From: Myxococcota bacterium
GTDB lineage: Bacteria; Myxococcota_A; SURF-8
Assembly (NCBI GenBank): GCA_963674735.2
Contig: CAXXQS010000002.1
Span: 1,216,001 to 1,280,000, forward strand
DNA length: 64,000 nt
Reading direction: 5' to 3'
Shown: positions 1 to 64,000 of the stretch, in pieces
Layout: the number at the start of each line of letters is the position of its first letter
How positions within the stretch are numbered: position 1 is the stretch's first letter
Notes under the pieces: generated by a model
What the model saw: the letters and a program-made list of their open reading frames with translations, nothing else
Told to the model about the DNA's origin: nothing
The model's database searches: none
Position numbers and translations under genes: made by a program

Positions 1-1
1 C

Positions 2-280
2 GATTGTTATCCCAGCCAGAAGAAGTTGTTCGACAAGTTCGAGCGGGTGATCGGTGGGATCAACACCCTCGGGCGTCCTTTCGGTAAGCCCGCCACCACC
101 GAAGGTTTTCTGGGCCGCGAATTTTTCGGACCGGTTTCCGAAACCCTCGATTACAGCCGATCCTTCCATGTTTTCGAGTGGGCCAATTACATGTTCGATA
201 AAAACAAGGGCATCAAAGTGCGGCACGACAAGCATCTGGGCGTGATCGCCGCCGAGTTGCGCGAGCGGCCCTTCGCCTGA
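2..280 (+). CDS. 3' end of a hypothetical protein truncated by the window edge
   Basis: Frame is open from base 2 (DCYPSQKKLFDKFERVIGG...) to TGA at 278-280 with GC3-rich codons; no family recognised. Confidence 0.6.
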   Translation, partial: DCYPSQKKLFDKFERVIGGINTLGRPFGKPATTEGFLGREFFGPVSETLDYSRSFHVFEWANYMFDKNKGIKVRHDKHLGVIAAELRERPFA

Positions 281-308
281 TCAGTCTTGCTGTAATGGTG
301 CTGAATCG

Positions 309-617
309 TTATTGATTTTGTGCTTCGATGGCGGCCTCGATCGGGTCGATCCAGCAGGCTTCCACAATTGCGCCGAATCCATCGTCGCAGGGGCGGGCGA
401 GTACGCAATCGACCATGCGGCTGGTGAAGCCGGTGTTTTCGCAGTCGAGGTGGCAGGCGTCCCATTCCTCGTCGGACAACGAGGGGTCGCAGTTGCGATA
501 TTTATCGCAGAAATCGCGGCAGGCGAAGGGGTCTTCCTCGATGCCGCAGGCGGTCACAACTCCGCTGACCAGCAGCAGAATCAGGGCAAAGACGGTTGGC
601 CGTTTGGGCGCGGGCAC
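309..617 (-). CDS. small Cys-rich lipoprotein
   Basis: GAGGAG precedes GTG at 617; hydrophobic signal and lipobox VTAC; mature part has a CxxxCx5C...CxxxC pattern. Confidence 0.7.
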   Translation of the reverse strand: MPAPKRPTVFALILLLVSGVVTACGIEEDPFACRDFCDKYRNCDPSLSDEEWDACHLDCENTGFTSRMVDCVLARPCDDGFGAIVEACWIDPIEAAIEAQNQ

Positions 618-817
618 GGCGATCTCCTCGTAAGTAAGTTGCTTTACGCTAGCAGGGGAGACTCGCGGCGTCAAGATGTCTCTTTTTGTATTCGAGACTG
701 TACGTAGGTCGCTGCTCCGGCTGCGGTTCGGGGCGGGGTTCGTTTGCGCCGTTTGGGCGTCCTGTGCTATGCTATGGAATCCTTGCGATATATGGGAGTA
801 GCATGCGCCGATTTCGG

Positions 818-1777
818 ATGACAAACACAATGCATGGACGGTTTTGGCCGTGGTTGCCGTTGATGATGGCCTTGATTGTTTTCGGGCTGGAAGGTCAAGC
901 CCTGGCGGCTCGCATCGCCGTGGTGAAAAGCTCCGGTTTGCCCTCTTACAACGAAGCCGTTACCGCTTTTACCGTTGCTTCGCGCGACGAAGTGGTTGAA
1001 TACAACATGGACGGCAAGGTGGAAAAGGCCAAGCAGGTTGTGTTGCAATTAATCAAAAAGCAGCCCGATCTGGTCTTGGCCGTCGGGCCTCTGGCCGCGT
1101 CGCTGACCGTCGAAAACCTGAAGAAAATCCCGATCGTGTTTTGCATGGTGCCCACCTTCGCGGCCACCCAGCTCGAAGGCGATAATGTCACCGGGATCAG
1201 CCTCACCCTGCCGTTGAAAACCCAATTGAAAACGCTGAAACTCATGGCGGAAAACGTCACCCGCGTGGGCCTGGTTTACCATGAAGCCAGTTCGGGTCCG
1301 CGAGTCGAGCAGGCGCGCAAAATCGCCGCCCGGCTCGGGATGACGTTGGAAACCCGAAAGGTGAGAAACAGCGCCGGAGTCGTCGGGGCGCTGGGCGAAT
1401 TGCGCGGGAAAATCGACGCCTTGTGGGTGGTTCCCGATAAGATGGTCCTCACCGCCGCCGGACACGCCGCTTTGGTGGATTTCGCCATCCGCTCGAAAAT
1501 TCCTTTCTTTTCACTGACACCCAAGCTGGTCAAGGCGGGGGCTTTGGTGTCGTTGTCGGCCGACTACGCCGCGATTGGCCGTCAGGCCGCCCAACTGGTG
1601 CGAAAAATCATCACCGACCGCATCAGCCCCTCTCTGATTCCCGTCTCGCCGCCCGAAGGCCTTGAAATTGCTATGAATCTCGGGACCGCCAAGAAAATCG
1701 GGGTGGAATGCGATATTGCATTGGCGGTTTTCACCTATGCGGCAACCCAAGGATATCCGATCAAGGTTTGCAAATAG
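818..1777 (+). CDS. ABC transporter substrate-binding-like periplasmic protein (ABC_sub_bind type)
   Basis: Signal peptide ending ALA-A; PDLVLAVGP, PIVFCMV, DALWVVPD and GALVSLSADYAAIGRQAAQL motifs. Start uncertain (803/818/830). Confidence 0.75.
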   Translation: MTNTMHGRFWPWLPLMMALIVFGLEGQALAARIAVVKSSGLPSYNEAVTAFTVASRDEVVEYNMDGKVEKAKQVVLQLIKKQPDLVLAVGPLAASLTVENLKKIPIVFCMVPTFAATQLEGDNVTGISLTLPLKTQLKTLKLMAENVTRVGLVYHEASSGPRVEQARKIAARLGMTLETRKVRNSAGVVGALGELRGKIDALWVVPDKMVLTAAGHAALVDFAIRSKIPFFSLTPKLVKAGALVSLSADYAAIGRQAAQLVRKIITDRISPSLIPVSPPEGLEIAMNLGTAKKIGVECDIALAVFTYAATQGYPIKVCK

Positions 1778-1901
1778 TGAATGTTCGAGCATTTATTAAT
1801 CCGATTGGCCGGGTCAAGGAACTCATGGACAATGGTTCTTTGGCAAGCTTGGCCTTTTCAGTCGGCGCATGTTTGGCAAGGGCTCGGCAAGGAAGGGCGC
1901 T

Positions 1902-2516
1902 GTGACGACCCGAGATGAAAGACTCGAACAGGTGGTCGTCCGCTGCCGCGAAGGAGAGCAGGCCGCCTTTTCCGAGTTATTCCGCCTGATTCGCACCGAT
2001 ATTCTGCGTATCGTGGTGAGTACGGTCGGTCCGGATGCGGAGTTGGAAGACATCGTTCAGACCGCCTCGCTTGAAGTTTTCCGTTCCATTCGCCGCTTCA
2101 AAGGCCAAAGCAAATTCTCAAGCTGGCTTTACCGTCTGGTGGTCAATGTGGCCCTGCAGCATTTGCGCCGCCGCAAAACGGTGCCCAGGCCGATTGATGT
2201 CGGCGGATTGGCCGACGTGCTGGTGGCTGCGGATGAGGATCCCGAAAGCGTAAGCGTGCATCGTGAGCGATTGCGTTCGATTCGGGAAATCATTCAGGAA
2301 ATCGCACCGAAGAAACGGGCCGTGTTTCTGATGCATGAGGTGGACGGTTTTACACCGGAGGAGATTGCCGACAAATTGGGCGTATCGAGGTTGACGATCA
2401 AGTCCCGCCTGTTCTACGCCCGAAAAGACTTTCAGCGCAAACTCCGCCAGCAGGCCATGCTCATGGCCAGCCGTGAAAAAACGGCGAAATTGAGCGAAAG
2501 CGATGAAGAAGTATGA
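1902..2516 (+). CDS. ECF RNA polymerase sigma factor
   Basis: Region 2 motifs (EDIVQ...FKGQSKFSSWLYRLVVN) and region 4 HTH (EEIADKLGVSRLTIKSRLFYARK). Start 1869 or 1902. Confidence 0.9.
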   Translation: MTTRDERLEQVVVRCREGEQAAFSELFRLIRTDILRIVVSTVGPDAELEDIVQTASLEVFRSIRRFKGQSKFSSWLYRLVVNVALQHLRRRKTVPRPIDVGGLADVLVAADEDPESVSVHRERLRSIREIIQEIAPKKRAVFLMHEVDGFTPEEIADKLGVSRLTIKSRLFYARKDFQRKLRQQAMLMASREKTAKLSESDEEV

Positions 2517-3871
2517 CCCGGCAAAAAATCGATGCTGATCTGATCGAGCGGGTCGCCAAGGGGACGGCGACGGCGACGGAATGCGACCACCTGGAAAAGG
2601 CGGCCGCCATCGATCCGGTGTTACGTGAACAATTGGCGCTTTACCGTGCTTTGCCGGAAGCGGTTCGTCCGCCTCAACTCGACGAGGCGGACTGGATGCG
2701 TCTTGAGAGGCGCGTAATGGCCGCCTGGGAGTCCGAGTCCCCCCGAACGCCGGTCCGAGTTCCCGCTTGGGCCTTTTCCGCCTTTTACGGGGCGCTGGCG
2801 TTGGTCTTGGTAATCATGGGTGCCATGTTGGTAAATCGGACCGACCTACCGACCGAATCCGATACGGCTTTCAAACTGACCGCTCCCCCGCAGCCTTTCG
2901 ACACCGGTTTCCCCGGACCGCGCGGTTTGACCGCCGCTGTAACCATCGATGAACGCAAGGGAAATCCCTATGTGGGCATTCACAGCCTGGCGCGGGGTTG
3001 GGTGCAGGGCGGCGACGAGATCGTCACGGCCGCCGACGAGCAGGTCACGCTAAGTCTGGGTAAACGCGCCACTTTCACTTTAAAGGCCGAGTCGGCGCTA
3101 CGCTTTCACGAGTACAAAGGCCGTGTATCGCCTTATCTGGCTTACGGCGAGATCGACTGCCGGATTCAGCACGACCCGTCCCGTCCGTTCATTCTGCTGA
3201 CCCCCGAGGCGCGCTTGATCGATATCGGCACGGAGTTTACGGTCGTGGTCGATCCCGAAAACGATACGCATCGGGTCTCGGTGCGCGAAGGAGCGGTGCG
3301 GGTGGAGCGGCGTGGAGCGACGGCGGAGGTGCATCCGGGTGAGGAAGCCGATTGGAGCTCGAAGCGGCGCGGCGTGCGGGTTCGGGCGGTGCCGCCGCCG
3401 ACCAAGCCGGAGGTTCGTCCGCCTCAGGTGAGCGGAATTCCCGATCGGCCCGAACGCGAACCGGCTAAGCAGCCGCGTATCGAACCGGCGCCTGCGAAAC
3501 CGCAAGTCCCGCAACCCCGGATGGACGAACCGGCTCAGGTGCAGGTGACGCGGACTTCCTGGCAACGAACCCTCGAAGCGCTGCCGACGCCCGTACGTGG
3601 TCGGATCGTTCGATTCTACGACACGGTGGAGCGGCAGATGGGTTCCGGATACACGCAACGGGCCATTCTCAATTTGGAGAATTTCCTCGATCGCCAGCGC
3701 GGTCCGGAACGGGAAAAGGCCGAATTTCTTTTGAGTGAATGCCATTATCAGCTTCAGGCGTATGCGAAAGCACAGGCCGCCTTCCTGCATTACATCCAAA
3801 CCTATCCCGACGGCACCTGGTCGGAAATGGCGCGTTTCCGTTTTGCCGAGCTAAGCCGAAAAACGCGTTGA
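2513..3871 (+). CDS. FecR-domain anti-sigma factor with Pro-rich linker and C-terminal TPR
   Basis: ATGA overlap with the sigma stop; single TM helix; FecR motif TPEARLIDIGTEFTV...VSVREGAVRV; TPR-like end YIQTYPDG. Confidence 0.8.
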   Translation: MTRQKIDADLIERVAKGTATATECDHLEKAAAIDPVLREQLALYRALPEAVRPPQLDEADWMRLERRVMAAWESESPRTPVRVPAWAFSAFYGALALVLVIMGAMLVNRTDLPTESDTAFKLTAPPQPFDTGFPGPRGLTAAVTIDERKGNPYVGIHSLARGWVQGGDEIVTAADEQVTLSLGKRATFTLKAESALRFHEYKGRVSPYLAYGEIDCRIQHDPSRPFILLTPEARLIDIGTEFTVVVDPENDTHRVSVREGAVRVERRGATAEVHPGEEADWSSKRRGVRVRAVPPPTKPEVRPPQVSGIPDRPEREPAKQPRIEPAPAKPQVPQPRMDEPAQVQVTRTSWQRTLEALPTPVRGRIVRFYDTVERQMGSGYTQRAILNLENFLDRQRGPEREKAEFLLSECHYQLQAYAKAQAAFLHYIQTYPDGTWSEMARFRFAELSRKTR

Positions 3872-3956
3872 TCCCGATCCATTCGGATTCGAAAAATCGG
3901 CGAACCGACCGGAATGAGGGAGGAAAATGCGGGCGGCAGTCAATAGCGCCTCTGCG

Positions 3957-5402
3957 TTAATTTCCCTTTTTCTCCAAACCGAAGATCGAGGCGCCGCGCA
4001 CGTTTTCGTCGATGACATGCGGGCTCAGGATGGAGGGAAAGGCGCGTTCGGAGCAGTCCATGCGTTCGCACAGGCGGCAGGTGACGCCGATGGGGACGGC
4101 GGCGTCCGGGTTGTCGAGGTCAACGCCGTCGCTGTAAATCATTTCACGGGCGTAACTGATTTCGCAACCCAGATCGATGGCCTGCATGGCTTGATGGGGC
4201 GAATAGACGCCGCTGCTTTTGTGAATGGTGCGCGCCACCGAAAAATAGGTGGATCCGTTGGGCATGCGCGAGACCTGGGTTTGGATATGTCCGGGCGTGA
4301 GCAGGGCCGAGAAGACGTTCCACTTGGCGCAGCCTCCTGAAAAGCGGGCGAAGCGGATACCCGAACCGGAAAACTTTTTCGAGATGTTGCCGGCGATATC
4401 GACGCGGATGAAGTAAAAAGGCAGCGCTTCCATCCCCGGGCGGCGCAACGAGGTGAGGCGCTGACACACCTGCTCGAAACCGGTATAGAACTGCCGTGCC
4501 AGGTATTCGATATCATAGCGACTTTCACGCGCGATCTTGTAGAAACGCTCGTACGGCATGATGATCGCCCCGGCGAAATAATTGGCCAGGGCCAGCTTGG
4601 TGAGCTTGCGCGATTGATCGGTGGTCAGATTGGCGTCGTGGGTGAGGAATTCCAGCGTCTCTCCCTGGGAAAGGAACGACAACTGATGCGCCAGATGAAA
4701 AATCTGGCTACGCGGCGGAATCGTCTCGCTAAGCGTCAGGGTGCGTGTTTCCGGATCGTAACGCCTTAAAAATTCTCCCGTTTTTCGACTGCTGCGTGTC
4801 TCGACTTTAACCCCGAACGCCTCTTTCAAGTAGTTCATCAAACCGAGATACAGGTTGTGGCGGTCGAGCTTGGCCTCCTGCCAGATGCGTTCCGCGCCCT
4901 CTTCCAGCGTGGGGAAGTAGTTCATGTGTTGCTGGAACATGTCGCTCACTTCCTCGGAAGGCAGGGTGGAGCGATCCATGCCGGAATAGTCGTCCGAATC
5001 CGACAGGCGGGCGGCGAGGGTCTGAGCCGATTCGCGAGTGCCCTGGTAGGAGCGGTAGAGAATTTTGATGGCCGCCGAAATACTGGGGGAAACCGTCACG
5101 ATTTCGCGAATGTCGCTGGTGGTGAGGCGCTGGTCTTCGAAGATGGGATCGGAAAAGACTTCGATCAGATCGGAAATCAGGCGCGCATTATCGTCCATCG
5201 CCAAGGATTGAATATCGAGATTGAACAACTTGGCAAGCTTGATGAGCAGCTCGGCCGACATGGGGCGGCGGTTGTTTTCGATGAGGTTCAAGTAGCTTAC
5301 CGAAATTCCAAGACGCTCGGCCAGTTGCTTCTGCGTCAGGTTTTCACGACGGCGCAACGCCCGCACTCGGACACCCAACCTGACGGAACTTTTTTCCTTC
5401 AT
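3957..5402 (-). CDS. ramB: XRE-family short-chain fatty acyl-CoA regulator (RamB/PrpR/ScfR type)
   Basis: N-terminal XRE HTH (LTQKQLAERLGISVSYLNLIENNRRP), ANYFAGA, and C-terminal IGVTCRLCERMDCSERAFP Cys motif; divergent from aceB-aceA. Confidence 0.85.
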   Translation of the reverse strand: MKEKSSVRLGVRVRALRRRENLTQKQLAERLGISVSYLNLIENNRRPMSAELLIKLAKLFNLDIQSLAMDDNARLISDLIEVFSDPIFEDQRLTTSDIREIVTVSPSISAAIKILYRSYQGTRESAQTLAARLSDSDDYSGMDRSTLPSEEVSDMFQQHMNYFPTLEEGAERIWQEAKLDRHNLYLGLMNYLKEAFGVKVETRSSRKTGEFLRRYDPETRTLTLSETIPPRSQIFHLAHQLSFLSQGETLEFLTHDANLTTDQSRKLTKLALANYFAGAIIMPYERFYKIARESRYDIEYLARQFYTGFEQVCQRLTSLRRPGMEALPFYFIRVDIAGNISKKFSGSGIRFARFSGGCAKWNVFSALLTPGHIQTQVSRMPNGSTYFSVARTIHKSSGVYSPHQAMQAIDLGCEISYAREMIYSDGVDLDNPDAAVPIGVTCRLCERMDCSERAFPSILSPHVIDENVRGASIFGLEKKGN

Positions 5403-5429
5403 CGATCCACTCCTGAAACTCGATACACA

Positions 5430-5467
5430 TTTACATTGTGTTACTTTACAAGTTTTACAGCTTTACA
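5430..5467. promoter_or_regulatory. four TTTACA direct repeats, candidate operator of the RamB-type regulator
   Basis: TTTACA at 5430, 5445, 5454 and 5462 in the divergent ramB/aceB spacer. Confidence 0.55.
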
Positions 5468-5610
5468 GCAAGAGATTTTTTCAGGATACGCACAGTTTTT
5501 TTATCGCGGTAACGTAAAGCCAGGAATTTTCCTGCTGCCGAAACCATCGTAACATACTGTGATATGACAATTGTCACACCCATTTAATGGATCAGTTTAA
5601 GGAGACGGCC

Positions 5611-7224
5611 ATGAGCATGACCCGCAGCGGAACAGGGATCGAAGTCCTGGGTCCGATAAATAATACCTTCAATGAGATCTTAACTCCCGAAGCCTTGGCT
5701 TTCGTGGCCGATCTTTCACGCCGCTTCAGTCCGCGGGTGGAGGAACTGCTTGAACGCCGCAAGGTTGTTCAGGCGGGTTTGGATGCCGATGACAAACTCG
5801 ATTTTCTTAGTGAAACCGAAGACATTCGCAATGGAGACTGGACGGTGGCGCCGGTTCCGGAGGACATTCAAGACCGGCGCGTGGAAATCACCGGACCGGT
5901 CGAACGGAAAATGATCATCAATGCGCTGAACTCCGGGGCCAATGTATTCATGGCCGATTTCGAAGACGCCAATGCTCCCACCTGGGACAACCTGTTGCAG
6001 GGGCAGATCAACCTGCGCGACGCCGTAAACGGAACCATCGATTACACCGACCCGATCAAGGGGAAACACTACAGTCTCAACGATCGGCGGGCCGTTCTTT
6101 TCGTTCGCCCGCGTGGGTGGCATCTGGCGGAACAACACCTGCATGTGGATGGCAAAGCGGTGCCGGGCGGACTGTTCGATTTCGGACTTTACTTCTTCCA
6201 CAACGCGAAAACGCGGGTCGAGAAGGGTACGGCTCCCTATTTTTATCTTCCCAAGCTGCAAAGCCACCTGGAGGCGCGTCTTTGGAATGATGTGTTCGTC
6301 TACTCCCAACAAGCTCTCGGCCTGCCGAACGGGACCATCAAGGCCACGGTTTTGATCGAAACTCTTCCGGCGGCGTTCCAGATGGATGAAATCCTATATG
6401 AATTGCGCGACCATTCGGCCGGACTGAATTGCGGGCGTTGGGACTATATCTTCAGCTATATCAAAACCTTCCGCAACCACCCGGCGTATGTCATTCCCGA
6501 TCGCGGCTTGGTGACGATGGAACAACCCTTCATGCGTGCTTACACCCAGAACCTGGTGAAGACCTGCCACCGGCGCAACGCCTTCGCCATGGGCGGCATG
6601 GCGGCTTTTATCCCGATCAAAAACGACCCGGCGGCCAACGAAGAGGTCATGGAACGCGTGCGGCAGGACAAGCTGCGTGAAGTGACCGATGGTCACGACG
6701 GCACCTGGGTGGCGCATCCGGGTCTGGTGGCGCTGGCGCGCGAAGTCTTCGATGCCCACATGACGACGCCCAACCAGTTGCACGTCAAGCGCGAAGACGT
6801 CCAGGTGACCGCAGCCGACCTGCAGCGTGTACCCGAGGGTGCGCGCACGGAAGCGGGTCTGCGCAACAACACGCGCGTGGGCGTGCAGTATATCGAGGCC
6901 TGGTTGGGTGGCAATGGTTGCGTTCCGCTCTATAACCTCATGGAGGATGCCGCCACCGCCGAAATCGCCCGCACCCAGGTGTGGCAGTGGATCCACCACA
7001 AAGCCACCCTGGACGACGGGGCTCCGCTGACGCCCGAACGCTTCCGAGCCGTTTTGAATGAAGAGATGGAGGTGATTCGCTCCGAAGTGGGAGATGCCCG
7101 GTTCAAGGCGGGGCGTTTCGAGAAAGCACGCGATCTTTTCGAACGGTTGTCCACCTCGGAAACCTTCGACGAGTTTCTGACGCTCCCGGCTTACGAATAT
7201 ATCCTGACGCCGAATGCCTCGTAA
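5611..7224 (+). CDS. aceB: malate synthase A
   Basis: DRRVEITGP, MADFED, VRPRGWHL, GLNCGRWDYIFS and LMEDAATAEI motifs; AGGAG RBS before ATG 5611. Confidence 0.97.
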   Translation: MSMTRSGTGIEVLGPINNTFNEILTPEALAFVADLSRRFSPRVEELLERRKVVQAGLDADDKLDFLSETEDIRNGDWTVAPVPEDIQDRRVEITGPVERKMIINALNSGANVFMADFEDANAPTWDNLLQGQINLRDAVNGTIDYTDPIKGKHYSLNDRRAVLFVRPRGWHLAEQHLHVDGKAVPGGLFDFGLYFFHNAKTRVEKGTAPYFYLPKLQSHLEARLWNDVFVYSQQALGLPNGTIKATVLIETLPAAFQMDEILYELRDHSAGLNCGRWDYIFSYIKTFRNHPAYVIPDRGLVTMEQPFMRAYTQNLVKTCHRRNAFAMGGMAAFIPIKNDPAANEEVMERVRQDKLREVTDGHDGTWVAHPGLVALAREVFDAHMTTPNQLHVKREDVQVTAADLQRVPEGARTEAGLRNNTRVGVQYIEAWLGGNGCVPLYNLMEDAATAEIARTQVWQWIHHKATLDDGAPLTPERFRAVLNEEMEVIRSEVGDARFKAGRFEKARDLFERLSTSETFDEFLTLPAYEYILTPNAS

Positions 7225-7295
7225 GGGCCGGGCGTAAATCTGTGGGAGAAATCCATTTCCGGCAATGAATGAGAGTTAATCAAAGGAGATACACG

Positions 7296-8561
7296 ATGAG
7301 CAAGGCGACCTGGAAAAGCTATGAAGAACTGGCACCGGCCCGGTTCGAAGGGATTGTACGGCCTTATTCCGCGGCGGATGTCGAACGGCTCAGGGGTTCG
7401 ATGAAGATCGAATACACCTTGGCCGATCAGGGCGCCAAGCGTCTGTGGGAGTTGATCAACAACCGCGATTACGTTCACGGTCTGGGCGCCATTACCGGCA
7501 ATCAGGCGGTGCAGATGGTTCGGGCGGGTCTGGAAGCCATTTATCTCAGCGGCTGGCAGGTGGCGGCCGACGGCAATCTGGCGGGACAAACCTATCCCGA
7601 CCAGAGTTTGTATCCTTCGAATTCGGTTCCGGCCATGGTCGGTCGCATCAACCGCGCCCTCCAGCGCGCCGATCAGATCGACCATAGCGAAGGGAAAACG
7701 GGTACTTATTGGTATGCCCCGATCATCGCCGATGCCGAAGCGGGTTTCGGAGGACCGCTCAACGTATACGAGATGATGAAGGGCATGATCGAGGCCGGGG
7801 CCTCGGCGGTGCATTACGAAGACCAGTTGTCGTCGGAGAAAAAATGCGGCCATCTGGGGGGGAAGGTGTTGATTCCCACCAGCCAGTTCATTCGCACGCT
7901 CGTGGCGGCGCGTCTGGCGGCGGACGTCATGGATGTCCCCACCGTCCTGATCGCCCGCACCGATGCGGAGGCGGCCAAGTTGCTGACCTCGGATATCGAT
8001 GAGGCCGATAAACCTTTCCTGACCGGCGAACGCTCCCCCGAAGGTTTCTATTACATCAAAAACGGTCTCGAAACGGCCATTGCGCGTGCCGTGAGCTACG
8101 CGCCCTATGCCGACCTGCTTTGGTGCGAAACCCAGACTCCGGACCTGGAGGCGGCCAAGCAGTTTGCCGATGGCGTGCACGACAAATATCCCAATCAGGC
8201 GCTGGCCTATAACTGCTCGCCCTCCTTCAACTGGAACAAACATATGGATGACGCCCAGCTGAAAGTTTTCCAGCGCGAACTGGGGGCTATGGGGTACAAA
8301 TTCCAGTTCATCACCCTGGCCGGTTTCCATTCGCTCAATTACGGAATTTTCGATCTGGCCAAGAAATACACCACCGAAGGCATGTGGGCCTACGGGCGTC
8401 TGCAGCGCTACGAGTTGGAAGCGGAAAAGGAAGGCTACACCGCGACCAAACACCAGCATGAAGTGGGCACCGGCTATTTCGACGAAGTGGCTTCCGTGAT
8501 CAGTGGCGGCAAGGCGTCCACCCTGGCGCTCAAGGAATCCACCGAGACCAAGCAATTCTGA
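7296..8561 (+). CDS. aceA: isocitrate lyase
   Basis: Catalytic [26 protein letters not shown] and [10 protein letters not shown]; AAGGAG RBS. Confidence 0.98.
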
Positions 8562-8602
8562 TCCGGATATCGGGCGCTTACGTCTGATTCACCCTCAAAC
8601 AC

Positions 8603-8642
8603 ATCCGGGTTCCCTCAAAAAGAGGGAGCCCGGATTTCTTTT
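8603..8642 (+). terminator. rho-independent terminator after aceA
   Basis: ATCCGGGTTCCCTC-AAAAA-GAGGGAGCCCGGAT stem followed by TTCTTTT. Confidence 0.85.
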
Positions 8643-9078
8643 ATGAAATCCTGTTTCATTTCGCCAAACTGTGCGATTTATCCATCCCATCCACAAGTTA
8701 TCAACACTCTAAAAGAGACCAAAAATAGTTATATTCAGATAGGTTTGATTTCAGACAATAAAGACAACCTAAGTAATTTTCTTGTATCTATCTGATTTTA
8801 TACACTTTATCGTGATATTTGCATCGCCTGCAGGTTCGGCCTGGTTGATTTGCTGGCAAACGGGCAATGGGGCAAAAATGAAGATAATTGTATCGAATGG
8901 CGAAATGTGAATAGCCTTGGTTTGGCAGTGAACGGCTTTCTGTCGTTTATTCGCGACGATGCTGGTGTTGCCCGATGGGTCCGGCGATAAGCGATTGACT
9001 TTCCTGTCGTTGGCTGATATGTCCAATAGATACGGAATGTCCCGAATTTTATTGAGAATAGGTAAACAGGGGTATGGA

Positions 9079-9648
9079 ATGATCGAAGCCATATGGCCTT
9101 TCCGGCGTCTTATGTTGCCGACTCGGAAAAACGGTCCGGTGTGGGTGTTGATGCTTGTTTTAGGAGCATTGATGTTTGGACCGGGAACGGCGGAGGCAAA
9201 GCAGGGTGAATTTGGACTGTCGTTGTCTGCGGGCACGGGCGTGCTGGTTGGAACGACGTCCAGCGATACCGCCACCTCCGATACCATTCTTACGCGGCAG
9301 CCGACCCTGCTGGATCTGGACTTTCAATATGAGGTGCTTGGCTGGCTGGCTCCGTCTTTGCGGGTAGAGATGACCGTCGAGCAAGGCGAAGCGCTGACTT
9401 TAGTGCCGGGTGTGGTGTTCGATACCGACGGCGATCAAGTTTCTTTCTTCGGGCGTGTCGGTTTGGCGGTTCGACTGGAGCCCAACTACTATGGGTTGGA
9501 TCTGGGCGGCGGTTTGGTTTGGCATTTCCTGCGTCACTTGGGACTGGTGGCGGAATTGCACGTGGAACCCCTGTTTCTGGGCGACGAACTGACCGGCGGT
9601 GTGGTCGCTCCCTTCTTTTTCCTGGCCGGATTGCGGGGGAACCTGTGA
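9079..9648 (+). CDS. putative outer-membrane beta-barrel protein
   Basis: Signal peptide ending AEA-K and alternating hydrophobic beta strands; the stop overlaps the next ATG. Start uncertain. Confidence 0.6.
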   Translation: MIEAIWPFRRLMLPTRKNGPVWVLMLVLGALMFGPGTAEAKQGEFGLSLSAGTGVLVGTTSSDTATSDTILTRQPTLLDLDFQYEVLGWLAPSLRVEMTVEQGEALTLVPGVVFDTDGDQVSFFGRVGLAVRLEPNYYGLDLGGGLVWHFLRHLGLVAELHVEPLFLGDELTGGVVAPFFFLAGLRGNL

Positions 9649-10832
9649 TGGCGCGACGCAAGCAACAAGCCGGTCTCGGTTTCCTGGTCATCGCCTGCCT
9701 GCTGGTTTTTTCCGGAAGCGTCCATGCGCAGGTGGAAACCTCCGTGGCGGTGCTGCCGGTGCAATCGGCCCAGCGGCTCGGCGTCCTTGAAGACAAAGAG
9801 ATCGTCCAGGCGCTGACAGCTCCCTTGGCTGAACGTGAGGATTACACGATTGTACCGCCGCGTGTGGCGGCCGTGCGGCTGGGTATCATCACCCAAGCGA
9901 TCACCGACCCCGCCTTCATGCAGAAGGCCGGAGAACGACTGGATGTAAAACAGGTGGTTGCCTGCCGTCTTTCTTCCAGTGCCGCCTCCCGCGAAGATCG
10001 GAAAAACTATCGGTATTCGCTGGCCTATTACGATGTGGACGGTCGTGCCATGATGGCGATGAGCGAGGGCCAGTGCAGTATTTGTTCGCCCCCCGAACTG
10101 GGACGGAAAATCGCCTTGGAAACCAAACGCTTGTATGCCGGTCCCTATCCGCTTGGCCTCGATACGGAGCCGTCCGGAGCGGTGGTTTACAATAAAGGCG
10201 AGAGTTGGGGACAAACACCGATTCGGCGCCCCTTGCCGGAAGGCAGCTATAAAGTCGTTTTGGCCCGCGATGGCTATAAGCGTATGGAGGTCGAATTCCC
10301 CATGCCCGGCGATCGTCCGCTTTACGCAACCCTGCCACTCGAAAAAGATCCCAACTGGACAGGCCCCATTCCGGTTGCCGTCGCGCCGGTTTCCCCGGCG
10401 GAAACCGCGCCGACCCAGCCCATGGAAGCGAATGCTCCGCCGTCGGGTGAAAGTCCGGCGTTCGAAGCCACTCGGCCAAGCGAGGTTTCCCGGGTTGAGG
10501 AAGCCATGTCGCCGCAACGGGCCTGGGGTTGGCGCAGCATCGGTTTGTCGGCTGCGACCTTTGCAGGCGGACTCGGTTTGACGCTGGCTTCTTTGCATGC
10601 CGATGACAAAGCGAGCGATACGCGGCTTCTGTCCGATACCCGCCAGGGCTATGCGGATCGACGGGACGGCTACGCAATCGGTTCCTATGTCATGTACGGT
10701 CTGGCCGGTGCGGCGTTGACCACCGGTCTGGTGCTGATCCTGACCGATCAACCACCCGACAGCGCCCGCGTGTCGATTGCGCCCGTTCTGGCTCCCGATG
10801 GCGCGGGCGTGCAGGCTCTTGTGCGCTATTAG
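9648..10832 (+). CDS. PEGA-domain membrane/surface protein
   Basis: Signal peptide; PEGA motif DTEPSGAVVY...GQTP...LPEGSYKVVLARDGY; C-terminal hydrophobic helices and a terminal beta strand ending in Y. Confidence 0.8.
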   Translation: MARRKQQAGLGFLVIACLLVFSGSVHAQVETSVAVLPVQSAQRLGVLEDKEIVQALTAPLAEREDYTIVPPRVAAVRLGIITQAITDPAFMQKAGERLDVKQVVACRLSSSAASREDRKNYRYSLAYYDVDGRAMMAMSEGQCSICSPPELGRKIALETKRLYAGPYPLGLDTEPSGAVVYNKGESWGQTPIRRPLPEGSYKVVLARDGYKRMEVEFPMPGDRPLYATLPLEKDPNWTGPIPVAVAPVSPAETAPTQPMEANAPPSGESPAFEATRPSEVSRVEEAMSPQRAWGWRSIGLSAATFAGGLGLTLASLHADDKASDTRLLSDTRQGYADRRDGYAIGSYVMYGLAGAALTTGLVLILTDQPPDSARVSIAPVLAPDGAGVQALVRY

Positions 10833-10891
10833 AAGTCGCGGAGGTCAAGATGTTCGATTACACGAATTACGTCAGTCGAGGGAATGAAACC

Positions 10892-13800
10892 ATGTGGCGT
10901 CTCCCTGAATGGATAAGCGTCGGGATTCTGACTTTGTTGGTGGGGTTGTTCACGCTGGGTTGCGATCCGATGAACAAGCTGGCCAATCTGGTGACGGGCG
11001 AGGGAGATTGCGAACGAGCGGTGGGGCATCTCGATGAATGTTGCCGGGACACCGCCTCCGCCAGCTACCCGGCCGCCTGTTCCGCCTTCAATGCCGGTGT
11101 CAGCGAAGCGCTTCTCAACTCCCTGATCATGGTCTGCGAGGAAGCGGGGGCCGAGTTCATAGGTGAGGACGGCGCACGTTTGTCCGCCTCCGATGCCGCC
11201 GGACTCGACTGCGAGTCGTTTCTGTCGAGACTGGAGGAGATTTACGGCTCCAGCGATGGCGACACGGATGGGGATGAGGATGGCGATACCGACGAATTTG
11301 AAATTCCCGAGCAGGAAACGGATGAGGATGTCGACGGGGATAAGCCCGCCTGCAATGAGGGGCAAGGTTGCGACGACAACGATCCTTGCACCGAAAATGA
11401 TATGTGTGAGGACGGCCTTTGCGAGGGATCGCCGCTCGATTGTAGTTCGTTTGAAGATCTCTGTAACGATGCGGCCTGCGTAAACGGTGCGTGTGTCAAA
11501 ACGCCGATCAACGATGGGGCGTCCTGTGGCGAGGGTCCCGACGCCTGTGTGCCGCTGGTCTGTCAACAGGGCGATTGCGTTCAGGAACCGCTGGCCGACG
11601 ACAGCCTCTGCAACGATGAAGATCCCTGTACACAAGACGACCATTGCGTGGAATCGGTTTGCACCGGAACGCCGAAAATCTGCGCCGACACGAATGCCTG
11701 TACCGCCGATTCCTGCGACAGTACGACCGGCGACTGCGTGTTCGACCCGGTCGCGATGAACAGTGAAAGCTGCAACGACAACGACGCCTGCACCGTTAAC
11801 GACGTTTGCGCGGCCGGAATCTGCGCCGGGGCGGCCAAGGATTGTTCCGGTTTGGACGACGCGTGCAACGAAGGCGTCTGCGGAGACGGCGGGATCTGCG
11901 AAAAGAGTCCGACCAACCAGGGGGGAAACTGCAACGACGGCAATCTCTGCACCGAAAACGACAGCTGCGATTCGGGTATCTGCGCCGGGACGGCGAAAGT
12001 CTGTGCCGACAGCGAGTTCTGCACCTCGGATTACTGCAATGAGGCGACCGGTTTGTGTGTTTTCAACGGGGATCTGATGGAAAACACGGGTTGCAACGAC
12101 AATGATGCCTGCACGGTGGGGGATCGCTGCACGGGTGGAAGCTGCGTGCCGACGGGGCCGAAAGATTGTAGCGCTTTCGATGACGACTGCAATGAAGGCG
12201 TTTGCAACGAAGGTACCTGCTCGGCCAGTCCGATCAATGAAGCGGGAGAGTGCAACGATAACAACAAGTGCACCTTGAACGATACCTGCGAACAAGGGGT
12301 GTGCGGCGGAGATGCGAAGAACTGCGACGACGGCAAGTTCTGCACCAGCGATTCCTGCGAGCCATCTTCCGGCAACTGCCTGAACAATCCCTTCCCCATG
12401 CAAGGGGAGGATTGCGACGACGAGGACGATTGCACCGTCGGTGACCGCTGTGTGAGCGGCGCGTGTCTGCCGACCGGTCCGCGGGATTGTTCGGCTTTCG
12501 CCGATGCCTGCAACGATGGTGTTTGCGAAGAGGGAAGCTGTTCGGCGCAGCCCAAAGAAGATCTGACGCCATGCAACGACAAAGATTCCTGTACGGTCGG
12601 TGATCGCTGCGTGAGCGGAGACTGCCTACCGACCGGTCCCCTGGACTGCAGCGCGTTTGACGACACCTGTAACGAAGGAGTGTGCAGCGGCGGCGTCTGC
12701 TCGGCCAGCCCAATCAACGAAGAAGGCGATTGCGATGACGAGGACGATTGCACGGTCGGTGATCGCTGCGTGAGCGGAGACTGCCTACCGACCGGTCCGC
12801 TGGACTGCAGCGCTTTCGACGACGCCTGCAACGAGGGTGTGTGCAGCGGCGGTACCTGTTCGGCCAGCCCAATCAACGAAGAGGGCGGCTGCGACGACGA
12901 GGATGATTGCACGGTGGGTGACCGCTGCGTGAGCGGCGACTGCCTGCCGACCGGTCCCCTGGACTGCAGCGCTTTCGACGACGCCTGCAACGAGGGTGTG
13001 TGCAGCGGCGGTGTCTGCTCGGCCAGCCCGATCAATGAGGCGGGCGAGTGCGACGATGACGATGATTGCACCATCGGTGATCGCTGCGTGAGCGGAGACT
13101 GCCTGCCGACCGGTCCCCTGGACTGCAGCGCGTTTGACGACACCTGCAACGAGGGTGTGTGCAGCGGTGGTGTCTGCTCGGCCAGCCCGATCAATGAGGC
13201 GGGCGAGTGCGACGATGACGATGATTGCACCATCGGTGATCGCTGCGTGAGCGGAGACTGCCTGCCGACCGGTCCGCTGGACTGCAGCGCTTTCGACGAC
13301 GCCTGCAACGAGGGTGTGTGCAGCGGCGGCGTCTGCTCGGCCAGCCCGATCAATGAGGATGGCGAATGCAACGATGACGATGATTGCACCATCGGTGATC
13401 GCTGCGTGAGCGGAGACTGCCTGCCGACCGGTCCGCTGGACTGCAGCGCTTTCGACGACGCCTGCAACGAGGGTGTGTGCAGCGGCGGCGTCTGCTCGGC
13501 CAGCCCGATCAATGAGGATGGCGAATGCAACGATGACGATGATTGCACCATCGGTGATCGCTGCGTGAGCGGCGACTGCCTCGGCGACGCCGTGGACTGC
13601 TCGGCGTTTTCGAACCAGTGCAACGACGGAATCTGTGTGGACAACCTGGGCGCGCCGCAGTGCGTGGCGGATCCGCTGCCGGAAGGCACGCCCTGCGACG
13701 ATACCGATCCGGGCACCTTCAACGACGCCTGCGACGAAACGGGCCTGTGCGCCGGCGACACGCTGCCGCAGAGCACCGACCCGACTTCCGGGCGGCTGGC

Positions 13801-16390
13801 ACTGACCCTGCCTGTCGAGGCCGGTCCACTGGTCGATACGGTCTGTATTCACGTCACGCTGAGTGGCGCGGATCTGTCGAGTGCGGGCGTGGAATTTACG
13901 AGTGCGGAAGGAACCCTGCTCGATCCGCCGCTGGCCGATCATCCGGCGGCCGTCTCACCGCTCGACATCGAACTCGAAAGCACGCAATTCGCAGGTGAGG
14001 AACGTGCGGGAGATTGGGTGCTCGAAGTTCAGGTAGACGACCCCGGCGTCCCGGCGACGGTCGACGTCTTCACCCTCGATTTCGCCGCCTGCCCGGTGAT
14101 CGACGGCGATATGGATGATGAACTGGAGCTTGAGGACGAGCTTGAGGATGAGTTGGAGCTTGAAGACGAAATCGAAGCCGAGCCTGAAACCGACGGCGAT
14201 GCGGAGGTTGAAACCGAGACCGGCCCTTTTTTCGTTCCCATTGAGGCGGGGTCTTTCTGGATGGGCAGCCCTAGCGGTTGCCCGGGACCGGACGGTTATC
14301 CCGGCGATTGCACGGCCGAGTTGGGGCGAGAATCGGACGAGACGCTGCATTACGTGGAGTTGACCTATGACTTCGAGTTGATGACTACGGAGGTTACGCA
14401 GGGCCAGTGGCGTGCTGTTGCCCAAGCGGAAGGTTGGGGCGAAGACCCGAGCTACTATTCTGCTTGTGGCGACGACTGTCCGGTGGAACTCGTAAGCTGG
14501 TTTGAGGTATTGGAATACGCCAATGCGTTAAGTCGAAATGCTGGACTGACGGAATGTTACGTTCTTTCTGGTTGCACGGGGACCATCGGTTCGGGATGTG
14601 GCGGCAACTATTACTGCTATGACGGTTATAGCTGTACGACCGTGAGCTTGAACGGTGTGACGAAACCGCAGGACTGTGAAGGGTACAGATTGCCGACAGA
14701 AGCGGAGTGGGAATATTCGATCCGAGCAGGAACGACAACAGCGTTTTATAATGGTGGGATAACCCAACAATACCGAGATCCGTTAGATCCCAATCTGGAT
14801 GAAATCGGGTGGTATGGCGGCAATTCGGGAGTTGACTATTCTGGAGGGTGGAACTGTAGTGGCTGGTATCCGGGTTCAACGACTTGCGGCACCCATCCTG
14901 TAGCGTCTAAAGCACCCAACGCCTGGGGTTTGTATGACATGAGCGGCAACCTTTGGGAGTGGACCTGGGACTGGTATCAGAGTGCGTATCAGAACGATTT
15001 AGATACTGACCCAATAGGACCGAGTACAGGCTCGTACCGCGTCGATCGTGGCGGCAGTTGGGGCCACTACGCGTGGTACTGCCGGTCGGCGGGCCGTCTT
15101 TACTACTCGCCCGGCGCTCGCAGCAACCGCGTCGGTGCCCGTCTCTGTAGGTCGATTTCGGGCGGCACGCCCGACGGTGACATGGATGAAGAACTGGAGC
15201 TCGACGACGAGCTTGAACTCGAAATCGAACAGGAAGAGGAAATCGACGGCGACGCGGACGAAGAATTTGAGCTTGAGGACGAGCTTGAGGACGACCTCGA
15301 CATCGAGTGGGAAAACGACCTCGACACCGACGGCGATGCGGAGCTTGAGGACACCGAGTTCATTTACGCCACCGGCTTCTGCGACACCAACCTCTGCTGG
15401 CCCGTCCTGCCCACCAACCAGGACGGCTGCTTCAGCACGTCGAGTTCCATCACCTGCCCCGACACGGCGGGTTCGGAAACCTGTGGAACAACCGATTACT
15501 GCGGCCAGGACGCGCAGTATTCCCACAACTCGCGCACCTTCGACTGTTACGACGCCCTCGGGGCGCTGCAAGACCCCTGCGACGAAACCGCCGACGTCGA
15601 CGAGGTAGTGGTCGATACCTTCACCGGCCTGATGTGGCAGCGCCAGCTACCCACACTTTACGACGGCTGCACGGGCGGCACCACCAGCGGAACCTACTGC
15701 AAATGGCAGGAGGCGCTCGATTACTGCGACGGGCTGGACTACGGCGGCTATCAGGACTGGCGGCTGCCTGCGCCGCACGAACTCTACAGCCTCATGGACG
15801 CCGCGACGCGCGGCGTCGCCATCGATCTGGACGTGTTCGTAGGGACGCCCATGACGCTTTTCTGGACCTCCGCGCCCTACGCCGGCAGTTCCTCGAATGC
15901 GTGGTACGTCAATTTCTCGCGGGGCATCGTCGACTATACGAGCAAAACGTATACGAGCAAGGCCCGCTGCGTCCGCGGCGGCCCGGCGGAATCGGACGCC
16001 CCGGCAAGCGAGCGCTGGGTGGTGTCGGGCGAAGTGGACGAAGAGATCGTGACGGATCGGCTCACCGGCCTGATCTGGCAGAAAACCATCCCGGCGAGTC
16101 GATACTGGACGGAAGCCCTGGCTTACTGCGAAAGCCTTACTTACGCCGGGCGCAGCGACTGGCGCTTGCCGACGGCACACGAGCTGCAAAGCCTGGTCGA
16201 TTACGGGTTGGACCATCCGGCCTCGACGCTGCCCGGCATGGCGTCCTCCACCGTGTTCTGGTCTTCGACCACCAGCGTGGACTACGCCGATACGGCCTAT
16301 TACATGCGCGTGTCCAGCGGTGGGTTGGGCGACACTTACGACAAGACCATCAATCAGTACTGGCCGCGCTGCGTCACCGGCGGGCCGTAA
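10892..16390 (+). CDS. giant Cys-rich surface lipoprotein: Cys repeats, P-domain-like module, FGE-sulfatase (SUMF1) domain and two DUF1566 domains
   Basis: Lipobox TLGC; CDDxDxCTxD repeats; FGE motifs (TTEVTQGQW, YRLPTEAEWEY, PNAWGLYDMSGNLWEW, RGGSW); two DxxTGLxWQ...WRLPxxxEL...RCV domains. Confidence 0.9.
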   Translation: MWRLPEWISVGILTLLVGLFTLGCDPMNKLANLVTGEGDCERAVGHLDECCRDTASASYPAACSAFNAGVSEALLNSLIMVCEEAGAEFIGEDGARLSASDAAGLDCESFLSRLEEIYGSSDGDTDGDEDGDTDEFEIPEQETDEDVDGDKPACNEGQGCDDNDPCTENDMCEDGLCEGSPLDCSSFEDLCNDAACVNGACVKTPINDGASCGEGPDACVPLVCQQGDCVQEPLADDSLCNDEDPCTQDDHCVESVCTGTPKICADTNACTADSCDSTTGDCVFDPVAMNSESCNDNDACTVNDVCAAGICAGAAKDCSGLDDACNEGVCGDGGICEKSPTNQGGNCNDGNLCTENDSCDSGICAGTAKVCADSEFCTSDYCNEATGLCVFNGDLMENTGCNDNDACTVGDRCTGGSCVPTGPKDCSAFDDDCNEGVCNEGTCSASPINEAGECNDNNKCTLNDTCEQGVCGGDAKNCDDGKFCTSDSCEPSSGNCLNNPFPMQGEDCDDEDDCTVGDRCVSGACLPTGPRDCSAFADACNDGVCEEGSCSAQPKEDLTPCNDKDSCTVGDRCVSGDCLPTGPLDCSAFDDTCNEGVCSGGVCSASPINEEGDCDDEDDCTVGDRCVSGDCLPTGPLDCSAFDDACNEGVCSGGTCSASPINEEGGCDDEDDCTVGDRCVSGDCLPTGPLDCSAFDDACNEGVCSGGVCSASPINEAGECDDDDDCTIGDRCVSGDCLPTGPLDCSAFDDTCNEGVCSGGVCSASPINEAGECDDDDDCTIGDRCVSGDCLPTGPLDCSAFDDACNEGVCSGGVCSASPINEDGECNDDDDCTIGDRCVSGDCLPTGPLDCSAFDDACNEGVCSGGVCSASPINEDGECNDDDDCTIGDRCVSGDCLGDAVDCSAFSNQCNDGICVDNLGAPQCVADPLPEGTPCDDTDPGTFNDACDETGLCAGDTLPQSTDPTSGRLALTLPVEAGPLVDTVCIHVTLSGADLSSAGVEFTSAEGTLLDPPLADHPAAVSPLDIELESTQFAGEERAGDWVLEVQVDDPGVPATVDVFTLDFAACPVIDGDMDDELELEDELEDELELEDEIEAEPETDGDAEVETETGPFFVPIEAGSFWMGSPSGCPGPDGYPGDCTAELGRESDETLHYVELTYDFELMTTEVTQGQWRAVAQAEGWGEDPSYYSACGDDCPVELVSWFEVLEYANALSRNAGLTECYVLSGCTGTIGSGCGGNYYCYDGYSCTTVSLNGVTKPQDCEGYRLPTEAEWEYSIRAGTTTAFYNGGITQQYRDPLDPNLDEIGWYGGNSGVDYSGGWNCSGWYPGSTTCGTHPVASKAPNAWGLYDMSGNLWEWTWDWYQSAYQNDLDTDPIGPSTGSYRVDRGGSWGHYAWYCRSAGRLYYSPGARSNRVGARLCRSISGGTPDGDMDEELELDDELELEIEQEEEIDGDADEEFELEDELEDDLDIEWENDLDTDGDAELEDTEFIYATGFCDTNLCWPVLPTNQDGCFSTSSSITCPDTAGSETCGTTDYCGQDAQYSHNSRTFDCYDALGALQDPCDETADVDEVVVDTFTGLMWQRQLPTLYDGCTGGTTSGTYCKWQEALDYCDGLDYGGYQDWRLPAPHELYSLMDAATRGVAIDLDVFVGTPMTLFWTSAPYAGSSSNAWYVNFSRGIVDYTSKTYTSKARCVRGGPAESDAPASERWVVSGEVDEEIVTDRLTGLIWQKTIPASRYWTEALAYCESLTYAGRSDWRLPTAHELQSLVDYGLDHPASTLPGMASSTVFWSSTTSVDYADTAYYMRVSSGGLGDTYDKTINQYWPRCVTGGP
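12413..13582 (+). repeat. intragenic 159-bp (53-aa) tandem repeat, 7 copies plus a partial copy
   Basis: Unit CDDxDDCTxGDRCVSGDCLPTGPLDCSAFDDACNEGVCSGGVCSASPINExGE starts at 12413, 12572, 12731, 12890, 13049, 13208, 13367 and 13526; a more diverged copy lies near 12092. Confidence 0.95.
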
Positions 16391-16412
16391 GGGCGTGAGA
16401 ATTTCCCACCCA

Positions 16413-17486
16413 TCACGAAAGAATCGGTAGATCCGAGCGGCATCCGGCGGCGGGGGCCATGTACGTCAACCTGTCGGTGAAATGCGTCGCCGGTTCAGAT
16501 CCGAGGCAGACCGCTGCGGTAAGGGTTGCGCGGTCGCAATCCGCATACGTATCGAGTGCCCAGATCGCCTGGAACTGCTCGGGTTTCCCGATCAGGGCGA
16601 CGCCCTCGTTTCCGGCAACGGCATCCAAGGTCTGTTTGGCGTCGAAGCTTCGCATCAGCAGCGTGCGTTTACCCCAGAACACGGCGCTCGCCAACTGGCC
16701 GAGCAACCCCAGATCGTAGGCCGGTAAATTGGCGATAATGCAGGCCGCGTCTTCCAAACCGATGGCCCCGATCAGCATGTTGGAATACGAGATGCTTCGA
16801 TGAGACAGCGTGTGTAGGGTTGGCTTTTTCTCTGTTCGGGTGACCAGCTGCGCCACAGCCGGATCGTCTTCATCGATTTCCATGCCACGCATCGTGAAGC
16901 GATTCAGGACGTCCGAATCCATCCCCTTTTCATACTCCGCTTTCGCAAATATCCGTGCGTCCTCGATAAAGCTTTCACCCGCGATGCAACCGGCGGGCGG
17001 GTCGGCGGTGCCGAAACAGATCAGAGTTTCAAGTGCCGGGCAGGCCGCTTTTAAGTTGTCTGCAAAGTCGGGTTCACGGGAGGGCAGGTCGCCCTCGATC
17101 GCGCAGGCCTTGACCGTGAGCTCGGCCACCGCATCCGCAAGCATTTGGAGATCGGTTTGAGGGTTCAAAACCAGGTATAGAGCGCCGATTTTCAAGCAAC
17201 TGTAGGCCAAGAGCGCCTGCTCCGCCTGCATCGGCAAATAGGAGGCAAACACATCGCCTTTCTCGAATCCCAGATCGATGAGTTTGGCGGCAATGGCCGT
17301 GGTCGTCTGTTCGAATTCTTGCCAGGTGTACGACACCCCGCCGACGGCATCGGTCAAGGCGATTGCCTGCGGTTGGGTTTCCGCTTGGTTGGCCAAGGCC
17401 TCGTCGAGCAGGTGGCGGTCGGCAAAGTCTCGTTCGTAGTTGTCCCGGGTCAATTCCGTCCATCCGTTTTGATTGGAGCGTGTCAT
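16413..17486 (-). CDS. truncated, degenerate AMP-binding (acyl-CoA synthetase-like) protein
   Basis: N-terminal ANL-family pattern (YTWQEF...IAAKLIDLGFEKGD...CLKIGALYLVLNP); the P-loop is degenerate and the C-terminal part is absent; GGAGG RBS. Confidence 0.65.
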   Translation of the reverse strand: MTRSNQNGWTELTRDNYERDFADRHLLDEALANQAETQPQAIALTDAVGGVSYTWQEFEQTTTAIAAKLIDLGFEKGDVFASYLPMQAEQALLAYSCLKIGALYLVLNPQTDLQMLADAVAELTVKACAIEGDLPSREPDFADNLKAACPALETLICFGTADPPAGCIAGESFIEDARIFAKAEYEKGMDSDVLNRFTMRGMEIDEDDPAVAQLVTRTEKKPTLHTLSHRSISYSNMLIGAIGLEDAACIIANLPAYDLGLLGQLASAVFWGKRTLLMRSFDAKQTLDAVAGNEGVALIGKPEQFQAIWALDTYADCDRATLTAAVCLGSEPATHFTDRLTYMAPAAGCRSDLPILS

Positions 17487-17684
17487 CTGCAACCTCCGTA
17501 GTACGAATCGTCACGTGTCAGATCCGACTGTACCAAATAACCGACAATAAACAAGTAAAAGTATGAAATATGCTTTTCAGGGTCGGAATCCGGCTCTTTT
17601 CTTACCCCTTGCCTTGTTCTTCGACTTCTGTTAGCTTACATTCAGTGTAGGATTTGACTTCACCCCGTAGGCAAGGAGGCGAAC

Positions 17685-18635
17685 ATGCCCCGGTACGGTC
17701 GTTTTATCGGATCGCTTCTCGTGTGGGCGACGTTGATCGCCTTGACTGTCATGGCCTGCAGTGCGGCCGATCTCCATCGTAAACGCGCCGATCGCTTTTT
17801 CACGCGCGGCTTGTATGCCAAGGCGTTACCCGAATACCGATCCGTTATGGAGAAAGCCGGTCCGAGCTTCGACGTGCACTATTCCGTGGGTGTTTGCCAT
17901 CTCAGGTTGAAGGAATATGCGGCTGCTTGCGAGGCCTTCGAACAGGCACGGGCGCTGCAGCCGGACTTCCCCGATACCTATGCGCATCTGGCGGCCTGCT
18001 ACGGCGGGCAGAAGCGGATGGACAAGGCCACCGCTGCCTGGGAGGCGTTGCTGGCAATCAGTCCCGAGCATGTGCAGGCCAACCTGGAGCTGGGGGGTAT
18101 TTATTACGACCAGGGACGCTACAGCGACGCCGAGAAGTGCTATCGTGCTTACCTGAAGCAAAAACCCGACGATGTGGCCTTGCGGTCGTCCTTGGGCGCC
18201 TCGTTGATCGCCCAAAAGCGTTACGAGGGAGCGATTCAGGAACTGAAGACGGCGTTGGCCGTCAATCCGAAGTATCTTTCGGCCCATTACAATCTGGGGG
18301 TGGCCTATCTGTCGGCGGGCCGAACCGACGACGCCCTGCGTTCGTTCATCGTGGTCACCGAAATGTCGCCCGCCTACCAGGAAGGCTGGGTCAATCTGGC
18401 GGCCACCTATTGCCGCCAAGGTGATGGACTTCGCGCCATCGATGCCTTGGCGCGCGCCAAAGAAAACGGGTTCACCGATTGGGCGCGCATCGAAAAAGAT
18501 GGGGATTTCAGAATCATCGTCAACCATCTGCGCTACCGTGAACTCAAGCTGGGGCGGCCCATCGAGAGTGAGGAAGAAGCAGTTCCGGTGGACGATCCCG
18601 ATACGGCGAAAAATGGTGAAGCGAAAAGCGAGTGA
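17685..18635 (+). CDS. TPR-repeat lipoprotein
   Basis: AAGGAGG RBS; lipobox VMAC; several TPRs (e.g. AHYNLGVAYL). Confidence 0.85.
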   Translation: MPRYGRFIGSLLVWATLIALTVMACSAADLHRKRADRFFTRGLYAKALPEYRSVMEKAGPSFDVHYSVGVCHLRLKEYAAACEAFEQARALQPDFPDTYAHLAACYGGQKRMDKATAAWEALLAISPEHVQANLELGGIYYDQGRYSDAEKCYRAYLKQKPDDVALRSSLGASLIAQKRYEGAIQELKTALAVNPKYLSAHYNLGVAYLSAGRTDDALRSFIVVTEMSPAYQEGWVNLAATYCRQGDGLRAIDALARAKENGFTDWARIEKDGDFRIIVNHLRYRELKLGRPIESEEEAVPVDDPDTAKNGEAKSE

Positions 18636-18729
18636 CCCTTTTTCTCCATTGTGTGAAATAATTTCCAATGTCGTGGGAATCATTTGTGGCGTTTGGTGCT
18701 CTCTCCACTTGTGAAAGGAGAGTGCCGCC

Positions 18730-18873
18730 ATGCCTCATCAACGTCCCTTACGTCCTCGTGCCGCTGTTTTTACCGCTGCCCATGAAGCCGCCGTTATCCG
18801 TCTGGCCTTTGCCGCGATTACGGGTTCCGGCGTCGCTCTGGCTTTCATCATCCTTTGGCGATTGGCTCTTTAA
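18730..18873 (+). CDS. candidate 47-aa small membrane protein (below the ORF-track cutoff)
   Basis: AAGGAG 9 nt upstream of ATG; translation MPHQRPLRPRAAVFTAAHEAAVIRLAFAAITGSGVALAFIILWRLAL with a hydrophobic C-terminal helix. Confidence 0.45.
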   Translation: MPHQRPLRPRAAVFTAAHEAAVIRLAFAAITGSGVALAFIILWRLAL

Positions 18874-19080
18874 TCTGAGTGATTACAGGGCTGTCTTCTA
18901 CCCCTTTCTCTGGCCGTCGTCCCTTAAAATTCTTGCGCCTTTTAAGCAAGCGTGCTAACCATAGTGAGATGAATTCTGTGGTTAAAGCGCGTTTTTAGGT
19001 CATCCAGCCGACAGGGAGGTTTGCAATAAGTATGGCCGGGTTGATCGAAGGGACGCTTCCGCGATGAAGGGGAGATATCC

Positions 19081-20193
19081 ATGAGAACATTCGGTTTGCA
19101 CTTATTTCTCGCGTTTGTGTTATTCATGACGGCCTGCGCCTCCGGTGACGTTAAGAATGACCCCAAAGGGGATGGTGCCGCAAAGGCGGCCATAGCGGGG
19201 GATGATGGTAACAAGGTCAATGTCTTGTTCCGCGAACTGGAACATTTCATCGGCGAGCGCTATTTCGATATCGATTCAAAACCCATTATCAAGGTTTTCA
19301 TGCGCGATGTGTCGGTAACGGGCACCGAGGAAGCCTTCGGAGCCTACATCAAAGTGCTGATCAACGAGCGCTTTGAGAAAGCCCCGCAATTTGAGTTGGT
19401 GGATACGCCCGATACGGATGTGGATGCCATTGTGGGCGTTCATGTTATTCCGCACAGAGATACGGCCGGTTTCGATGTCCTCAACACCGTCATCGAACCC
19501 TCCCAGGATTCGGTCGTTTTCGCCTCGCTTCACGACAGCCGCCTCGACGAGTTCGAGCCGGATATGTATGTCTACTTCAAGCAGCGCAATTGGCGCGAAC
19601 TGGTGAAGCCCTCCATTTCCCATCTGACCGTCAAAGCGATCATCCAGGGAAAGAGCATCAAGGAAAAAGACCGCTACGGCAAAACCACCACCGTCGGGGG
19701 GGCGGCTTCCTGGGGCAGCAGCGGCAGCAGCTCACGCGGGGAAGGCTCCAGCAGCTACAGTTCCAAAGGGGGAATGGCCTATAGCGGATCTAAAACCGAA
19801 AGCTACGGCAAAGTCGATATGGGGTTCAACTCCTGGTATCCGGCCGAGATCGAACTGGTTGTCAACAACAAACCCTACACCAAAGACCAGGAAGGCATGT
19901 TCTTCAATGGGACGGTCAAGCCCGGGCGTTACGAGTTTATCGCCTCCTTCAAAGAAGGCATGTGGGACGCCTACAACCGTTACCAAAGCGTGGGTAAACG
20001 TCATCGGAAAAAGGCCTTGGTAGCCGTACGCAAAGGGGAGCATTTCCTGATCGATATCTTTTTCAACTACGACGGCGAGACTTACGAACCCGGCGAAAAG
20101 GATATCGTGTTCAAGGCTTACAAGCTGGAACTGGTCAATAATCAGATGAAGAAGATTCCAGTCAAGATCACCGAGATCGAAATGTATTATTGA
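19081..20193 (+). CDS. hypothetical lipoprotein
   Basis: GGGGAG RBS; lipobox MTAC; Ser/Gly-rich internal segment; followed by a terminator. Confidence 0.8.
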   Translation: MRTFGLHLFLAFVLFMTACASGDVKNDPKGDGAAKAAIAGDDGNKVNVLFRELEHFIGERYFDIDSKPIIKVFMRDVSVTGTEEAFGAYIKVLINERFEKAPQFELVDTPDTDVDAIVGVHVIPHRDTAGFDVLNTVIEPSQDSVVFASLHDSRLDEFEPDMYVYFKQRNWRELVKPSISHLTVKAIIQGKSIKEKDRYGKTTTVGGAASWGSSGSSSRGEGSSSYSSKGGMAYSGSKTESYGKVDMGFNSWYPAEIELVVNNKPYTKDQEGMFFNGTVKPGRYEFIASFKEGMWDAYNRYQSVGKRHRKKALVAVRKGEHFLIDIFFNYDGETYEPGEKDIVFKAYKLELVNNQMKKIPVKITEIEMYY

Positions 20194-20224
20194 TTTCGAT
20201 TCGCTGTCACAAGCCGATTGATCG

Positions 20225-20252
20225 ACGCGGGGTTCGCCCCGCGTTTTTTATT
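20225..20252 (+). terminator. rho-independent terminator
   Basis: ACGCGGGG-TTCG-CCCCGCGT followed by TTTTTATT. Confidence 0.9.
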
Positions 20253-20280
20253 ATTTTCAGATGTGAAAACGCGCAAAAAA

Positions 20281-20590
20281 GGTTCTAATCCCAAAACCGG
20301 GGGGCAGAACGAATCAGAAGAAATCCACAAGGCCCACCATCAAGGAAAGGGTTTCCCTTCCTCCTGCCGTCACCTGCCACGCACCATCTAGCGGCTTTTA
20401 CCGGGGAGCGCACGGCCGTCAAGGCTATATGAACGTCGCTGCGCTCCGGCCTTGACTGCCGCAGGCTGACACCCCGGGATCCCAAGCCTCATGATGCGAG
20501 GCGGCTCCGTCGGGGAAGGGAAAGCGAAGCTCCCGAAATTGTTCGTTCGAAGCGAGCAGGCTCCCCATGAAAGGGGAGTTGAACCCAAAG
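20281..20590. other. hairpin-dense intergenic element (candidate ncRNA or small non-autonomous mobile element)
   Basis: At least five stems: AAGGAAAGGG/CCCTTCCT, GTCAAGGC/GCCTTGAC, GCCTC/GAGGC, GGGAAAGC/GCTCCC and CTCCCC/GGGGAG; no credible ORF. Confidence 0.45.
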
Positions 20591-20597
20591 AAACGGT

Positions 20598-22451
20598 TTA
20601 CTTCTGCTGCCCGGACAGCTCGAACTGCAGGTGTTGCAGGTCGGCATCGCCGGGCCGCTGGGCCGCTGCTCGATCGAGTACGATACGCGCCTGCTTCCGC
20701 TCGCCAAGCCGGAACAGGGCTTCTGCAAGTCCGAGTAAGGCGTCGAAATGATCGGGTTTGCGTGCGAGGACGCGGCGAAAAAAGGTGCTTCCCTCGGTAA
20801 GCCGTCCGGTTTCGACCAGCAGCCGACCCAGGCGAGTCAAGGTATCGCGATCATCGGGTTGGAGGGCGATGGCGCATCGATAGGCGGCGATGGCCGTCTC
20901 GGGGTCGTTGATTTGTTCGCCCAGGCGACCGATAGCCCGATGCAGGCTGGAATCGCCGGGGTCCAGTTCGGTGGCTCGTTGATAGTCCGAAAGGGCATAG
21001 CCGGGTTGTCCGAGAGAGAGATGCGCTTTGGCGAGGGAGCGTGGAAGTTCGGTAAAACCTCTGGCATCGGTAACGCCCGCTAATTCGGTATTTGTCAGGG
21101 TCAGCAGCGCGCCCAGCACCATGCCGAGTCCGATCAGCCGTTGGCGATCGGCGGCCAAAACAAGGGCGGCTAAAGCCATACTGGCCGCCGCTGCGAAGAT
21201 AGACAAAACGGCGACCAATACCAGCCGGTTTTGGGCGGTAGTGTAAAACACCCACAACACCACGGCCTGGGAAAGAATGAACAACATTAACAGCCGCGTC
21301 CGGCGGTTATGGGGTAGGCGCAGCAATCCCAACAAACCCAAGGGGATAATCCACAGCGGACCGACCCCCATCAGCAAACGTAGGCTGGGGGCGTAACGTC
21401 GGCTTACGTCCGTGAGGTCGAGGTTGAACGGAATTTCATAGGCATTGACCAGGTAATAGAACTTGTTCAAGCCCAGCCGCAAGCTGCGTAACGGATCGGC
21501 GACCAGCCAGGCCAACGCCCTTCCGCCCCAATAGGCCGAAACGGCGTTTCGCTCGAGCGGATGTCCCAGCTCTTCTTCCGCCACGGTTTGTGCGTCAGAC
21601 AAACGGGAGTGGATTTTCCACGCGGTGCTTTTCCGTGACGAGATGGATGCAGGCGTTGAATGTGAAACAGGATGCTGCACTCTCGCCGTTCCGACCTGTG
21701 AATTGCCCATAAAGAAAGCCACACCCGCCTCCTCGGGGAAGGGCAGCGCGTCATCCGTCGAAAACAGGAAGGACGGGAGCAAGGGCAACAGAAGACCGAG
21801 CGCCAGAACGGCGGTACAGGTCATGTGCTTGCGAGTTGTAACTCGCGTCGAATCGCTGAATGTCCAGGCCAAAGCGAATGGGGCGAACAGGAGCATGCCC
21901 GGCCGCAAGAAAATAGATAGGCCCAAGGCGATACCGGCCGCCAGAAAACGGCGTTTTTGCCCGCGGTTGTCGATCAGCCAGCACAAGGCGGCCAAGTCCA
22001 GGACGATCTCCAGGGTGTGCGGCAGGATAAGCAGGTCGGTGGCGACTTTGGCTCCGGCGGTGGCCATGATCAAGCCGGCCACCAATCCCACTCCGCGCCC
22101 ATACAAGCGGCCCGCCATCCGTCCGGCCAACATGGCCGCCAGGACTCCCAGCAGGATCTGCAAGACGATCGCCGTACCCAGTGGAGGGAGGCCGGTTTTG
22201 AAAATCAGACTGAGTAACCACGGGTAAAGCGGGGTGTTTACGAGCGGCGGAACCAGTTCCGGAGTGGATGCGATGGCTTCGGCCAGTCGCCAGTTGGCCA
22301 GCATATCGCCGAAAAAAGGCTGCCAGACGGCAGTATCGGCCAGATCCGCCCACAGAACGATACGAGCCACCAAGGCGGCTCCGGCGATCAGTGCAAAATC
22401 TCGTCTGAGAACGAGAGCAGACCTCCGGACTGTTTTATCCAATCCAGGCAT
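20598..22451 (-). CDS. GT-C (family 39, ArnT/PMT-like) membrane glycosyltransferase with C-terminal TPRs
   Basis: Many TM helices; acidic first loop (GD), PLYPWLL, LRPG and EIPFN; TPR repeats at the C-terminus. Confidence 0.75.
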   Translation of the reverse strand: MPGLDKTVRRSALVLRRDFALIAGAALVARIVLWADLADTAVWQPFFGDMLANWRLAEAIASTPELVPPLVNTPLYPWLLSLIFKTGLPPLGTAIVLQILLGVLAAMLAGRMAGRLYGRGVGLVAGLIMATAGAKVATDLLILPHTLEIVLDLAALCWLIDNRGQKRRFLAAGIALGLSIFLRPGMLLFAPFALAWTFSDSTRVTTRKHMTCTAVLALGLLLPLLPSFLFSTDDALPFPEEAGVAFFMGNSQVGTARVQHPVSHSTPASISSRKSTAWKIHSRLSDAQTVAEEELGHPLERNAVSAYWGGRALAWLVADPLRSLRLGLNKFYYLVNAYEIPFNLDLTDVSRRYAPSLRLLMGVGPLWIIPLGLLGLLRLPHNRRTRLLMLFILSQAVVLWVFYTTAQNRLVLVAVLSIFAAAASMALAALVLAADRQRLIGLGMVLGALLTLTNTELAGVTDARGFTELPRSLAKAHLSLGQPGYALSDYQRATELDPGDSSLHRAIGRLGEQINDPETAIAAYRCAIALQPDDRDTLTRLGRLLVETGRLTEGSTFFRRVLARKPDHFDALLGLAEALFRLGERKQARIVLDRAAAQRPGDADLQHLQFELSGQQK

Positions 22452-22743
22452 TCGGTTTTGGCTCCCAATTTGTCTCGACCCGCGCATTATAACCAACGTT
22501 TCAGATAAGGCCAGTGTTTCGGGTACAAAATCAGGGAAACAGGCGAACGACTCTTCCCTTCTCGTTTTTTGCTGGGGTTACGGAAATGACCCATAGTTGA
22601 CAAAGCGTAGAGCGGATGCTATCAATAGCCATTCCGTGAGTCAAGGCAAGGGGAACCAGTGGGTCGGTGCTGGATGGATCATGGATCGCCGAATTGCAGG
22701 CAGGAACAAGCGCTTGCCTGATAACGGAAGTTTGGAGCAAGCG

Positions 22744-24474
22744 ATGGAAAAGACGCTGGCTTTGGTGATTGACGACCAGGAATCGATCCGAAAAACCTTC
22801 CGGTTTTTTCTGGAAGAGGAGGGTTATGAGGTCGCCACAGCCGGAACCTACGAAGACGGGATGGCGGTGATTGCCGAGCGTACTCCATCGGTCGCCTTGA
22901 TCGATATCATTCTCGGCAGTCGTAGCGGCGTTGATTTTCTTCGTGAAATCAAACATTTCGAGATGGAGTTCCCGGTTGTCATGATCACGGGGGAACCCAA
23001 TCTGGAAACCGCCACCGATGCTCTGCGTCTCGGAGCCTTCGATTATCTAGCCAAGCCGGTCGATAAGCGCAAGTTACTCGATGTCACGTACCGTGCCACA
23101 CGCTACAACGAGCTTCTGGCCGAACGTCGCCGTGCCCAGGAAGACCGCGAACACGCCCGGCAGCAACTTCTGGCTGTTTTCAATGGTGTGGGCGAAGGTT
23201 TGATTCTCATCAACGGTGAGGGGCGGGTACGCGAAATCAACCAGGCCACCTTGCAACTGCTGGGTTTTCCCCGTGATGAAGCGATCGACCGTCCGCTGGA
23301 GCAGTTGTTTCCGCGTGTGGCGGATGTCATGAACGACGGCCTCCAGGATGTCTTGAAAAGGAACAAACAACAGGCCGAAGCAACGGTCGATGATCCTTTC
23401 CGTCGGGGTGGCAAGGAAGTGTTTCATGCCAAGATTTCGCCTTCAGCCGAACGCGCCGGGCAACGAGGTGCGGTGGTCGTTTTACGCGACATCACGCGCC
23501 TGCGCGCTTTGGAGCAACATGTCAGCGAGCGGACGCGGGTGCATAATCTGATCGGTAAAAGCAAACCGATGCAGGAGATCTACCACTTGGTGGAAGTGCT
23601 GCGCGATACCGATACCACGGTTCTGATTCAAGGGGAGAGTGGTACCGGAAAAGAACTGGTGGCCGCCGCTTTGCATTACCAGGGTCCGCGAGCGCGGGGA
23701 CCGTTTATTCCGGTCAACTGTACGGCGCTCAACGAGCAACTGCTTGAGTCGGAGCTTTTCGGACACGCCAAAGGCTCGTTTACCGGAGCGATCGCCAACA
23801 AAATCGGTCGCTTCGAAGCGGCGGAGGGGGGGACGATTTTCCTCGACGAAATCGGTGATGTCTCTTCCAAATTGCAGACGAAATTATTGCGTGCGCTGCA
23901 GGAGCGAACCGTTGAACGAGTCGGTGAATCCCGTCCACGCAAGGTGGATGTGCGTGTCGTGGCCGCCACCAATGTCGATCTTGACGCCAAGGTGAAGGAA
24001 GGGGCCTTCCGTGAGGACCTTTTTTATCGTCTCAACGTGGTGCGCGTCATGATGCCCGCCCTGCGCGATAAAAAAGAAGATATCCCCCTTCTGGCCGAAC
24101 ATTTTCGGCAAAAACTACTGACACGTTTAACCAAACCGATTGAGGGCTATACCGACGAAGCGTTCCGTCTGATGCTGATACACGAATGGCCGGGGAATGT
24201 GCGTGAGTTGGAAAACGCTGTGGAACATGCCTTTATCATGAGCAACGGACCCCTGATCGATGCCGTGCATCTGCCTAAAACCGTTCGTGAACCCAGCGAC
24301 TTGCTTAATGCCGGTCGCGGTGCGGGTGGCATGAGCGAACGTGAGCAAATTCTTGAAGCCTTGGTAAAAAGCGCCGGAAATCGCAGCAAGGCCGCCAATA
24401 TGCTGGGGATCAACCGCACTACGCTTTATCGACGCATGCAGCGTTGGAATATCGCCGATCCGACCCGCCTCTAG
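22744..24474 (+). CDS. sigma54-dependent response regulator (REC-PAS-AAA+-Fis HTH)
   Basis: REC domain (VIDD, LIDI, DYLAKP); PAS (GLILINGEGRV); GESGTGKE, ESELFGHAKGSFTGA, FLDEIG, WPGNVREL; C-terminal HTH. Confidence 0.93.
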   Translation: MEKTLALVIDDQESIRKTFRFFLEEEGYEVATAGTYEDGMAVIAERTPSVALIDIILGSRSGVDFLREIKHFEMEFPVVMITGEPNLETATDALRLGAFDYLAKPVDKRKLLDVTYRATRYNELLAERRRAQEDREHARQQLLAVFNGVGEGLILINGEGRVREINQATLQLLGFPRDEAIDRPLEQLFPRVADVMNDGLQDVLKRNKQQAEATVDDPFRRGGKEVFHAKISPSAERAGQRGAVVVLRDITRLRALEQHVSERTRVHNLIGKSKPMQEIYHLVEVLRDTDTTVLIQGESGTGKELVAAALHYQGPRARGPFIPVNCTALNEQLLESELFGHAKGSFTGAIANKIGRFEAAEGGTIFLDEIGDVSSKLQTKLLRALQERTVERVGESRPRKVDVRVVAATNVDLDAKVKEGAFREDLFYRLNVVRVMMPALRDKKEDIPLLAEHFRQKLLTRLTKPIEGYTDEAFRLMLIHEWPGNVRELENAVEHAFIMSNGPLIDAVHLPKTVREPSDLLNAGRGAGGMSEREQILEALVKSAGNRSKAANMLGINRTTLYRRMQRWNIADPTRL

Positions 24475-24475
24475 C

Positions 24476-24517
24476 GCAACACTAGTGTTGCACCAACCTG
24501 TTGCACTATCTGCAACA
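24476..24517. promoter_or_regulatory. candidate enhancer (UAS) inverted repeats
   Basis: Perfect palindrome GCAACACTAGTGTTGC (24476-24491) and TGTTGCA-N5-TGCAACA (24499-24517), about 110-150 bp upstream of a sigma54 promoter. Confidence 0.65.
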
Positions 24518-24623
24518 CTTCACTCCGGATATCCCTGTATGCCTCGTTCAATTTTTTGTCTTTAGTTGTGTAAATCCTTGTAATTACTTATCATTGTTTG
24601 TAAAACGACCTTTACGTGGTTGT

Positions 24624-24639
24624 TGGCACACATATTGCT
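24624..24639 (+). promoter_or_regulatory. sigma54 (-24/-12) promoter
   Basis: TGGCAC-ACATA-TTGCT matches the consensus TGGCAC-N5-TTGCW; AT-rich stretch between it and the UAS. Confidence 0.8.
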
Positions 24640-24649
24640 TAGAGTTTAC

Positions 24650-25022
24650 TTGGAATTGATAACCTCTACTTTCAACCAAGCGACCCAGCCATCCGAGAAC
24701 GCCGTCTTGCTGGAGTGTTTGGTTTGTAACCGACGCGTTTTTACACATCTTTTGGTGAACATTGGTTCTTTGATTTGCAGTTGCAAATATTACTCTTTTT
24801 GAGTGTAATGTTTGGTGTGTTTTGAGCGCTTGGCGGAACCGCACGCCGTCTCGTCGCAACGGGCTCCTCGGATCCTCGACCCACTTCAAACCCAGTCCGA
24901 TCCCGGAAAAGCCGGGGAAGCCTGAAATCCTCCCAAGTGGTTTGTGCGGAACTCCTAAGGTTAATTCCCTCCCTGTGTGTGCCCCCTCCACCCGATTGGT
25001 GTGAGGGGGCGCTCTCTTTTAA
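24650..25022 (+). ncRNA. candidate sigma54-dependent small RNA (about 370 nt)
   Basis: Begins at the predicted sigma54 start; no convincing ORF; several internal stems; ends in a GCCCCCTC...GAGGGGGC hairpin followed by GCTCTCTTTT. Confidence 0.5.
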
Positions 25023-25186
25023 TTTGTTGCAGATCGTTGTTTGGGATAAACGCAAAAAATGCGCTTCGCGTCTGAGGGAAAACCGGCTTGGGACGATCAA
25101 TTCGATTAATTTTCAAAAGTAGCGGAATGTCATGGATATCCTGGCTATCTAGCAACACATATAGCTGTTGCCTAAGGAGATGTTGG

Positions 25187-25639
25187 GTGAGATTAACAAA
25201 AGCGAGTGATTACGCCCTGCGCCTGATGACCAGTTTGGCCATGGTAGAAAGGGATGCAATTGTCAGTATTCGGGAAATGGCCATGCGTACCGATGTTCCG
25301 CGAAGCTTTTTGGCGAATATCGCCCAGAAGTTGTCGGCGGCCGGTTTGATCGATAGTTCGAAAGGGGCGCGGGGGGGGCTAAAGTTAAAACGCAAGCCGG
25401 ATGAGATTACGGCTCTGGATATCATCGAGGCGATCGAAGGACCGTTGGAGTTTTCCACCTGCCAATCGATGGATGGGTGCCGCCATGAGGATTATTGCAG
25501 TGTCCGCCCATTGATGGAGACTTTGCGCGAGCAGGTAGCCGAAACGCTCGGTTCAACGACCTTGTCCATGTTGGTGGAACAGGGGAGCGGGCAGTTCTGG
25601 GGTGCTTTCTCGCTTATGGATTCCTCTTCCGGGTCGTAA
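25187..25639 (+). CDS. Rrf2-family transcriptional regulator (likely Fe-S binding)
   Basis: LTKASDYALR, SSKGARGG and IIEAIEG motifs; three Cys (CQSMDGCRHEDYC); AAGGAG before GTG 25187. Confidence 0.9.
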   Translation: MRLTKASDYALRLMTSLAMVERDAIVSIREMAMRTDVPRSFLANIAQKLSAAGLIDSSKGARGGLKLKRKPDEITALDIIEAIEGPLEFSTCQSMDGCRHEDYCSVRPLMETLREQVAETLGSTTLSMLVEQGSGQFWGAFSLMDSSSGS

Positions 25640-26441
25640 GTCCGGTTAAAAGTTCCTCCAACTCATTCAGGTCGATCATGCAAGATGCATCGGAGAGCGC
25701 CTTTTCCGGGCTGTCGTGCACTTCCAGAAACAATCCGTCGATACCGAATGCCACCGCCGCCCGCGCGAGCGGTTGAACGAAAAGCGGGCTACCGCCGCTT
25801 TTTCCGGTGGCGGCCGATGGCCGTTGCACCGAGTGGGTGGCGTCGAAGATTACCGGTGCACCCAATTCCCGCATCCAAGCAAAAGAGCGAAAATCCACGA
25901 CCAGATCGTGGTAGCCGAAGGCGGTTCCCCTCTCGGTCAGCAGGACGTTCGACGCACCGGCGGAGCGGGCTTTCTCCAAGGCGTATTGCATGTCGGGTGG
26001 CGCGACGAATTGCCCTTTTTTCAGGTTGATCGTGCGACCCGTGGCGGCGGCGGCGACGATCAGGTCGGTTTGGCGGCTGAGAAAAGCTGGGATTTGAATG
26101 ATATCGAGAACTTCAGCTGCCGGGGCTGCCTGACCGGGCTCGTGGATATCGGATAAAATCGGTAGCCCGGTGCGGTGTTTGACGCTTTCGAGAATGGCCA
26201 GACCGCGTTTCAATCCCGGACCGCGATAGCTGTTCAGGCTGGTTCGGTTGGCTTTGTCGAACGACGCCTTGAAGATCAGAGGAATTTCATAGCGTTGGGC
26301 GATGTCGGCGAGATGGTCGGCCATCATCAACGCATGCGCCTCCGATTCGATGACGCAGGGACCGGCGATCAGAAAAAGCGGCGCACCCTCCCCGGCGGAT
26401 ATACCCGGGGCGATCTTGAATGCGCGTGATTCAGCGTGCAT
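25614..26441 (-). CDS. kdsA: KDO-8-phosphate synthase
   Basis: IAGPCVIES, KASFDKANRTS, QIPAFLSRQTDL, KKGQF and DATHSVQRP; true start is ATG 26441, overlapping the kdsB end. Confidence 0.96.
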   Translation of the reverse strand: MHAESRAFKIAPGISAGEGAPLFLIAGPCVIESEAHALMMADHLADIAQRYEIPLIFKASFDKANRTSLNSYRGPGLKRGLAILESVKHRTGLPILSDIHEPGQAAPAAEVLDIIQIPAFLSRQTDLIVAAAATGRTINLKKGQFVAPPDMQYALEKARSAGASNVLLTERGTAFGYHDLVVDFRSFAWMRELGAPVIFDATHSVQRPSAATGKSGGSPLFVQPLARAAVAFGIDGLFLEVHDSPEKALSDASCMIDLNELEELLTGLTTRKRNP

Positions 26442-27165
26442 GGAAAATCCTCCGTACGCGTTCCAGGTCGTCAGGCGTGTTGACTTCTTCCACCTCGAAT
26501 TCCGGCAAGGTGGCCACGGCCAGCTTTTTTCCCGCTTCCAACCAGCGCAGTTGTTCCAATTTCTCGCGTCGTTCCCCCGAAGAAGGAGCGAGGGCGGCAA
26601 AATCGGCCAACGCCTGGGGATGGAAGGCGTAGAGTCCCACATGTCGCCATGGATCCCCCTGATCGCCGAGTGATGCGCAATGGCGCGCAAAAGTGAGGGC
26701 TTCGCCTCGATCATCGATCCATACCTTCACGACCCCGGGATTCTGCCGTTCCCCTTCGTCACGCAAAGGAACGGCCAGAGTGCTCATCCGGGCCGCGTTC
26801 TCCTCTTGCAAAGGGGCGAGCAAGGCGGTGATGGCGCGGTCGGTCAGACCCAGAACATCCGCCTGCAGATTGATGATCCACCCGGCTTCGGGGACATGGA
26901 CGGCCGCCTCGGCGCAGCGGTCGCTGCCGCAGGGATGTTCGCCCGTCAAAACCGCTTCCGCTCCGGCCTGATTGGCCGCCGCTTCGATATCCGGGTCGTC
27001 GGTCGCGACCACGACCCGGTCCACGGAATGCAAATCCAGCGCTTGGCGGACGACGTGGAAAATCAGCGGGTGACCGTCGATGAGGGCTAAAGGTTTGTTG
27101 GGCAGGCGTGTCGATCCGGCACGAGCCGGAATAACGGCCACTATTTGTGATCGGCGCAGCGGCAT
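26431..27165 (-). CDS. kdsB: CMP-KDO synthetase
   Basis: IPARAGSTRLPNKPL, GSDRCAE, INLQAD, HVGLYAF and EKLEQLRWLE. Confidence 0.93.
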   Translation of the reverse strand: MPLRRSQIVAVIPARAGSTRLPNKPLALIDGHPLIFHVVRQALDLHSVDRVVVATDDPDIEAAANQAGAEAVLTGEHPCGSDRCAEAAVHVPEAGWIINLQADVLGLTDRAITALLAPLQEENAARMSTLAVPLRDEGERQNPGVVKVWIDDRGEALTFARHCASLGDQGDPWRHVGLYAFHPQALADFAALAPSSGERREKLEQLRWLEAGKKLAVATLPEFEVEEVNTPDDLERVRRIFHAR

Positions 27166-27350
27166 GGGTTCTCCCGTTCAAAGCAAGCGTGGCTCACCAT
27201 AACAAAGCCTCGTATCAAGTGAAATCAAAATCGACCATAACGGGTTGCAGCAGACGTAGGATAGCGGAAAAACATTAATAATTTATTTTTTACTTGATTT
27301 TTTTCTGTCCGCATTTATCATGTTGCACCGGATCTCGGGATGTAAGGGTG

Positions 27351-27374
27351 AGTGGGCTTTGGCCCACTTTTTTA
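27351..27374 (+). promoter_or_regulatory. rimP-leader attenuator-like hairpin
   Basis: AGTGGGC-TTTG-GCCCACT plus a T-run directly upstream of rimP, as known for rimP-nusA-infB operon leaders. Confidence 0.75.
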
Positions 27375-27403
27375 TTGGTTTCAGGTTTTGGCGAGGCGAA
27401 TGG

Positions 27404-27937
27404 GTGAGTGAAGGTTCGGGCAACATGGAGCAACGTTTGGCGGCTTTGTTCAAACCGGCCGTCGAAGCCGAAGGGCTGACGCTGTGGGCGTTGTCTCTGA
27501 CGGGAGAGCGTGGCCGTCGTAAGTTGCGTGTGTTGCTGGACAAACCCGATGGCGTATCCCTGGGTGACTGTGCACGCATCAGCCGATCCCTGAGCGCTCT
27601 GGTGGATGTCGAAGATCCCATCGCGGGCGCGTACTCGCTTGAGGTGTCGAGTCCGGGCGTCAATCGACCGCTGATTGAGCCGCGACATTTCGCTCATTGC
27701 GTCGGCCAGCGGATCAAACTGAAAACGATCCAGCCCTGTCGCAAATCGGCGAAAACCTTTTGCGGCATGCTCGAACGCTACGATGACGACCCGCCCCGAA
27801 TCGTCCTTCAGGACGAAGAAGGGGCGTTGACGATTGAATTGGATAATATATCGAAGGCCAACGTGGAGTACGTTTTCGACGACCCGGTGAAAAAGGGTGA
27901 TCGTCGCGCGAAACGCCCCCCCAAGAAGGAGAGATGA
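27404..27937 (+). CDS. rimP: ribosome maturation factor RimP
   Basis: DKPDGVSLGDC, DPIAGAYSLEVSSPGVNRPL; first gene of the nusA-infB operon. Confidence 0.93.
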   Translation: MSEGSGNMEQRLAALFKPAVEAEGLTLWALSLTGERGRRKLRVLLDKPDGVSLGDCARISRSLSALVDVEDPIAGAYSLEVSSPGVNRPLIEPRHFAHCVGQRIKLKTIQPCRKSAKTFCGMLERYDDDPPRIVLQDEEGALTIELDNISKANVEYVFDDPVKKGDRRAKRPPKKER

Positions 27938-27940
27938 GCA

Positions 27941-29638
27941 ATGCTGCCCAACCTCAATTACCTGATCGAGCAGGTTGGCAAGGATAAAGGCATTCCTAAA
28001 GAGATCATCATCGCCACTCTGGAAGAGGCGATGCTCAAAGCCGCCCAGAAAACCTTCGGTATCGACGAGGATATCGAGGCGCAGTACAACGAAGATCTGG
28101 GAGAGGTGGAGCTGTTTCAATTCAAAACAGTGATGGAAACAGTGATTGATCCGCAGACGGAAATCAGCCTGAAAGAAGCGCAGGAGTTGGATCCTGAAGC
28201 GTTGGATGGGGATTCCATCGGGATCAAGCTGGCTTCCGAAGAGTTTGGCCGGATTGCCGCTCAGGTTGCCAAGCAAGTCATTATCCAGCGCGTGCGATCG
28301 GCTGAACGTGAACAGATCTATAACGACTACAAAGACCGCAAGCACGATCTCATTGCCGGAACTGTCAGGCGAGTGGAACGCGGAAATATCATTGTGGATC
28401 TGGGCCGCACGGAAGCGATTCTGTTGGCCAAAGATCAATCGCCGCGTGAAACCTATCGTCCCCACGACCGCATTCTCGCTTTCGTGGAAGACGTCACCAC
28501 CAGCACCAAAGGTCCGCAGATTATTCTGTCGCGTACCAACATCGGGCTCTTAATGAAGCTTTTTGAAATGGAAGTACCTGAAATAGCGGAAGGAATCGTT
28601 CAAATCGTTTCCGCCGCGCGTGAATCGGGCGCCCGTTCCAAAATTGCCGTCATTTCGCGCGATCCCGATGTCGATCCGGTCGGTGCCTGTGTCGGCATGA
28701 AGGGAACGCGTGTACAGAACATCGTTCAGGAACTGCGCGGTGAGAAAATCGATATCGTAACCTGGAATCCGGATCCGGTTCGCTATGTCTGCAATGCTTT
28801 GGCTCCGGCTGTGGTCAGCCAGGTGTTGATCGATGAAGAAGCCAACACGATGGAAATCACCGTGCCCGACGACCAGCTTTCATTGGCCATCGGCAAGCGC
28901 GGCCAGAATGTCCGGCTCGCCTCCCAGTTGGCCGGTTGGCGGCTCGATATTCAGTCTGAATCCAAGGTCGAGCGCATGGCCGAAGTGGCTCGCGAGCTCT
29001 TCCAGCGCATTGAAAACGTGGATGAAGATCTGGCCAGCACCTTGACGCGACTTGGATTCCTGACGCTTGAAGATATCGTTCGTGCCGATGTGGATGACCT
29101 GAAAATCATCCCGGGTTTGAACCTCGAGCGCGCCCAGAGTTTGGTCGAGCAGGCGCAGCAGTTGCAAGATGAGCTCGATCAGGAAAAAGAGCGTGAGGAC
29201 GAGGAGTATGAGGAGCGTGCCGCCGAGCGCCGTAAGGCCAAAGCGGTCAAGCCCAAGCCTGTTGCGCAGCCCGAGGACGACCGTCCTGAGCTGATGCGCT
29301 TGAAAAATATGGACGATGAGTTGATGCAAAGGCTCAACGAGGCGGGTTATTATTCCGTCGACGATATTCTCCAGGCGGACTTCGAACCGCAGGCCTTCTC
29401 CGAGAAGTTCAATGTTTCCATGCGCAAAACGCGCGCTATCCTGCATTCGGCCAAACAGCGGATCGCTCAGCCGACTGAAGGAGAAGAAGGGGAGCAGAGC
29501 GCGGACGAAGAAGCGAGTCCCGCGTCCGTGAACCCGCTGGATGCTCTGGATGCCCCGGCGGCGGATACAGCGCTGTCCGAAGCCCCGGCGGAGTCGGCCG
29601 CGGAAATGGAAGCGGAGGACGATGGCGAAACGGTCTGA
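27941..29638 (+). CDS. nusA: transcription termination/antitermination factor NusA
   Basis: [41 protein letters not shown]; long acidic C-terminal extension. Confidence 0.97.
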
Positions 29639-30266
29639 AGCGGCTTCGCAACGGACCTGCGTCGGCTGTAATCGTACGGCCGATGCGGCGAAGATGGTTC
29701 GGCTGGTGTGTTCACCCGAGGGCACCTTGGAGTTGGACCTCCGGCGGCGGTTACCGGGACGCGGTGCTTGGCTTTGTCCGAGTCGGGATTGTTTCGATGC
29801 CGCCCGAAACGGGCGTGGTTTCCGACGTTCTTTGAAGATGACGACTTTTACTTACGACGCGGAGGGTCTCTGGAACCGCTTGGTTCGGACCAACCGCGAG
29901 AGATTGATGGAAGATGTACGCCTGGCTTTAAAAGCCGGGGCGGTTGTCTCGGGTGGAAACAACGTCGAGATAGCCTTTAAACGCGGTAACGTATGTGCGG
30001 TCCTGGTCGCCGACGATGCCGCGGAAAACAGTGTTCAGAAATTCGCTCAGGCGGCCCATGCGCATGGCGCAACGGTGATACGGGCGCTGACGAAGGATGA
30101 ATTGGGTCGGGTGCTCGGCAAAGAGAAGCGGGCGGCGGTGGCAATCACCCACCCCGCATTCGCCGAGCGACTGGTACGGGATGTATGGTTCTACGGCATG
30201 ATTATGAACCGACCCGAAGACAGGGTAACACGAGGAGTGGTTGATGGGGAAGCGGCGAGCACATGA
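29622..30266 (+). CDS. ylxR: YlxR (DUF448/RnpM) fused to an L7Ae-like domain
   Basis: QRTCVGC...PGRGAWLC (YlxR) followed by KAGAVVSG...VADDAAENS...ELGRVLGK (L7Ae/YlxQ); located between nusA and infB. Confidence 0.85.
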
Positions 30267-33063
30267 GCTCACAAAGGAACTCGGGCTGGAGTTGAAGGAT
30301 CTGATCACCATTGCCCAAAGAGCGGGCGTGGTGATTCGGAACACCATGACCAGTGTCGAGGATGAAGACGTTCAAAAGATCGTCTCGGCGATGCAGTCCA
30401 CCACTCAAGAAAAAGTGGTGGAAAAACGCGTCGGTAAAAGCATTATCCGTCGACGCTCCGTTGTGCGAAAAAAGAAAGAGGCAGTTCCCGAAGAGGCTGA
30501 ACCGGCTGAGAAAGTCGAGACCGCCGAAGCGGCTGAACCGGCCGGACCTGATACAGACGCTGCACCGGAAGTGGAAGCTGCCGCAGTGAGCGGAGAACCT
30601 GCTCCGATGTCGGAAGCCGAAGCTGCGGTCGAGCCCGAGCCGGTGGTCGAACCCGAGGCTGCGGTCGAGCCTGAGCCGGTGGCCGAGCCTGAGCCGGTGG
30701 CCGAGCCTGAGCCGGTGGCCGAAGCGGTACGTGAGCCGGAAGAAGAAATCGCTTCCGAGTCTGTCGCCGAAGAGGTTGAAGCTGAACCGGCTGAGCCGGT
30801 TGAGGTTGAAGCACCGCAGACGGAGCCTGAGCTCCAATCGGGGAAAGCGGCCACCGCCGTTCCCGAAGGTGAGGTCGAAGCGAAAGACAAACCCAAGCGC
30901 AGACAGATTTCGCGCATTGTCAAACATATTGATCTTGAAGACTTGAAGCCGGCGCATAATGCGAATCAGCCTGCCGGTCCGCGCGGCGGGAGTCAGCCCC
31001 GACGTCCGGCGCCTGGGCGAAACCAGAGAGTCAGCTCGCCGGGACGCGGCAATAGTCCCGCTCCGGTCGATATCATTCAGCCTATTCTGGATCAACCGGG
31101 ACGTAAGCGCGGAAAAGGTTATGACAAAGCCGGTGCCGAGAGCGGTGATTCCGGCCGCGGCAAGCGGGGATACCGCAAGCGTCAGATCATCGACGACAGC
31201 TATATGGAGCGCCGCAACCGGGGCGGTCGCAAGAAAAAGAGCAAAGCCGCGTCGCAGCCCACTCCCGTAACGGCGATGAAAGCGTCCAAACGCGTGGTGA
31301 AAGTGGCCACCGACACGATCATCGTGTCCGATCTTGCCAAGCGTATGGGCATCAAAGCCGCCGAGATTATTTTCAAGCTCATGCAGATGGGTTTACAGGT
31401 CAATGTCAACCAAGCCATCGACCTGGATACCGCGACCCTGGTTGCCGATGAATTCGGTTATGAAATCGAGAATGTCGGTTTCGAAGAAGAAAACATCCTG
31501 GTCACCCATGTTGAGGGTGGTGTCGAAAATATGGTCCCGCGCGCACCGGTCGTGACGGTCATGGGCCATGTCGATCATGGTAAAACCAGCATCCTCGACT
31601 GTATTCGGAAAACCAACGTTACCGCCGGTGAGGCGGGTGGCATCACCCAGCATATCGGTGCTTACCAGGTGAAGCTCGGTGGCGGGTCCATCACCTTCCT
31701 CGATACGCCCGGCCATGAGGCGTTCACCTCCATGCGTGCCCGTGGCGCTCAGGTTACGGACATCGTGATTCTGGTTGTCGCCGCAGACGATGGTGTGATG
31801 CCGCAGACCGCCGAAGCCATCAACCATGCCAAAGCCGCCAATGTTCCCATCATCGTGGCGGTCAACAAAATCGATAAACCTGATGCCAATCCGAGTCGCG
31901 TACGCCAGGAGCTGATGCAATTTGAGCTGCTGGAAGAAAATCTGGGCGGCGATACGATCATGATCGACGTCTCGGCCAAGATGGGCAAAGGAATCGATAC
32001 CCTGCTGGAAATGGTCTTGTTGCAGGCGGAGTTGCTGGAGTTCAAAGCCAACCCCGATCGCGAGCAAGCCGAAGCGGTGGTTATCGAAGGCAAGCTTGAT
32101 CGCGGACGCGGACCGGTCGGGACCGTTCTGGTCGCGCACGGTACTCTGCGTGTCGGCGATTTCTTCGTGTGCGGATCGCAATCGGGCCGCATCAAAGCTC
32201 TGATCGACGATACGGGTGAACGGATCGAAACGGCCGGACCGTCCGTGCCGGTGGAAGTCTTGGGATTCAATGAAGTGCCCGAGGCCGGTGATAGCTTCAA
32301 TACGCTGAAAGATGAAAAACAAGCGCGTCTGATCGCCGAGAACCGCTACCGCAAAAAACGGGAGCTGGAATTGGCCAAAAGTTCGCGTGTCAGTTTGGAA
32401 GAGCTGGTCGAGCGCGTTAAGGCGGGCGAAGCCAAAACCCTGCCGTTGGTCATCAAGGGCGATGTCCAAGGCACCGTGGAGGCACTGCGCGATGCCTTGG
32501 CGAAGGAAGGCACCGACGAAGTCAACCTCGAAATCATTTCGACCGGCGTCGGCGGCATCACCGAGAGCGACGTGCTGTTCGCCTCCGCTTCCAAAGCCAT
32601 GATCGTCGGCTTCAACGTGCGCGCCGAGGCCAAGGGCCAGATGTTGGCGGAAAAAGAAGGCGTCGATATCAAGATTTACAGCGTCATCTACGACCTCATC
32701 GAGGACATTCAGGGCGCGCTTCTCGGACTTACCGCACCGAAGATCCGCGAAGAAATATTCGGGCATGTGGAAGTGCGCGATATCTTCGTCATTCCGAAGG
32801 TCGGCACGGTGGCGGGTTGTTACGTTACCGATGGTAAGGCCGAGCGCAATGCGGAGTTGCGGCTGTTGCGTGACAACATTGTCATTTACACCGGTAAAAT
32901 CGCCTCGCTGCGGCGCTTCAAAGAAGATGTCGCCGAAGTGGCCACGGGCTACGAATGCGGTGTGGGAATTCAGAACTACAACGATATCAAGGTGGGTGAC
33001 AGCATCGAATTTTTCCGAACCGTTGAAGAAGCGGTTACCAAGCTCGAAGCGCGCACGTCATGA
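30244..33063 (+). CDS. infB: translation initiation factor IF-2
   Basis: GHVDHGKT, GGITQHIG, DTPGHEAF and NKID; the N-terminal region has AEPEPV repeats. Confidence 0.98.
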   Translation: MGKRRAHELTKELGLELKDLITIAQRAGVVIRNTMTSVEDEDVQKIVSAMQSTTQEKVVEKRVGKSIIRRRSVVRKKKEAVPEEAEPAEKVETAEAAEPAGPDTDAAPEVEAAAVSGEPAPMSEAEAAVEPEPVVEPEAAVEPEPVAEPEPVAEPEPVAEAVREPEEEIASESVAEEVEAEPAEPVEVEAPQTEPELQSGKAATAVPEGEVEAKDKPKRRQISRIVKHIDLEDLKPAHNANQPAGPRGGSQPRRPAPGRNQRVSSPGRGNSPAPVDIIQPILDQPGRKRGKGYDKAGAESGDSGRGKRGYRKRQIIDDSYMERRNRGGRKKKSKAASQPTPVTAMKASKRVVKVATDTIIVSDLAKRMGIKAAEIIFKLMQMGLQVNVNQAIDLDTATLVADEFGYEIENVGFEEENILVTHVEGGVENMVPRAPVVTVMGHVDHGKTSILDCIRKTNVTAGEAGGITQHIGAYQVKLGGGSITFLDTPGHEAFTSMRARGAQVTDIVILVVAADDGVMPQTAEAINHAKAANVPIIVAVNKIDKPDANPSRVRQELMQFELLEENLGGDTIMIDVSAKMGKGIDTLLEMVLLQAELLEFKANPDREQAEAVVIEGKLDRGRGPVGTVLVAHGTLRVGDFFVCGSQSGRIKALIDDTGERIETAGPSVPVEVLGFNEVPEAGDSFNTLKDEKQARLIAENRYRKKRELELAKSSRVSLEELVERVKAGEAKTLPLVIKGDVQGTVEALRDALAKEGTDEVNLEIISTGVGGITESDVLFASASKAMIVGFNVRAEAKGQMLAEKEGVDIKIYSVIYDLIEDIQGALLGLTAPKIREEIFGHVEVRDIFVIPKVGTVAGCYVTDGKAERNAELRLLRDNIVIYTGKIASLRRFKEDVAEVATGYECGVGIQNYNDIKVGDSIEFFRTVEEAVTKLEARTS

Positions 33064-33446
33064 GTCCGTCCCGCTCGCGCGATTTCAAGCGCACGGATCG
33101 GTTGAGCAGCGCCATGCGTGAAGAATTGACCGTGCTTTTGCGCAATGCCGTCCGTGATCCGGCCGTGACGGACGTCACTTTGACGGACGTTAAGGTCACC
33201 ATGGATCTGGGTCACGCCCAAATCTACTACACCACCTATGAGAAAGACGCCGCTCACCGCGCCGAACTTCAGGCCGGTTTGGAACGGGCGGCGGGGTTCT
33301 TGCGCCGTGAGATCGGCCGTTTGCTGCATATTCGCCGAAGCCCCGAATTGCATTTCGTGCTCGATTCTTCGATTGACTACGCCGAACACATCGAGGGCGT
33401 GTTGCGTCAACTCAAGACCGAGGATAAGAATGGAGATCACGACTGA
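33060..33446 (+). CDS. rbfA: ribosome-binding factor A
   Basis: VRDP...VTLTDVKVTMDL...AAGFLR...PELHFVLDSS; follows infB. Confidence 0.95.
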   Translation: MSPSRSRDFKRTDRLSSAMREELTVLLRNAVRDPAVTDVTLTDVKVTMDLGHAQIYYTTYEKDAAHRAELQAGLERAAGFLRREIGRLLHIRRSPELHFVLDSSIDYAEHIEGVLRQLKTEDKNGDHD

Positions 33447-34470
33447 GCTTATCGATGTTCTCCGGCAGTCGAAAAAAATTCTGACGATCAGTCACGTCTC
33501 GCCCGACTTCGACGCCATTGCTTCTCAGCTGGCAGCCAAACTCGCTTTGGAAAAAGTGGGAAAAAAGATCACCACCTACAACGAGAGCGGGGCTTACCCG
33601 AACATGACGTTCTTGCCCGGCGTGGAAGATGTCGTGACGCGCCTTCATCCCCGCGCACGCTTCGATTGTACGTTGCTGATGGACGCGGGAACCCCCGATC
33701 GTTTCGGCAAGGTTCTCAACGAAAGTCCACGCGAACGATTCGGAACCCTCATCAAGGTGGACCATCATCTCACCGGCAGCGCTTTTGCCGAGATGGAATA
33801 TGTCGATCCGGGTCGTGCCTCCACCGGTGAATTGGTCATGGATCTCATCAAGCGTTATCCGATCGAACTGGATGCGGATATTGCCTTGAACCTTTATTGC
33901 GCCGTGGTTACCGATACCGGCGGGTTTCGTTATTCCAATACCAACTCGGCCGCTTTCCATACGGTGGCGGAGCTTCTGCAGCACGGGGTGAATCCTTGGG
34001 ATGTCACTACCCGGCTTTACGAGAACCGTCCTGAAGCGGAACTGCGGCTTTTGTCTCTGGTTTTGAAAACGTTGCACGTATCCCATTCCGGGCGCTATGC
34101 CACGCTGGAAATGCGCTGTACCGATCGGGAAGCCGCTGGTGCCGAAGATTATATGACCGACGGCTTTATCAACTATGCCCGCTCTCTAAGCGGTGTCGAA
34201 GTTGCCATTTTCATTCGAGAGATGATCCCCGACAAACAGTTCAAGGTGAGTTTCCGTTCAAAAGGAACGGTCAATGTGGCCACCCTGGCCGAATCGCTGG
34301 GAGGGGGCGGTCATCACAATGCGGCCGGTTGCACTATGAAAGGCAGCTTGACGGAAGTGAAGGCCATCCTCTATCGCATCGTCGATGCCAAGCTGCCGAA
34401 ATCGGCTTCATCCAAGAAGTCCGTTACGGCGAAACGCGCTGTTGGGAAAGTGAAACAAGCCAAACGGTGA
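33430..34470 (+). CDS. nrnA: DHH/DHHA1 oligoribonuclease/pAp phosphatase (NrnA-like)
   Basis: HVSPDFDA, DHH, TDTGGFRYSNT, SFRS and GGGGHHNAAG. Confidence 0.88.
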   Translation: MEITTELIDVLRQSKKILTISHVSPDFDAIASQLAAKLALEKVGKKITTYNESGAYPNMTFLPGVEDVVTRLHPRARFDCTLLMDAGTPDRFGKVLNESPRERFGTLIKVDHHLTGSAFAEMEYVDPGRASTGELVMDLIKRYPIELDADIALNLYCAVVTDTGGFRYSNTNSAAFHTVAELLQHGVNPWDVTTRLYENRPEAELRLLSLVLKTLHVSHSGRYATLEMRCTDREAAGAEDYMTDGFINYARSLSGVEVAIFIREMIPDKQFKVSFRSKGTVNVATLAESLGGGGHHNAAGCTMKGSLTEVKAILYRIVDAKLPKSASSKKSVTAKRAVGKVKQAKR

Positions 34471-34500
34471 TGCCGATTCGGCTATCGGTTGGTTGAATGA

Positions 34501-34527
34501 AAAAAGCCCCGCTCGAAGCGGGGCTTT
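34501..34527. terminator. bidirectional terminator between convergent genes
   Basis: AAAAAGCCCCGC-TCGAA-GCGGGGCTTT. Confidence 0.8.
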
Positions 34528-34548
34528 GTCGTTGGAAAGGATGTCGGG

Positions 34549-35928
34549 TTAGATGCAATAGCCCACCGCGCCGTAAATGACGGCGGAGCAGCTGTAGCCG
34601 AAGCAACACTGGGGAAGCAAAACACCACAAACCACCGGGTTGGTGCAAGGACCGGCCACACAGTTCGGGGCGGTGGAGGCATCGCAGAATTGGTTTTCCG
34701 CGCAGGCCGGGCAGTTGATGACGCACTGATTGAAGGTGGGATCGCAGATATATCCCGGCGGACAACCGCCGCAATCGGCAGGACCCGGACCCGCGACGCA
34801 ACGTCCGTCGGTATCGCAGTTCAACGTGCCGGGGCAGGGGTTGCTGGCTCCGCACTGGGGTCGGCAGCAACCCTGTGTCTGACCGGTGACGATTTCACAG
34901 TAGGAACCCGCATCGCATTCGTAATCTCCGGCGCAGGCATCGCATTCGGGATTTTCGAGAATACAGCGGCCATAGTTGAGATCGGAGGTGTCTTTGATGC
35001 AGACATACAGCTCGGGGCAGCCTTCGCCGGGCAGTTCGCAGTAGCGTTTACACATGCCGTCGTCGCTGGTCGGCAGCCGATCGCAGAATTCGTCCAATTC
35101 ACAAGCATTATCGGAGCGACAATAGCCATCGATCGGCAAGCAAACTCCGTGGTCGCAGGTCCAACCACGTGGGCAACTGCCACCGGCCGTATCGCAGTTG
35201 GGGACGCAGACACCGTCGGTAGAACCGACGTAATTGGGCTGGCAGTATTCAAGATCGCCCGCACAGCCTTCATCGGTGGTACAGGCCGTGCCTTGCAGGC
35301 GGCATTCGGCTTGGTCGCACAATTCGTTGATGCCACACTCCGTTACGATCTCCCACCCGTCACCGGCAACATTGCAGACTTCCACCGTGTTGTCGTCCGC
35401 ACAGCGGCGGCGTCCCGGATCACAGTTGGTATCGTCGCCGTCGGGGTCGTCGCCATCAGCGCTGTCGGAGCAGGAGCCGTCGACACAGACTTTGCCATCG
35501 GACAGGCAATCGCGGTAGAAGGACCAGTCGCCTGCAACATCACATTTCTGAACATCGTTGCCCAAGCAGCGGAAGTCGCCCGCCGTGCACATTTCCGGAT
35601 CATCGCCGTCGGGGTCGTCGCCATCGCCGGCGTTACACTGGTCGTATAAAAGGCAGACGTTCGTCTCGGTTTCACAGCAGGTTCCAGCCGTTATGGTTTC
35701 GCAATCGGCATCGCTGGTACAGGAAGCCGAGCAGAACCCGACACCCGAAATCACCACGCAAAGGGAGGTCTCACAGTCGGCGTTGACGTTGCAGCTTTGG
35801 CCGAACGGTTTGAGGCCGGAATCGCCATCGGCTGCTTCGTCGCTATCTCCGCCGCAGGCTGCCAGTAACGCGATAGCCAACACGACGATCCAACACGCCA
35901 TCGCACCTTTTTTCAAAGCCTTCATCAT
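34549..35928 (-). CDS. Cys-rich surface lipoprotein
   Basis: Lipobox LAAC; many short disulfide modules (CxxDxxC); DGDDP linkers. Confidence 0.85.
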   Translation of the reverse strand: MMKALKKGAMACWIVVLAIALLAACGGDSDEAADGDSGLKPFGQSCNVNADCETSLCVVISGVGFCSASCTSDADCETITAGTCCETETNVCLLYDQCNAGDGDDPDGDDPEMCTAGDFRCLGNDVQKCDVAGDWSFYRDCLSDGKVCVDGSCSDSADGDDPDGDDTNCDPGRRRCADDNTVEVCNVAGDGWEIVTECGINELCDQAECRLQGTACTTDEGCAGDLEYCQPNYVGSTDGVCVPNCDTAGGSCPRGWTCDHGVCLPIDGYCRSDNACELDEFCDRLPTSDDGMCKRYCELPGEGCPELYVCIKDTSDLNYGRCILENPECDACAGDYECDAGSYCEIVTGQTQGCCRPQCGASNPCPGTLNCDTDGRCVAGPGPADCGGCPPGYICDPTFNQCVINCPACAENQFCDASTAPNCVAGPCTNPVVCGVLLPQCCFGYSCSAVIYGAVGYCI

Positions 35929-36063
35929 TACAACCTCCCATTTCCCGGTTTACTAGGGTAGACACACATCACCGCTACCGATGTTCGGGGCAAGTCCTAT
36001 AGTCTTATAGTGTACCGCATGAGCGCACAAATGCAACAACTTTCATGTTGGATCTTCAGATCG

Positions 36064-36561
36064 CTAGGGAAGGGCTTGGCGTTGCGCTTCTCGGCGCAGG
36101 GAGGCAAGAAGCAAATCGGCATTGGCTTCGAGGCGGAAATTGTTTGGGTGTTCACCCCCGGAAAAACAGGGTTTGCAAGTATCGTAGCCCAGCACGGTTT
36201 TCCCGTTTTTCAGCGCCAAGGCGATTTCCGAAAGTGTTCCGCCCGCTCCGCCGATGGCCACCACGACATCGGCGGTCAGGATGTTGATCGGATTGCGTGC
36301 GTCGCCCAGGTTCGTGATGATCGGTAAGCGGATGTAAGGATTGGCCGCCGTTTTGTCGCGTCCCGGCAGGATCCCGAGAGTCAATCCGCCTGCTTCGACC
36401 GCACCTTTGGCGGCGGCCTCCATCACACCGGTTCCACCGCCGCACAGCAAAACGGCTCCCAGCTCGGCGGTTGTGCGGCCGACCGCTTCGGCCACTTCGG
36501 CCTGTTCGGGTGTGCAGCGGGAACCGCCCATGACGCCTACGATCACGAAAGGTTTCGACAT
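36064..36561 (-). CDS. LOG-family nucleotide-binding protein (TIGR00725-like)
   Basis: CGGGTGVMEAAAKGA, ARNPIN and GGAGGTLSE. Confidence 0.88.
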   Translation of the reverse strand: MSKPFVIVGVMGGSRCTPEQAEVAEAVGRTTAELGAVLLCGGGTGVMEAAAKGAVEAGGLTLGILPGRDKTAANPYIRLPIITNLGDARNPINILTADVVVAIGGAGGTLSEIALALKNGKTVLGYDTCKPCFSGGEHPNNFRLEANADLLLASLRREAQRQALP

Positions 36562-36711
36562 TTCGCGTCTCCTTACAATCCCAGATAATGGGTTCGACGA
36601 TAAATGGATAATACGTGATGTAGTATAGTGGGCGTTGCGCTTTTTTCCAAATTATGAAACCATAGCTCAGGCCGACACTGAATCTGCAACCGGTTTGGAG
36701 GATTTTCCGCG

Positions 36712-37776
36712 ATGGCTCATGTACTCACGATTATTGGAACACGCCCCGAAATCATCAAAATGGCTCCATTGATTCCACTATTGGACGATGCGTTCGAACA
36801 CACTTTTTTGTTCACCGGTCAGCATTACTCGCAAAACATGGTCGAGATCTTCCTCGACGAAATGGGTTTGCGCCGTCCCGATGCGTTTCTCGATGTCAAC
36901 GATTCCGATCGGGACCGTTTGGAGGAAGGTATTCGCGCCTGGTTGGTCGGTCGGCACTTTGATGCCGTTTTGGTATACGGCGATACCAACTCGACCCTGG
37001 CCGCCGCCCGTGCCGTGCCGAAAGAAGCCAAGCTCGTGCATATCGAGGCGGGTATCCGCAGTTTCGATTCACGTATGCCCGAGGAGTTCAACCGCATCGA
37101 GGTGGACCGCCTGAGTCATTACCGCCTGCCTCCGAGCGGGTTGGGACGTTATTTCCTCACCGATTTCGAAGGGATCGATCCCGATACGGTAGAGGTAGTC
37201 GGGAACCTGGTGGTGGACGCTTATCGCCAGAACCGCGAGCGTATCCTCAGCGCCCCCCTCGACGACGGTCTGTCGCCGCGCGGATATCATCTGCTCACCA
37301 TGCATCGCGCCGAAAACGTGGATGATCCCAAACGTTTGAAAGCGATTCTCGATAACCTGGCGCGGCTTGACAAGCCGGTGGTCTTCCCGGTGCATCCACG
37401 CACCGAGGCGCGCATGCGCGAATTCGGACTGGAGTTTCCGGTCAATCTGCGGATTCTCGAACCCTTGGGTTATTACCGCTTTATGCGCCTGATGCACGAC
37501 TGCGAACTGGTCATCACCGATTCGGGTGGCGTGCAGGAGGAAGCCGTTACGCTGGGTGTGCCTTGTATTACGCTGCGTGACAATACCGAGCGCATGGAGA
37601 CGGTGTTTCTACAGGCCGCGGTGCTCTACGATGCCGACCACCGGAACGATCTGGATGTGGTGGCCGCTGATATGTGCGCGCGCCGCGACGTCATCCGCAG
37701 CTTGAAAAACCCCTACGGCGAGGGCGATGCCGCCCAGCGCATCCTACGCTTTTTACAAGACAAACTGGCGGGGTGA
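36712..37776 (+). CDS. wecB: UDP-N-acetylglucosamine 2-epimerase (non-hydrolysing)
   Basis: GTRPEIIK, TGQHY, GDTNST, HIEAGIRS, PEEFNR, TDSGGVQEEA and NPYGEGDAA. Confidence 0.93.
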   Translation: MAHVLTIIGTRPEIIKMAPLIPLLDDAFEHTFLFTGQHYSQNMVEIFLDEMGLRRPDAFLDVNDSDRDRLEEGIRAWLVGRHFDAVLVYGDTNSTLAAARAVPKEAKLVHIEAGIRSFDSRMPEEFNRIEVDRLSHYRLPPSGLGRYFLTDFEGIDPDTVEVVGNLVVDAYRQNRERILSAPLDDGLSPRGYHLLTMHRAENVDDPKRLKAILDNLARLDKPVVFPVHPRTEARMREFGLEFPVNLRILEPLGYYRFMRLMHDCELVITDSGGVQEEAVTLGVPCITLRDNTERMETVFLQAAVLYDADHRNDLDVVAADMCARRDVIRSLKNPYGEGDAAQRILRFLQDKLAG

Positions 37777-37890
37777 GTCTGTTCGCGGCTTTTTGGCGTG
37801 CAACCGCCTTTCTCCCTTGCGTCCGGGTTACCGGCGGGATAAAGTTGCGGTGGAAACCACAGCGGCGAGCAAGAATGGGAAAAACGGACC

Positions 37891-38805
37891 ATGGAACGTA
37901 TCGACGTCAAATGCGGATTCAATTGCAATAACAAATGCTTCTTCTGCGTGCAGGGCGATAAGCGCTATCACTACGCCGACAAAAGCACCGACGAAGTCAA
38001 AAAAGTCCTCGACGACGGCCGCAAGGACTCGGACGCGCTGGTTTTCACCGGCGGCGAAGTGACCATCCGCAAAGACTTCCCCGAATTGGTGGCGCATGCC
38101 AAATCGTTGGGATTCCGGGTGATTCAGGTGCAGACCAACGGTCGCCTGTTCGCCTCGAAGGCCTTTTGCGAAAAGATCATCGCAGCCGGAGCGACCGAAT
38201 TTTCTCCGGCTATTCACGGACATACGTCCGAATTGCACGATTTCCTCACCCATGCGCCGGGTGCGTTCAAGCAGACCGTGCACGGGATCCAGAATCTCAA
38301 GGCGCTGGGACAGACCATCGTCATGAATTCGGTGATAACGCGTCCCAACTATCGCAATCTGCCCGATATGGCGCGCCTGTTCTCGGCGCTCAAGGTCGAC
38401 CAATTCCAGTTCGCCTTCGTGCATGCCCTGGGCAGCGCCGAAAAGCATTTCGAGATGATCGTACCGCGCAAGTCGCTGGTGGAGCCGTACGTCAAGCAGG
38501 CGCTGGCCATCGGCGTCAAAAACGGCTGCCGCGTCATGACCGAGGCGATTCCCTATTGCTTCATGAGCGGCTTCGAGGTCTTTGTGGCCGAACGTTACAT
38601 TCCGCGCACCAAGATTTTCGATGCCGACTGGGTGGTGGACGACTACACCGATTACCGCTGGAACGAGGGCAAGGCCAAGGGCGAGCCCTGCAAAACCTGC
38701 GCTTACCAAGATGAATGCGAGGGTCCCTGGCGGGAATACCCCGAACATTTCGGTTGGGATGAATTCAAACCGCGACCGGAAAAGACCGATGTCCCAAAAC
38801 CCTGA
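37891..38805 (+). CDS. radical SAM enzyme with short C-terminal Cys cluster (HxsC-like by recall)
   Basis: CNNKCFFC, TGGE, QTNGR, IPYC and C-terminal CKTCAYQDECEG. Confidence 0.85.
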   Translation: MERIDVKCGFNCNNKCFFCVQGDKRYHYADKSTDEVKKVLDDGRKDSDALVFTGGEVTIRKDFPELVAHAKSLGFRVIQVQTNGRLFASKAFCEKIIAAGATEFSPAIHGHTSELHDFLTHAPGAFKQTVHGIQNLKALGQTIVMNSVITRPNYRNLPDMARLFSALKVDQFQFAFVHALGSAEKHFEMIVPRKSLVEPYVKQALAIGVKNGCRVMTEAIPYCFMSGFEVFVAERYIPRTKIFDADWVVDDYTDYRWNEGKAKGEPCKTCAYQDECEGPWREYPEHFGWDEFKPRPEKTDVPKP

Positions 38806-40465
38806 CGAACAAAAGGGCGGTCTTTCCGATGACGTGCGCGACGTCCGCGAACAGGCGGTGCATGAATACCGCCACTGGGTGCGTACCACCTACGCCTGCA
38901 ATAATCGTTGTATTTTCTGCCTTGACGGCGATGTCAGCCGCGCGCGTCATTTGCCCAAGGCGGAAGTTTTCGCTGAGATCGAGCGGGGTTTCCAGCCCGG
39001 TGCGCGTCTGATCGTCTCGGGTGGGGAAGCCTCCATCCACCCGGATTTCATCGACTTTGTCGCCCATGGCAAGCGTGTCGGTTACGGCTGGATTCAAACC
39101 ATCACCAACGGCCGCATGTTCGCCTACGAACCCTTCACACGCAAAGCCGCCGATGCCGGATTGAACGAAGTCACCTTCTCGATGCACGGCCACACCTCGG
39201 AGATTCACGACACTTTGACGGGGATCAAAGGTGGTTTCGCCCAGGCGCTGCGCGGCATGCGCAACCTGCTGAAGGACGGCCGGGTGGTGATCAACGTGGA
39301 CTGCGTCATCAACGGCTTGAATTACAAACACTTGGACGACATCCTGCAGTTTTACATGAAGCTCGGTATCCACGAATTCGACCTCTTGCAGATCGTTCCC
39401 TTCGGGCGCGCCTGGTACGATGAAAATCGCGAGCGTCTGTTCTACGATGTCGAAGAAGCCTTCCCCTATCTCAACCGCGCCTTTCAACGGGCCTACAAGC
39501 CCGGCAATTACATCTGGACCAACCGGTTCCCGGTGGCCTACCTCGAAGGCATCGAGGATCTCATTCAGGATCCGCACAAGCTGTTTGACGAGATGCGCGG
39601 ACGGCGCGACGAGTTCGAGCATTTCGTCGATAGCGGTCAAAAGCTGCGCTGTTTCGGCGAGCGTTGTCGCTACTGCTTCCTGCAGGACTATTGCGATACC
39701 CTGCACCGTTTGCACGATCGTTTAAGCGTGGGTGGATTTGCGCGGGTGGCGGTGGATCTCGTCGAAAATGACAATCTCATCGCTCCCTCCGCCCTCAAAG
39801 CGCAGATCGAGAAAAGCGGAATCCGCCGTTTGCGTTTGTCGGCGCGAGACGCGACGCAGGCGCGTGAGTGGATGTCGCGCATGGATGGCTTTCTGCCGGA
39901 TGAAATCGAATTGTCTCTCGACGATTGGACGGCTTTCCTCGACGAAGTCACGAAGCGTCCGCCGGTGGAAACCTGGCCGGGCCTGCGGCGGCTGGTGGTC
40001 ATGACGCCGGATGCGCTCGATGCGCTATCGGCGCTCGATATCGAATTGGAAATACCGGTGTTGACCGATCTGATGGAGACGCTCAACGGACGCAAACACG
40101 AATTGGCCGAACGCGGACGAGTGTGGTTGCGCTGGCCGACGGTGGAAACACTGAACGAGGCGCGTGCGCAAGTCCCCGATCCGGCGGCGTTTCTGGCCGA
40201 TTGGCAGGATGTGCCGGTGAAGGTCTTGGGTGTGCCGCTCTGTCTGCATCCCGGCGCGGAAACCGATCCGCCCACTTTGCGTCTATCAAGTCTCGACGTC
40301 ACGGGGCGTCTCGATATGCCTTCTTTCACCCGCGATTACATTCGTTTCGACTACGAAGCCAAATCCAACCGTTGTCGCAACTGCGCGCAGACGGCCGCCT
40401 GTCGCGGTCTACATCTCAACACCCTGCGTGTGCACGGCTTCAAGACGTTGAGACCGTTCGAGTAA
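38789..40465 (+). CDS. radical SAM enzyme with extended C-terminus and two extra Cys clusters (HxsC-like by recall)
   Basis: CNNRCIFC, SGGE and TNGR; CFGERCRYCFLQDYC; terminal PLC...CRNCAQTAACRG; overlaps the upstream rSAM gene. Confidence 0.85.
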   Translation: MSQNPDEQKGGLSDDVRDVREQAVHEYRHWVRTTYACNNRCIFCLDGDVSRARHLPKAEVFAEIERGFQPGARLIVSGGEASIHPDFIDFVAHGKRVGYGWIQTITNGRMFAYEPFTRKAADAGLNEVTFSMHGHTSEIHDTLTGIKGGFAQALRGMRNLLKDGRVVINVDCVINGLNYKHLDDILQFYMKLGIHEFDLLQIVPFGRAWYDENRERLFYDVEEAFPYLNRAFQRAYKPGNYIWTNRFPVAYLEGIEDLIQDPHKLFDEMRGRRDEFEHFVDSGQKLRCFGERCRYCFLQDYCDTLHRLHDRLSVGGFARVAVDLVENDNLIAPSALKAQIEKSGIRRLRLSARDATQAREWMSRMDGFLPDEIELSLDDWTAFLDEVTKRPPVETWPGLRRLVVMTPDALDALSALDIELEIPVLTDLMETLNGRKHELAERGRVWLRWPTVETLNEARAQVPDPAAFLADWQDVPVKVLGVPLCLHPGAETDPPTLRLSSLDVTGRLDMPSFTRDYIRFDYEAKSNRCRNCAQTAACRGLHLNTLRVHGFKTLRPFE

Positions 40466-40503
40466 TCCGGATCCCCGCCGAAAACCAATTTTGGATCGCG
40501 TAA

Positions 40504-40533
40504 TTGACGCTGTTCGCATCGATGTGTTAGGAT
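40504..40533 (+). promoter_or_regulatory. sigma70-type promoter upstream of the GT-C gene
   Basis: TTGACG-N18-TAGGAT with an extended TG. Confidence 0.45.
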
Positions 40534-40569
40534 GCGCCCACCCCGCAACAGTCGGACGTGGAGGTGGAT

Positions 40570-42816
40570 GTGAACGGGTTGAACGACAAGAAAACGCAGC
40601 GGCTGATTATGGCCGGACTGCTGGTGATTTCCGTGGTGATTCTCTTCTCGCGCTTGGGCGTTTATCCGCTGCAGATGCAATGGGAGCCCAACTACGGCCA
40701 GGTCGTGCGCGAGATGGTCTGGGGCGAAGGCAACGAGATTACGCCCACCTGCAAGGTCGGGTCCGACGAAGGTGCCGCGCCTGGGACTTTCTGGTCCAAG
40801 CCCATCATGATCTTCTGGCTGGCTTATCCCTTCTATGCCATGTTCGGCGACAGCGAATGGTCGGCGCGCGGTCCCATTGCGGCGCTCGGGGTGATCGTCA
40901 TCCTGTTCACCTACTGGTTTATGTCGCGTTTATACACGCGCCGGGTAGGTGTGTTGGCTTCTCTGCTGTTGCTAACGACCCCTGCTTACTTCCTGATTTC
41001 AAGAGCTTATATGGTCGACTTACCCTTTGTCGGCTTCATGTGGATGGGGGTGGGCTTTCTGCTGCTCGGGGAGAAAGAGGGCCGCGAACGTTGGTACAAC
41101 CTGTTTTTCGTTTTTCTGGGTTTGTCGGCGCTGGCCAAGGGTTTGACCCCGATCATCCTCACCGGTGGGACGGTCTTCTTTTATTGCCTGGTTTCGGGCG
41201 ACTGGGGCTTGCTCAAGCGGATGAAGTTGCATAAGGGGCTCATCATCTTCCTGATCGTCGCCGGTCCCTGGTATATCTACATGTCCAGCAAGTACGGTAT
41301 GCCGTATCTGAAGAAGTTTTTCTGGGACCACCATGTGGAGCGTTCGCTGGGCAAGCTCGACAAGCCCGACGACACCTTCGAGATGTTCGTGCTCTATTTC
41401 TCCATCGGCGTTTTGCCATGGATCACCTTTTTACCGCAGGCCGTGGCGACCATGCTGCCTTGGCGGCGGCGCGAAGCCGACCATCGTCGGCTGGAGCTGT
41501 TCTTCTTTATGGGCTTTCTGGTCACCTTCACCTTTTTCTCGGTGATTTCGACCAAGTTTGTGCACTACATCTTCCCAGCCGTTCCATACACCATGATGTT
41601 GATCGCGCTCTACATCGATCGCTTGTTCACCGAAAACGACCGGGGCGAGCTTAATCGTGTGAGTTTCTTCGCCGCGCTGATGGTGTTGTTGATCATCGCG
41701 CCCGATCTGATCGACATGAAGAACTACCGCACCTTGTTCTACTTCATCACCACCGAGCGCTTGCAGGACTGGCACCCCAATGTGGCCGATCCCAGCTACT
41801 TTTTCTCCATCGTGTTCGCCATCTGGGGGGTGGTGCTGTTCGTTTCCTTTGTGATCCGACGTTTCAACCGCTGGATTTTCGGCGGGTTGTTGGCCTTGTC
41901 GATCGCCTACGCTTTCTACATCAATTTCCAGATGATTCCGACTTTGACCGAAATGTTCTCGGCGCGTTCGATGATGCAAACCTACCTGGCCATGCGAGCC
42001 GGTCCCGACGAGCCTATCGGCGAATTTACGCAAACCTGGAAATCGCGTTCGATCAAGTACGAGATGCCCTTCAAGGAACTGAAGGACACCTACCAGTATC
42101 GTCGCTATCGCATTAACAACAATCTCAACTCGGTGCGGCGTTACTACCAAACCTACAAAGGCAAGCGCGTTTTCATCATCATCGAGCAGAAGCAGAAACA
42201 TTTCGACCGCATCAATGCCTTGTGGCAGGAAGTGTCGGATGGCGAGAAGCTAATCAAGATTTTCGACGACAGCGTGCCGGGCGAGCCGTATCGCTCGGAA
42301 TTCTGGCTGCTTTCCAACCGCGACAACTTCGGGCGGGCCGTCAAATTGACACCGGAGCAGATGATGGCCGAATTGGAGCAGAATGTACGCCGTAAACCCT
42401 TTGACGTACCGCAGAAATTGGAAGTCGATTTCGAAGGCGAGATCGATCTTATGGGTACCGATGCCATTCCGACCAAAATCAAGGCCGGATCGGAATTGAC
42501 CCTCGCCCTGTACTTCAAGGCCAAGCGTAAACCCACGCGCGATTACAAGATTTTCATTCACGCGGAGCGCGCCACCACGTTCCGCCTGCGCGGCGATCAT
42601 GTCCCCGTGAGCGGCCGCTATCCCACCACGCGCTGGAAGGAAGGCGATTACATCAAGGATGTCTATAAGTTGGACATCCCACCCAATACGGCCCCCGGCG
42701 AGTTGGAAATCTTCATCGGTCTCTATCAGGGCAACTATCGCGCCCGGATGGCCGATGTCCCGCAGCGTGACGGCGAGGGCCGCCTGAAAATCGCCACCGT
42801 CGAGGTAACGCTCTAA
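40570..42816 (+). CDS. ArnT/family-39 membrane glycosyltransferase with C-terminal periplasmic domain
   Basis: WEPNYGQVVREM, FWSKP, EWSAR, LAKG, PWY and YIFP; about 13 TM helices; C-terminal DYKIFIH...DH.P..G.YPT..W..G domain. Confidence 0.85.
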   Translation: MNGLNDKKTQRLIMAGLLVISVVILFSRLGVYPLQMQWEPNYGQVVREMVWGEGNEITPTCKVGSDEGAAPGTFWSKPIMIFWLAYPFYAMFGDSEWSARGPIAALGVIVILFTYWFMSRLYTRRVGVLASLLLLTTPAYFLISRAYMVDLPFVGFMWMGVGFLLLGEKEGRERWYNLFFVFLGLSALAKGLTPIILTGGTVFFYCLVSGDWGLLKRMKLHKGLIIFLIVAGPWYIYMSSKYGMPYLKKFFWDHHVERSLGKLDKPDDTFEMFVLYFSIGVLPWITFLPQAVATMLPWRRREADHRRLELFFFMGFLVTFTFFSVISTKFVHYIFPAVPYTMMLIALYIDRLFTENDRGELNRVSFFAALMVLLIIAPDLIDMKNYRTLFYFITTERLQDWHPNVADPSYFFSIVFAIWGVVLFVSFVIRRFNRWIFGGLLALSIAYAFYINFQMIPTLTEMFSARSMMQTYLAMRAGPDEPIGEFTQTWKSRSIKYEMPFKELKDTYQYRRYRINNNLNSVRRYYQTYKGKRVFIIIEQKQKHFDRINALWQEVSDGEKLIKIFDDSVPGEPYRSEFWLLSNRDNFGRAVKLTPEQMMAELEQNVRRKPFDVPQKLEVDFEGEIDLMGTDAIPTKIKAGSELTLALYFKAKRKPTRDYKIFIHAERATTFRLRGDHVPVSGRYPTTRWKEGDYIKDVYKLDIPPNTAPGELEIFIGLYQGNYRARMADVPQRDGEGRLKIATVEVTL

Positions 42817-42817
42817 G

Positions 42818-44323
42818 GTGAGGAGCCCGATGGACGAGCGTCCGTCCACCCGTGAAACCGCCCGCCGAGCCGGGCGCGGTCTGATCTGGATCAGCGCCGC
42901 CAAGGCCTACTTCATCCTGTCGGGTGTTGCCCTCATTACGTTTTTACCGCAGTTCATCGGCCGTACCGACCAGGAGCGGGCGGAATTGTATGGTGATTTC
43001 ACGGTGGTTATCGGAATTCTGAATCCGTTGACCATGATGATGATCACCGGTGTCCTGCAGGCGGTGAGCCGTTTTGTCTCGGAAGATCCACGGCGCTATC
43101 GGGCCGTTCGTCGGGAATCCACGATTTTACAAGCTATTTTCGGGTTTGTGGTGGCGTCCGGCTTTGCCTTGCTGGCTCCCTGGATCGCCCGCCTGCTGGG
43201 TGATGTCGCCTTGACTCCCTACCTGCAGTCCGCCAGTGTCATTATTCTGTTTTACTCCATCTATGCTGCGCTGGTGGGTGGGTTGAACGGTCTGCGTCGC
43301 TTCGGGACGCAAGCCGTGCTCGATACGGCCTTCGCCACATTGAAAGTCGGCCTGATTCTTACGCTGACGGCCCTCGGCTTTGGTGTGATGGGGGCGGTTG
43401 TGGGGTTTGCCGCGACATCCGGGTTGATGTTGGTGGTTGTGTGGGTGATTTCCTCCCGACGCGCGCAGCCGACGGACGGCGCGGGTGTCGGGTGGCGTCG
43501 GCTGCTGCGTTTCGAAGCTTGGATTATGGGTTTTGCTCTGGCGGCCAACCTGCTGATGAACGCCGATCTGTATGTAGTCAAGGCGCTTGGGCCGGGAGAT
43601 GCCGCCACCGGTATTTACGCGGTAGCGTTGCAGGTGGCGCGTCTGCCTTATATCGCCGTGATTTCCGTCACCTTCGTCGTTTTTCCGCTGGTTTCGGCGG
43701 CCAGCGGCGCAGAAAATCTCATCCGCATGCGCGGTTACATCGAAACGACGGTTCGCTACGTTCTCATTCTGACGGTCTGTCTGGCGGTGACGCTCTCGGC
43801 GGCGGCTGCGGATGTTTTGCGTCTGGCTTTCGCCCCGATCTTTTTCGAGGGCTGGCCGCTGTTGTCGGTTTTGCCGCTGGCCTATGCGGGCTACGCCTTG
43901 ATGATCGTTTTTGCCACCATCCTCACCGGTTCGGGGCGTCCGGTCCAATCGTTGATCCTGGCGGGGGTGACCTTGCTTCTTTCGGTGGTGGCCAATGCTT
44001 TCGCCATTGCACCGTTCGGTTTGTTCGGGGCGGCGGTGGCGACCGCTTCGGCCATGTTGCTTGGGGCGGGCCTCGGTTGGTGCTTGCTGGTCCGATCGTT
44101 CAAGCCGGCCTTTCCCTGGGCAACGTTTGGTCGTCTGGGGTTGGCTTCGCTGGCCGTCTATGCCACATCCGCTTTCTGGCAACCCGAGGCTCGCGGACTG
44201 ATTGTTGCCAAAGGATTGATTTTGTTAACAATTTTCATAGGATTGCTGGTTCTTATGAAAGAATTGAGGGCCGAAGACAGCGCTCGCTTCAAAGCCGTAA
44301 TCAGCCATAAACGATCGGAGTGA
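42818..44323 (+). CDS. MOP-superfamily (Wzx-like) oligosaccharide flippase
   Basis: About 14 hydrophobic segments; YG, NADLYVVK and TGIYAVA...FP pattern; adjacent to the GT gene. Confidence 0.8.
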   Translation: MRSPMDERPSTRETARRAGRGLIWISAAKAYFILSGVALITFLPQFIGRTDQERAELYGDFTVVIGILNPLTMMMITGVLQAVSRFVSEDPRRYRAVRRESTILQAIFGFVVASGFALLAPWIARLLGDVALTPYLQSASVIILFYSIYAALVGGLNGLRRFGTQAVLDTAFATLKVGLILTLTALGFGVMGAVVGFAATSGLMLVVVWVISSRRAQPTDGAGVGWRRLLRFEAWIMGFALAANLLMNADLYVVKALGPGDAATGIYAVALQVARLPYIAVISVTFVVFPLVSAASGAENLIRMRGYIETTVRYVLILTVCLAVTLSAAAADVLRLAFAPIFFEGWPLLSVLPLAYAGYALMIVFATILTGSGRPVQSLILAGVTLLLSVVANAFAIAPFGLFGAAVATASAMLLGAGLGWCLLVRSFKPAFPWATFGRLGLASLAVYATSAFWQPEARGLIVAKGLILLTIFIGLLVLMKELRAEDSARFKAVISHKRSE

Positions 44324-44376
44324 AACCCTTTCGCATACACCGGGGGCTGAGGACCGACGGAACTGTTGCAAAGAAG

Positions 44377-44405
44377 TTGACACCGCCGATTCCCTTTCTT
44401 ATAGT
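44377..44405 (+). promoter_or_regulatory. sigma70 promoter of the RDD-smc-ftsY operon
   Basis: TTGACA-N17-TATAGT. Confidence 0.7.
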
Positions 44406-44463
44406 GTGGCATCCCAGGGGGGTGATAACACGCACCTCTGGAATGCGAGATTAGGGAATAACC

Positions 44464-45012
44464 ATGATGACGCCAACAAACAGCAATCCCGCTCCGGTGA
44501 GCGATGGGGAAAACGGGGGAGTGCCGGTGAAAAAGGCCGATCTTCTGCAACGGGTGCTGGCGCGCCTGATCGACCTGTTGATTTTCGCCGCTTTTTGCAG
44601 TTTGTATCCCATCGGAATGCTGGCCGGTTTTTTGTATCTGCTCATCGCCGACGGGCTGATGGGCGGGCGTTCGATCGGCAAGCGGATCATCGGTTTGTAT
44701 GTCGTGCAATTCGATACCTACGAGCCTGCCGGATATCGTGAATCGATTATCCGCAATGCCGATATCGCTTTGCTGGGTTTGTTCACGGTGATTCCCCTTC
44801 TCGGACCGATTTTGTTGTTTACGGTCGGACTGATTATCGTGGTGGTGGAAACCTATCTGATCGCCCGTAATGAGTTCGGCCAACGCGCCGGAGATATCCT
44901 GGCCGGGACGGAAGTGATGGAATGGCCCCGGACAATTCCCGGCATGAATCCGTCGCCCCTTCCCGAAGAGGCGGCGAGCCCATCGACCCCCGACAACGAG
45001 GAGAAGGCCTGA
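44464..45012 (+). CDS. RDD-family membrane protein
   Basis: RVLARLID, GRSIGKRIIGLYVV, RN and QRAGDILAGTEV. Confidence 0.88.
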   Translation: MMTPTNSNPAPVSDGENGGVPVKKADLLQRVLARLIDLLIFAAFCSLYPIGMLAGFLYLLIADGLMGGRSIGKRIIGLYVVQFDTYEPAGYRESIIRNADIALLGLFTVIPLLGPILLFTVGLIIVVVETYLIARNEFGQRAGDILAGTEVMEWPRTIPGMNPSPLPEEAASPSTPDNEEKA

Positions 45013-45042
45013 GGCGGCGGCCGCCGGGCTTTTTGAGGCAAT

Positions 45043-48000
45043 ATGCGAATCAAGCGATTGGACATCAACGGGTTCAAGTCGTTTCCCGACAAAGTGACCC
45101 TCATGTTCGACCAACCCATCGTGGGCGTTGTCGGTCCCAACGGTTGCGGCAAATCGAACATCGTGGACGCCATCCGCTGGGTGATGGGCGAACAAAGCAT
45201 CAAAGCTCTACGCGGCAGCGGACGCGAGGATGTGATTTTTTCCGGTAGCGAATCGCGCGCGCCGTTGGGCGTGGCGGAGGTGACCCTCACCTTCGACAAC
45301 CGCGACAAGCTGGCACCGTCCGAATATGCGGAGTATCCCGAAATCGCCGTTTGTCGCCGTCTCTATCGTGACGGAAGCAGCGATTACCAGATCAACAACG
45401 CCCCCTGCCGTCTGCGCGATATCACCGAACTTTTCCTCGGCACCGGTGCGGGCAACAAAGCCTATTCCATCATCGAGCAGGGCCGCATCAGCCTGATCGT
45501 ATCGGCCAAGCCGGAAGACCGCCGCCTGATGATCGAGGAGGCTGCGGGGATTACCAAGTATCACGCCCGCAAGCGCGAGGCCGAACGCAAAATGGCGGCC
45601 ACGCAGCAGAACCTGACCCGCATCGGCGATATTATCGCCGAGCTGCGCAAACAATTGAACAGCTTGTCGCGTCAAGCCAAAAAGGCCGAGCGTTATCGTG
45701 ATCTGAAAAAACGGCTCAAGGAAATCGATCTGCGTTTTACCGGCCGTGAATACGCCGAGGTGCTCGACGCGATCGAGCAGACCGCGAAAGCCGTGACTGA
45801 ACTGAGCGAGCGTCAGGCTGGTATGGGCGGTAAAATCGTCGCCATGGAAGGCGAAGTGGATGCCCGCAATCTGAAACTGGCCGCGCGCGAGCGAGAACTG
45901 AACGACTGGCAGGAGATCATCCACGGCCTGGATCAGTCGATTCGACTGGATGAACGCAACATCGAAGTCTTCAGCGAGGAGCTTCAGCGTATCAGCGAAC
46001 GCGAAGTGGAGATCGACAACGAACTCGACGGTCTGGATCAGACGCTGAAAGAACAACGTGAACGCGTCACCGATCTGGAAGGCGAGCAGCAACGCGCCTT
46101 GGCCGGGTCGCAGGAAGGTGAGCGTATTCAGAGCGAAGCGGAAGAACGCTATCGTCTATCCGCGCAGGAGTTCGACCGTCAGCAGCAGGAGATCGACCGC
46201 TCGAAACGGGCCATTTTCGAACATATGGCCGCCACCGATCGGGCTCTGCATAAGCTGGAAACGCTTCGCAACCGTCTGACCGACAACACCGAGCGGGCCG
46301 AGCGCAATCGCCGGGAACGCCAGGACGTGGAACGCAAGCTCACCGAATTCGAAACCTCCCGCAAGGACTTCGTCGATGCCTTGGGCGGCTTGCGGCAAAT
46401 GAAATTGAAATTGGAAAGCGCGCGCAACGAAAAAGCCGAAACCTTGGAGCGTGAACGAAACTCCTATCTGGATACGGAAGAACGTTTGACCGCCGAACGC
46501 GACCGCCTCACGGCGAGCCGTTCACGGCTGGACTCCCTCCGCGAGTTGGATGAGGCCTTGGAAGGCTTCGGGGATAGCGTGAAAAAGCTGCTGTCTCCCG
46601 ATGGCGATGGACCGGGCTTCGGCGACGGCGAGGTGGTGGACGCCTTGGCGCGGCTGGTGAAAGTCGATCCCGCCTATGAACGCGCGGTCGGTACGCTTTT
46701 AGGCGAGCGGCTGCAATGGCTGGTGGTGACCGGGCAGGAAGCCGGTCGCAAGGGCGTTGCCTGGTTGAAGAAAAACGACGCGGGTCGGGCGGCTTTCTTG
46801 CCGCAGGACGCGCCGCAGCCGGAGGCGCCGGCCACCTTGGGTGACGGGGCTCTGCCGTTGGCGGAAGTGGTGTCCGCCGCGGGCGTGACCGAGAGCGTAG
46901 TCAAGCGCATGCTTGAAGACGCCTACATGGTGGATGACCTCGATACGGCCTGTCGTCTATGGCGCGAAACCGGCGGGCGCTACCGCTTCGTGACTCCCGA
47001 AGGCGATTTTGTCGATGCGAGCGGTGCCGTGGGCGGCGGATCGGGCGACCAGATCTCTCAAACCCTGCTCAAGCGCCGTCGTGAAATGGAAGAGCTGGAA
47101 GCCGTCGGCCGCGAGCTGGGGCAGGTGTGCGAACGCCTGGCGCGCGAACGTGACGAACGCGTGCAGCTCATTCGTCAACTTGAAGGGCACATCGAGACCG
47201 TTCGGCAAGACAGCCACCGCCAGGAAATGAAAATCCTGGAACAGGAAAAAGACATCAACCGCATCGAGTTCGAACTCGGGCAGTTTCAGCGGCAACTCGA
47301 CAGCCTGGACCGCGAATATGTCGGACTCAAAGACGAAGCCCGGCAATTCGAGCTTGAGCGCGATGAATTGGAAGTAGAGCGCAAAACGGCGCATCAGCGG
47401 CGTGAGGAAAGCGAAGCCGAGCTGAAGGCCATGCAGGAGACCCTCGACGAAAAGGCCACGCAACGCGAGGAGGCATCGCGGCGTTTGACCGAGACGCGCG
47501 TCAAGACGGCCGAGGCTTTGCAACGCCGCCAGCATCTGGAGTCGGATCTGCGCTTGGCGCGGGAACGCGAAACCGATCTGGCCGGACGTTCCGAGCGTCT
47601 GGCTTTCGAACGTCGCCGGGGAGCGGAGCGACGTGAAGAACTGACGCGCGAACTGGCCACCACGCGGGTGCGTTTGGAGGAACTGATCAAGCGTTCCGAG
47701 CGTGAACAGGACAAGCTCAGGGATGCGCGCAACGCTTTGGCGGAAGAACAGGAAACCATTCGCGGTTTCGCCGAGGGCGTGCGTGTTCAGCGCAAAGAAC
47801 TGGATGCGATACGCGCCGAATTGTCTGAAAAACAGATTGCCCAAAAAGAATTGGGCCTGCGTGCCGAACACCTGATCGAGCGCGTGGATGAACGCTACGG
47901 AATCACCCTGCCCACCGAATACACGGAATATCTTGACGACCCGGCTCCAGGTGACGACGAGCGTAGCGAGATGGAAGACATTCGTCTTCGTATCGAGCGC

Positions 48001-48594
48001 ATGGGCGAGGTCAACCTTACCGCCATCGGCGAGCATGACAGTGTTTCAGAACGCTATCAATTCCTGTGTGACCAGGAAGACGATCTGACCCGTTCGATGT
48101 CCATGCTGCAGGAGGCCGTCGATAAAATCAACCGCACCACCCGTAAGCGCTTCAAAGAAACCTTCGACGAAGTAAACACTCGTTTCTCGAAACTCTTCCC
48201 CGAGTTGTTCGGTGGGGGTGAAGCGGAGTTGATGTTTACCGATCCCAATAATTTGTTGCAAACCGGTATCGAAATCGTCGCGCGGCCTCCGGGCAAGAAG
48301 CAGCAGCCCGTCAGCCTGCTATCCGGTGGTGAGAAGGCGCTTACGGCTGTCAGCATGATCTTCGCCATCTTTTTGTATCGGCCTACGCCTTTCTGCTTGT
48401 TGGATGAGGTGGACGCGCCGCTCGATGATGTGAATATCGGCCGCTTTATCGCGACGATCAAGCGTATCTCCAAAACCAGCCAATTCATCTTGATCACCCA
48501 CAACAAGAAAACCATGGAGATTTCCAACACGCTGTACGGGGTCACCATGGAAGAACCCGGCATTTCGAAAATCGTGTCGGTGAACTTGACGTAA
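45043..48594 (+). CDS. smc: chromosome segregation protein SMC
   Basis: GFKSF, GPNGCGKSN, coiled coils with a hinge, LSGGE and LDEVDAPLD. Confidence 0.97.
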   Translation: MRIKRLDINGFKSFPDKVTLMFDQPIVGVVGPNGCGKSNIVDAIRWVMGEQSIKALRGSGREDVIFSGSESRAPLGVAEVTLTFDNRDKLAPSEYAEYPEIAVCRRLYRDGSSDYQINNAPCRLRDITELFLGTGAGNKAYSIIEQGRISLIVSAKPEDRRLMIEEAAGITKYHARKREAERKMAATQQNLTRIGDIIAELRKQLNSLSRQAKKAERYRDLKKRLKEIDLRFTGREYAEVLDAIEQTAKAVTELSERQAGMGGKIVAMEGEVDARNLKLAARERELNDWQEIIHGLDQSIRLDERNIEVFSEELQRISEREVEIDNELDGLDQTLKEQRERVTDLEGEQQRALAGSQEGERIQSEAEERYRLSAQEFDRQQQEIDRSKRAIFEHMAATDRALHKLETLRNRLTDNTERAERNRRERQDVERKLTEFETSRKDFVDALGGLRQMKLKLESARNEKAETLERERNSYLDTEERLTAERDRLTASRSRLDSLRELDEALEGFGDSVKKLLSPDGDGPGFGDGEVVDALARLVKVDPAYERAVGTLLGERLQWLVVTGQEAGRKGVAWLKKNDAGRAAFLPQDAPQPEAPATLGDGALPLAEVVSAAGVTESVVKRMLEDAYMVDDLDTACRLWRETGGRYRFVTPEGDFVDASGAVGGGSGDQISQTLLKRRREMEELEAVGRELGQVCERLARERDERVQLIRQLEGHIETVRQDSHRQEMKILEQEKDINRIEFELGQFQRQLDSLDREYVGLKDEARQFELERDELEVERKTAHQRREESEAELKAMQETLDEKATQREEASRRLTETRVKTAEALQRRQHLESDLRLARERETDLAGRSERLAFERRRGAERREELTRELATTRVRLEELIKRSEREQDKLRDARNALAEEQETIRGFAEGVRVQRKELDAIRAELSEKQIAQKELGLRAEHLIERVDERYGITLPTEYTEYLDDPAPGDDERSEMEDIRLRIERMGEVNLTAIGEHDSVSERYQFLCDQEDDLTRSMSMLQEAVDKINRTTRKRFKETFDEVNTRFSKLFPELFGGGEAELMFTDPNNLLQTGIEIVARPPGKKQQPVSLLSGGEKALTAVSMIFAIFLYRPTPFCLLDEVDAPLDDVNIGRFIATIKRISKTSQFILITHNKKTMEISNTLYGVTMEEPGISKIVSVNLT

Positions 48595-48607
48595 GGAATT
48601 CGAACGA

Positions 48608-50053
48608 ATGAATGGATTCAATTTCGAGCTTAGTTTAGAGAAGTTTTACCAGCTGGTGGTGACCAACGATGCGGTTTTCTACAGCGTCATCGCGGCCACG
48701 GCGTTGCTGTTGATTCTGTTGATCTGGCGGCTGGCGCGCGTGGGTAAGCCGTTTGACGATTTGGAGGATGAGGCGGATCCGGATCGCGAAAAACGCGATC
48801 GGATGGTCGATCACATGATCGAAGACATCACCCATCAGGCACCTGAGCACGAACGCATCGAAGAACCGCGCATACAACCGGTGCAGCCGACGCCGGAAGA
48901 TCTTGAGAAGCTGCGCCAACGCCGGATGGAAGCGAACACCGACACGGTGGAAGTGCTGCGCACGCTTTCCACGGATTCGGCGGTCAAGGCCTACCAAACC
49001 CGGCCGGTGGGAGAAGCGGAACCGGAGCTGGTTCACCTGCAACAAGCTCCCGTGCCGGATCAGACTCCTCAGCCTGTGCCCGCCGAGACACCGAAACCGG
49101 TCGTCAAGCCGGAACCTACGCCCAAACCCAAGCCGAAGGCGAAAGCGGAGCCCAAGCCGAAAACCCTGGAAGAAGGGCTGGCTAAAACCAAAGGCGGTTT
49201 TATCAATCGTCTCAACAGCTTGGTATTCGGCCGTAAACAGATCGATGATGCCATTTTCGAGGAATTGGAAGAGATTCTGTACGAAGCCGATATCGGTCCC
49301 ACCGCCACGCGCTTGTTCGATAAAGTGGCCGAGCAGGCCAAGCGCAACGAATTGAAAGACCCCGAGCGTATTCGCGAGCTGCTGCGCGAAGAAATCGGCC
49401 TGATTCTGGCCAAGGCCGAGAAACCCTTTGTGTTATCCGATGAAAAGCCCCAGGTGATCCTGATGGTGGGCGTCAACGGCGTGGGTAAAACCACCACTAT
49501 CGGCAAGCTGGCCAAATCGTTTTCCGATCAAGGCAAACGGGTGATGCTGGCCGCGGGTGATACCTTCCGCGCGGCGGCAGTGGAACAATTGGATGTTTGG
49601 GGTAAGCGCGCCGATGTTGACGTGATCAGCGCCAAAGAAGGGGCCAATCCCTCCGGGGTGATCTATTCGGCGGTGGAAGCGGCTAAAGCGCGCGAGGTGG
49701 ATGTGCTGATTGCCGATACCGCCGGGCGATTGCACACCAAGTATAACCTGATGGAAGAACTGCGGAAAATGAAATCCGTTGCGGGGAAGGCCCTGGGGCG
49801 CGAGCCGGACGAGATCTGGTTGGTGCTCGATGCCAATACCGGCCAGAACGCGGTCAATCAGGCGGCCAAATTCCACGAAGCCCTGGGTTTGACGGGACTC
49901 ATCCTCACCAAGCTCGACGGCACGGCCAAGGGCGGTGTGGTCATCGGCATCACCGACCAACTGGAGCTCCCCATTCGCTTCATCGGTATCGGCGAGGCGG
50001 TGGCGGATCTGCGGCCCTTCGTTGCCAAGGAATTTGTGGAAGCACTGTTCTGA
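48608..50053 (+). CDS. ftsY: SRP receptor FtsY with an N-terminal TM helix
   Basis: GVNGVGKTTT, DTFRAAA, DTAGR and TKLDGTAKGG. Confidence 0.96.
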   Translation: MNGFNFELSLEKFYQLVVTNDAVFYSVIAATALLLILLIWRLARVGKPFDDLEDEADPDREKRDRMVDHMIEDITHQAPEHERIEEPRIQPVQPTPEDLEKLRQRRMEANTDTVEVLRTLSTDSAVKAYQTRPVGEAEPELVHLQQAPVPDQTPQPVPAETPKPVVKPEPTPKPKPKAKAEPKPKTLEEGLAKTKGGFINRLNSLVFGRKQIDDAIFEELEEILYEADIGPTATRLFDKVAEQAKRNELKDPERIRELLREEIGLILAKAEKPFVLSDEKPQVILMVGVNGVGKTTTIGKLAKSFSDQGKRVMLAAGDTFRAAAVEQLDVWGKRADVDVISAKEGANPSGVIYSAVEAAKAREVDVLIADTAGRLHTKYNLMEELRKMKSVAGKALGREPDEIWLVLDANTGQNAVNQAAKFHEALGLTGLILTKLDGTAKGGVVIGITDQLELPIRFIGIGEAVADLRPFVAKEFVEALF

Positions 50054-50166
50054 GGGGATCGAGCCGATCTCACCAGTTGCCAGCCATTACATAAAACAAA
50101 CCCGGTGATCCAAGCCAAGCTTCGACACCGGGTCTATTTTTTTGTGTCTTGTGTGCGAGCGGACAC

Positions 50167-50349
50167 TTAGCCCATGGTGATGGCGCCGAGCGGGCACACT
50201 TCGATGCATTCGTTGCACTCGGTGCAAGCTTCGGGATGCACGACGACCGCGACATCGTTCTGGATTTCGTAGCAGTTGGGGTCGCCCGGACACACCGCTT
50301 CGCAGGAACCGCAACCCTCACAGAGGTTTGAATCGACGACAGTAGCCAT
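50167..50349 (-). CDS. 2x[4Fe-4S] ferredoxin
   Basis: CEGCGSCEAVCP and CTECNECIEVCP; AGGAGG RBS before ATG 50349. Confidence 0.93.
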   Translation of the reverse strand: MATVVDSNLCEGCGSCEAVCPGDPNCYEIQNDVAVVVHPEACTECNECIEVCPLGAITMG

Positions 50350-50514
50350 AAGAGATCCTCCTTGAAAGACCATGCATGTTCATTTCAACCTAGCCTACCA
50401 GTGGTGTCGATACCACCGGAAGGCCGGGGGCGTCAAGTGAAAAGGACAGGTTGACGATATTTTTAATTAGCTGTCAAACCCATCGGGTTCGTGGAAATTC
50501 ATGTTTCAACAACC

Positions 50515-53136
50515 TTACGGCAATCCGGGTGCGGTGTAGCCGTTGTTGTCCGTATCGATGAAAATCGGGTTGAGGATGCTCAAGACCGGTTGTCCGGGCG
50601 AAACCGGACCGAGGTCTTTTTCGGGTGCGCCCGCCAAAACGGCCACCCAGCTATCTCCGTCGAGAGCCGGCAAGGTGTGGGTGGCGCTGTAGCGTTCCGT
50701 CTCGGTTCCCGAAACGGCTTCCTCGACCACCGTTTGCCCGTTGACGACGATACGAATCCAGTCCACCGGCATCCATGACGGGGCCTGTACGTGTACGGCA
50801 ACCTCGTAGGGGCCATCGCCGGTCACGGTTCCGCCCACGCCGACTCCATTGATTTCAGCGGTGACGAAGGGACCGGAGGCCGCCATGACTTGCAGGCTTT
50901 TGACGGCCGTGATGAGTTCGTTGTTGCTGACGGCGTTGGGGTCGTCCTTGCCGACGTAAACAAAGCTGCGGCCATCGCCGGGATTGTTCTCGGTGTGCGA
51001 GTCGGATACCGCTGTTCCGGCTACGTGAATGCCCTGGTTGAGCAGGCTGTACCAGTCGGGCAGAACTTTGCTGAGGGACGTGCTCACAGCTCCCGAGTTG
51101 ATGAGTTCCACCATGTCGAAATCTTCGGAGAACACACCGTCTTCAAGGCCCGCGACCCCGACGGCGGGATCGTAGTCGATGACATCGAAATAGCCTTGCG
51201 AGCCGCGCGGATGATTGATCTGGACGAGCTGGCTATCGAAGGTATCGTGCAACTCGGTCCAGATTTCCGGCATGCTCATCGGTCCCAGGAAATGATCGTC
51301 CTCGGCGTCATAGCCTTTGTACCAGTAGACGCCGAAATAGTCGGGTCGTTCGGGTTGTTTGGTGAGAATGATCCCATTGGTGTGCGCCCAGGGAGGCGAA
51401 ACTTCGTCACCGACGAGCACACGCAGATAGTCGCGCAAGCCCAGCGGATCGACCAGCGGATCGAGATTGCTGATGTGATCGTGGTCGGTGATGGGCGTCA
51501 ATTCCAAGCCGACGGCCGCCAGTTGGGTGACCCGTTCTTCGATCGGGACGACGGCGTCGATGGATAGCTCCGTATGCATGTGGAAGTCGCTGGCGATCCA
51601 GCCCGTACTATCGACCACGCGGGTCAGATCTCCCGTGAAATCGATTGTTTGTTTCGCGGCTAACGTGATGGATTTCTGAACGATGTCGTATTCGTAACCG
51701 CGCGAAGCGGTGAGAGTGTAGTCGCCGGGTTCGAGCAGGAAAGTTCCCTGGCCATCGGTACTGAAGACGCGTTTGATGATGGCCGCGCCGGAGGCTGCGT
51801 CGGTGCCCGCTTGTACGCTGATGCGGCAAGGCAAACCATCGTGCGAACTACCATCGAAGTGCTCGCCGCCGATGGTAAAGGTGATGCGTCCGGTGGCGGG
51901 CAGCGCGATTTCGGCTTGCACGGGTTCGTCGCCCACGGTGACGGGGCCCACCGGCTCTCCTTGCGGACGACCGTTTTGACGCGTGATAACCGTGTAATTT
52001 CCGAGGGGTAGATTGAACGCCAGCGGTGCATCGCCGATCCGGGCGGTTGTGACCGGAATGTCTTCGTCGTCGAGAATCTCCACTTGAGCGGGCTGACCGG
52101 CGTCTTGTGGGTCGTCCAGGCTGGTCGTCACCGTGAGCGTGGTTGTCGCGTCGCCGGTGATGGCCGCGCGCTCTGCATGCACGGCCTCGAGGTTGGGGCC
52201 CACCGAGAAATAGCGGGTGAAGCTGCCGGATTGTCCCGGTTTTATGTCGACCCGAGTGCCGACGATGGGCAGAATGTCGGCCTGGTCGAGAGGAACATTC
52301 AGCAGGCCTTCCGCCGGATAATAGCCGTAGGCGATGCCGTCTCCCACTGCGAACTGGGCCGGGAAATCGCCCAGAGCAGCCAGACCTTTAAGCCCCCAGC
52401 CCAAGCCGGGTGTCAGAATATCGAGGCGGTTGCTCCAAACGACAGCGTCGCCCAGATCCACTTCCTGGCGGCTGTCGGAAGCGACCGTGGTGGTGATTTC
52501 CAAGCTGCGGCTTTCGGGGAGCAGGCGGTAATCCAGGGTGACCGCGAGGCCGAGAGACTGAAAGGGGATCGCCATGTCGACGATGGGGATTCCATAGTCC
52601 CGCCCGGTCACGCGCAGATGGGCGACCGTCCCCGCCGAGCCGTCGTCGATGACTTCGAAGGTTTCGGGGATGAAGCCGCGCAGGATGGCCGTAATGATAC
52701 TGACTTCGTCGAGGAGATCTTCGCCTTGTTCGTCGCCGTCCAACCAGACCGCATCGATGAGCGTGCCGCCCATGGGCACCCAGGAACGGGTTTTCCCGGT
52801 TCCCTGTATGACAAACAGAGCCCGTTCGTTCGCGATCAGGTAGTCGCCGGCCTGTACACCCGCCGAGGGGCCGTCCAGAACGGCGCTTCCGTCGCTCAGC
52901 AACTCAACCCGAAGTCCGGTCAGCGGAGGTTCATCGCCGTCGGGTTCATCGCCATCGGGCTCGTCGCCATCAGGCTCATCACCGTCGGGCTCATCACCGT
53001 CGGGAGTATCACCATCCGGTGTGTCGCCATCGGTGGGGTCACCGGTATCGCTGTCGGAACCTCCGCAGTTGACGGCAAAAAACATCAGCATGCTCAAAAC
53101 AACCAACATGACGCCATTTAAACAAATCCGACGCAT
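50515..53136 (-). CDS. PHP-type (CehA/McbA-like) metallohydrolase lipoprotein
   Basis: Lipobox-like AVNC; DFHMHT..S.D, ITDHD, GDE, QINHPR and SDSH. Confidence 0.85.
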   Translation of the reverse strand: MRRICLNGVMLVVLSMLMFFAVNCGGSDSDTGDPTDGDTPDGDTPDGDEPDGDEPDGDEPDGDEPDGDEPPLTGLRVELLSDGSAVLDGPSAGVQAGDYLIANERALFVIQGTGKTRSWVPMGGTLIDAVWLDGDEQGEDLLDEVSIITAILRGFIPETFEVIDDGSAGTVAHLRVTGRDYGIPIVDMAIPFQSLGLAVTLDYRLLPESRSLEITTTVASDSRQEVDLGDAVVWSNRLDILTPGLGWGLKGLAALGDFPAQFAVGDGIAYGYYPAEGLLNVPLDQADILPIVGTRVDIKPGQSGSFTRYFSVGPNLEAVHAERAAITGDATTTLTVTTSLDDPQDAGQPAQVEILDDEDIPVTTARIGDAPLAFNLPLGNYTVITRQNGRPQGEPVGPVTVGDEPVQAEIALPATGRITFTIGGEHFDGSSHDGLPCRISVQAGTDAASGAAIIKRVFSTDGQGTFLLEPGDYTLTASRGYEYDIVQKSITLAAKQTIDFTGDLTRVVDSTGWIASDFHMHTELSIDAVVPIEERVTQLAAVGLELTPITDHDHISNLDPLVDPLGLRDYLRVLVGDEVSPPWAHTNGIILTKQPERPDYFGVYWYKGYDAEDDHFLGPMSMPEIWTELHDTFDSQLVQINHPRGSQGYFDVIDYDPAVGVAGLEDGVFSEDFDMVELINSGAVSTSLSKVLPDWYSLLNQGIHVAGTAVSDSHTENNPGDGRSFVYVGKDDPNAVSNNELITAVKSLQVMAASGPFVTAEINGVGVGGTVTGDGPYEVAVHVQAPSWMPVDWIRIVVNGQTVVEEAVSGTETERYSATHTLPALDGDSWVAVLAGAPEKDLGPVSPGQPVLSILNPIFIDTDNNGYTAPGLP
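52927..53031 (-). repeat. 7 x 15-bp repeat encoding a DGD(T/E)P linker
   Basis: DGDTP x2 plus DGDEP x5 shortly after the lipoprotein Cys. Confidence 0.9.
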
Positions 53137-53285
53137 CCTTCCGACTCCTTTGCATTAAAAGCCGTGTTAGATCAAGATTACGAAACCGTTAGAGAGGGTA
53201 CATCAGGCGGAGAGAAGAAAATAGGAAAAAATGCAGGAAATGGCGCAGAAAGGAATGAAAACCGGGAGCGCGATATGAGGTGAAT

Positions 53286-53873
53286 CTAGGGAAAACGCAG
53301 ACCGACCGAAATCTCCGTTCCGAGACCGGAGGTCATGATAAGGCTTTGCAGACGACCGCCTTTCAAGCCGGTTGCACCGTACATCAAGGCGACTTCGACG
53401 TCGAGTGCCAGAATGGGCGCCATATACCAACTCAACGAAACGGGCACGCGGCCGTATAGCTCCGTACCCAGATCCACCTGATCACCAAACACGAACGTGC
53501 CGCGTATGCCGAAACCCACTGATGGTTCGATTTCACCCAATACCCAGCGCCAGTTCAAACCCAAGGCGGTTCCGATCGACTGTAAATCGCCGAAATCACC
53601 TTGGGCTGTTTCATAGGCATACAGGGGTTGAAGTTGAAAAACGAAGCCTTCCCGACCGAAAAGCATGTCGGCCGCAACTTGTCCCCCGTGACGATCGTCG
53701 ATGGAAAGACCCAGGAGCGATCCGTCTTGAAAGAACACATACCCTGCTTTGGGGGCCAGGCTGAACCAGGGGCGTTTTGGGGTGGTGGTGTTTTCTGCGC
53801 GGACGTCGGCGAACAGGGAAAACAAGGGACCGAGAAACAGGATAATGAAGACGACGTATCTGATCACAACCAT
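53286..53873 (-). CDS. putative outer-membrane beta-barrel protein
   Basis: Signal peptide; amphipathic beta strands; ends VGLRFP. Confidence 0.65.
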   Translation of the reverse strand: MVVIRYVVFIILFLGPLFSLFADVRAENTTTPKRPWFSLAPKAGYVFFQDGSLLGLSIDDRHGGQVAADMLFGREGFVFQLQPLYAYETAQGDFGDLQSIGTALGLNWRWVLGEIEPSVGFGIRGTFVFGDQVDLGTELYGRVPVSLSWYMAPILALDVEVALMYGATGLKGGRLQSLIMTSGLGTEISVGLRFP

Positions 53874-53959
53874 TCACCTGCGGATCGGGTTCATTTGGTC
53901 AAGCTCCCCTTGGTTGTACTCGCGTAGGCGGACGAAGTCAATGTGACGATTACTAAGGA

Positions 53960-54829
53960 TCAGTGCAATTGAGGTTCCTGGTCGTCGGAGTCGTCGAACC
54001 AAGGGGTGTTTTCGGGACTGCTGGGGGCTCGGTCGGAAGCGGTGAGTGAGCTTGGCTCGGTCGGATTTTGGCTCTTCGCTTCCGGGGTTTCGTTTGTTTC
54101 GGATTCCCCGCGGCGCACTGCCATGATTTGTTCGAGAAATCCGAGCGAAAAGCGCCGTGACTTATACAAGCTGCGCAAATCGGGAAGGGACAGCGAAGGC
54201 AGAATGAGCATGACCAGCCGGGGAGGCGTATCGGGGTTGTTGAGCAGAGCGGTTTTCACCCGATAGCGGGCAAACCACTTGGGATGTTCCACCACCTGGC
54301 GTAGGGCTTCCGGGTGGTTGGGACGTCTGGCGCATATTTTGATGACGTGTTCTTCTTTAAGCTGCGGATGACGCAGCAGGTTTTTAATGACGGCCGGATC
54401 GGGGTCGACCAGGAGTTTTTCGAGCAGAAGCGGCGAAGCTTTGCGGGCATGCCACTTACGTTCGCCGAGTGTCATATCCTGCAAGTCCTGATGGGCCTGC
54501 AGGTTTTTCGGTTTCGGCTTGCGAATGGGCAGGGGGGCCAGCCATTCCGTGGCCAGCAGCAGACCTTGGCGGTCGGCGATATCGAAAATCGTACTCAGGC
54601 GACGTCCGAAGCATTCGCGAACGATACTGAAATCCGTCATATCTCGAAGTAGAGCCAGGCTGTTACGATTTTTCCGAATGGCTTGGCGATAAAGTTCGTC
54701 GAATAAATGGGCGACTTCTTCATCGCTGAAACGGGAAAACTCGTGGGCGGTGCGCCGTGCACGGAAGCTCGCTTCTTTGAGGGGCCTTACGCGTTCGGCG
54801 ATGGCCCGGATGATGTCATCATAGTCCAT
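53960..54829 (-). CDS. hypothetical helical-repeat (LRV-like) protein
   Basis: MTLGERK..AR, DPDPAVIKNLLRHP and YRVKTALLNNPDTP repeats. Confidence 0.7.
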   Translation of the reverse strand: MDYDDIIRAIAERVRPLKEASFRARRTAHEFSRFSDEEVAHLFDELYRQAIRKNRNSLALLRDMTDFSIVRECFGRRLSTIFDIADRQGLLLATEWLAPLPIRKPKPKNLQAHQDLQDMTLGERKWHARKASPLLLEKLLVDPDPAVIKNLLRHPQLKEEHVIKICARRPNHPEALRQVVEHPKWFARYRVKTALLNNPDTPPRLVMLILPSLSLPDLRSLYKSRRFSLGFLEQIMAVRRGESETNETPEAKSQNPTEPSSLTASDRAPSSPENTPWFDDSDDQEPQLH

Positions 54830-54869
54830 GCTGTTCGCCGCTCAATTCATGACGATCGTTGAAACGGCG

Positions 54870-54909
54870 CAAAAAAAACGCCGCATGACCGGAGATCCGG
54901 TTGGCGGCG
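54870..54909 (-). terminator. terminator after the His-Xaa-Ser peptide gene
   Basis: Minus strand reads CGCCGC-CA-ACCGG-ATCT-CCGGT-CAT-GCGGCG followed by a T run. Confidence 0.8.
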
Positions 54910-54938
54910 GAAGCATGGCCGTTTGATCGAAACGCTGT

Positions 54939-55352
54939 TTACCAACTCCCGTGGGAACCATGTGAGCCGTGGGAGCCATGCGAGCCGTGGGAGGCGTGGG
55001 AGCCATGGGAGCCGTGGGAGCCGTGGGAACCATGAGAACCGTGGGAGCCATGCGAGCCATGCGAGCCATGCGAGGCATGCGAACCGTGCGAGGCATGTCC
55101 GGCATGCAACGACTGTCCCTCGGCCATGGCGGCTTGAATGTCCGGCGAATGGCCGTCCAGATAGTCGGCTGCGTCGTGATGGTCCGGTCCGATGTTGATC
55201 CCTTCTTTTTCAGCTGCTTCGAGCGACTGTCCCAGGAGAAGCAAAGTTGTGGATGCCGTGAGGGCTTGCTTCTTGGTGATTTTGCCTTCTTCTCCCGTGA
55301 GGAACTGGCCGACCTTTTTTTGAATTTTAGGGAGCTTGCGTTTCGCACTCAT
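54939..55352 (-). CDS. His-Xaa-Ser repeat protein (HxsA-like putative RiPP precursor)
   Basis: AAAGGAG RBS; 137 aa; basic/hydrophobic leader and acidic spacer, then HAG plus 17 H(G/A)S triplets and a terminal W; synonymous codons vary within the repeat. Confidence 0.9.
   Translation of the reverse strand: MSAKRKLPKIQKKVGQFLTGEEGKITKKQALTASTTLLLLGQSLEAAEKEGINIGPDHHDAADYLDGHSPDIQAAMAEGQSLHAGHASHGSHASHGSHGSHGSHGSHGSHGSHGSHGSHASHGSHGSHGSHGSHGSW
54945..55106 (-). repeat. 18 x 9-bp degenerate tandem repeat encoding His triplets
   Basis: HAG-HAS-HGS-HAS-(HGS)8-HAS-(HGS)5 read directly from the codons. Confidence 0.95.
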
Positions 55353-55486
55353 CAGCGTCTCCTTTGTGGTCGCAGCGCGAGTAAACCAACCCGCTTCCGA
55401 CGGCCCGGTCGGCATCAATCGATGCAGATACACTCCCCTTGACGCCAGCCTCTCCATCAGACATACGTCAAGTCAAGGTAAGATCA

Positions 55487-55516
55487 ATTGTAACAGACCC
55501 ATTTGCAGTCTGTCAA
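55487..55516 (-). promoter_or_regulatory. sigma70 promoter of the HxS peptide gene
   Basis: Minus strand TTGACA-N18-TACAAT with an extended TG; the -35 box overlaps the palindrome GTCAAGCTTGAC (55512-55523). Confidence 0.65.
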
Positions 55517-55579
55517 GCTTGACGTGCATGTATGTCAGTCCTAACAAATGTCGGGCAAAAATCGTGGATCTTTTTGAAA

Positions 55580-56647
55580 TCAGTCCCGAATTTCATTTTG
55601 GATGATTCGGCCCAGTTCGGCCAGACGCGTCATGACCAATTCGGCTTCCATTTCGCTCATGGTTCCCATGCCGCAAGAAGGCGTGATCATGCTCTGTCGC
55701 CAGATCAGGTCTTCATCGATGCCGTGTTTGGCCAGGTGGGCGACCAGTTGTCGTAGGTGGGCGGCGAGATTCTCGGTTGTTTGGGTATGAATGTCGGCCG
55801 ATGTGGGAACGACGCCCCAAGCCAGCGCGCCGCCGTCTTCGAGGAAGGGCCCAATACGATCCGCATAAAGAGCGATGCTTTCACCGTAGCTGAAGGCGTC
55901 GAAATTGAGAATATCGGCTCCGGCGTCGATCAGGATCGTCCATTCGGTGTTGCCGCAGACATGGACGCCGACCACGGCCTTTTCTTCGTGCACGGCCGCG
56001 ATTGCCTGTGACAGGTAATGGACGACGTCTTCGCGGGTGACGTTGATATAGCAGGACGAACCGAAAGCCGACAGGGTCGGTTCATCGAGAAAACAAATCA
56101 CCTTTTCGGCATAATCGCGGAACAGGCGTACCTGCCAGCGCGCGTTCAGCGCCGCGTTTTGCGTGGCGACTTCAGCTAAAGCATCATTGAAAAAAATGGG
56201 CTTGCCTGTTTCGTCGAATACCGTCAGCGCGAAGGATACCGGTCCGGTGGCGTGAACTTTCACAAAGGGCGGTTTCGCTTCAAGTGCTTTGAAGCGTTCA
56301 AGTGCGGCCGGAATTCCGGCGGAAGCCTCGGTCGAGATGGCGAAACGACTGAAATCACTCGATTCCGGCGCCGCAAACGCCGCTTCGTAAAAGGAAGTCA
56401 GTTCATCGGTCAGGCTTTCGCGGTTGGCATCGATGGAGATCTTGGCGCTGTCGGGATGCTTGACTAAACCCGGTAGCCCTTCGCCATATTGCGGTAAAAA
56501 TCCCTCGCGCCAGTCGCGTTTGGGAAGTTGGGGCCAAATGGGGGCTTCGGGGACGCATTTAAGAATCCAGTCGAGTGCGGCATGGGGATCGGTATGGGGC
56601 AGACTTCCGATCATGGTGGTCAATCCCCGGGGTGCGTCGATTCTCAT
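55580..56647 (-). CDS. single-barrel (core) cobalamin-independent methionine synthase-like protein
   Basis: IGSLP, WPQLP, TGPVS, LDEP, Zn-ligand pattern HVC...PSCG; about half the length of MetE. Confidence 0.8.
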   Translation of the reverse strand: MRIDAPRGLTTMIGSLPHTDPHAALDWILKCVPEAPIWPQLPKRDWREGFLPQYGEGLPGLVKHPDSAKISIDANRESLTDELTSFYEAAFAAPESSDFSRFAISTEASAGIPAALERFKALEAKPPFVKVHATGPVSFALTVFDETGKPIFFNDALAEVATQNAALNARWQVRLFRDYAEKVICFLDEPTLSAFGSSCYINVTREDVVHYLSQAIAAVHEEKAVVGVHVCGNTEWTILIDAGADILNFDAFSYGESIALYADRIGPFLEDGGALAWGVVPTSADIHTQTTENLAAHLRQLVAHLAKHGIDEDLIWRQSMITPSCGMGTMSEMEAELVMTRLAELGRIIQNEIRD

Positions 56648-57011
56648 ATGGCTCTCCTTGAGTGAGGTCCGAGCAAAGATTTATCCTAGCATTGCCGTGT
56701 CTGGTGGGAAAGCTGAAAATTTTCTTTAACGTATCACGATTATAGGTTTGGTGAAAAAGTTGCATTTTCAGAACGATCTGGTTATGATGCGCACGAATTC
56801 AAGTCGTGGAAGGTCATACGGCTATGGAGTGGTACATCTTCGGAATTTTCGCCTATACGGGTATTGGGTTGACCATCATGCTCATCCTGCGTTTCTCGAA
56901 GGTCGGCCAACGCTATCGCGACGACAAATAACCCGTGTATAAGAGTCCCGTTCCCGGCGCCGCCATCCTGGCCACGTCTCATATTCTGAATATAGTTAGG
57001 AGAGGTATCTG

Positions 57012-57782
57012 ATGTCGGGTTATGGCTTTGCCGAACGGTTGGTGTGTGTGTGTATGGCGCTTTTGCTTCCGGCAGTTCTTTGGGCTGAAGAGGGTTCGAA
57101 TTCCGAAACCCCCGATATTGCTCCGGTTGTTAAGACCGATGTCGCCGCAGATGTGGAGGCAGGCCAAGCCATCGCGCCGGTCAACACCGTCGAAGACACT
57201 CCGGCCGAAGCGACGCAGCCTGAAGCCGTGGCGGAAGACGCCCCGGTCGACGAAGGTGCGGGTATGCTGGCGGGCGTCAAATCGATTGTCATCACCGACC
57301 GGGTGTCCATCGGCACTTTGGGCAAAGATTTGATCGCCGAGTATGGATTTCAGATCGAATTGACCAGCCCGCACTTCGGCATTGTCGGGCGTTGGGCCTA
57401 TTTGCAGAATTACCCCACGACCATCGGCTTCAGTTATGATCTGGGTTTTGCTTTTCATTATTATCCCTTCGGCGAAGGCCCTTCAGGGCTGTATGTCGGA
57501 CCGGGTTTCAACCTGATCCACATGTTCCGCAATCCCGACCCGCTGCCCGCCATGGTGGTTCCCAAGGAAATCGAATACCTGGTGCGTTTTTATCGGACTG
57601 GATACGGCCATTCGTTCGATTTCATGACGCCGATTCTGGAGGTTGGCTATCGGTATCGTTTCCCCTTCTATCTGACTCTGGGTGTGGAATTGACGGCCGG
57701 GTACGCTTTTTCCGACCAACCGCGCCAGTGGGAGTCGAATTTCTTCTGGGTGTTCAACCCGCAGATCGGCTTTTCCTGGTAA
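57012..57782 (+). CDS. putative outer-membrane protein
   Basis: Signal peptide; aromatic beta strands (VGYRY); C-terminal IGFSW beta-signal. Confidence 0.7.
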   Translation: MSGYGFAERLVCVCMALLLPAVLWAEEGSNSETPDIAPVVKTDVAADVEAGQAIAPVNTVEDTPAEATQPEAVAEDAPVDEGAGMLAGVKSIVITDRVSIGTLGKDLIAEYGFQIELTSPHFGIVGRWAYLQNYPTTIGFSYDLGFAFHYYPFGEGPSGLYVGPGFNLIHMFRNPDPLPAMVVPKEIEYLVRFYRTGYGHSFDFMTPILEVGYRYRFPFYLTLGVELTAGYAFSDQPRQWESNFFWVFNPQIGFSW

Positions 57783-57881
57783 AAACCGTTTCTTATTCGG
57801 TATTTTCGCGGGGGAAAGCTTGTCGGTGGGCGTCGTCTTGCGGTATGATAACCGCCACATGGAAAAAGGACGAGGAATGCC

Positions 57882-58958
57882 GTGGAAACCCCGCTGTTGA
57901 CCCGAAATGCCAAATTGCTGCTGATTGGGCTGGTTATCGCTGCTGCGGTGCTCTATCTGCTTCGTGGGATCGTTGCACCGGTGGCTTTTTCCTTCCTGCT
58001 GGCCTATTTTCTGGATCCCCTGGTCGATCGTCTGGAGGCGCGCAAGCTCTCGCGCAGCCTTTCCATCGTTTTGATTCTGGTGGCGGCGCTGCTGGCTATC
58101 GGACTGTTTTTATTGATTCTTCTGCCGTTGCTTAAGCTGCAGATCGGGCAATTTGCCGCGCGTCTTCCGGGATTGGTCGATGGTGTCGAGGGCCGAATTG
58201 CGCCGTGGCTGGAGCAAACCTTCGGAGTCAAAGCTTCTGTCCTCCTGGACCAATCCACAACCCAAATCGGGAGTTGGTTGCATGGTTTGACGGCGGGTGA
58301 TATGGCCCCTGTGACAGAAGTTCTGGCCCGCTTTTCAAGTGGAACGGTTTCACTGGTGATGGCGGTTGTATCGGCTGCGGTCATTCCGGTGTTTCTGTTC
58401 TATTTCCTGCGCGATTTCGATACGTTGAAACTGATCCCGCTCGAATATGTTCCACCTCGGTATACGGATTGGGTGGTGGAGTTATTTTGCGAAATCGACG
58501 AAACGCTCGCCGGTTTCGTGCGTGGGCAGGTCACGGTTTGCTTGCTTTTAAGCGGACTTTACGGGGTGGGCTTTTTCATTGCCGGCGTGCCGCTGGGGTT
58601 GCCGATCGGTATCCTGGCCGGACTGGTGGCGTTTGTTCCGTATCTCGGAGCGGTGTTCGGGGTCGGGGTCTCGGTTATAATGATTTTGCTTGATTGGCAG
58701 GGATTTGGGCCGCTGATCGGTCTGGGGATCGTTTTCGCGCTGGTGCAGACCCTCGAATCTTTTATCCTCACTCCTCGGATTGTCGGCGGCAAGGTCGGAT
58801 TGTCGCCGGTGGCCGTGATTGTCGCGTTGATGGTGGGCGGCCAGTTGCTCGGTTTTGCGGGTATTCTCGTGGCGGTTCCGGCGGCGGCGGTCGTAAAGAT
58901 TCTGTGGCGGCGGTCGGCTGCCCGTTACCGCGAAAGCGCCTTTTTCTCCGGAGGCTAA
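57882..58958 (+). CDS. AI-2E (PerM-like) family transporter
   Basis: LAYFLDPLV, FYFLRD, VRGQ, FVPYLG, PRIVG..VGLSP and AVP. Confidence 0.92.
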   Translation: METPLLTRNAKLLLIGLVIAAAVLYLLRGIVAPVAFSFLLAYFLDPLVDRLEARKLSRSLSIVLILVAALLAIGLFLLILLPLLKLQIGQFAARLPGLVDGVEGRIAPWLEQTFGVKASVLLDQSTTQIGSWLHGLTAGDMAPVTEVLARFSSGTVSLVMAVVSAAVIPVFLFYFLRDFDTLKLIPLEYVPPRYTDWVVELFCEIDETLAGFVRGQVTVCLLLSGLYGVGFFIAGVPLGLPIGILAGLVAFVPYLGAVFGVGVSVIMILLDWQGFGPLIGLGIVFALVQTLESFILTPRIVGGKVGLSPVAVIVALMVGGQLLGFAGILVAVPAAAVVKILWRRSAARYRESAFFSGG

Positions 58959-58959
58959 A

Positions 58960-60033
58960 ATGCGCCGGGTCAAATTGGTAGTCTCGGATTTTCATGTGGG
59001 GGCGGGTCGTCGTTATTCCGACGGGTCGCTAAACACGATGGAAAATTTCGTGTTCGATGAGCGCTTCATCGATTTTATCGAGTACTACTCCACCGGGGAT
59101 TACACCAACGCCGAAGTCGAGTTGATCATCAACGGGGACTTCTTCAATCTTATCCAGATCGAGGTGGACGGTCGAACCCCTTCCGATATCACGGAAGATT
59201 TGGGTACCCGGCAGATGCGGCAGGTGCTGGACGGCCATCCGATGCTGTTTGACGCCTTGCAGACATTCGCGGAACTCCCCGGGAAGACCATCGTTTTCAC
59301 CATCGGCAATCATGATGCCGCCTTGATCTGGCCGCGCGTCAAGAACCTGCTCCAAAAACGCTTGGGTGAACAGGTGCGGATCGTCAACCGGACCTACGTT
59401 TTCGATGATGTGGCGGTGGAACACGGCGACCGCTACGATCCGGTGCATGCCGTCGATCCCAAGCTGCCGTTTTTATCTCGCGGACTTAAGGAGCCCATCT
59501 TGAATCTACCCTGGGCCAGCTATTTCTTCATCCACTTTGTGCGCAAATTGAAGAACAAACGCGGTTATATCGATATGGTGAAACCGTTCCGAACCTACCT
59601 GACCTGGGCGGCCATGTTTGATTTTTCGTTCTTTTTCGTCACCATTATGCGCTTGATCTTTTTTGTGTCGGGATCGATTCTGTTCGGTCGCGTTGGGCAT
59701 AAACGCTTCGGTTTCGGCGTGATTGTTATGCTGATTCGCGCAATGGGGCACGATCCGGAGCTTAAGGCGGCCAAACGCATTTTGAGTCGCGGTACGGTGA
59801 ACACGGTGATTTTCGGTCATACCCACCAACCACGGGTCCGTCAACTGGGCCCCGGCCGCCAGATGATCAACACGGGTTGCTGGAACGGCGTTACCCATCT
59901 CGATATCGAGGGTTATGGTTTTCAGACTCTGCTCACGTATGGATTGCTGGAGTGGCACGAGGATCGTTGGTTGACGACGCTTCGGGCCTGGAAAGGCCGC
60001 GCCCGGCCTTACGAAGATTTCATCGGTGGGTGA
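58960..60033 (+). CDS. calcineurin-like metallophosphoesterase
   Basis: SDFH, NGDFF, GNHD, EHG, FGHTH and NTG.W. Confidence 0.88.
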   Translation: MRRVKLVVSDFHVGAGRRYSDGSLNTMENFVFDERFIDFIEYYSTGDYTNAEVELIINGDFFNLIQIEVDGRTPSDITEDLGTRQMRQVLDGHPMLFDALQTFAELPGKTIVFTIGNHDAALIWPRVKNLLQKRLGEQVRIVNRTYVFDDVAVEHGDRYDPVHAVDPKLPFLSRGLKEPILNLPWASYFFIHFVRKLKNKRGYIDMVKPFRTYLTWAAMFDFSFFFVTIMRLIFFVSGSILFGRVGHKRFGFGVIVMLIRAMGHDPELKAAKRILSRGTVNTVIFGHTHQPRVRQLGPGRQMINTGCWNGVTHLDIEGYGFQTLLTYGLLEWHEDRWLTTLRAWKGRARPYEDFIGG

Positions 60034-60037
60034 GCTG

Positions 60038-60538
60038 TCAGTCTGTTGTGGCCTTCTCGGGGGACTTCGGGGGAGCATCGCCGCGTAACGCACGCAGCAT
60101 CGCCATCAGTTGCGGAGTATAGACGCCGGAGGAATAGAGCATCAGCGCTTTTTGGATGTGCGTCCGCGCCTCGTCCAGACGTTGTTGCATCAGCAGAATG
60201 CGCGCCTTGAGATAATAAGCCTTCTCGGCGGCGGCGCCTTGGGTCGTGGCCAGAAAAGAGTCGAGGTCGGCGAGCGCCGGACCCAACTGTCCTTCCGCCA
60301 TCTTTTGGCTGACTCCTTTGTAAAAAGTCTCGATGGCGTCGACCCGAACCGGCATAGGGGAGTCGGGCGACTTGTGCAAGGCGACGGCTTTTTTCGGACC
60401 GGCCTGGGGGATATACGGCTCTTCAAGATCGAATTCGTGTTCATCCACCGTGACGACCTCACAGGCTCCGAGCGCCGCGACGACGGCGAGCCAGAATCCG
60501 ATCAGCGCGAGTCGATTGAGCAGGGGTGAAAAGGTCAT
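60038..60538 (-). CDS. TPR-like lipoprotein
   Basis: Lipobox LGAC; helical TPR-like C-terminus; GGAGG RBS. Confidence 0.75.
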   Translation of the reverse strand: MTFSPLLNRLALIGFWLAVVAALGACEVVTVDEHEFDLEEPYIPQAGPKKAVALHKSPDSPMPVRVDAIETFYKGVSQKMAEGQLGPALADLDSFLATTQGAAAEKAYYLKARILLMQQRLDEARTHIQKALMLYSSGVYTPQLMAMLRALRGDAPPKSPEKATTD

Positions 60539-60696
60539 AACCGGTAGCCTCCTTGTGCGCTTACGCTATGCGATCATGGGCGGACTGTCAACTTTCGCCG
60601 AGCGGCGGCATTCATTTTTTGACAAAGGGCGTCACCGGGTGCCAAGATAACCGGGGCTAAGGGGTCGATCGCGATTAATCTGAAGGAGACGAGTGA

Positions 60697-61968
60697 ATGC
60701 GATGGAGGAGCATGATGCCGGCGGGGGTGATTCGGGGGCTCGGCCTCGGGGTCGGCCTGTGGGTTTTTGCTGCTTTGAGTTTCGCTTCACCCGTGTCGGC
60801 CTTCTTCGCTCACGAAAGCGAACGGGGCGGGTTGGAGATGCGCGCGGTGGTGGATGCCGCCGTTACCGCCGGACGCAATCCGACGCCCCGCGAACTCTAT
60901 CCCTCGGCCGCCGACGGCCAGGGTTCGACCACCTTGCGTCTGTTGATGGATGCCGATATGGGTGAGGCGGCGCGTTTTCGTTTGAACGCCTACCAAGGGC
61001 TGCGTCTGACTACGGAGAGCCGGTCCCTCTTTTCCGGTGATGGCGGTGCGTACCGCAGTACGTATCTGGATGTGGACTGGTCGGAGGATGCGGACGTTAA
61101 AATGCCTCTGGCTGTGGATGAACTGGTGTTTAAATTCGCAGCCGACCGGATGGATATCGCCGTGGGTCGACAAGCGGTCGGGTTGGCCGTCAATATGATT
61201 TTCACCCCCAACGATATCTTCTACGCGTTTTCGCCCGATGCGCTCGATCGGGCCTTTCGTCCCGGTGTGGATGCGGCGCGAGTGGATGTGCGTATCACCG
61301 ATCTTTCGCAGATCACCCTGCTGGGTGTGATGGGTTACGATGACGAGGATATCCCGGACTGGGAAAACTCCGCTACCTTGCTGCGCGCCAGCGTCAACGT
61401 GGATAACACCGACCTGATTGCGCTTGGCGGCAAAGCGGCTGGCCGTTACCTGGTGGGTGGAGGTCTTATCGGCGAACTGAAGGGAGCCGGGCTGCGTGCC
61501 GAGGGCAACGTCTCGATTCCTTCCGATGATTCGGAGGATGTTTACGGCCAGGTGGCGGGCGGGGTGGACTATCGCTGGCCCAACACGTTTTATCTGGTGG
61601 TGGAGTACTATTATCACGGCAATGGCGTCGGCGACCCCGATGAGTATCTGGGCCGCATGACGGATGATGCGTTTCTTCTCGATCCCTATTTGGGAGAACA
61701 TTACCTGGGAGTGTCGCTCAGCGGCGAGGTGCATCCGTTGGTTACGTTGCAAGGAGTGCTGATCGGCAATTTACTCGATCCGTCGCTGCTGGTGTCGTCG
61801 GGGGTGACCTATTCGGCGGCGGACGAAGTGGAATTGATCGCCTCGGCCGTTTTACCCATCGGACGCTGGCCGACCCTCGAACGTCCCGCGCGCATGCTGC
61901 CGCAGTTGCGTTCCGAATACGGGGCGTATCCTTTCTCTTTGTTCATTCAAACGCGGGTCTATTTTTAG
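60697..61968 (+). CDS. putative outer-membrane beta-barrel protein
   Basis: Signal peptide; GRQ, F.PNDIF and RPGVDA motifs; terminal TRVYF. Start may be 60712 or 60715. Confidence 0.75.
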   Translation: MRWRSMMPAGVIRGLGLGVGLWVFAALSFASPVSAFFAHESERGGLEMRAVVDAAVTAGRNPTPRELYPSAADGQGSTTLRLLMDADMGEAARFRLNAYQGLRLTTESRSLFSGDGGAYRSTYLDVDWSEDADVKMPLAVDELVFKFAADRMDIAVGRQAVGLAVNMIFTPNDIFYAFSPDALDRAFRPGVDAARVDVRITDLSQITLLGVMGYDDEDIPDWENSATLLRASVNVDNTDLIALGGKAAGRYLVGGGLIGELKGAGLRAEGNVSIPSDDSEDVYGQVAGGVDYRWPNTFYLVVEYYYHGNGVGDPDEYLGRMTDDAFLLDPYLGEHYLGVSLSGEVHPLVTLQGVLIGNLLDPSLLVSSGVTYSAADEVELIASAVLPIGRWPTLERPARMLPQLRSEYGAYPFSLFIQTRVYF

Positions 61969-61986
61969 CGGAAAGGACAGACGACG

Positions 61987-63087
61987 ATGAAGTTCGTCGA
62001 TGAAGTGATTATCCATGTGGAAGCCGGGGCCGGGGGAAACGGCTGTATGTCGTTCAGACGAGAAAAGTACGCCCCGCGTGGCGGGCCCGACGGTGGCGAT
62101 GGCGGCGGCGGCGGCGATGTCGTCCTGGTGGGCGATCCGGGTATTTCCACCTTGCTCGACCTGCGCTACAACCAGCATCAGCGCGCCAAGCACGGTGTCC
62201 ACGGCAAGGGCAAGCAGATGACCGGTGCGCGTTCCAAGGATAAGCTGGTGCGTGTGCCGCTGGGAACGATCGCCTCGGATGCCGAAACCGGTGAGGTGCT
62301 GGGCGAGGTTCTCGAAATCAACGAACGCCTGCGCGTGGCCAAAGGTGGACGCGGCGGGCGCGGCAACCTGCGTTTCGTTTCCTCCGTCAATCGCGCGCCG
62401 CGGCGAGCCGATCCGGGTGAGCCGGGTGAAGCGCGGCGTGTGCGTCTGGAACTCAAGCTGCTGGCCGATGTGGGTTTGGTGGGCTTCCCCAATGCGGGAA
62501 AGAGCACGCTGATTTCGGCCTTGTCGGCGGCGCGACCCAAAATCGCCGATTATCCCTTTACCACACTGGTTCCCAATCTGGGCGTGGTGCGCACGAAATC
62601 GGGATTCAGCTTCGTGATGGCCGACATTCCGGGACTGATCGAAGGAGCCAGCGACGGCGCGGGCATGGGGATTCAATTCTTGCGCCACGTGGAGCGTTGT
62701 TCGGTCCTGGCCTTCTTGCTGGACTTTTCGACGGACCGTGAGAGCAGTCCATTGGAAGACTACCGGGTGCTCTGTAGCGAATTGGAACGCTTCGCCCCCG
62801 AGATGCTCAAAAAACCACGGGTGGTGGGGCTCAACAAAATGGACCTCAATCCCGACCCCGAGCAGGTCGAAGAAATCCGCGCTTTTTTCGCCCAGGCCGA
62901 TGTGCCTTTCACCGAGATTTCGGCGGCAACGCGCCGCCAGATCGACGACTTGGTGATGCTACTCGACATGCAGATCCCGCGACCGGTGGAGGTTGACCAC
63001 CAATTGGAATTGGGGACTCCGCTGCATAAGCTACCCGGCGCGCAACCGAACGATTCGGTTGACGATGAAGATGAAGGAGAAGAGTAG
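61987..63087 (+). CDS. obgE: GTPase Obg/CgtA
   Basis: Gly-rich Obg fold (FRREKYAPRGGPDGGDGG), GFPNAGKST, ADYPFTT, DIPG and NKMD. Confidence 0.97.
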   Translation: MKFVDEVIIHVEAGAGGNGCMSFRREKYAPRGGPDGGDGGGGGDVVLVGDPGISTLLDLRYNQHQRAKHGVHGKGKQMTGARSKDKLVRVPLGTIASDAETGEVLGEVLEINERLRVAKGGRGGRGNLRFVSSVNRAPRRADPGEPGEARRVRLELKLLADVGLVGFPNAGKSTLISALSAARPKIADYPFTTLVPNLGVVRTKSGFSFVMADIPGLIEGASDGAGMGIQFLRHVERCSVLAFLLDFSTDRESSPLEDYRVLCSELERFAPEMLKKPRVVGLNKMDLNPDPEQVEEIRAFFAQADVPFTEISAATRRQIDDLVMLLDMQIPRPVEVDHQLELGTPLHKLPGAQPNDSVDDEDEGEE

Positions 63088-63090
63088 ACG

Positions 63091-63681
63091 CTACTCGTTC
63101 ATGCCGTTCAGGCAATCCTGAAAACCGGCGCAATCGGCGACATCCAGACAGACGAAAAGATCGGTCGCGATTTCGTCGGCTTCCTCACAAGCCATGCGGC
63201 AGGACGTGTTCCAGCTTTCGTCGAGGGAGCCGCTGGTGTCGCATTCCCACATACGATCGCACATTTCCTTGCAAGCCATGCGTTCGGTCGCGTCCGTGCC
63301 ATCTCCGTCGCTGTCGTCATCCATGCAGGCAACGAAGGCATCCTCTTCATCGGAGCAGGCTTCCATGGCGGCGGTGAAGACTTCGCCGTCGGTTTCACAG
63401 AAATCGGATTCGTCCACCTGATCGTACACGCAATTGAAACCGGTGATGTACTCATCATCGCAGCCAAATTCCGCGTAGGTGTCCAGGGCATCCTGGCAGC
63501 TTTCGAGGCAGGCGTCCATGTCGAAGTTCGTTTCGCCTTGGTCTTCGACGCAGAGTTGGCCGATATTACAGTTCGTGGTGCACAGATCGCCGCCGTTCTC
63601 ATCGTCGCAGGCATTGATGAACAGCAGCGTGGTGGCCAGTAAAAGACTTAAAAACACAAAACGACTGGACTGTGACATCAC
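63091..63681 (-). CDS. acidic Cys-rich lipoprotein with two CxxxCx5C modules
   Basis: AAGGAG RBS; lipobox INAC; repeated Cys spacing. Confidence 0.8.
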   Translation of the reverse strand: MMSQSSRFVFLSLLLATTLLFINACDDENGGDLCTTNCNIGQLCVEDQGETNFDMDACLESCQDALDTYAEFGCDDEYITGFNCVYDQVDESDFCETDGEVFTAAMEACSDEEDAFVACMDDDSDGDGTDATERMACKEMCDRMWECDTSGSLDESWNTSCRMACEEADEIATDLFVCLDVADCAGFQDCLNGMNE

Positions 63682-63846
63682 CGACTCCTTTCACCGGGAT
63701 GCGGGGTGCCCGGCATTGTAAACGGACGGATGTAAAAACGATGGATCGAAAATAGCATACTTGAACGGAATCGGCAACGCAGATTGAACGGCAGAACACT
63801 TCTTTCTGTTAGAGGCGTCGTCTCTCCCCCGAGTCGATGGGTTTAC

Positions 63847-63999
63847 CTAGAAGCTGACTCCGGCGTTGATGACAATCGCCCAGCGCTCTTCACCCAAGTT
63901 GTTGTCGGTGTCTGGGTAGACGCGGATACGCACGCCCAGACCCGCCTGGAACATGCCCATGCGGTAGAAGACGCCCGGCGTGACATAGATGTAGGTTTC
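63847..63999 (-). CDS. 3' end of an outer-membrane beta-barrel-like protein truncated by the window edge
   Basis: Open frame ...VTPGVFYRMGMFQAGLGVRIRV...WAIVINAGVSF* with a terminal Phe beta-signal. Confidence 0.6.
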   Translation of the reverse strand, partial: ETYIYVTPGVFYRMGMFQAGLGVRIRVYPDTDNNLGEERWAIVINAGVSF

Positions 64000-64000
64000 C

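Follow-up and report, generated by a model that had tools for sequence, protein, structure and literature searches.

The 64-kb window, by which we mean the whole stretch of DNA analysed here, comes from a 5.26-Mb genome that is 94% complete (G000), and it contains the gene of a sigma-54 activator (bEBP) followed on the same strand by what appears to be a complete sigma-54 transcription unit for an RNA. Directly behind the activator gene lie two palindromic repeats, a T-rich spacer, a sequence matching the sigma-54 promoter, several hundred nucleotides without a credible open reading frame (ORF) and an intrinsic terminator (Table 1). An Rrf2-family regulator gene stands beyond them; its product passes only the NCBIfam rrf2 superfamily model, and the IscR, NsrR, CymR and RirA models stay below their cut-offs.

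The activator is encoded by 576 codons, with its ATG at the head of the gene as listed, its TAG at 24472-24474 and a frame that is open from 22597. The ATG at 22744 is the probable start, being favoured by alignment with the orthologues in two related genomes (G003 and G004) and by a GGAG 8 nt upstream. The sigma-54 contact loop of the protein reads GSFTGA. The protein falls below every NCBIfam equivalog cut-off, including that of the LuxO model (318 bits versus an 800-bit cut-off). Full-length orthologues, each 66% identical, were found only in G003 and G004, which brings the tally, with G000 counted in both samples, to three of the six genomes of the family and three of the ten genomes of the class. 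G000 and G004 are of different genera within one small, uncultured class, and rpoN is present in all three genomes that carry the activator.

Table 1. Features of the activator gene and the predicted RNA unit, numbered by position in the 64-kb window.
Feature	Position	Strand	Remarks
Sigma-54 activator (bEBP) gene	22744..24474	+	Pfam Response_reg, PAS, Sigma54_activat, AAA_lid_14, HTH_8
Putative enhancer site 1	24476-24493		18-nt perfect palindrome GCAACACTAGTGTTGCAC, 2 nt past the activator stop
Putative enhancer site 2	24499..24519		TGTTGCA-N5-TGCAACA(CT); repeat itself 24499-24517; from the sequence
T-rich spacer, repeats to promoter	24520..24623		64% A+T and 44% T, versus 42% A+T in the window
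Sigma-54 promoter (TGGCAC-N5-TTGCT)	24624..24639	+	TGGCAC 24624-24629, TTGCT 24635-24639
Variable 5′ segment of predicted transcript	24650..24859	+	not conserved against G004; no shared ORF
Stem P1 and loop	24860..24924	+	24860-24871 pairs with 24912-24924, closing the 40-nt loop 24872-24911
Conserved C/U-rich tracts	24925..24974	+	UCCUCCC 24928, UGUGCGGAACUCC ~24943, UCCCUCCC 24966; from alignments
Intrinsic terminator	24975..25024	+	hairpin 24975-25016, -28.6 kcal/mol, z -6.05, then UCUCUUUUAAUU
Palindrome GCAACA-N8-TGTTGC	25152..25171		immediately before the rrf2 ribosome-binding site
Rrf2-family regulator gene	25187..25639	+	GTG start, AAGGAG 25174-25179, Pfam Rrf2

Repeats and promoter behind the activator gene

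A sequence-only reading of this DNA had described, after the activator stop codon, two TGTTGC-type repeats, an AT-rich spacer, a TGGCAC-N5-TTGCT promoter and a hairpin, and all of these lie where it had placed them. Such repeats are rare: GCAACA-N4-TGTTGC occurs once in the 5.26-Mb genome, as putative enhancer site 1, and closely spaced inverted TGTTGC/GCAACA pairs number 15 genome-wide, three of them within 700 bp of the locus. The centres of the two palindromes are ~142 and ~116 bp before the GG of the -24 element, both within the 80-150 bp that are typical of the class. The strict promoter pattern has 13 matches on both strands of the genome versus four for a reversed control, and several of the 13 share an extended form, TTGGCACA-N4-TTGCTTA, which is the form found at the locus. 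From the usual spacing to the -12 element, transcription would start near 24650.

The same arrangement recurs in G004. There the 18-mer begins 3 nt past the activator stop and differs only in its two central bases, a second copy of the palindrome with two mismatches follows 33 bp further on, and TGTTGC/GCAACA pairs occupy the repeat zone at spacings unlike those of G000. A promoter, TGGCAT-N5-TTGCA, lies at the matching place, ~134 bp from the first palindrome, and the helix-turn-helix of the G004 activator is near-identical to that of G000. When the segments of the two loci were aligned and scored against shuffled sequences, the repeat region reached a z of 3.7 and the promoter 3.9.

Repeats of the TGTTGCA type also lie upstream of a different strict sigma-54 promoter of G004, one that adjoins the gene of a different activator, of PAS-PAS-AAA+-HTH architecture, and drives a thioredoxin/DsbD operon. 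Because like repeats stand there beside a different activator, we infer rather than observe that the repeats studied here belong to the activator encoded next to them; they would fit a pattern found at another sigma-54 promoter of the lineage.

Promoter and repeats could in principle serve DNA-level autoregulation, with no separate RNA being made; the activator mRNA would then end in the conserved block downstream, as its 3′ untranslated region and terminator. From the activator stop codon up to 24975 there is no terminator, and co-transcripts of this kind are known from cbrB-crcZ, where, in the excerpted account, read-through from cbrB also gives processed CrcZ RNA (PMC6292655). We nevertheless hold this explanation to be very unlikely, since a strict, conserved -24/-12 element with palindromes at the usual distance of ~135-145 bp upstream in both genomes is difficult to account for unless transcription starts at this site, and co-transcription would still allow an sRNA.

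A conserved 3′ domain in the predicted RNA

The predicted transcript is ~370 nt long in G000, and the corresponding stretch of G004 has ~395 ORF-free nucleotides. In the same segment-wise alignment the 5′ ~200 nt of the transcript scored a z of -0.4 and the 3′ domain (~170-185 nt) one of 7.7, so the 3′ domain is taken as the conserved part of the RNA. Four pairings and four C/U tracts had been named from the G000 sequence, and each was found, at a single position; the pairings are thus present, but those of the 5′ half fall in the stretch that G004 does not conserve.

The conserved core of the domain, at 24874-24908, sits inside the loop of stem P1, which is 40% C. Minimum-energy folds of G000 and G004 share one topology, a stem of 10-12 bp around a largely unpaired loop of ~40 nt. 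All six pairs of the inner P1 helix are kept; in one of them both bases have changed and in another just one base, and the stability of the stem is ordinary (z -1.27 and -0.61). Between P1 and the terminator, the weak helix predicted within 24925-24974 depends mostly on G-U pairs. The RNA has no internal repeat, with one copy of the core per genome.

Covariation between the two sequences is suggestive of the predicted structure. When the two sequences are aligned, the 23 predicted pairs, 46 cells altogether, are standard pairs throughout. Both partners have changed in five of the 23, of which three belong to the terminator, one to the stem and one to the weak middle helix; displacing the 3′ partners by one to three columns lowers this number to 0-1. 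The observed values are reached by 19 of 500 column shuffles. Covariation among relatives had been proposed as a check on the unit; the double-sided changes speak for the structure, but this evidence is thin because it comes from two instances and the structure was drawn from the same two sequences.

None of 200 shuffles was as stable as the terminator hairpin of G000, UUUU follows it, and a terminator scan lists a site at 25003-25016 on the plus strand. In G004 the terminator is canonical: its hairpin (-21 kcal/mol, z -4.48) has 13 bp and runs into CUUUUUAU. The three terminator pairs that changed on both sides distinguish the two hairpins. In G000 a short stretch of additional bases separates the U-run from the main hairpin, so that in this genome part of the transcription may continue into rrf2.

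Folding energy says little about the coding strand of the RNA, as the whole transcript of G000 scores a z of -2.97 on the plus and -3.52 on the minus strand, which does not tell the strands apart, and that of G004 an unremarkable -0.94. The minus strand also carries several GGA/GGGAGG tracts, and a GGA-rich antisense product had been raised as an alternative. That the product should be such a CsrB-like minus-strand RNA is extremely improbable: the minus strand yielded no promoter, a T-run accompanies the terminator solely on the plus side, being present on the minus-strand side in neither G000 nor G004, and the conserved sigma-54 promoter faces the plus direction in both genomes. The antisense alternative is weakened by this shared orientation of promoter and terminator.

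Conservation of the module and its neighbourhood

The activator gene and RNA unit, together referred to as the module, are present in two of the ten class genomes, G000 and G004, and their surroundings are different. In G000 the order is a TPR/PMT_2 glycosyltransferase gene (minus strand), the module, rrf2 (plus) and a DAHP-synthase-family gene (minus); in G004 it is an MMPL transporter gene (plus), the module, a convergent nikR (minus) and a QTMAN-type glycosyltransferase gene (minus). As the pair is kept in G004 while all flanking genes differ, the comparison supports a physical and evolutionary coupling of activator and RNA unit. This coupling is not obligatory, since G003 encodes an equally close orthologue of the activator with the same helix-turn-helix and has no palindrome, no promoter and no RNA unit.

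The same comparison bears on the downstream gene. A long, terminator-attenuated sigma-54 leader of rrf2 was the other alternative that had been put forward, and several features of G000 agree with it: rrf2 lies on the same strand, 165 nt past the terminator, no sigma-70-like promoter is predicted within 24000-26000 (0 sites), the U-run is not ideal, and directly before the rrf2 ribosome-binding site stands the GCAACA-N8-TGTTGC palindrome, built of the enhancer half-sites at another spacing. However, rrf2 adjoins the module in G000 only. G004 keeps the entire unit without a downstream rrf2, with a canonical terminator of its own and with convergent nikR as the next gene; the palindrome at 25152-25171, which may or may not be a part of the module, is absent there as well. 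The 200 nt past the terminator are not conserved (z 0.5), and no riboswitch or leader family of Rfam matches either locus. Because the G004 flanks differ and its next gene is convergent, a leader is disfavoured as the conserved function, and it is unlikely that the G000 unit is mainly one.

Coding potential

The region between promoter and terminator had been described as free of credible ORFs, and closer inspection upholds this. A single ATG occurs within 24640-25025 and opens a frame of five codons; all plus-strand ORFs of the region start with TTG or GTG and have at most 61 codons, and neither of the two long ORFs on the minus strand (135 and 119 codons) matches a Pfam family. Mismatches between G000 and G004 show no codon periodicity, amounting to 13/32, 13/32 and 12/31 at the three codon positions. 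A six-frame comparison gave weak, similar scores throughout, and the top-scoring frame contains stops. The predicted transcript lacks a coding signature.

A candidate for a small protein is a 60-codon TTG frame at 24822-25004, matched in G004 by a 79-codon GTG frame. In G000 and G004 alike the same phase is free of stops over the conserved core, and one indel between the two measures 3 nt. Against this, neither start has an ATG or a Shine-Dalgarno sequence and the two starts are not homologous, the mismatches are spread evenly over codon positions, other frames score equally well or better, and the frames enter or cross the terminator hairpin, all of which makes a small protein highly improbable. 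The claim of a protein-free, self-contained sigma-54 unit behind the activator is supported by the G000 sequence and by the retention of the module in G004.

Distribution and known RNA families

Further members of the RNA unit were sought by several routes. BLASTN with a 615-nt region matched G000 alone among 61 genomes (1/61), and since it missed the true relative in G004 it is too insensitive here. The core motif, with up to three mismatches allowed, matched 11 of 401 genomes of the phylum; the nine matches outside G000 and G004, each with two or three mismatches, lie in GC-rich DNA at loci with no -24/-12 motif and are for these reasons taken as chance. An exact degenerate core matched ten stretches in 185,579 species genomes, the tenth being the G004 site and the other nine sitting in frames that run for 278-894 codons without a stop. 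Metagenomes scanned with the activator yielded 29 pattern matches, from which one relative emerged (48% identity) with unrelated downstream DNA. Finally, a covariance model built from the two 3′ domains (R1) was run over 41 genomes, where only both input sequences scored, the next-best E-values being 0.09-0.64. No further member was found by core motif, degenerate core, metagenome scan or covariance model. Contigs from three DNA runs were identical to the window, with zero variants inside the RNA unit.

An Rfam scan had been recommended for the unit, and no family reaches its gathering score at the G000 or the G004 locus. This search used Rfam 15 (4227 models, riboswitches and leaders included) with gathering scores as cut-offs. 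The best match at the G000 locus was tsr31, on the terminator, with 19.9 bits against a cut-off of 50 (E 6.4); at the G004 locus ceN65 (E 0.16) and RybB (E 1.4) came first, both far below their cut-offs. The Pxr model (RF01812, gathering score 80 bits) gave no match at E up to 10 within 23500-26500 or at the G004 locus and none in the G000 genome. It likewise gave none in 151 genomes of a phylum sample and five further large genomes, in a search that had no positive control.

Comparison with known sigma-54 small RNA genes

Small RNA genes of the sigma-54 type are known beside activator genes in several bacteria. In Vibrio, the sigma-54 sRNA gene qrr1 lies beside luxO, whose product binds TTGCA-type palindromes; qrr1 is divergent from luxO, and the Qrr sRNAs are ~100 nt long and Hfq-dependent. 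The present locus differs in each of these last respects, and the LuxO model is far from its cut-off on the activator (318 versus 800 bits). CrcZ, which stands behind cbrB, is an RNA of ~400 nt.

Sequence features expected of a sigma-54 sRNA gene behind a bEBP gene occur in both G000 and G004: the bEBP gene is immediately upstream on the same strand, a -24/-12 promoter and rpoN are present, and a predicted non-coding product ends at an intrinsic terminator (z -6.05 and -4.48). The published systems with this layout are compared below as far as excerpts of the cited reports describe them.

A close parallel in layout is pxrR (nla19)-pxr of Myxococcus xanthus and the Cystobacterineae, in which a sigma-54 regulator gene is followed by an intergenic enhancer and promoter, the sRNA and a terminator (PMC5568312, PMC10217877); the sequence-only reading had cited Myxococcus pxr as a precedent, and these excerpts agree with it. 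According to the same sources, Pxr is processed from longer forms (PMC10217877) and Hfq has not been found in myxobacteria (PMC5568312). The two loci share the order of an activator gene and a same-strand sigma-54 sRNA unit with terminator, in a lineage without Hfq. They differ in the RNA, Pxr being described as 108 nt with three stem-loops in contrast to ~370 nt with a different conserved domain here, and in their context: pxr sits between pxrR and an NADH dehydrogenase gene, whereas rrf2 (G000) or nikR (G004) lies downstream of the RNA unit; the histidine-kinase gene pxrK precedes pxrR, and no histidine-kinase gene is adjacent here; and the present activator carries an extra PAS domain relative to PxrR as excerpted.

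In Pseudomonas aeruginosa, the sRNA NrsZ is encoded just after the activator gene ntrC, behind an RpoN promoter of the TGGCAC-N5-TTGCW type, and is activator-dependent, with a primary transcript of at least 226 nt that is processed to shorter active forms (PMC4253122, in part). Intergenic place and promoter type are alike at our locus, but NrsZ is reported to consist of three repeated stem-loop modules with a ACAGGCAG loop motif, whereas the RNA predicted here has no internal repeat, and the phylum is different. The cbrB-crcZ pair of Pseudomonas and Azotobacter similarly has a long RpoN-dependent sRNA directly behind the gene of an NtrC-family activator (PMC6292655, in part). CrcZ is described as sequestering Hfq/Crc through A-rich motifs (PMC4063720, in part), in contrast to the C-rich conserved part of the present RNA and a genome in which no Hfq was found. 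For two EBPs of Desulfovibrio vulgaris, DVU0653 and DVU0679, the excerpted text gives an ncRNA just downstream as the only assigned regulon member (PMC4641369); these are likened to our locus by layout only, as response-regulator EBPs with an ncRNA behind them, and again belong to a different phylum.

Proposed function

Our preferred reading, with a probability of roughly 0.6, is that the locus is a sigma-54 gene in its own right, which depends on the activator and specifies a non-coding RNA of an undescribed family; the unit most likely encodes a new regulatory RNA of a familiar kind. The activator, phosphorylated on its receiver domain and/or signalled via its PAS domain, would bind the palindromes that start 2 nt past its own stop codon and reach sigma-54 RNA polymerase at TGGCAC-N5-TTGCT over the ~105-bp T-rich spacer. 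A primary transcript of ~370 nt would be made and would stop at the intrinsic terminator. Its working part would be the conserved 3′ ~165 nt, comprising the stem with its 40-nt C-rich loop, two anti-Shine-Dalgarno-like C/U tracts and the terminator hairpin, and the variable 5′ half might be removed beforehand, as the excerpts cited above describe for the precursors of Pxr, NrsZ and CrcZ.

The RNA would most likely act in trans without Hfq, its C-rich loop and CCUC/UCCC tracts pairing with G-rich ribosome-binding regions of mRNAs. A Pfam model of Hfq matched none of the three genomes with the activator (G000, G003 and G004) and did match control genomes. Candidate targets do not stand out from controls: duplexes of the RNA with the 5′ regions of rrf2 and of the activator gene were no better than those with shuffled targets (fractions 0.42, 0.21 and 0.44). 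Against 9015 crude candidate start sites the 40-nt loop gave a mean of -18.7 versus -18.9 for the reversed loop, and energies of -22 kcal/mol or lower were reached at 2385 sites versus 2489, so that these scans do not discriminate for or against pairing.

The lack of enrichment of complementary ribosome-binding sites over the reversed control would also be expected of a CrcZ-like sponge, that is, a ~370-nt transcript that binds an RNA-binding protein recognising C/U-rich tracts and does not pair with mRNAs. Several similar C-rich tracts, the size of 370-395 nt and the place behind an activator gene, the last two of which resemble cbrB-crcZ (PMC6292655), accord with this reading. Yet the Hfq gene is found in none of the three genomes (0/3) and no other known protein is a candidate partner; the conserved part is one long loop and two tracts, as opposed to a regular repeat array, and the target scan is too crude to weigh against base pairing. 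A sponge is therefore a minority possibility, and we prefer a base-pairing regulatory RNA.

A bolder proposal, which we regard as rather unlikely, is that Myxococcota-like bacteria have in this activator and its RNA a two-gene checkpoint module, ancient and portable, which would be distant kin of pxrR-pxr with an RNA too diverged to be recognised. The C-rich loop would mimic an anti-Shine-Dalgarno sequence and damp many mRNAs without Hfq upon a PAS-sensed signal. If this were true, RNA checkpoints of the Pxr type would extend far beyond the fruiting myxobacteria.

Should the regulatory RNA be transcribed as predicted, it would constitute a new RNA family, with no Rfam match and with members in two of the ten genomes of an uncultured class. 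The sequence reveals its regulator as well as its putative enhancer sites and promoter, so the locus could offer a way into the study of post-transcriptional control where Hfq is missing. No principle changes, since examples of the layout come from several phyla already; the locus would be one more case of a sigma-54 activator gene with an sRNA gene directly behind it, which is a frequent arrangement.

Beyond the window, the G000 genome has a further strict sigma-54 promoter with ~520 ORF-free, C/U-rich nucleotides behind it, after which comes the gene of an outer-membrane beta-barrel protein.

Half-site recurrence and the activator in relatives

The rrf2-proximal palindrome and the putative enhancer repeats behind the sigma-54 activator gene have identical half-sites but different spacing; the palindrome might serve Rrf2 as its own operator or provide the activator with a second site. 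In the relative G004, a strict sigma-54 promoter is preceded, at a distance of 50-100 bp, by the repeat cluster of locus L046, indicating that the TGTTGCA half-site is used at another sigma-54 promoter in the lineage. This promoter drives a thioredoxin/DsbD-type operon, divergent from a PAS-PAS-AAA+-HTH_8 activator gene.

Downstream of the activator orthologue in a second relative, G003, the palindrome, promoter and RNA are all absent, and the 18-mer palindrome (the first putative enhancer repeat) is missing from the whole G003 genome. At the sigma-54 contact loop, the orthologues of G003 and G004 carry GAFTGA, and the activator of G000, the genome holding the window, carries GSFTGA. The D. 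vulgaris EBPs treated in PMC4641369 include a GSFTGA regulator. The 5′ untranslated regions of the G000 and G004 activator genes share the word GGCAA(A/G)GGGAAC, and a search for significant pairing between the RNA and these regions found none.

Positions of features in the window and at related loci
Feature	Position	Strand	Remarks
G003 activator orthologue	L004 1495-3462	minus	66% identity; same helix-turn-helix
Palindrome GCAACA-N8-TGTTGC	window 25152-25171		immediately 5′ of rrf2 ribosome-binding site
rrf2 ribosome-binding site AAGGAG	window 25174		GTG start 25187
5′ untranslated regions with GGCAA(A/G)GGGAAC	window 22650-22745; L003 1465-1480		G000; G004
Sigma-54 contact loop	window 23770-23790		activator residues about 344-349; GSFTGA in G000
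TGTTGCA/TGCAACA repeat cluster	L046 about 4150-4285		G004 contig C1, near 4629176
Strict sigma-54 promoter	G000 contig C2 1333063-1333078	minus	L045 about 6540-7760
Two inverted repeats, AGTGTTGC...GCAACACT	G000 contig C2 1333623-1333757		550-680 bp upstream of L045 promoter

Other loci in the same genome

Outside the window, a second strict sigma-54 promoter of G000, at locus L045, is followed by ~520 nt without a credible ORF, containing several C/U-rich tracts, and then by an outer-membrane beta-barrel gene. This stretch is a candidate for a further long leader or RNA expressed from a sigma-54 promoter. Elsewhere in the window, a 1846-codon ORF (10850-16390) encodes an FGE-sulfatase domain and two Lcl C-terminal domains.

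Follow-up and report, generated by a model that had tools for sequence, protein, structure and literature searches.

Introduction

His-Xaa-Ser (HxS) repeat proteins had, to our knowledge, gone uncharacterized for more than ten years before a 2026 study of the E. coli HXS system. That study (Li et al., Nat Commun 2026; PMC13128918) describes HxsD-HxsB-HxsC-HxsA as an antiphage system that blocks DNA entry. By its account, cleavage of E. coli HxsA needs HxsB, HxsC and HxsD, all three, HxsC binds HxsD, and a +8 Da change maps to one HxS motif of HxsA (PMC13128918). The same source places 99.6% of canonical systems in a single D-B-C-A operon and 99.7% of them in Pseudomonadota, with a patchy distribution that includes 27% of Klebsiella genomes (PMC13128918). 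A chemical precedent is set by the His-acting triceptide synthases HaaB (acting on HAA), YhhB (HNR) and HtkB (HTK), radical SAM (rSAM)/SPASM enzymes that form cross-links from His-C2 to the C-beta of the third residue (PMC11499958).

We have analyzed a stand-alone gene for a short HxS-repeat peptide in a 64,000-nucleotide stretch of a Myxococcota genome (the window). Like the E. coli system, this genome encodes genuine HxsB and HxsD proteins, HxsC-type rSAM enzymes with two Cys motifs, and an HxS-repeat substrate; by analogy, processing presumably needs all of the enzymes. The differences are that E. coli HxsA carries a peptidoglycan-binding domain, whereas the peptide described here, an HxsA4 by its profile match, is a 137-residue product that lacks this domain and has about 17 repeats, most of them H-G-S, and that these repeats are without basic residues. 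No protein here reaches the cut-offs of the canonical HxsA (TIGR03979) and HxsC (TIGR03977) models. Two rSAM enzymes in the canonical system compare with five rSAM families in six genes, a single operon with at least four loci, and a patchy distribution with whole Myxococcota families that have or lack the system.

Results

The orphan gene and its signals

The orphan hxsA4 gene (54939-55352, reverse strand) is an intact, monocistronic open reading frame of 137 codons plus stop. Its translation, the NF038313 model and an alignment with 11 homologues identify the product as a putative His-Xaa-Ser repeat precursor or effector. The longest open reading frame in this frame begins at 55457 (172 aa); we place the start at 55352 because all 11 aligned homologues start with MSxK and a ribosome-binding site is found there (AAGGAG, 55359-55364, reverse strand, 6 nt ahead of the ATG). 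Upstream on the same strand lies a sigma-70-like promoter (55487-55516; TTGACA-18-TACAAT with a TG extension, matching at 11 of 12 positions), in a region where a promoter scan returned 2 promoter-like sites against 0.4 expected from shuffled sequence. Orthologous orphans in four other genomes (G001, G003, G004 and G008) have TTGAC(A/T)-17-TA(G/A)(A/G)AT boxes 140-180 nt upstream. Downstream, a predicted intrinsic terminator (approximately 54871-54909, reverse strand) consists of a GC-rich hairpin followed by U8 (-29.7 kcal/mol, z -2.65), seen in folding and missed by a simple terminator scan. All the elements that the preliminary description had listed for a monocistronic 137-aa gene, namely promoter, ribosome-binding site and terminator, were thus found.

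The 5' untranslated region is about 135 nt long. Six orthologous leader transcripts align at 42% identity, with the AGGAG of the ribosome-binding site as the sole invariant block. We considered a riboswitch or other conserved RNA here and rejected it, given the absence of any Rfam match (best E 8.6) and the low identity of the alignment. A metal-regulator box was likewise dismissed: the palindrome GTCAAGCTTGAC, which runs across the -35 element, is absent upstream of orthologues and of the other Hxs loci, as are the CTTGACG/CGTCAAG inverted repeats near the promoter.

A gene for a 289-aa protein (53960-54829), present in 45 of 61 genomes, lies downstream of hxsA4. It was discarded as a dedicated partner, being found also in Hxs-negative families and lying distant from the orphan in G003. 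Its homologue adjoins the orphan in G001 and G004 too, and we use it as a synteny marker only.

Leader, linker and repeat core

The peptide has three parts. The basic leader (55221-55352, reverse strand; aa 1-44, MSAKRKLPKIQKKVGQFLTGEEGKITKKQALTASTTLLLLGQSL) has a pI of 10.5 and invariant residues E21, E22, G23, K24, I25, T26, K27, S34, T35 and T36 across 12 sequences; a further match is to the N-terminal portion of HxsA3 (NF038309). Its pN/pS is 0.08-0.38, with pS of 0.54-1.06 near saturation, and the leader is under purifying selection. The acidic linker (55107-55220, reverse strand; aa 45-82), with 9 D+E against 1 K+R and a pI of 4.2, is variable across the alignment with the 11 homologues. 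The core (54942-55106, reverse strand; aa 83-137) reads HAG-HAS-HGS-HAS-(HGS)8-HAS-(HGS)5-W, exactly the string given in the preliminary description when read codon by codon: 17 HxS triplets plus HAG and a C-terminal Trp. It contains 18 His, while K, R, D and E are all absent.

The claim that synonymous codons vary over the repeat also held. The 14 HGS units are spelled in 9 different ways (9-nt), and the core uses CAT 10 and CAC 8 times for His, GGC 9, GGT 4, GGG 1 and GGA 1 for Gly, and TCC 8, TCG 6, TCT 1, TCA 1 and AGT 1 for Ser. Tandem Repeats Finder reports a period of 9 and 16.2 copies at just 80% matches. Scanned in six frames, the 5.26-Mb genome has only two open reading frames with at least three consecutive HxS triplets, the orphan and a paralogue on a second contig (C1), and chance is a poor explanation for the repeat. 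Searched against Pfam, the product gave only a sub-threshold Collagen repeat match and no peptidoglycan-binding domain, and no conserved hydrophobic signal-like segment was seen in distant relatives.

Family membership and the two copies

The proposal of an HxsA-type precursor is borne out: the peptide scores 85.8 bits (E 2.8e-24) on NCBIfam NF038313 (HxsA4), above the cut-off of 55, and it passes this cut-off again when the genome is searched in six frames. On this match the peptide is an HxsA4, a family already curated by NCBI and not a new one. It shows the leader, tandem HxS array and terminal Trp of its relatives, a pattern derived here from those relatives and not from the curators' definition, and the leader is common to HxsA4 and HxsA3. 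The peptide has no match to HxsA TIGR03979 at E ≤ 0.01. Its C1 paralogue scores 80.9 bits on NF038313 and 22.9 bits on TIGR03979, below the latter's cut-off of 121.65. NCBI applies the name HxsA4 to one public homologue, which comes from a Candidatus Omnitrophota metagenome-assembled genome. Full-text literature searches turned up no HxsA4 paper, the relevant matches being the E. coli HXS study and its preprint, genome annotations and one rSAM-mapping paper. The earlier statement that HxS function is poorly characterized did not take in the 2026 paper, which shows canonical HXS to be antiphage (PMC13128918).

The array, described at first as unusually long, is of normal length for the family, 17 of 24 peptides having 16-18 triplets. 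Every one of 25 relatives ends in Trp, and in 23 the array opens with HCS. Only the orphans of the window (G000) and of G003 have HAS instead (2/25); both genomes retain a Cys-bearing copy adjoining HxsB, and where the orphan is the only copy (G001, G008 and G006), it retains the first-triplet Cys. The window copy thus differs from HxsA4 relatives in its Ala at this position and in having no adjoining Hxs enzyme. Orphan copies are marked by QFL...GQSL and cluster copies by MFLQG...GQT. These copy-specific motifs, with the synteny of the 289-aa gene in G001 and G004, indicate that the duplication is old and that both copies have been kept. The change of Cys to Ala suggests a product without one Cys-dependent modification, and the window copy may therefore be a poorer or a different substrate.

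Hxs genes elsewhere in the genome

HxsB- and HxsD-like partners, for which the preliminary description had suggested searching the genome, are both present above cut-off on C1, a different contig from that of the window. HxsB (C1:2646780-2648201, outside the window) scores 547.6 bits on TIGR03978 (cut-off 370) and heads an HxsB-HxsA4-rSAM (322 aa) cluster at C1:2.647 Mb. HxsD (TIGR03976, 66.8 bits, cut-off 50) lies within a 216-aa protein (C1:4868-5518), in a locus with a 314-aa protein and an HxsC-like rSAM (C1:2788-5518). The latter has the best score obtained on HxsC (TIGR03977), 113.3 bits, which is under the cut-off of 267.9. The Hxs components hence span at least four loci on two contigs and do not form one operon.

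A metallophore link, raised by TonB-dependent receptor and exoprotein genes beside the C1 cluster, was rejected, since a search at the clusters of G003 and G004 gave no match of at least 100 bits for these genes. A search of PADLOC-DB 2.0 returned only generic viperin-type rSAM matches. At one locus, the compact cluster of G017, the flanking genes encode a nucleoside phosphorylase, a 5'-nucleotidase and an aldolase, with no recognizable defence genes. Complex prediction of HxsB with leader residues 1-50 scored 0.00 from a 22-row alignment and without controls, and is counted neither for nor against binding.

The radical SAM pair in the window

Two overlapping genes on the forward strand encode the rSAM enzymes of the window, 14,474 bp from hxsA4 (40465 to 54939), in agreement with the separation of about 14.5 kb first reported for this stand-alone precursor. 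rSAM1 (37891-38805; 304 aa) is HxsC-type, with CX3CX2C at aa 12-19 and a C-terminal CKTCAYQDEC. rSAM2 (38789-40465; some 558 aa when read from its ATG at 38789, although an open reading frame extends back to 38582) has an HxsC-type radical SAM core, then about 300 aa without Pfam match and a terminal CRNCAQTAAC. On HxsC4 (NF038332, cut-off 500) and HxsC (TIGR03977, cut-off 267.9), rSAM1 scores 176 and 107.5 bits and rSAM2 100.8 and 77.7 bits. Seven rSAM1 homologues from other phyla reach 152.6-181 bits on HxsC4, which, judged by these scores, is the closest curated model for rSAM1 and not its family.

Homologues of rSAM1 at 51-59% identity occur in Elusimicrobia, Omnitrophota, Saccharibacteria and DPANN archaea, many of them adjoining HxsB or an HxS peptide gene. 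Another Hxs gene lies within 3 kb at 58 of 80 rSAM1 homologue loci, from many phyla. rSAM2 is the reciprocal best hit of rSAMs within Hxs clusters (G015, 330 bits; G056, 318 bits), with next hits at 103 and 97 bits. Their co-occurrence with Hxs genes (below) and clustering elsewhere point to rSAM1 and rSAM2 as components of the type-4 Hxs system, and at the level of sequence this assignment holds.

The pair is flanked, on the same strand and with short gaps, by genes for a UDP-GlcNAc 2-epimerase, a PMT_2 glycosyltransferase and a Polysacc_synt flippase. Ser O-glycosylation by the PMT_2 protein beside rSAM2 was considered and rejected, as these polysaccharide genes are not conserved beside rSAM1-rSAM2.

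Presence and absence across genomes

Among 61 genomes, HxsB, HxsD and the HxsC-like rSAM are each present in the same 26. Of these HxsB-positive genomes, 25 have rSAM2; rSAM1 (E ≤ 1e-60) and HxsA4 above cut-off are each found in 21 genomes, every one HxsB-positive. The 35 HxsB-negative genomes comprise 13 with only low-complexity HxsA4 matches below cut-off (22-37 bits) and 22 with none. Across 251 Myxococcota genomes, 93 have HxsB and 91 have rSAM2: 89 carry the two together, 4 only HxsB, 2 only rSAM2 and 156 neither gene, as compared by hand between tables; related genomes in these rows are not independent evidence row by row. The preliminary description named a lack of co-occurrence with these rSAMs among its refuting conditions; only 6 genomes have HxsB or rSAM2 without the other. 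Some families have the system throughout or nearly so (f12, 22/22; f19, 12/13) and another lacks it (f9, 0/24), while in mixed families the HxsB and rSAM2 counts agree (f14, 6/10 and 6/10; f17, 3/17 and 3/17; f25, 3/15 and 3/15). The genes are thus present or absent in lock-step. Of the 89 genomes with both, 34 have HxsB and rSAM2 no more than 17 kb apart on a single contig.

Separation of precursor and enzymes, at first thought unusual, is not: 10 of 21 genomes have unlinked HxsA4 copies only, and unlinked precursors are usual in the family. Two genomes, G001 and G008, have the 322-aa-type rSAM gene immediately after HxsB without an intervening peptide gene, and the sole HxsA4 gene of each is unlinked.

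Discussion

The observed family membership, dispersed gene set and lock-step presence and absence fit a reading that we consider probable from sequence comparison: the orphan would be a functional, separately transcribed second copy of HxsA4 that is processed in trans by a dispersed, multi-rSAM type-4 Hxs system. Maturation would draw on a gene set dispersed over at least four loci, the orphan gene being one of them. Through its leader the peptide would dock to HxsB and to the HxsC-type rSAMs, HxsD acting as adaptor by analogy with E. coli HXS; the enzymes would make radical modifications on the His and/or Ser of the triplets, and the leader would be removed afterwards. The link to the rSAM pair of the window stands insofar as the two enzymes appear to belong to the same system. 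They are not the only partners, since HxsB, a second precursor, HxsD and an HxsC-like rSAM are encoded elsewhere, and they are probably not the primary partners of the peptide.

As to the chemistry, the poly-cross-linked peptide or metal scaffold of the preliminary description is a hypothetical product. H-G-S fits the aromatic-X-X motif of triceptide synthases, and because His-C2 to C-beta linkage is established for such enzymes (PMC11499958) one cross-link per triplet is chemically plausible. HxsB, however, falls outside the synthase families (YhhB, 50.8 bits, cut-off 445; GrrM/OscB, 46.1 bits, cut-off 310), and the only mass shift reported on any HxsA in the E. coli account is +8 Da (PMC13128918), as against the -2 Da of triceptides.

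The orphan might instead no longer be a substrate, as a decaying duplicate or as a decoy or regulator competing for leader-binding enzymes. Its Ala would agree with this, HAS being confined to two orphans whose genomes keep a Cys copy beside HxsB, and Cys being kept wherever the orphan is the sole copy. Yet the frame, leader motif, 17 triplets, terminal Trp, near-consensus promoter, ribosome-binding site and terminator are all intact, and the leader is under purifying selection. Since TGC to GCC takes two base changes and Ala is common to two genera, the Ala state appears to be maintained; the Cys is still present in the orphan of G004, which shows that being an orphan need not entail decay. 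We regard loss of substrate function as improbable. Nor do we favor an unmodified His-rich metal-binding or metal-storage protein independent of rSAM enzymes, the case that the preliminary description itself gave as refuting, which we judge very improbable. The 18 His in a core with no other charged residue, the monocistronic gene with its own strong predicted promoter, and a nearest enzyme gene more than 14 kb away would suit such a protein, but HxsA4 above cut-off is confined to HxsB-positive genomes (21/21), and the 44-aa leader, common to the copy adjoining HxsB, is conserved beyond what a metal-binding tail would need.

It is hardly credible, finally, that rSAM1 and rSAM2 serve the polysaccharide genes and resemble HxsC only through generic radical SAM similarity. 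Their same-strand neighbors would invite that view, as would the 31 HxsC4 matches in the genome, all under cut-off. At 20 rSAM2 loci elsewhere, however, a PMT_2 homologue lies within 10 kb at one (G007) and the epimerase and flippase at none, rSAM2 tracks HxsB over the 251 genomes, and it is the reciprocal best hit of rSAMs inside Hxs clusters.

If the orphan is a trans-processed HxsA4, its end use could tentatively, by analogy with E. coli HxsA, be that of an envelope-located antiphage effector. Transfer of that mechanism is weak, because the peptide has no peptidoglycan-binding domain, basic repeats or conserved signal-like segment. A metal-binding or metal-handling peptide is a doubtful alternative, and the remaining probability falls to some other use. 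A broader and rather unlikely proposal is that the Myxococcota type-4 system (HxsB, HxsD and four further rSAM families) is a dispersed, family-fixed pathway and no mobile phage-defence island, whose roughly 17 H-G-S per peptide would yield a dense His-derived housekeeping product, for example for metal handling, with the paralogues with and without Cys giving two products from one enzyme set.

Scattered precursors may have a parallel in the prochlorosins, RiPP precursors located away from their enzyme that share a common leader and are processed in trans by the unlinked enzyme; in the type-4 Hxs set the enzymes themselves are scattered too. Neighborhood-based miners of RiPP or defence systems would miss such precursor-enzyme links, which phyletic profiling finds. 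Two unnamed rSAM families, those of rSAM1 and rSAM2, are now assigned a system, and the Cys and Ala copies offer a natural substrate pair for dissecting the role of each enzyme. By its gene content the orphan's system is a little-studied variant of the E. coli system that blocks phage DNA entry, an elaborate relative of canonical HXS in which HxsD is joined by five rSAM families and the peptides are short leader-core products of about 17 repeats. It is found in 93 of the 251 Myxococcota genomes sampled, or about one third, where its genes are functionally tied, gained and lost in lock-step, yet physically scattered.

The orphan precursor is a member of a curated peptide family

The gene at window 54939-55352 (-) translates to a 137-aa protein that scores 85.8 bits against the NCBIfam model NF038313, 'His-Xaa-Ser repeat protein HxsA4' (cut-off 55); residues 1-42 also match HxsA3. 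Since the score exceeds the cut-off, this search with HxsA models, proposed in the preliminary description, places the protein in an existing curated family rather than a new one, and on sequence grounds we assign the gene, hereafter the orphan, to HxsA4. Public proteins include 120 homologues at E<=1e-5. One, from an Omnitrophota MAG, bears the NCBI name HxsA4; the other named homologues are hypothetical proteins, with one low-complexity match called collagen-like, and most are unnamed.

A basic leader (aa 1-44, pI 10.5), in which E21-K27 (EEGKITK) and S34-T36 are invariant across 12 sequences, is followed by an acidic, variable linker (aa 45-82, pI 4.2) and a core with 18 His that lacks Lys, Arg, Asp and Glu. 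Read by codon, the C-terminus is HAG, HAS, HGS, HAS, eight HGS, HAS, five HGS and a final W, exactly as first described. The 14 HGS units have 9 distinct DNA spellings, His is encoded by CAT (10) and CAC (8), Gly by four codons and Ser by five, and the 9-nt period has only 80% matches (Tandem Repeats Finder). This variation indicates that the repeat is maintained as protein sequence rather than arising from fresh slippage, in agreement with the selection on the peptide proposed earlier.

Among relatives taken from genome contexts the C-terminal Trp is present in 25/25 and the array opens with H-C-S in 23/25, an H-A-S start being confined to the orphan of the window and that of G003. So nearly invariant a Cys in the first triplet suggests an additional, Cys-dependent step that the Ala copy would skip. 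The array had been thought unusually long, but 16-18 triplets, found in 17 of 24 peptides, are the family norm (some repeat regions of relatives read N). Copy number and array length differ from genome to genome, and tandem hxsA4 pairs occur at L039:1036-1973 (G002) and L065:9880-10740 (G043), the latter with 23 triplets in one copy and 18 in the other.

All three expression signals reported previously were located: a near-consensus predicted promoter (TTGACA-18-TACAAT, 11/12 positions; window 55516-55487 (-)), an AAGGAG ribosome-binding site 6 nt upstream of the ATG, and a terminator-like GC hairpin followed by U8 directly past the stop. A longer ORF of 172 aa in this frame is unsupported: 11 of 11 aligned homologues begin at the MSxK position (for high-GC relatives, gene starts are approximate). 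In the promoter and 5'UTR (window 55437-55526) the -35 box overlaps a perfect palindrome of 12 bp, GTCAAGCTTGAC, the sole exact copy within the window, and several CTTGACG/CGTCAAG inverted repeats lie close by. The upstream regions of the orthologues in G001, G003, G004, G006 and G008 show none of these elements, and this may be a strain-specific operator. Comparison of orthologous 5'UTRs (L054, L057, L060) gave a motif, GA(C/T)(C/T)GGG(C/T)(C/T)GTC, at window 55395-55412, ~45-60 nt before the start codon; it is common to the orphan 5'UTRs of G000 (the source genome), G003 and G004, with a weaker copy in G008, and no Rfam family matches there.

Next to the orphan, on its downstream side, G000, G001 and G004 carry the gene for a 289-aa protein (window 53960-54829 (-)) that by eye resembles a helical-repeat protein and has no match in Pfam or NCBIfam. 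Its presence in 45/61 relatives, Hxs-negative ones included, marks it as a widely conserved Myxococcota protein. Window 50515-53136 (-) encodes an 873-aa CehA/McbA-family metallohydrolase (129 bits, cut-off 80) whose N-terminus is signal-like and precedes a (P/T)DGD(E/T)-type acidic repeat.

Further Hxs genes are dispersed in the genome

Scanned in six frames, the complete 5.26-Mb genome yielded only two ORFs with at least three consecutive HxS triplets. The second encodes another HxsA4 (80.9 bits), on contig C1, between HxsB upstream (TIGR03978, 547.6 bits, cut-off 370) and a 322-aa radical SAM enzyme (rSAM) without a family match downstream. The C1:2788-5518 locus encodes an HxsD-domain protein (TIGR03976, 66.8 bits, cut-off 50), a 314-aa protein of unassigned function and an HxsC-like rSAM (TIGR03977, 113 bits, cut-off 267.9). 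The HxsB and HxsD partners envisaged earlier are thus both encoded on C1, each above its cut-off. A second HxsC-like rSAM stands alone at C2:958141-959076, on the contig that also contains the window (C2:1216001-1280000), and is 50% identical to the copy beside HxsD; G001, G003, G004 and G005 likewise have two copies.

Contig C1 also carries a run of four adjacent rSAM genes (C1:1873596-1877418) and two adjacent pairs (C1:744878-747063 and C1:994942-996711), which match the HxsC4 model below cut-off; the genome as a whole gives 31 matches to this model. Such HxsC-type paralogues are unusually numerous here, possibly originating from other peptide-modifying clusters.

The window rSAM pair and the Hxs set

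The best models for rSAM1 (window 37891-38805 (+), 304 aa) and rSAM2 (window 38789-40465 (+), ~558 aa) are HxsC4 and HxsC, far under their cut-offs (HxsC4 scores of 176 and 100.8 bits vs a cut-off of 500). Both carry CX3CX2C and C-terminal CxxCx5C motifs, an arrangement matching the two-cluster layout described for HxsC of the E. coli antiphage system HXS (HxsD-HxsB-HxsC-HxsA; PMC13128918).

Among 61 genomes (G000 and 60 relatives), HxsB, HxsD and the HxsC-like rSAM each occur in one identical set of 26. rSAM2 is found in 25 of these, the exception being G009 (90% complete), and rSAM1 (E<=1e-60) in 21; neither occurs outside the set. Across 251 Myxococcota genomes, related and so not independent, HxsB occurs in 93 and rSAM2 in 91 (occurrence tables matched by hand): 89 have both, four HxsB alone (G009, G109, G119, G223), two rSAM2 alone (G126, G171) and 156 neither. 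The two genes lie within 17 kb of each other on one contig in 34 of the 89. Presence at family level is 22/22 in f12, 12/13 in f19 and 0/24 in f9; in families of mixed state the HxsB and rSAM2 counts match, and these matching splits imply repeated joint gain or loss.

G015 and G056 have a single cluster of a ~600-aa rSAM, HxsC-like, HxsD, HxsB and HxsA4, and the best G000 match of this rSAM is rSAM2 (330/318 bits; next ~100 bits). The 80 loci with rSAM1 homologues (51-80% identity) are labelled Myxococcota, Elusimicrobia, Omnitrophota, Verrucomicrobia, Planctomycetia, Saccharibacteria, Parcubacteria, Woesearchaeota and Methanosarcinales. Another Hxs component lies within 3 kb in 58 of them (rSAM2 36, HxsC-like 36, HxsB 16, HxS peptide 13, HxsD 4) and none in 22. 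By orthology, phyletic pattern and rSAM1 linkage, we assign rSAM1 and rSAM2 to the Hxs system, which upholds the link between peptide and rSAM pair first proposed.

In G000 the pair has a UDP-GlcNAc 2-epimerase gene on one side and genes for a PMT_2 glycosyltransferase and a flippase on the other (window 36712-44323 (+)), on a single strand with short gaps, and may be co-transcribed with these polysaccharide genes. This neighbourhood is not conserved: a PMT_2 homologue lies within 10 kb in 1/20 loci examined, and the epimerase and flippase in 0/20. The orphan's position 14.5 kb from the pair, which is not kept in G001, G003 and G004, is probably incidental.

Unlinked precursors are common

A stand-alone precursor, at first considered unusual, proves frequent. 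In the 21 genomes with HxsA4 above cut-off, of which G002 could not be classed, HxsA4 adjoins HxsB in 10 (G000, G003 and G004 having an orphan as well), and another 10 (G001, G006, G007, G008, G009, G017, G028, G038, G048, G053) have only copies with no HxsB in the 8-10 kb examined on each side. No peptide gene separates HxsB from the 322-aa-type rSAM in G001, G008 and G005, where the rSAM gene comes next after a gap of 17-38 nt. The sole HxsA4 of G001 and of G008 is an unlinked copy, natural evidence that unlinked copies are working substrates. Orphans share QFL...GQSL and cluster copies MFLQG...GQT. These two groups, the orphan's adjacency to the 289-aa protein homologue in G000, G001 and G004, and leader pN/pS of 0.08-0.38 (pS 0.54-1.06) indicate an old duplication with purifying selection on both copies.

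Proposed working and role

The precursor combines a conserved leader with a repeat core, and the enzyme set is inherited and lost together. The leader would bring the orphan peptide to HxsB and the HxsC-type rSAMs, these would modify His and/or Ser of the triplets, and the leader would then be removed. According to PMC13128918, N-terminal cleavage of E. coli HxsA needs HxsB, HxsC and HxsD, HxsC binds HxsD, and a mass change of +8 Da was assigned to a single S-H-R-S-S motif. Chemical precedent is provided by cyclophanes joining His-C2 to residue-3 C-beta on HAA, HNR and HTK motifs (PMC11499958), although HxsB of G000 lies outside those enzyme families.

Mature E. coli HxsA is described as acting in the periplasm, where it counters the entry of phage DNA (PMC13128918). 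A simple transfer of this mechanism is disfavoured here by the peptide itself: no peptidoglycan-binding domain was found in the orphan, its repeats are without basic residues, the sequence after the leader carries a net negative charge at pH 7, and no conserved hydrophobic segment was seen in distant HxsA4 relatives. The dispersal of the genes speaks against it too, as does the family-level fixation of the set in Myxococcota, whereas HXS is patchy (27% of Klebsiella genomes; PMC13128918), and so do the neighbours of the C1 cluster and the compact G017 cluster, two loci in which no defence genes were found. On the other side, rSAM1 is as similar to homologues from other phyla and archaea (51-59% identity) as to those of other Myxococcota families (42-65%), a pattern suggesting horizontal spread, which would count toward a defence-like or otherwise transferable role. 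Homologues of 53-59% identity at L142, L145, L153, L154, L162, L175 and other loci come from MAGs whose labels are Parcubacteria, Saccharibacteria, Woesearchaeota, Pacearchaeota and Methanosarcinales; some adjoin HxsB or genes for HxS peptides. Either the system has moved between domains by horizontal transfer, or some of these bins carry wrong labels.

The set is likened to HXS in its working but falls outside it in HxsA, HxsC, operon order and domain content, and full-text literature searches gave no publication on HxsA4 or on Hxs systems with several rSAMs. What is new is a seven-family Hxs gene set, dispersed over at least four loci with lock-step inheritance, to which both window rSAM families are assigned, together with a Cys-less orphan HxsA4 lineage.
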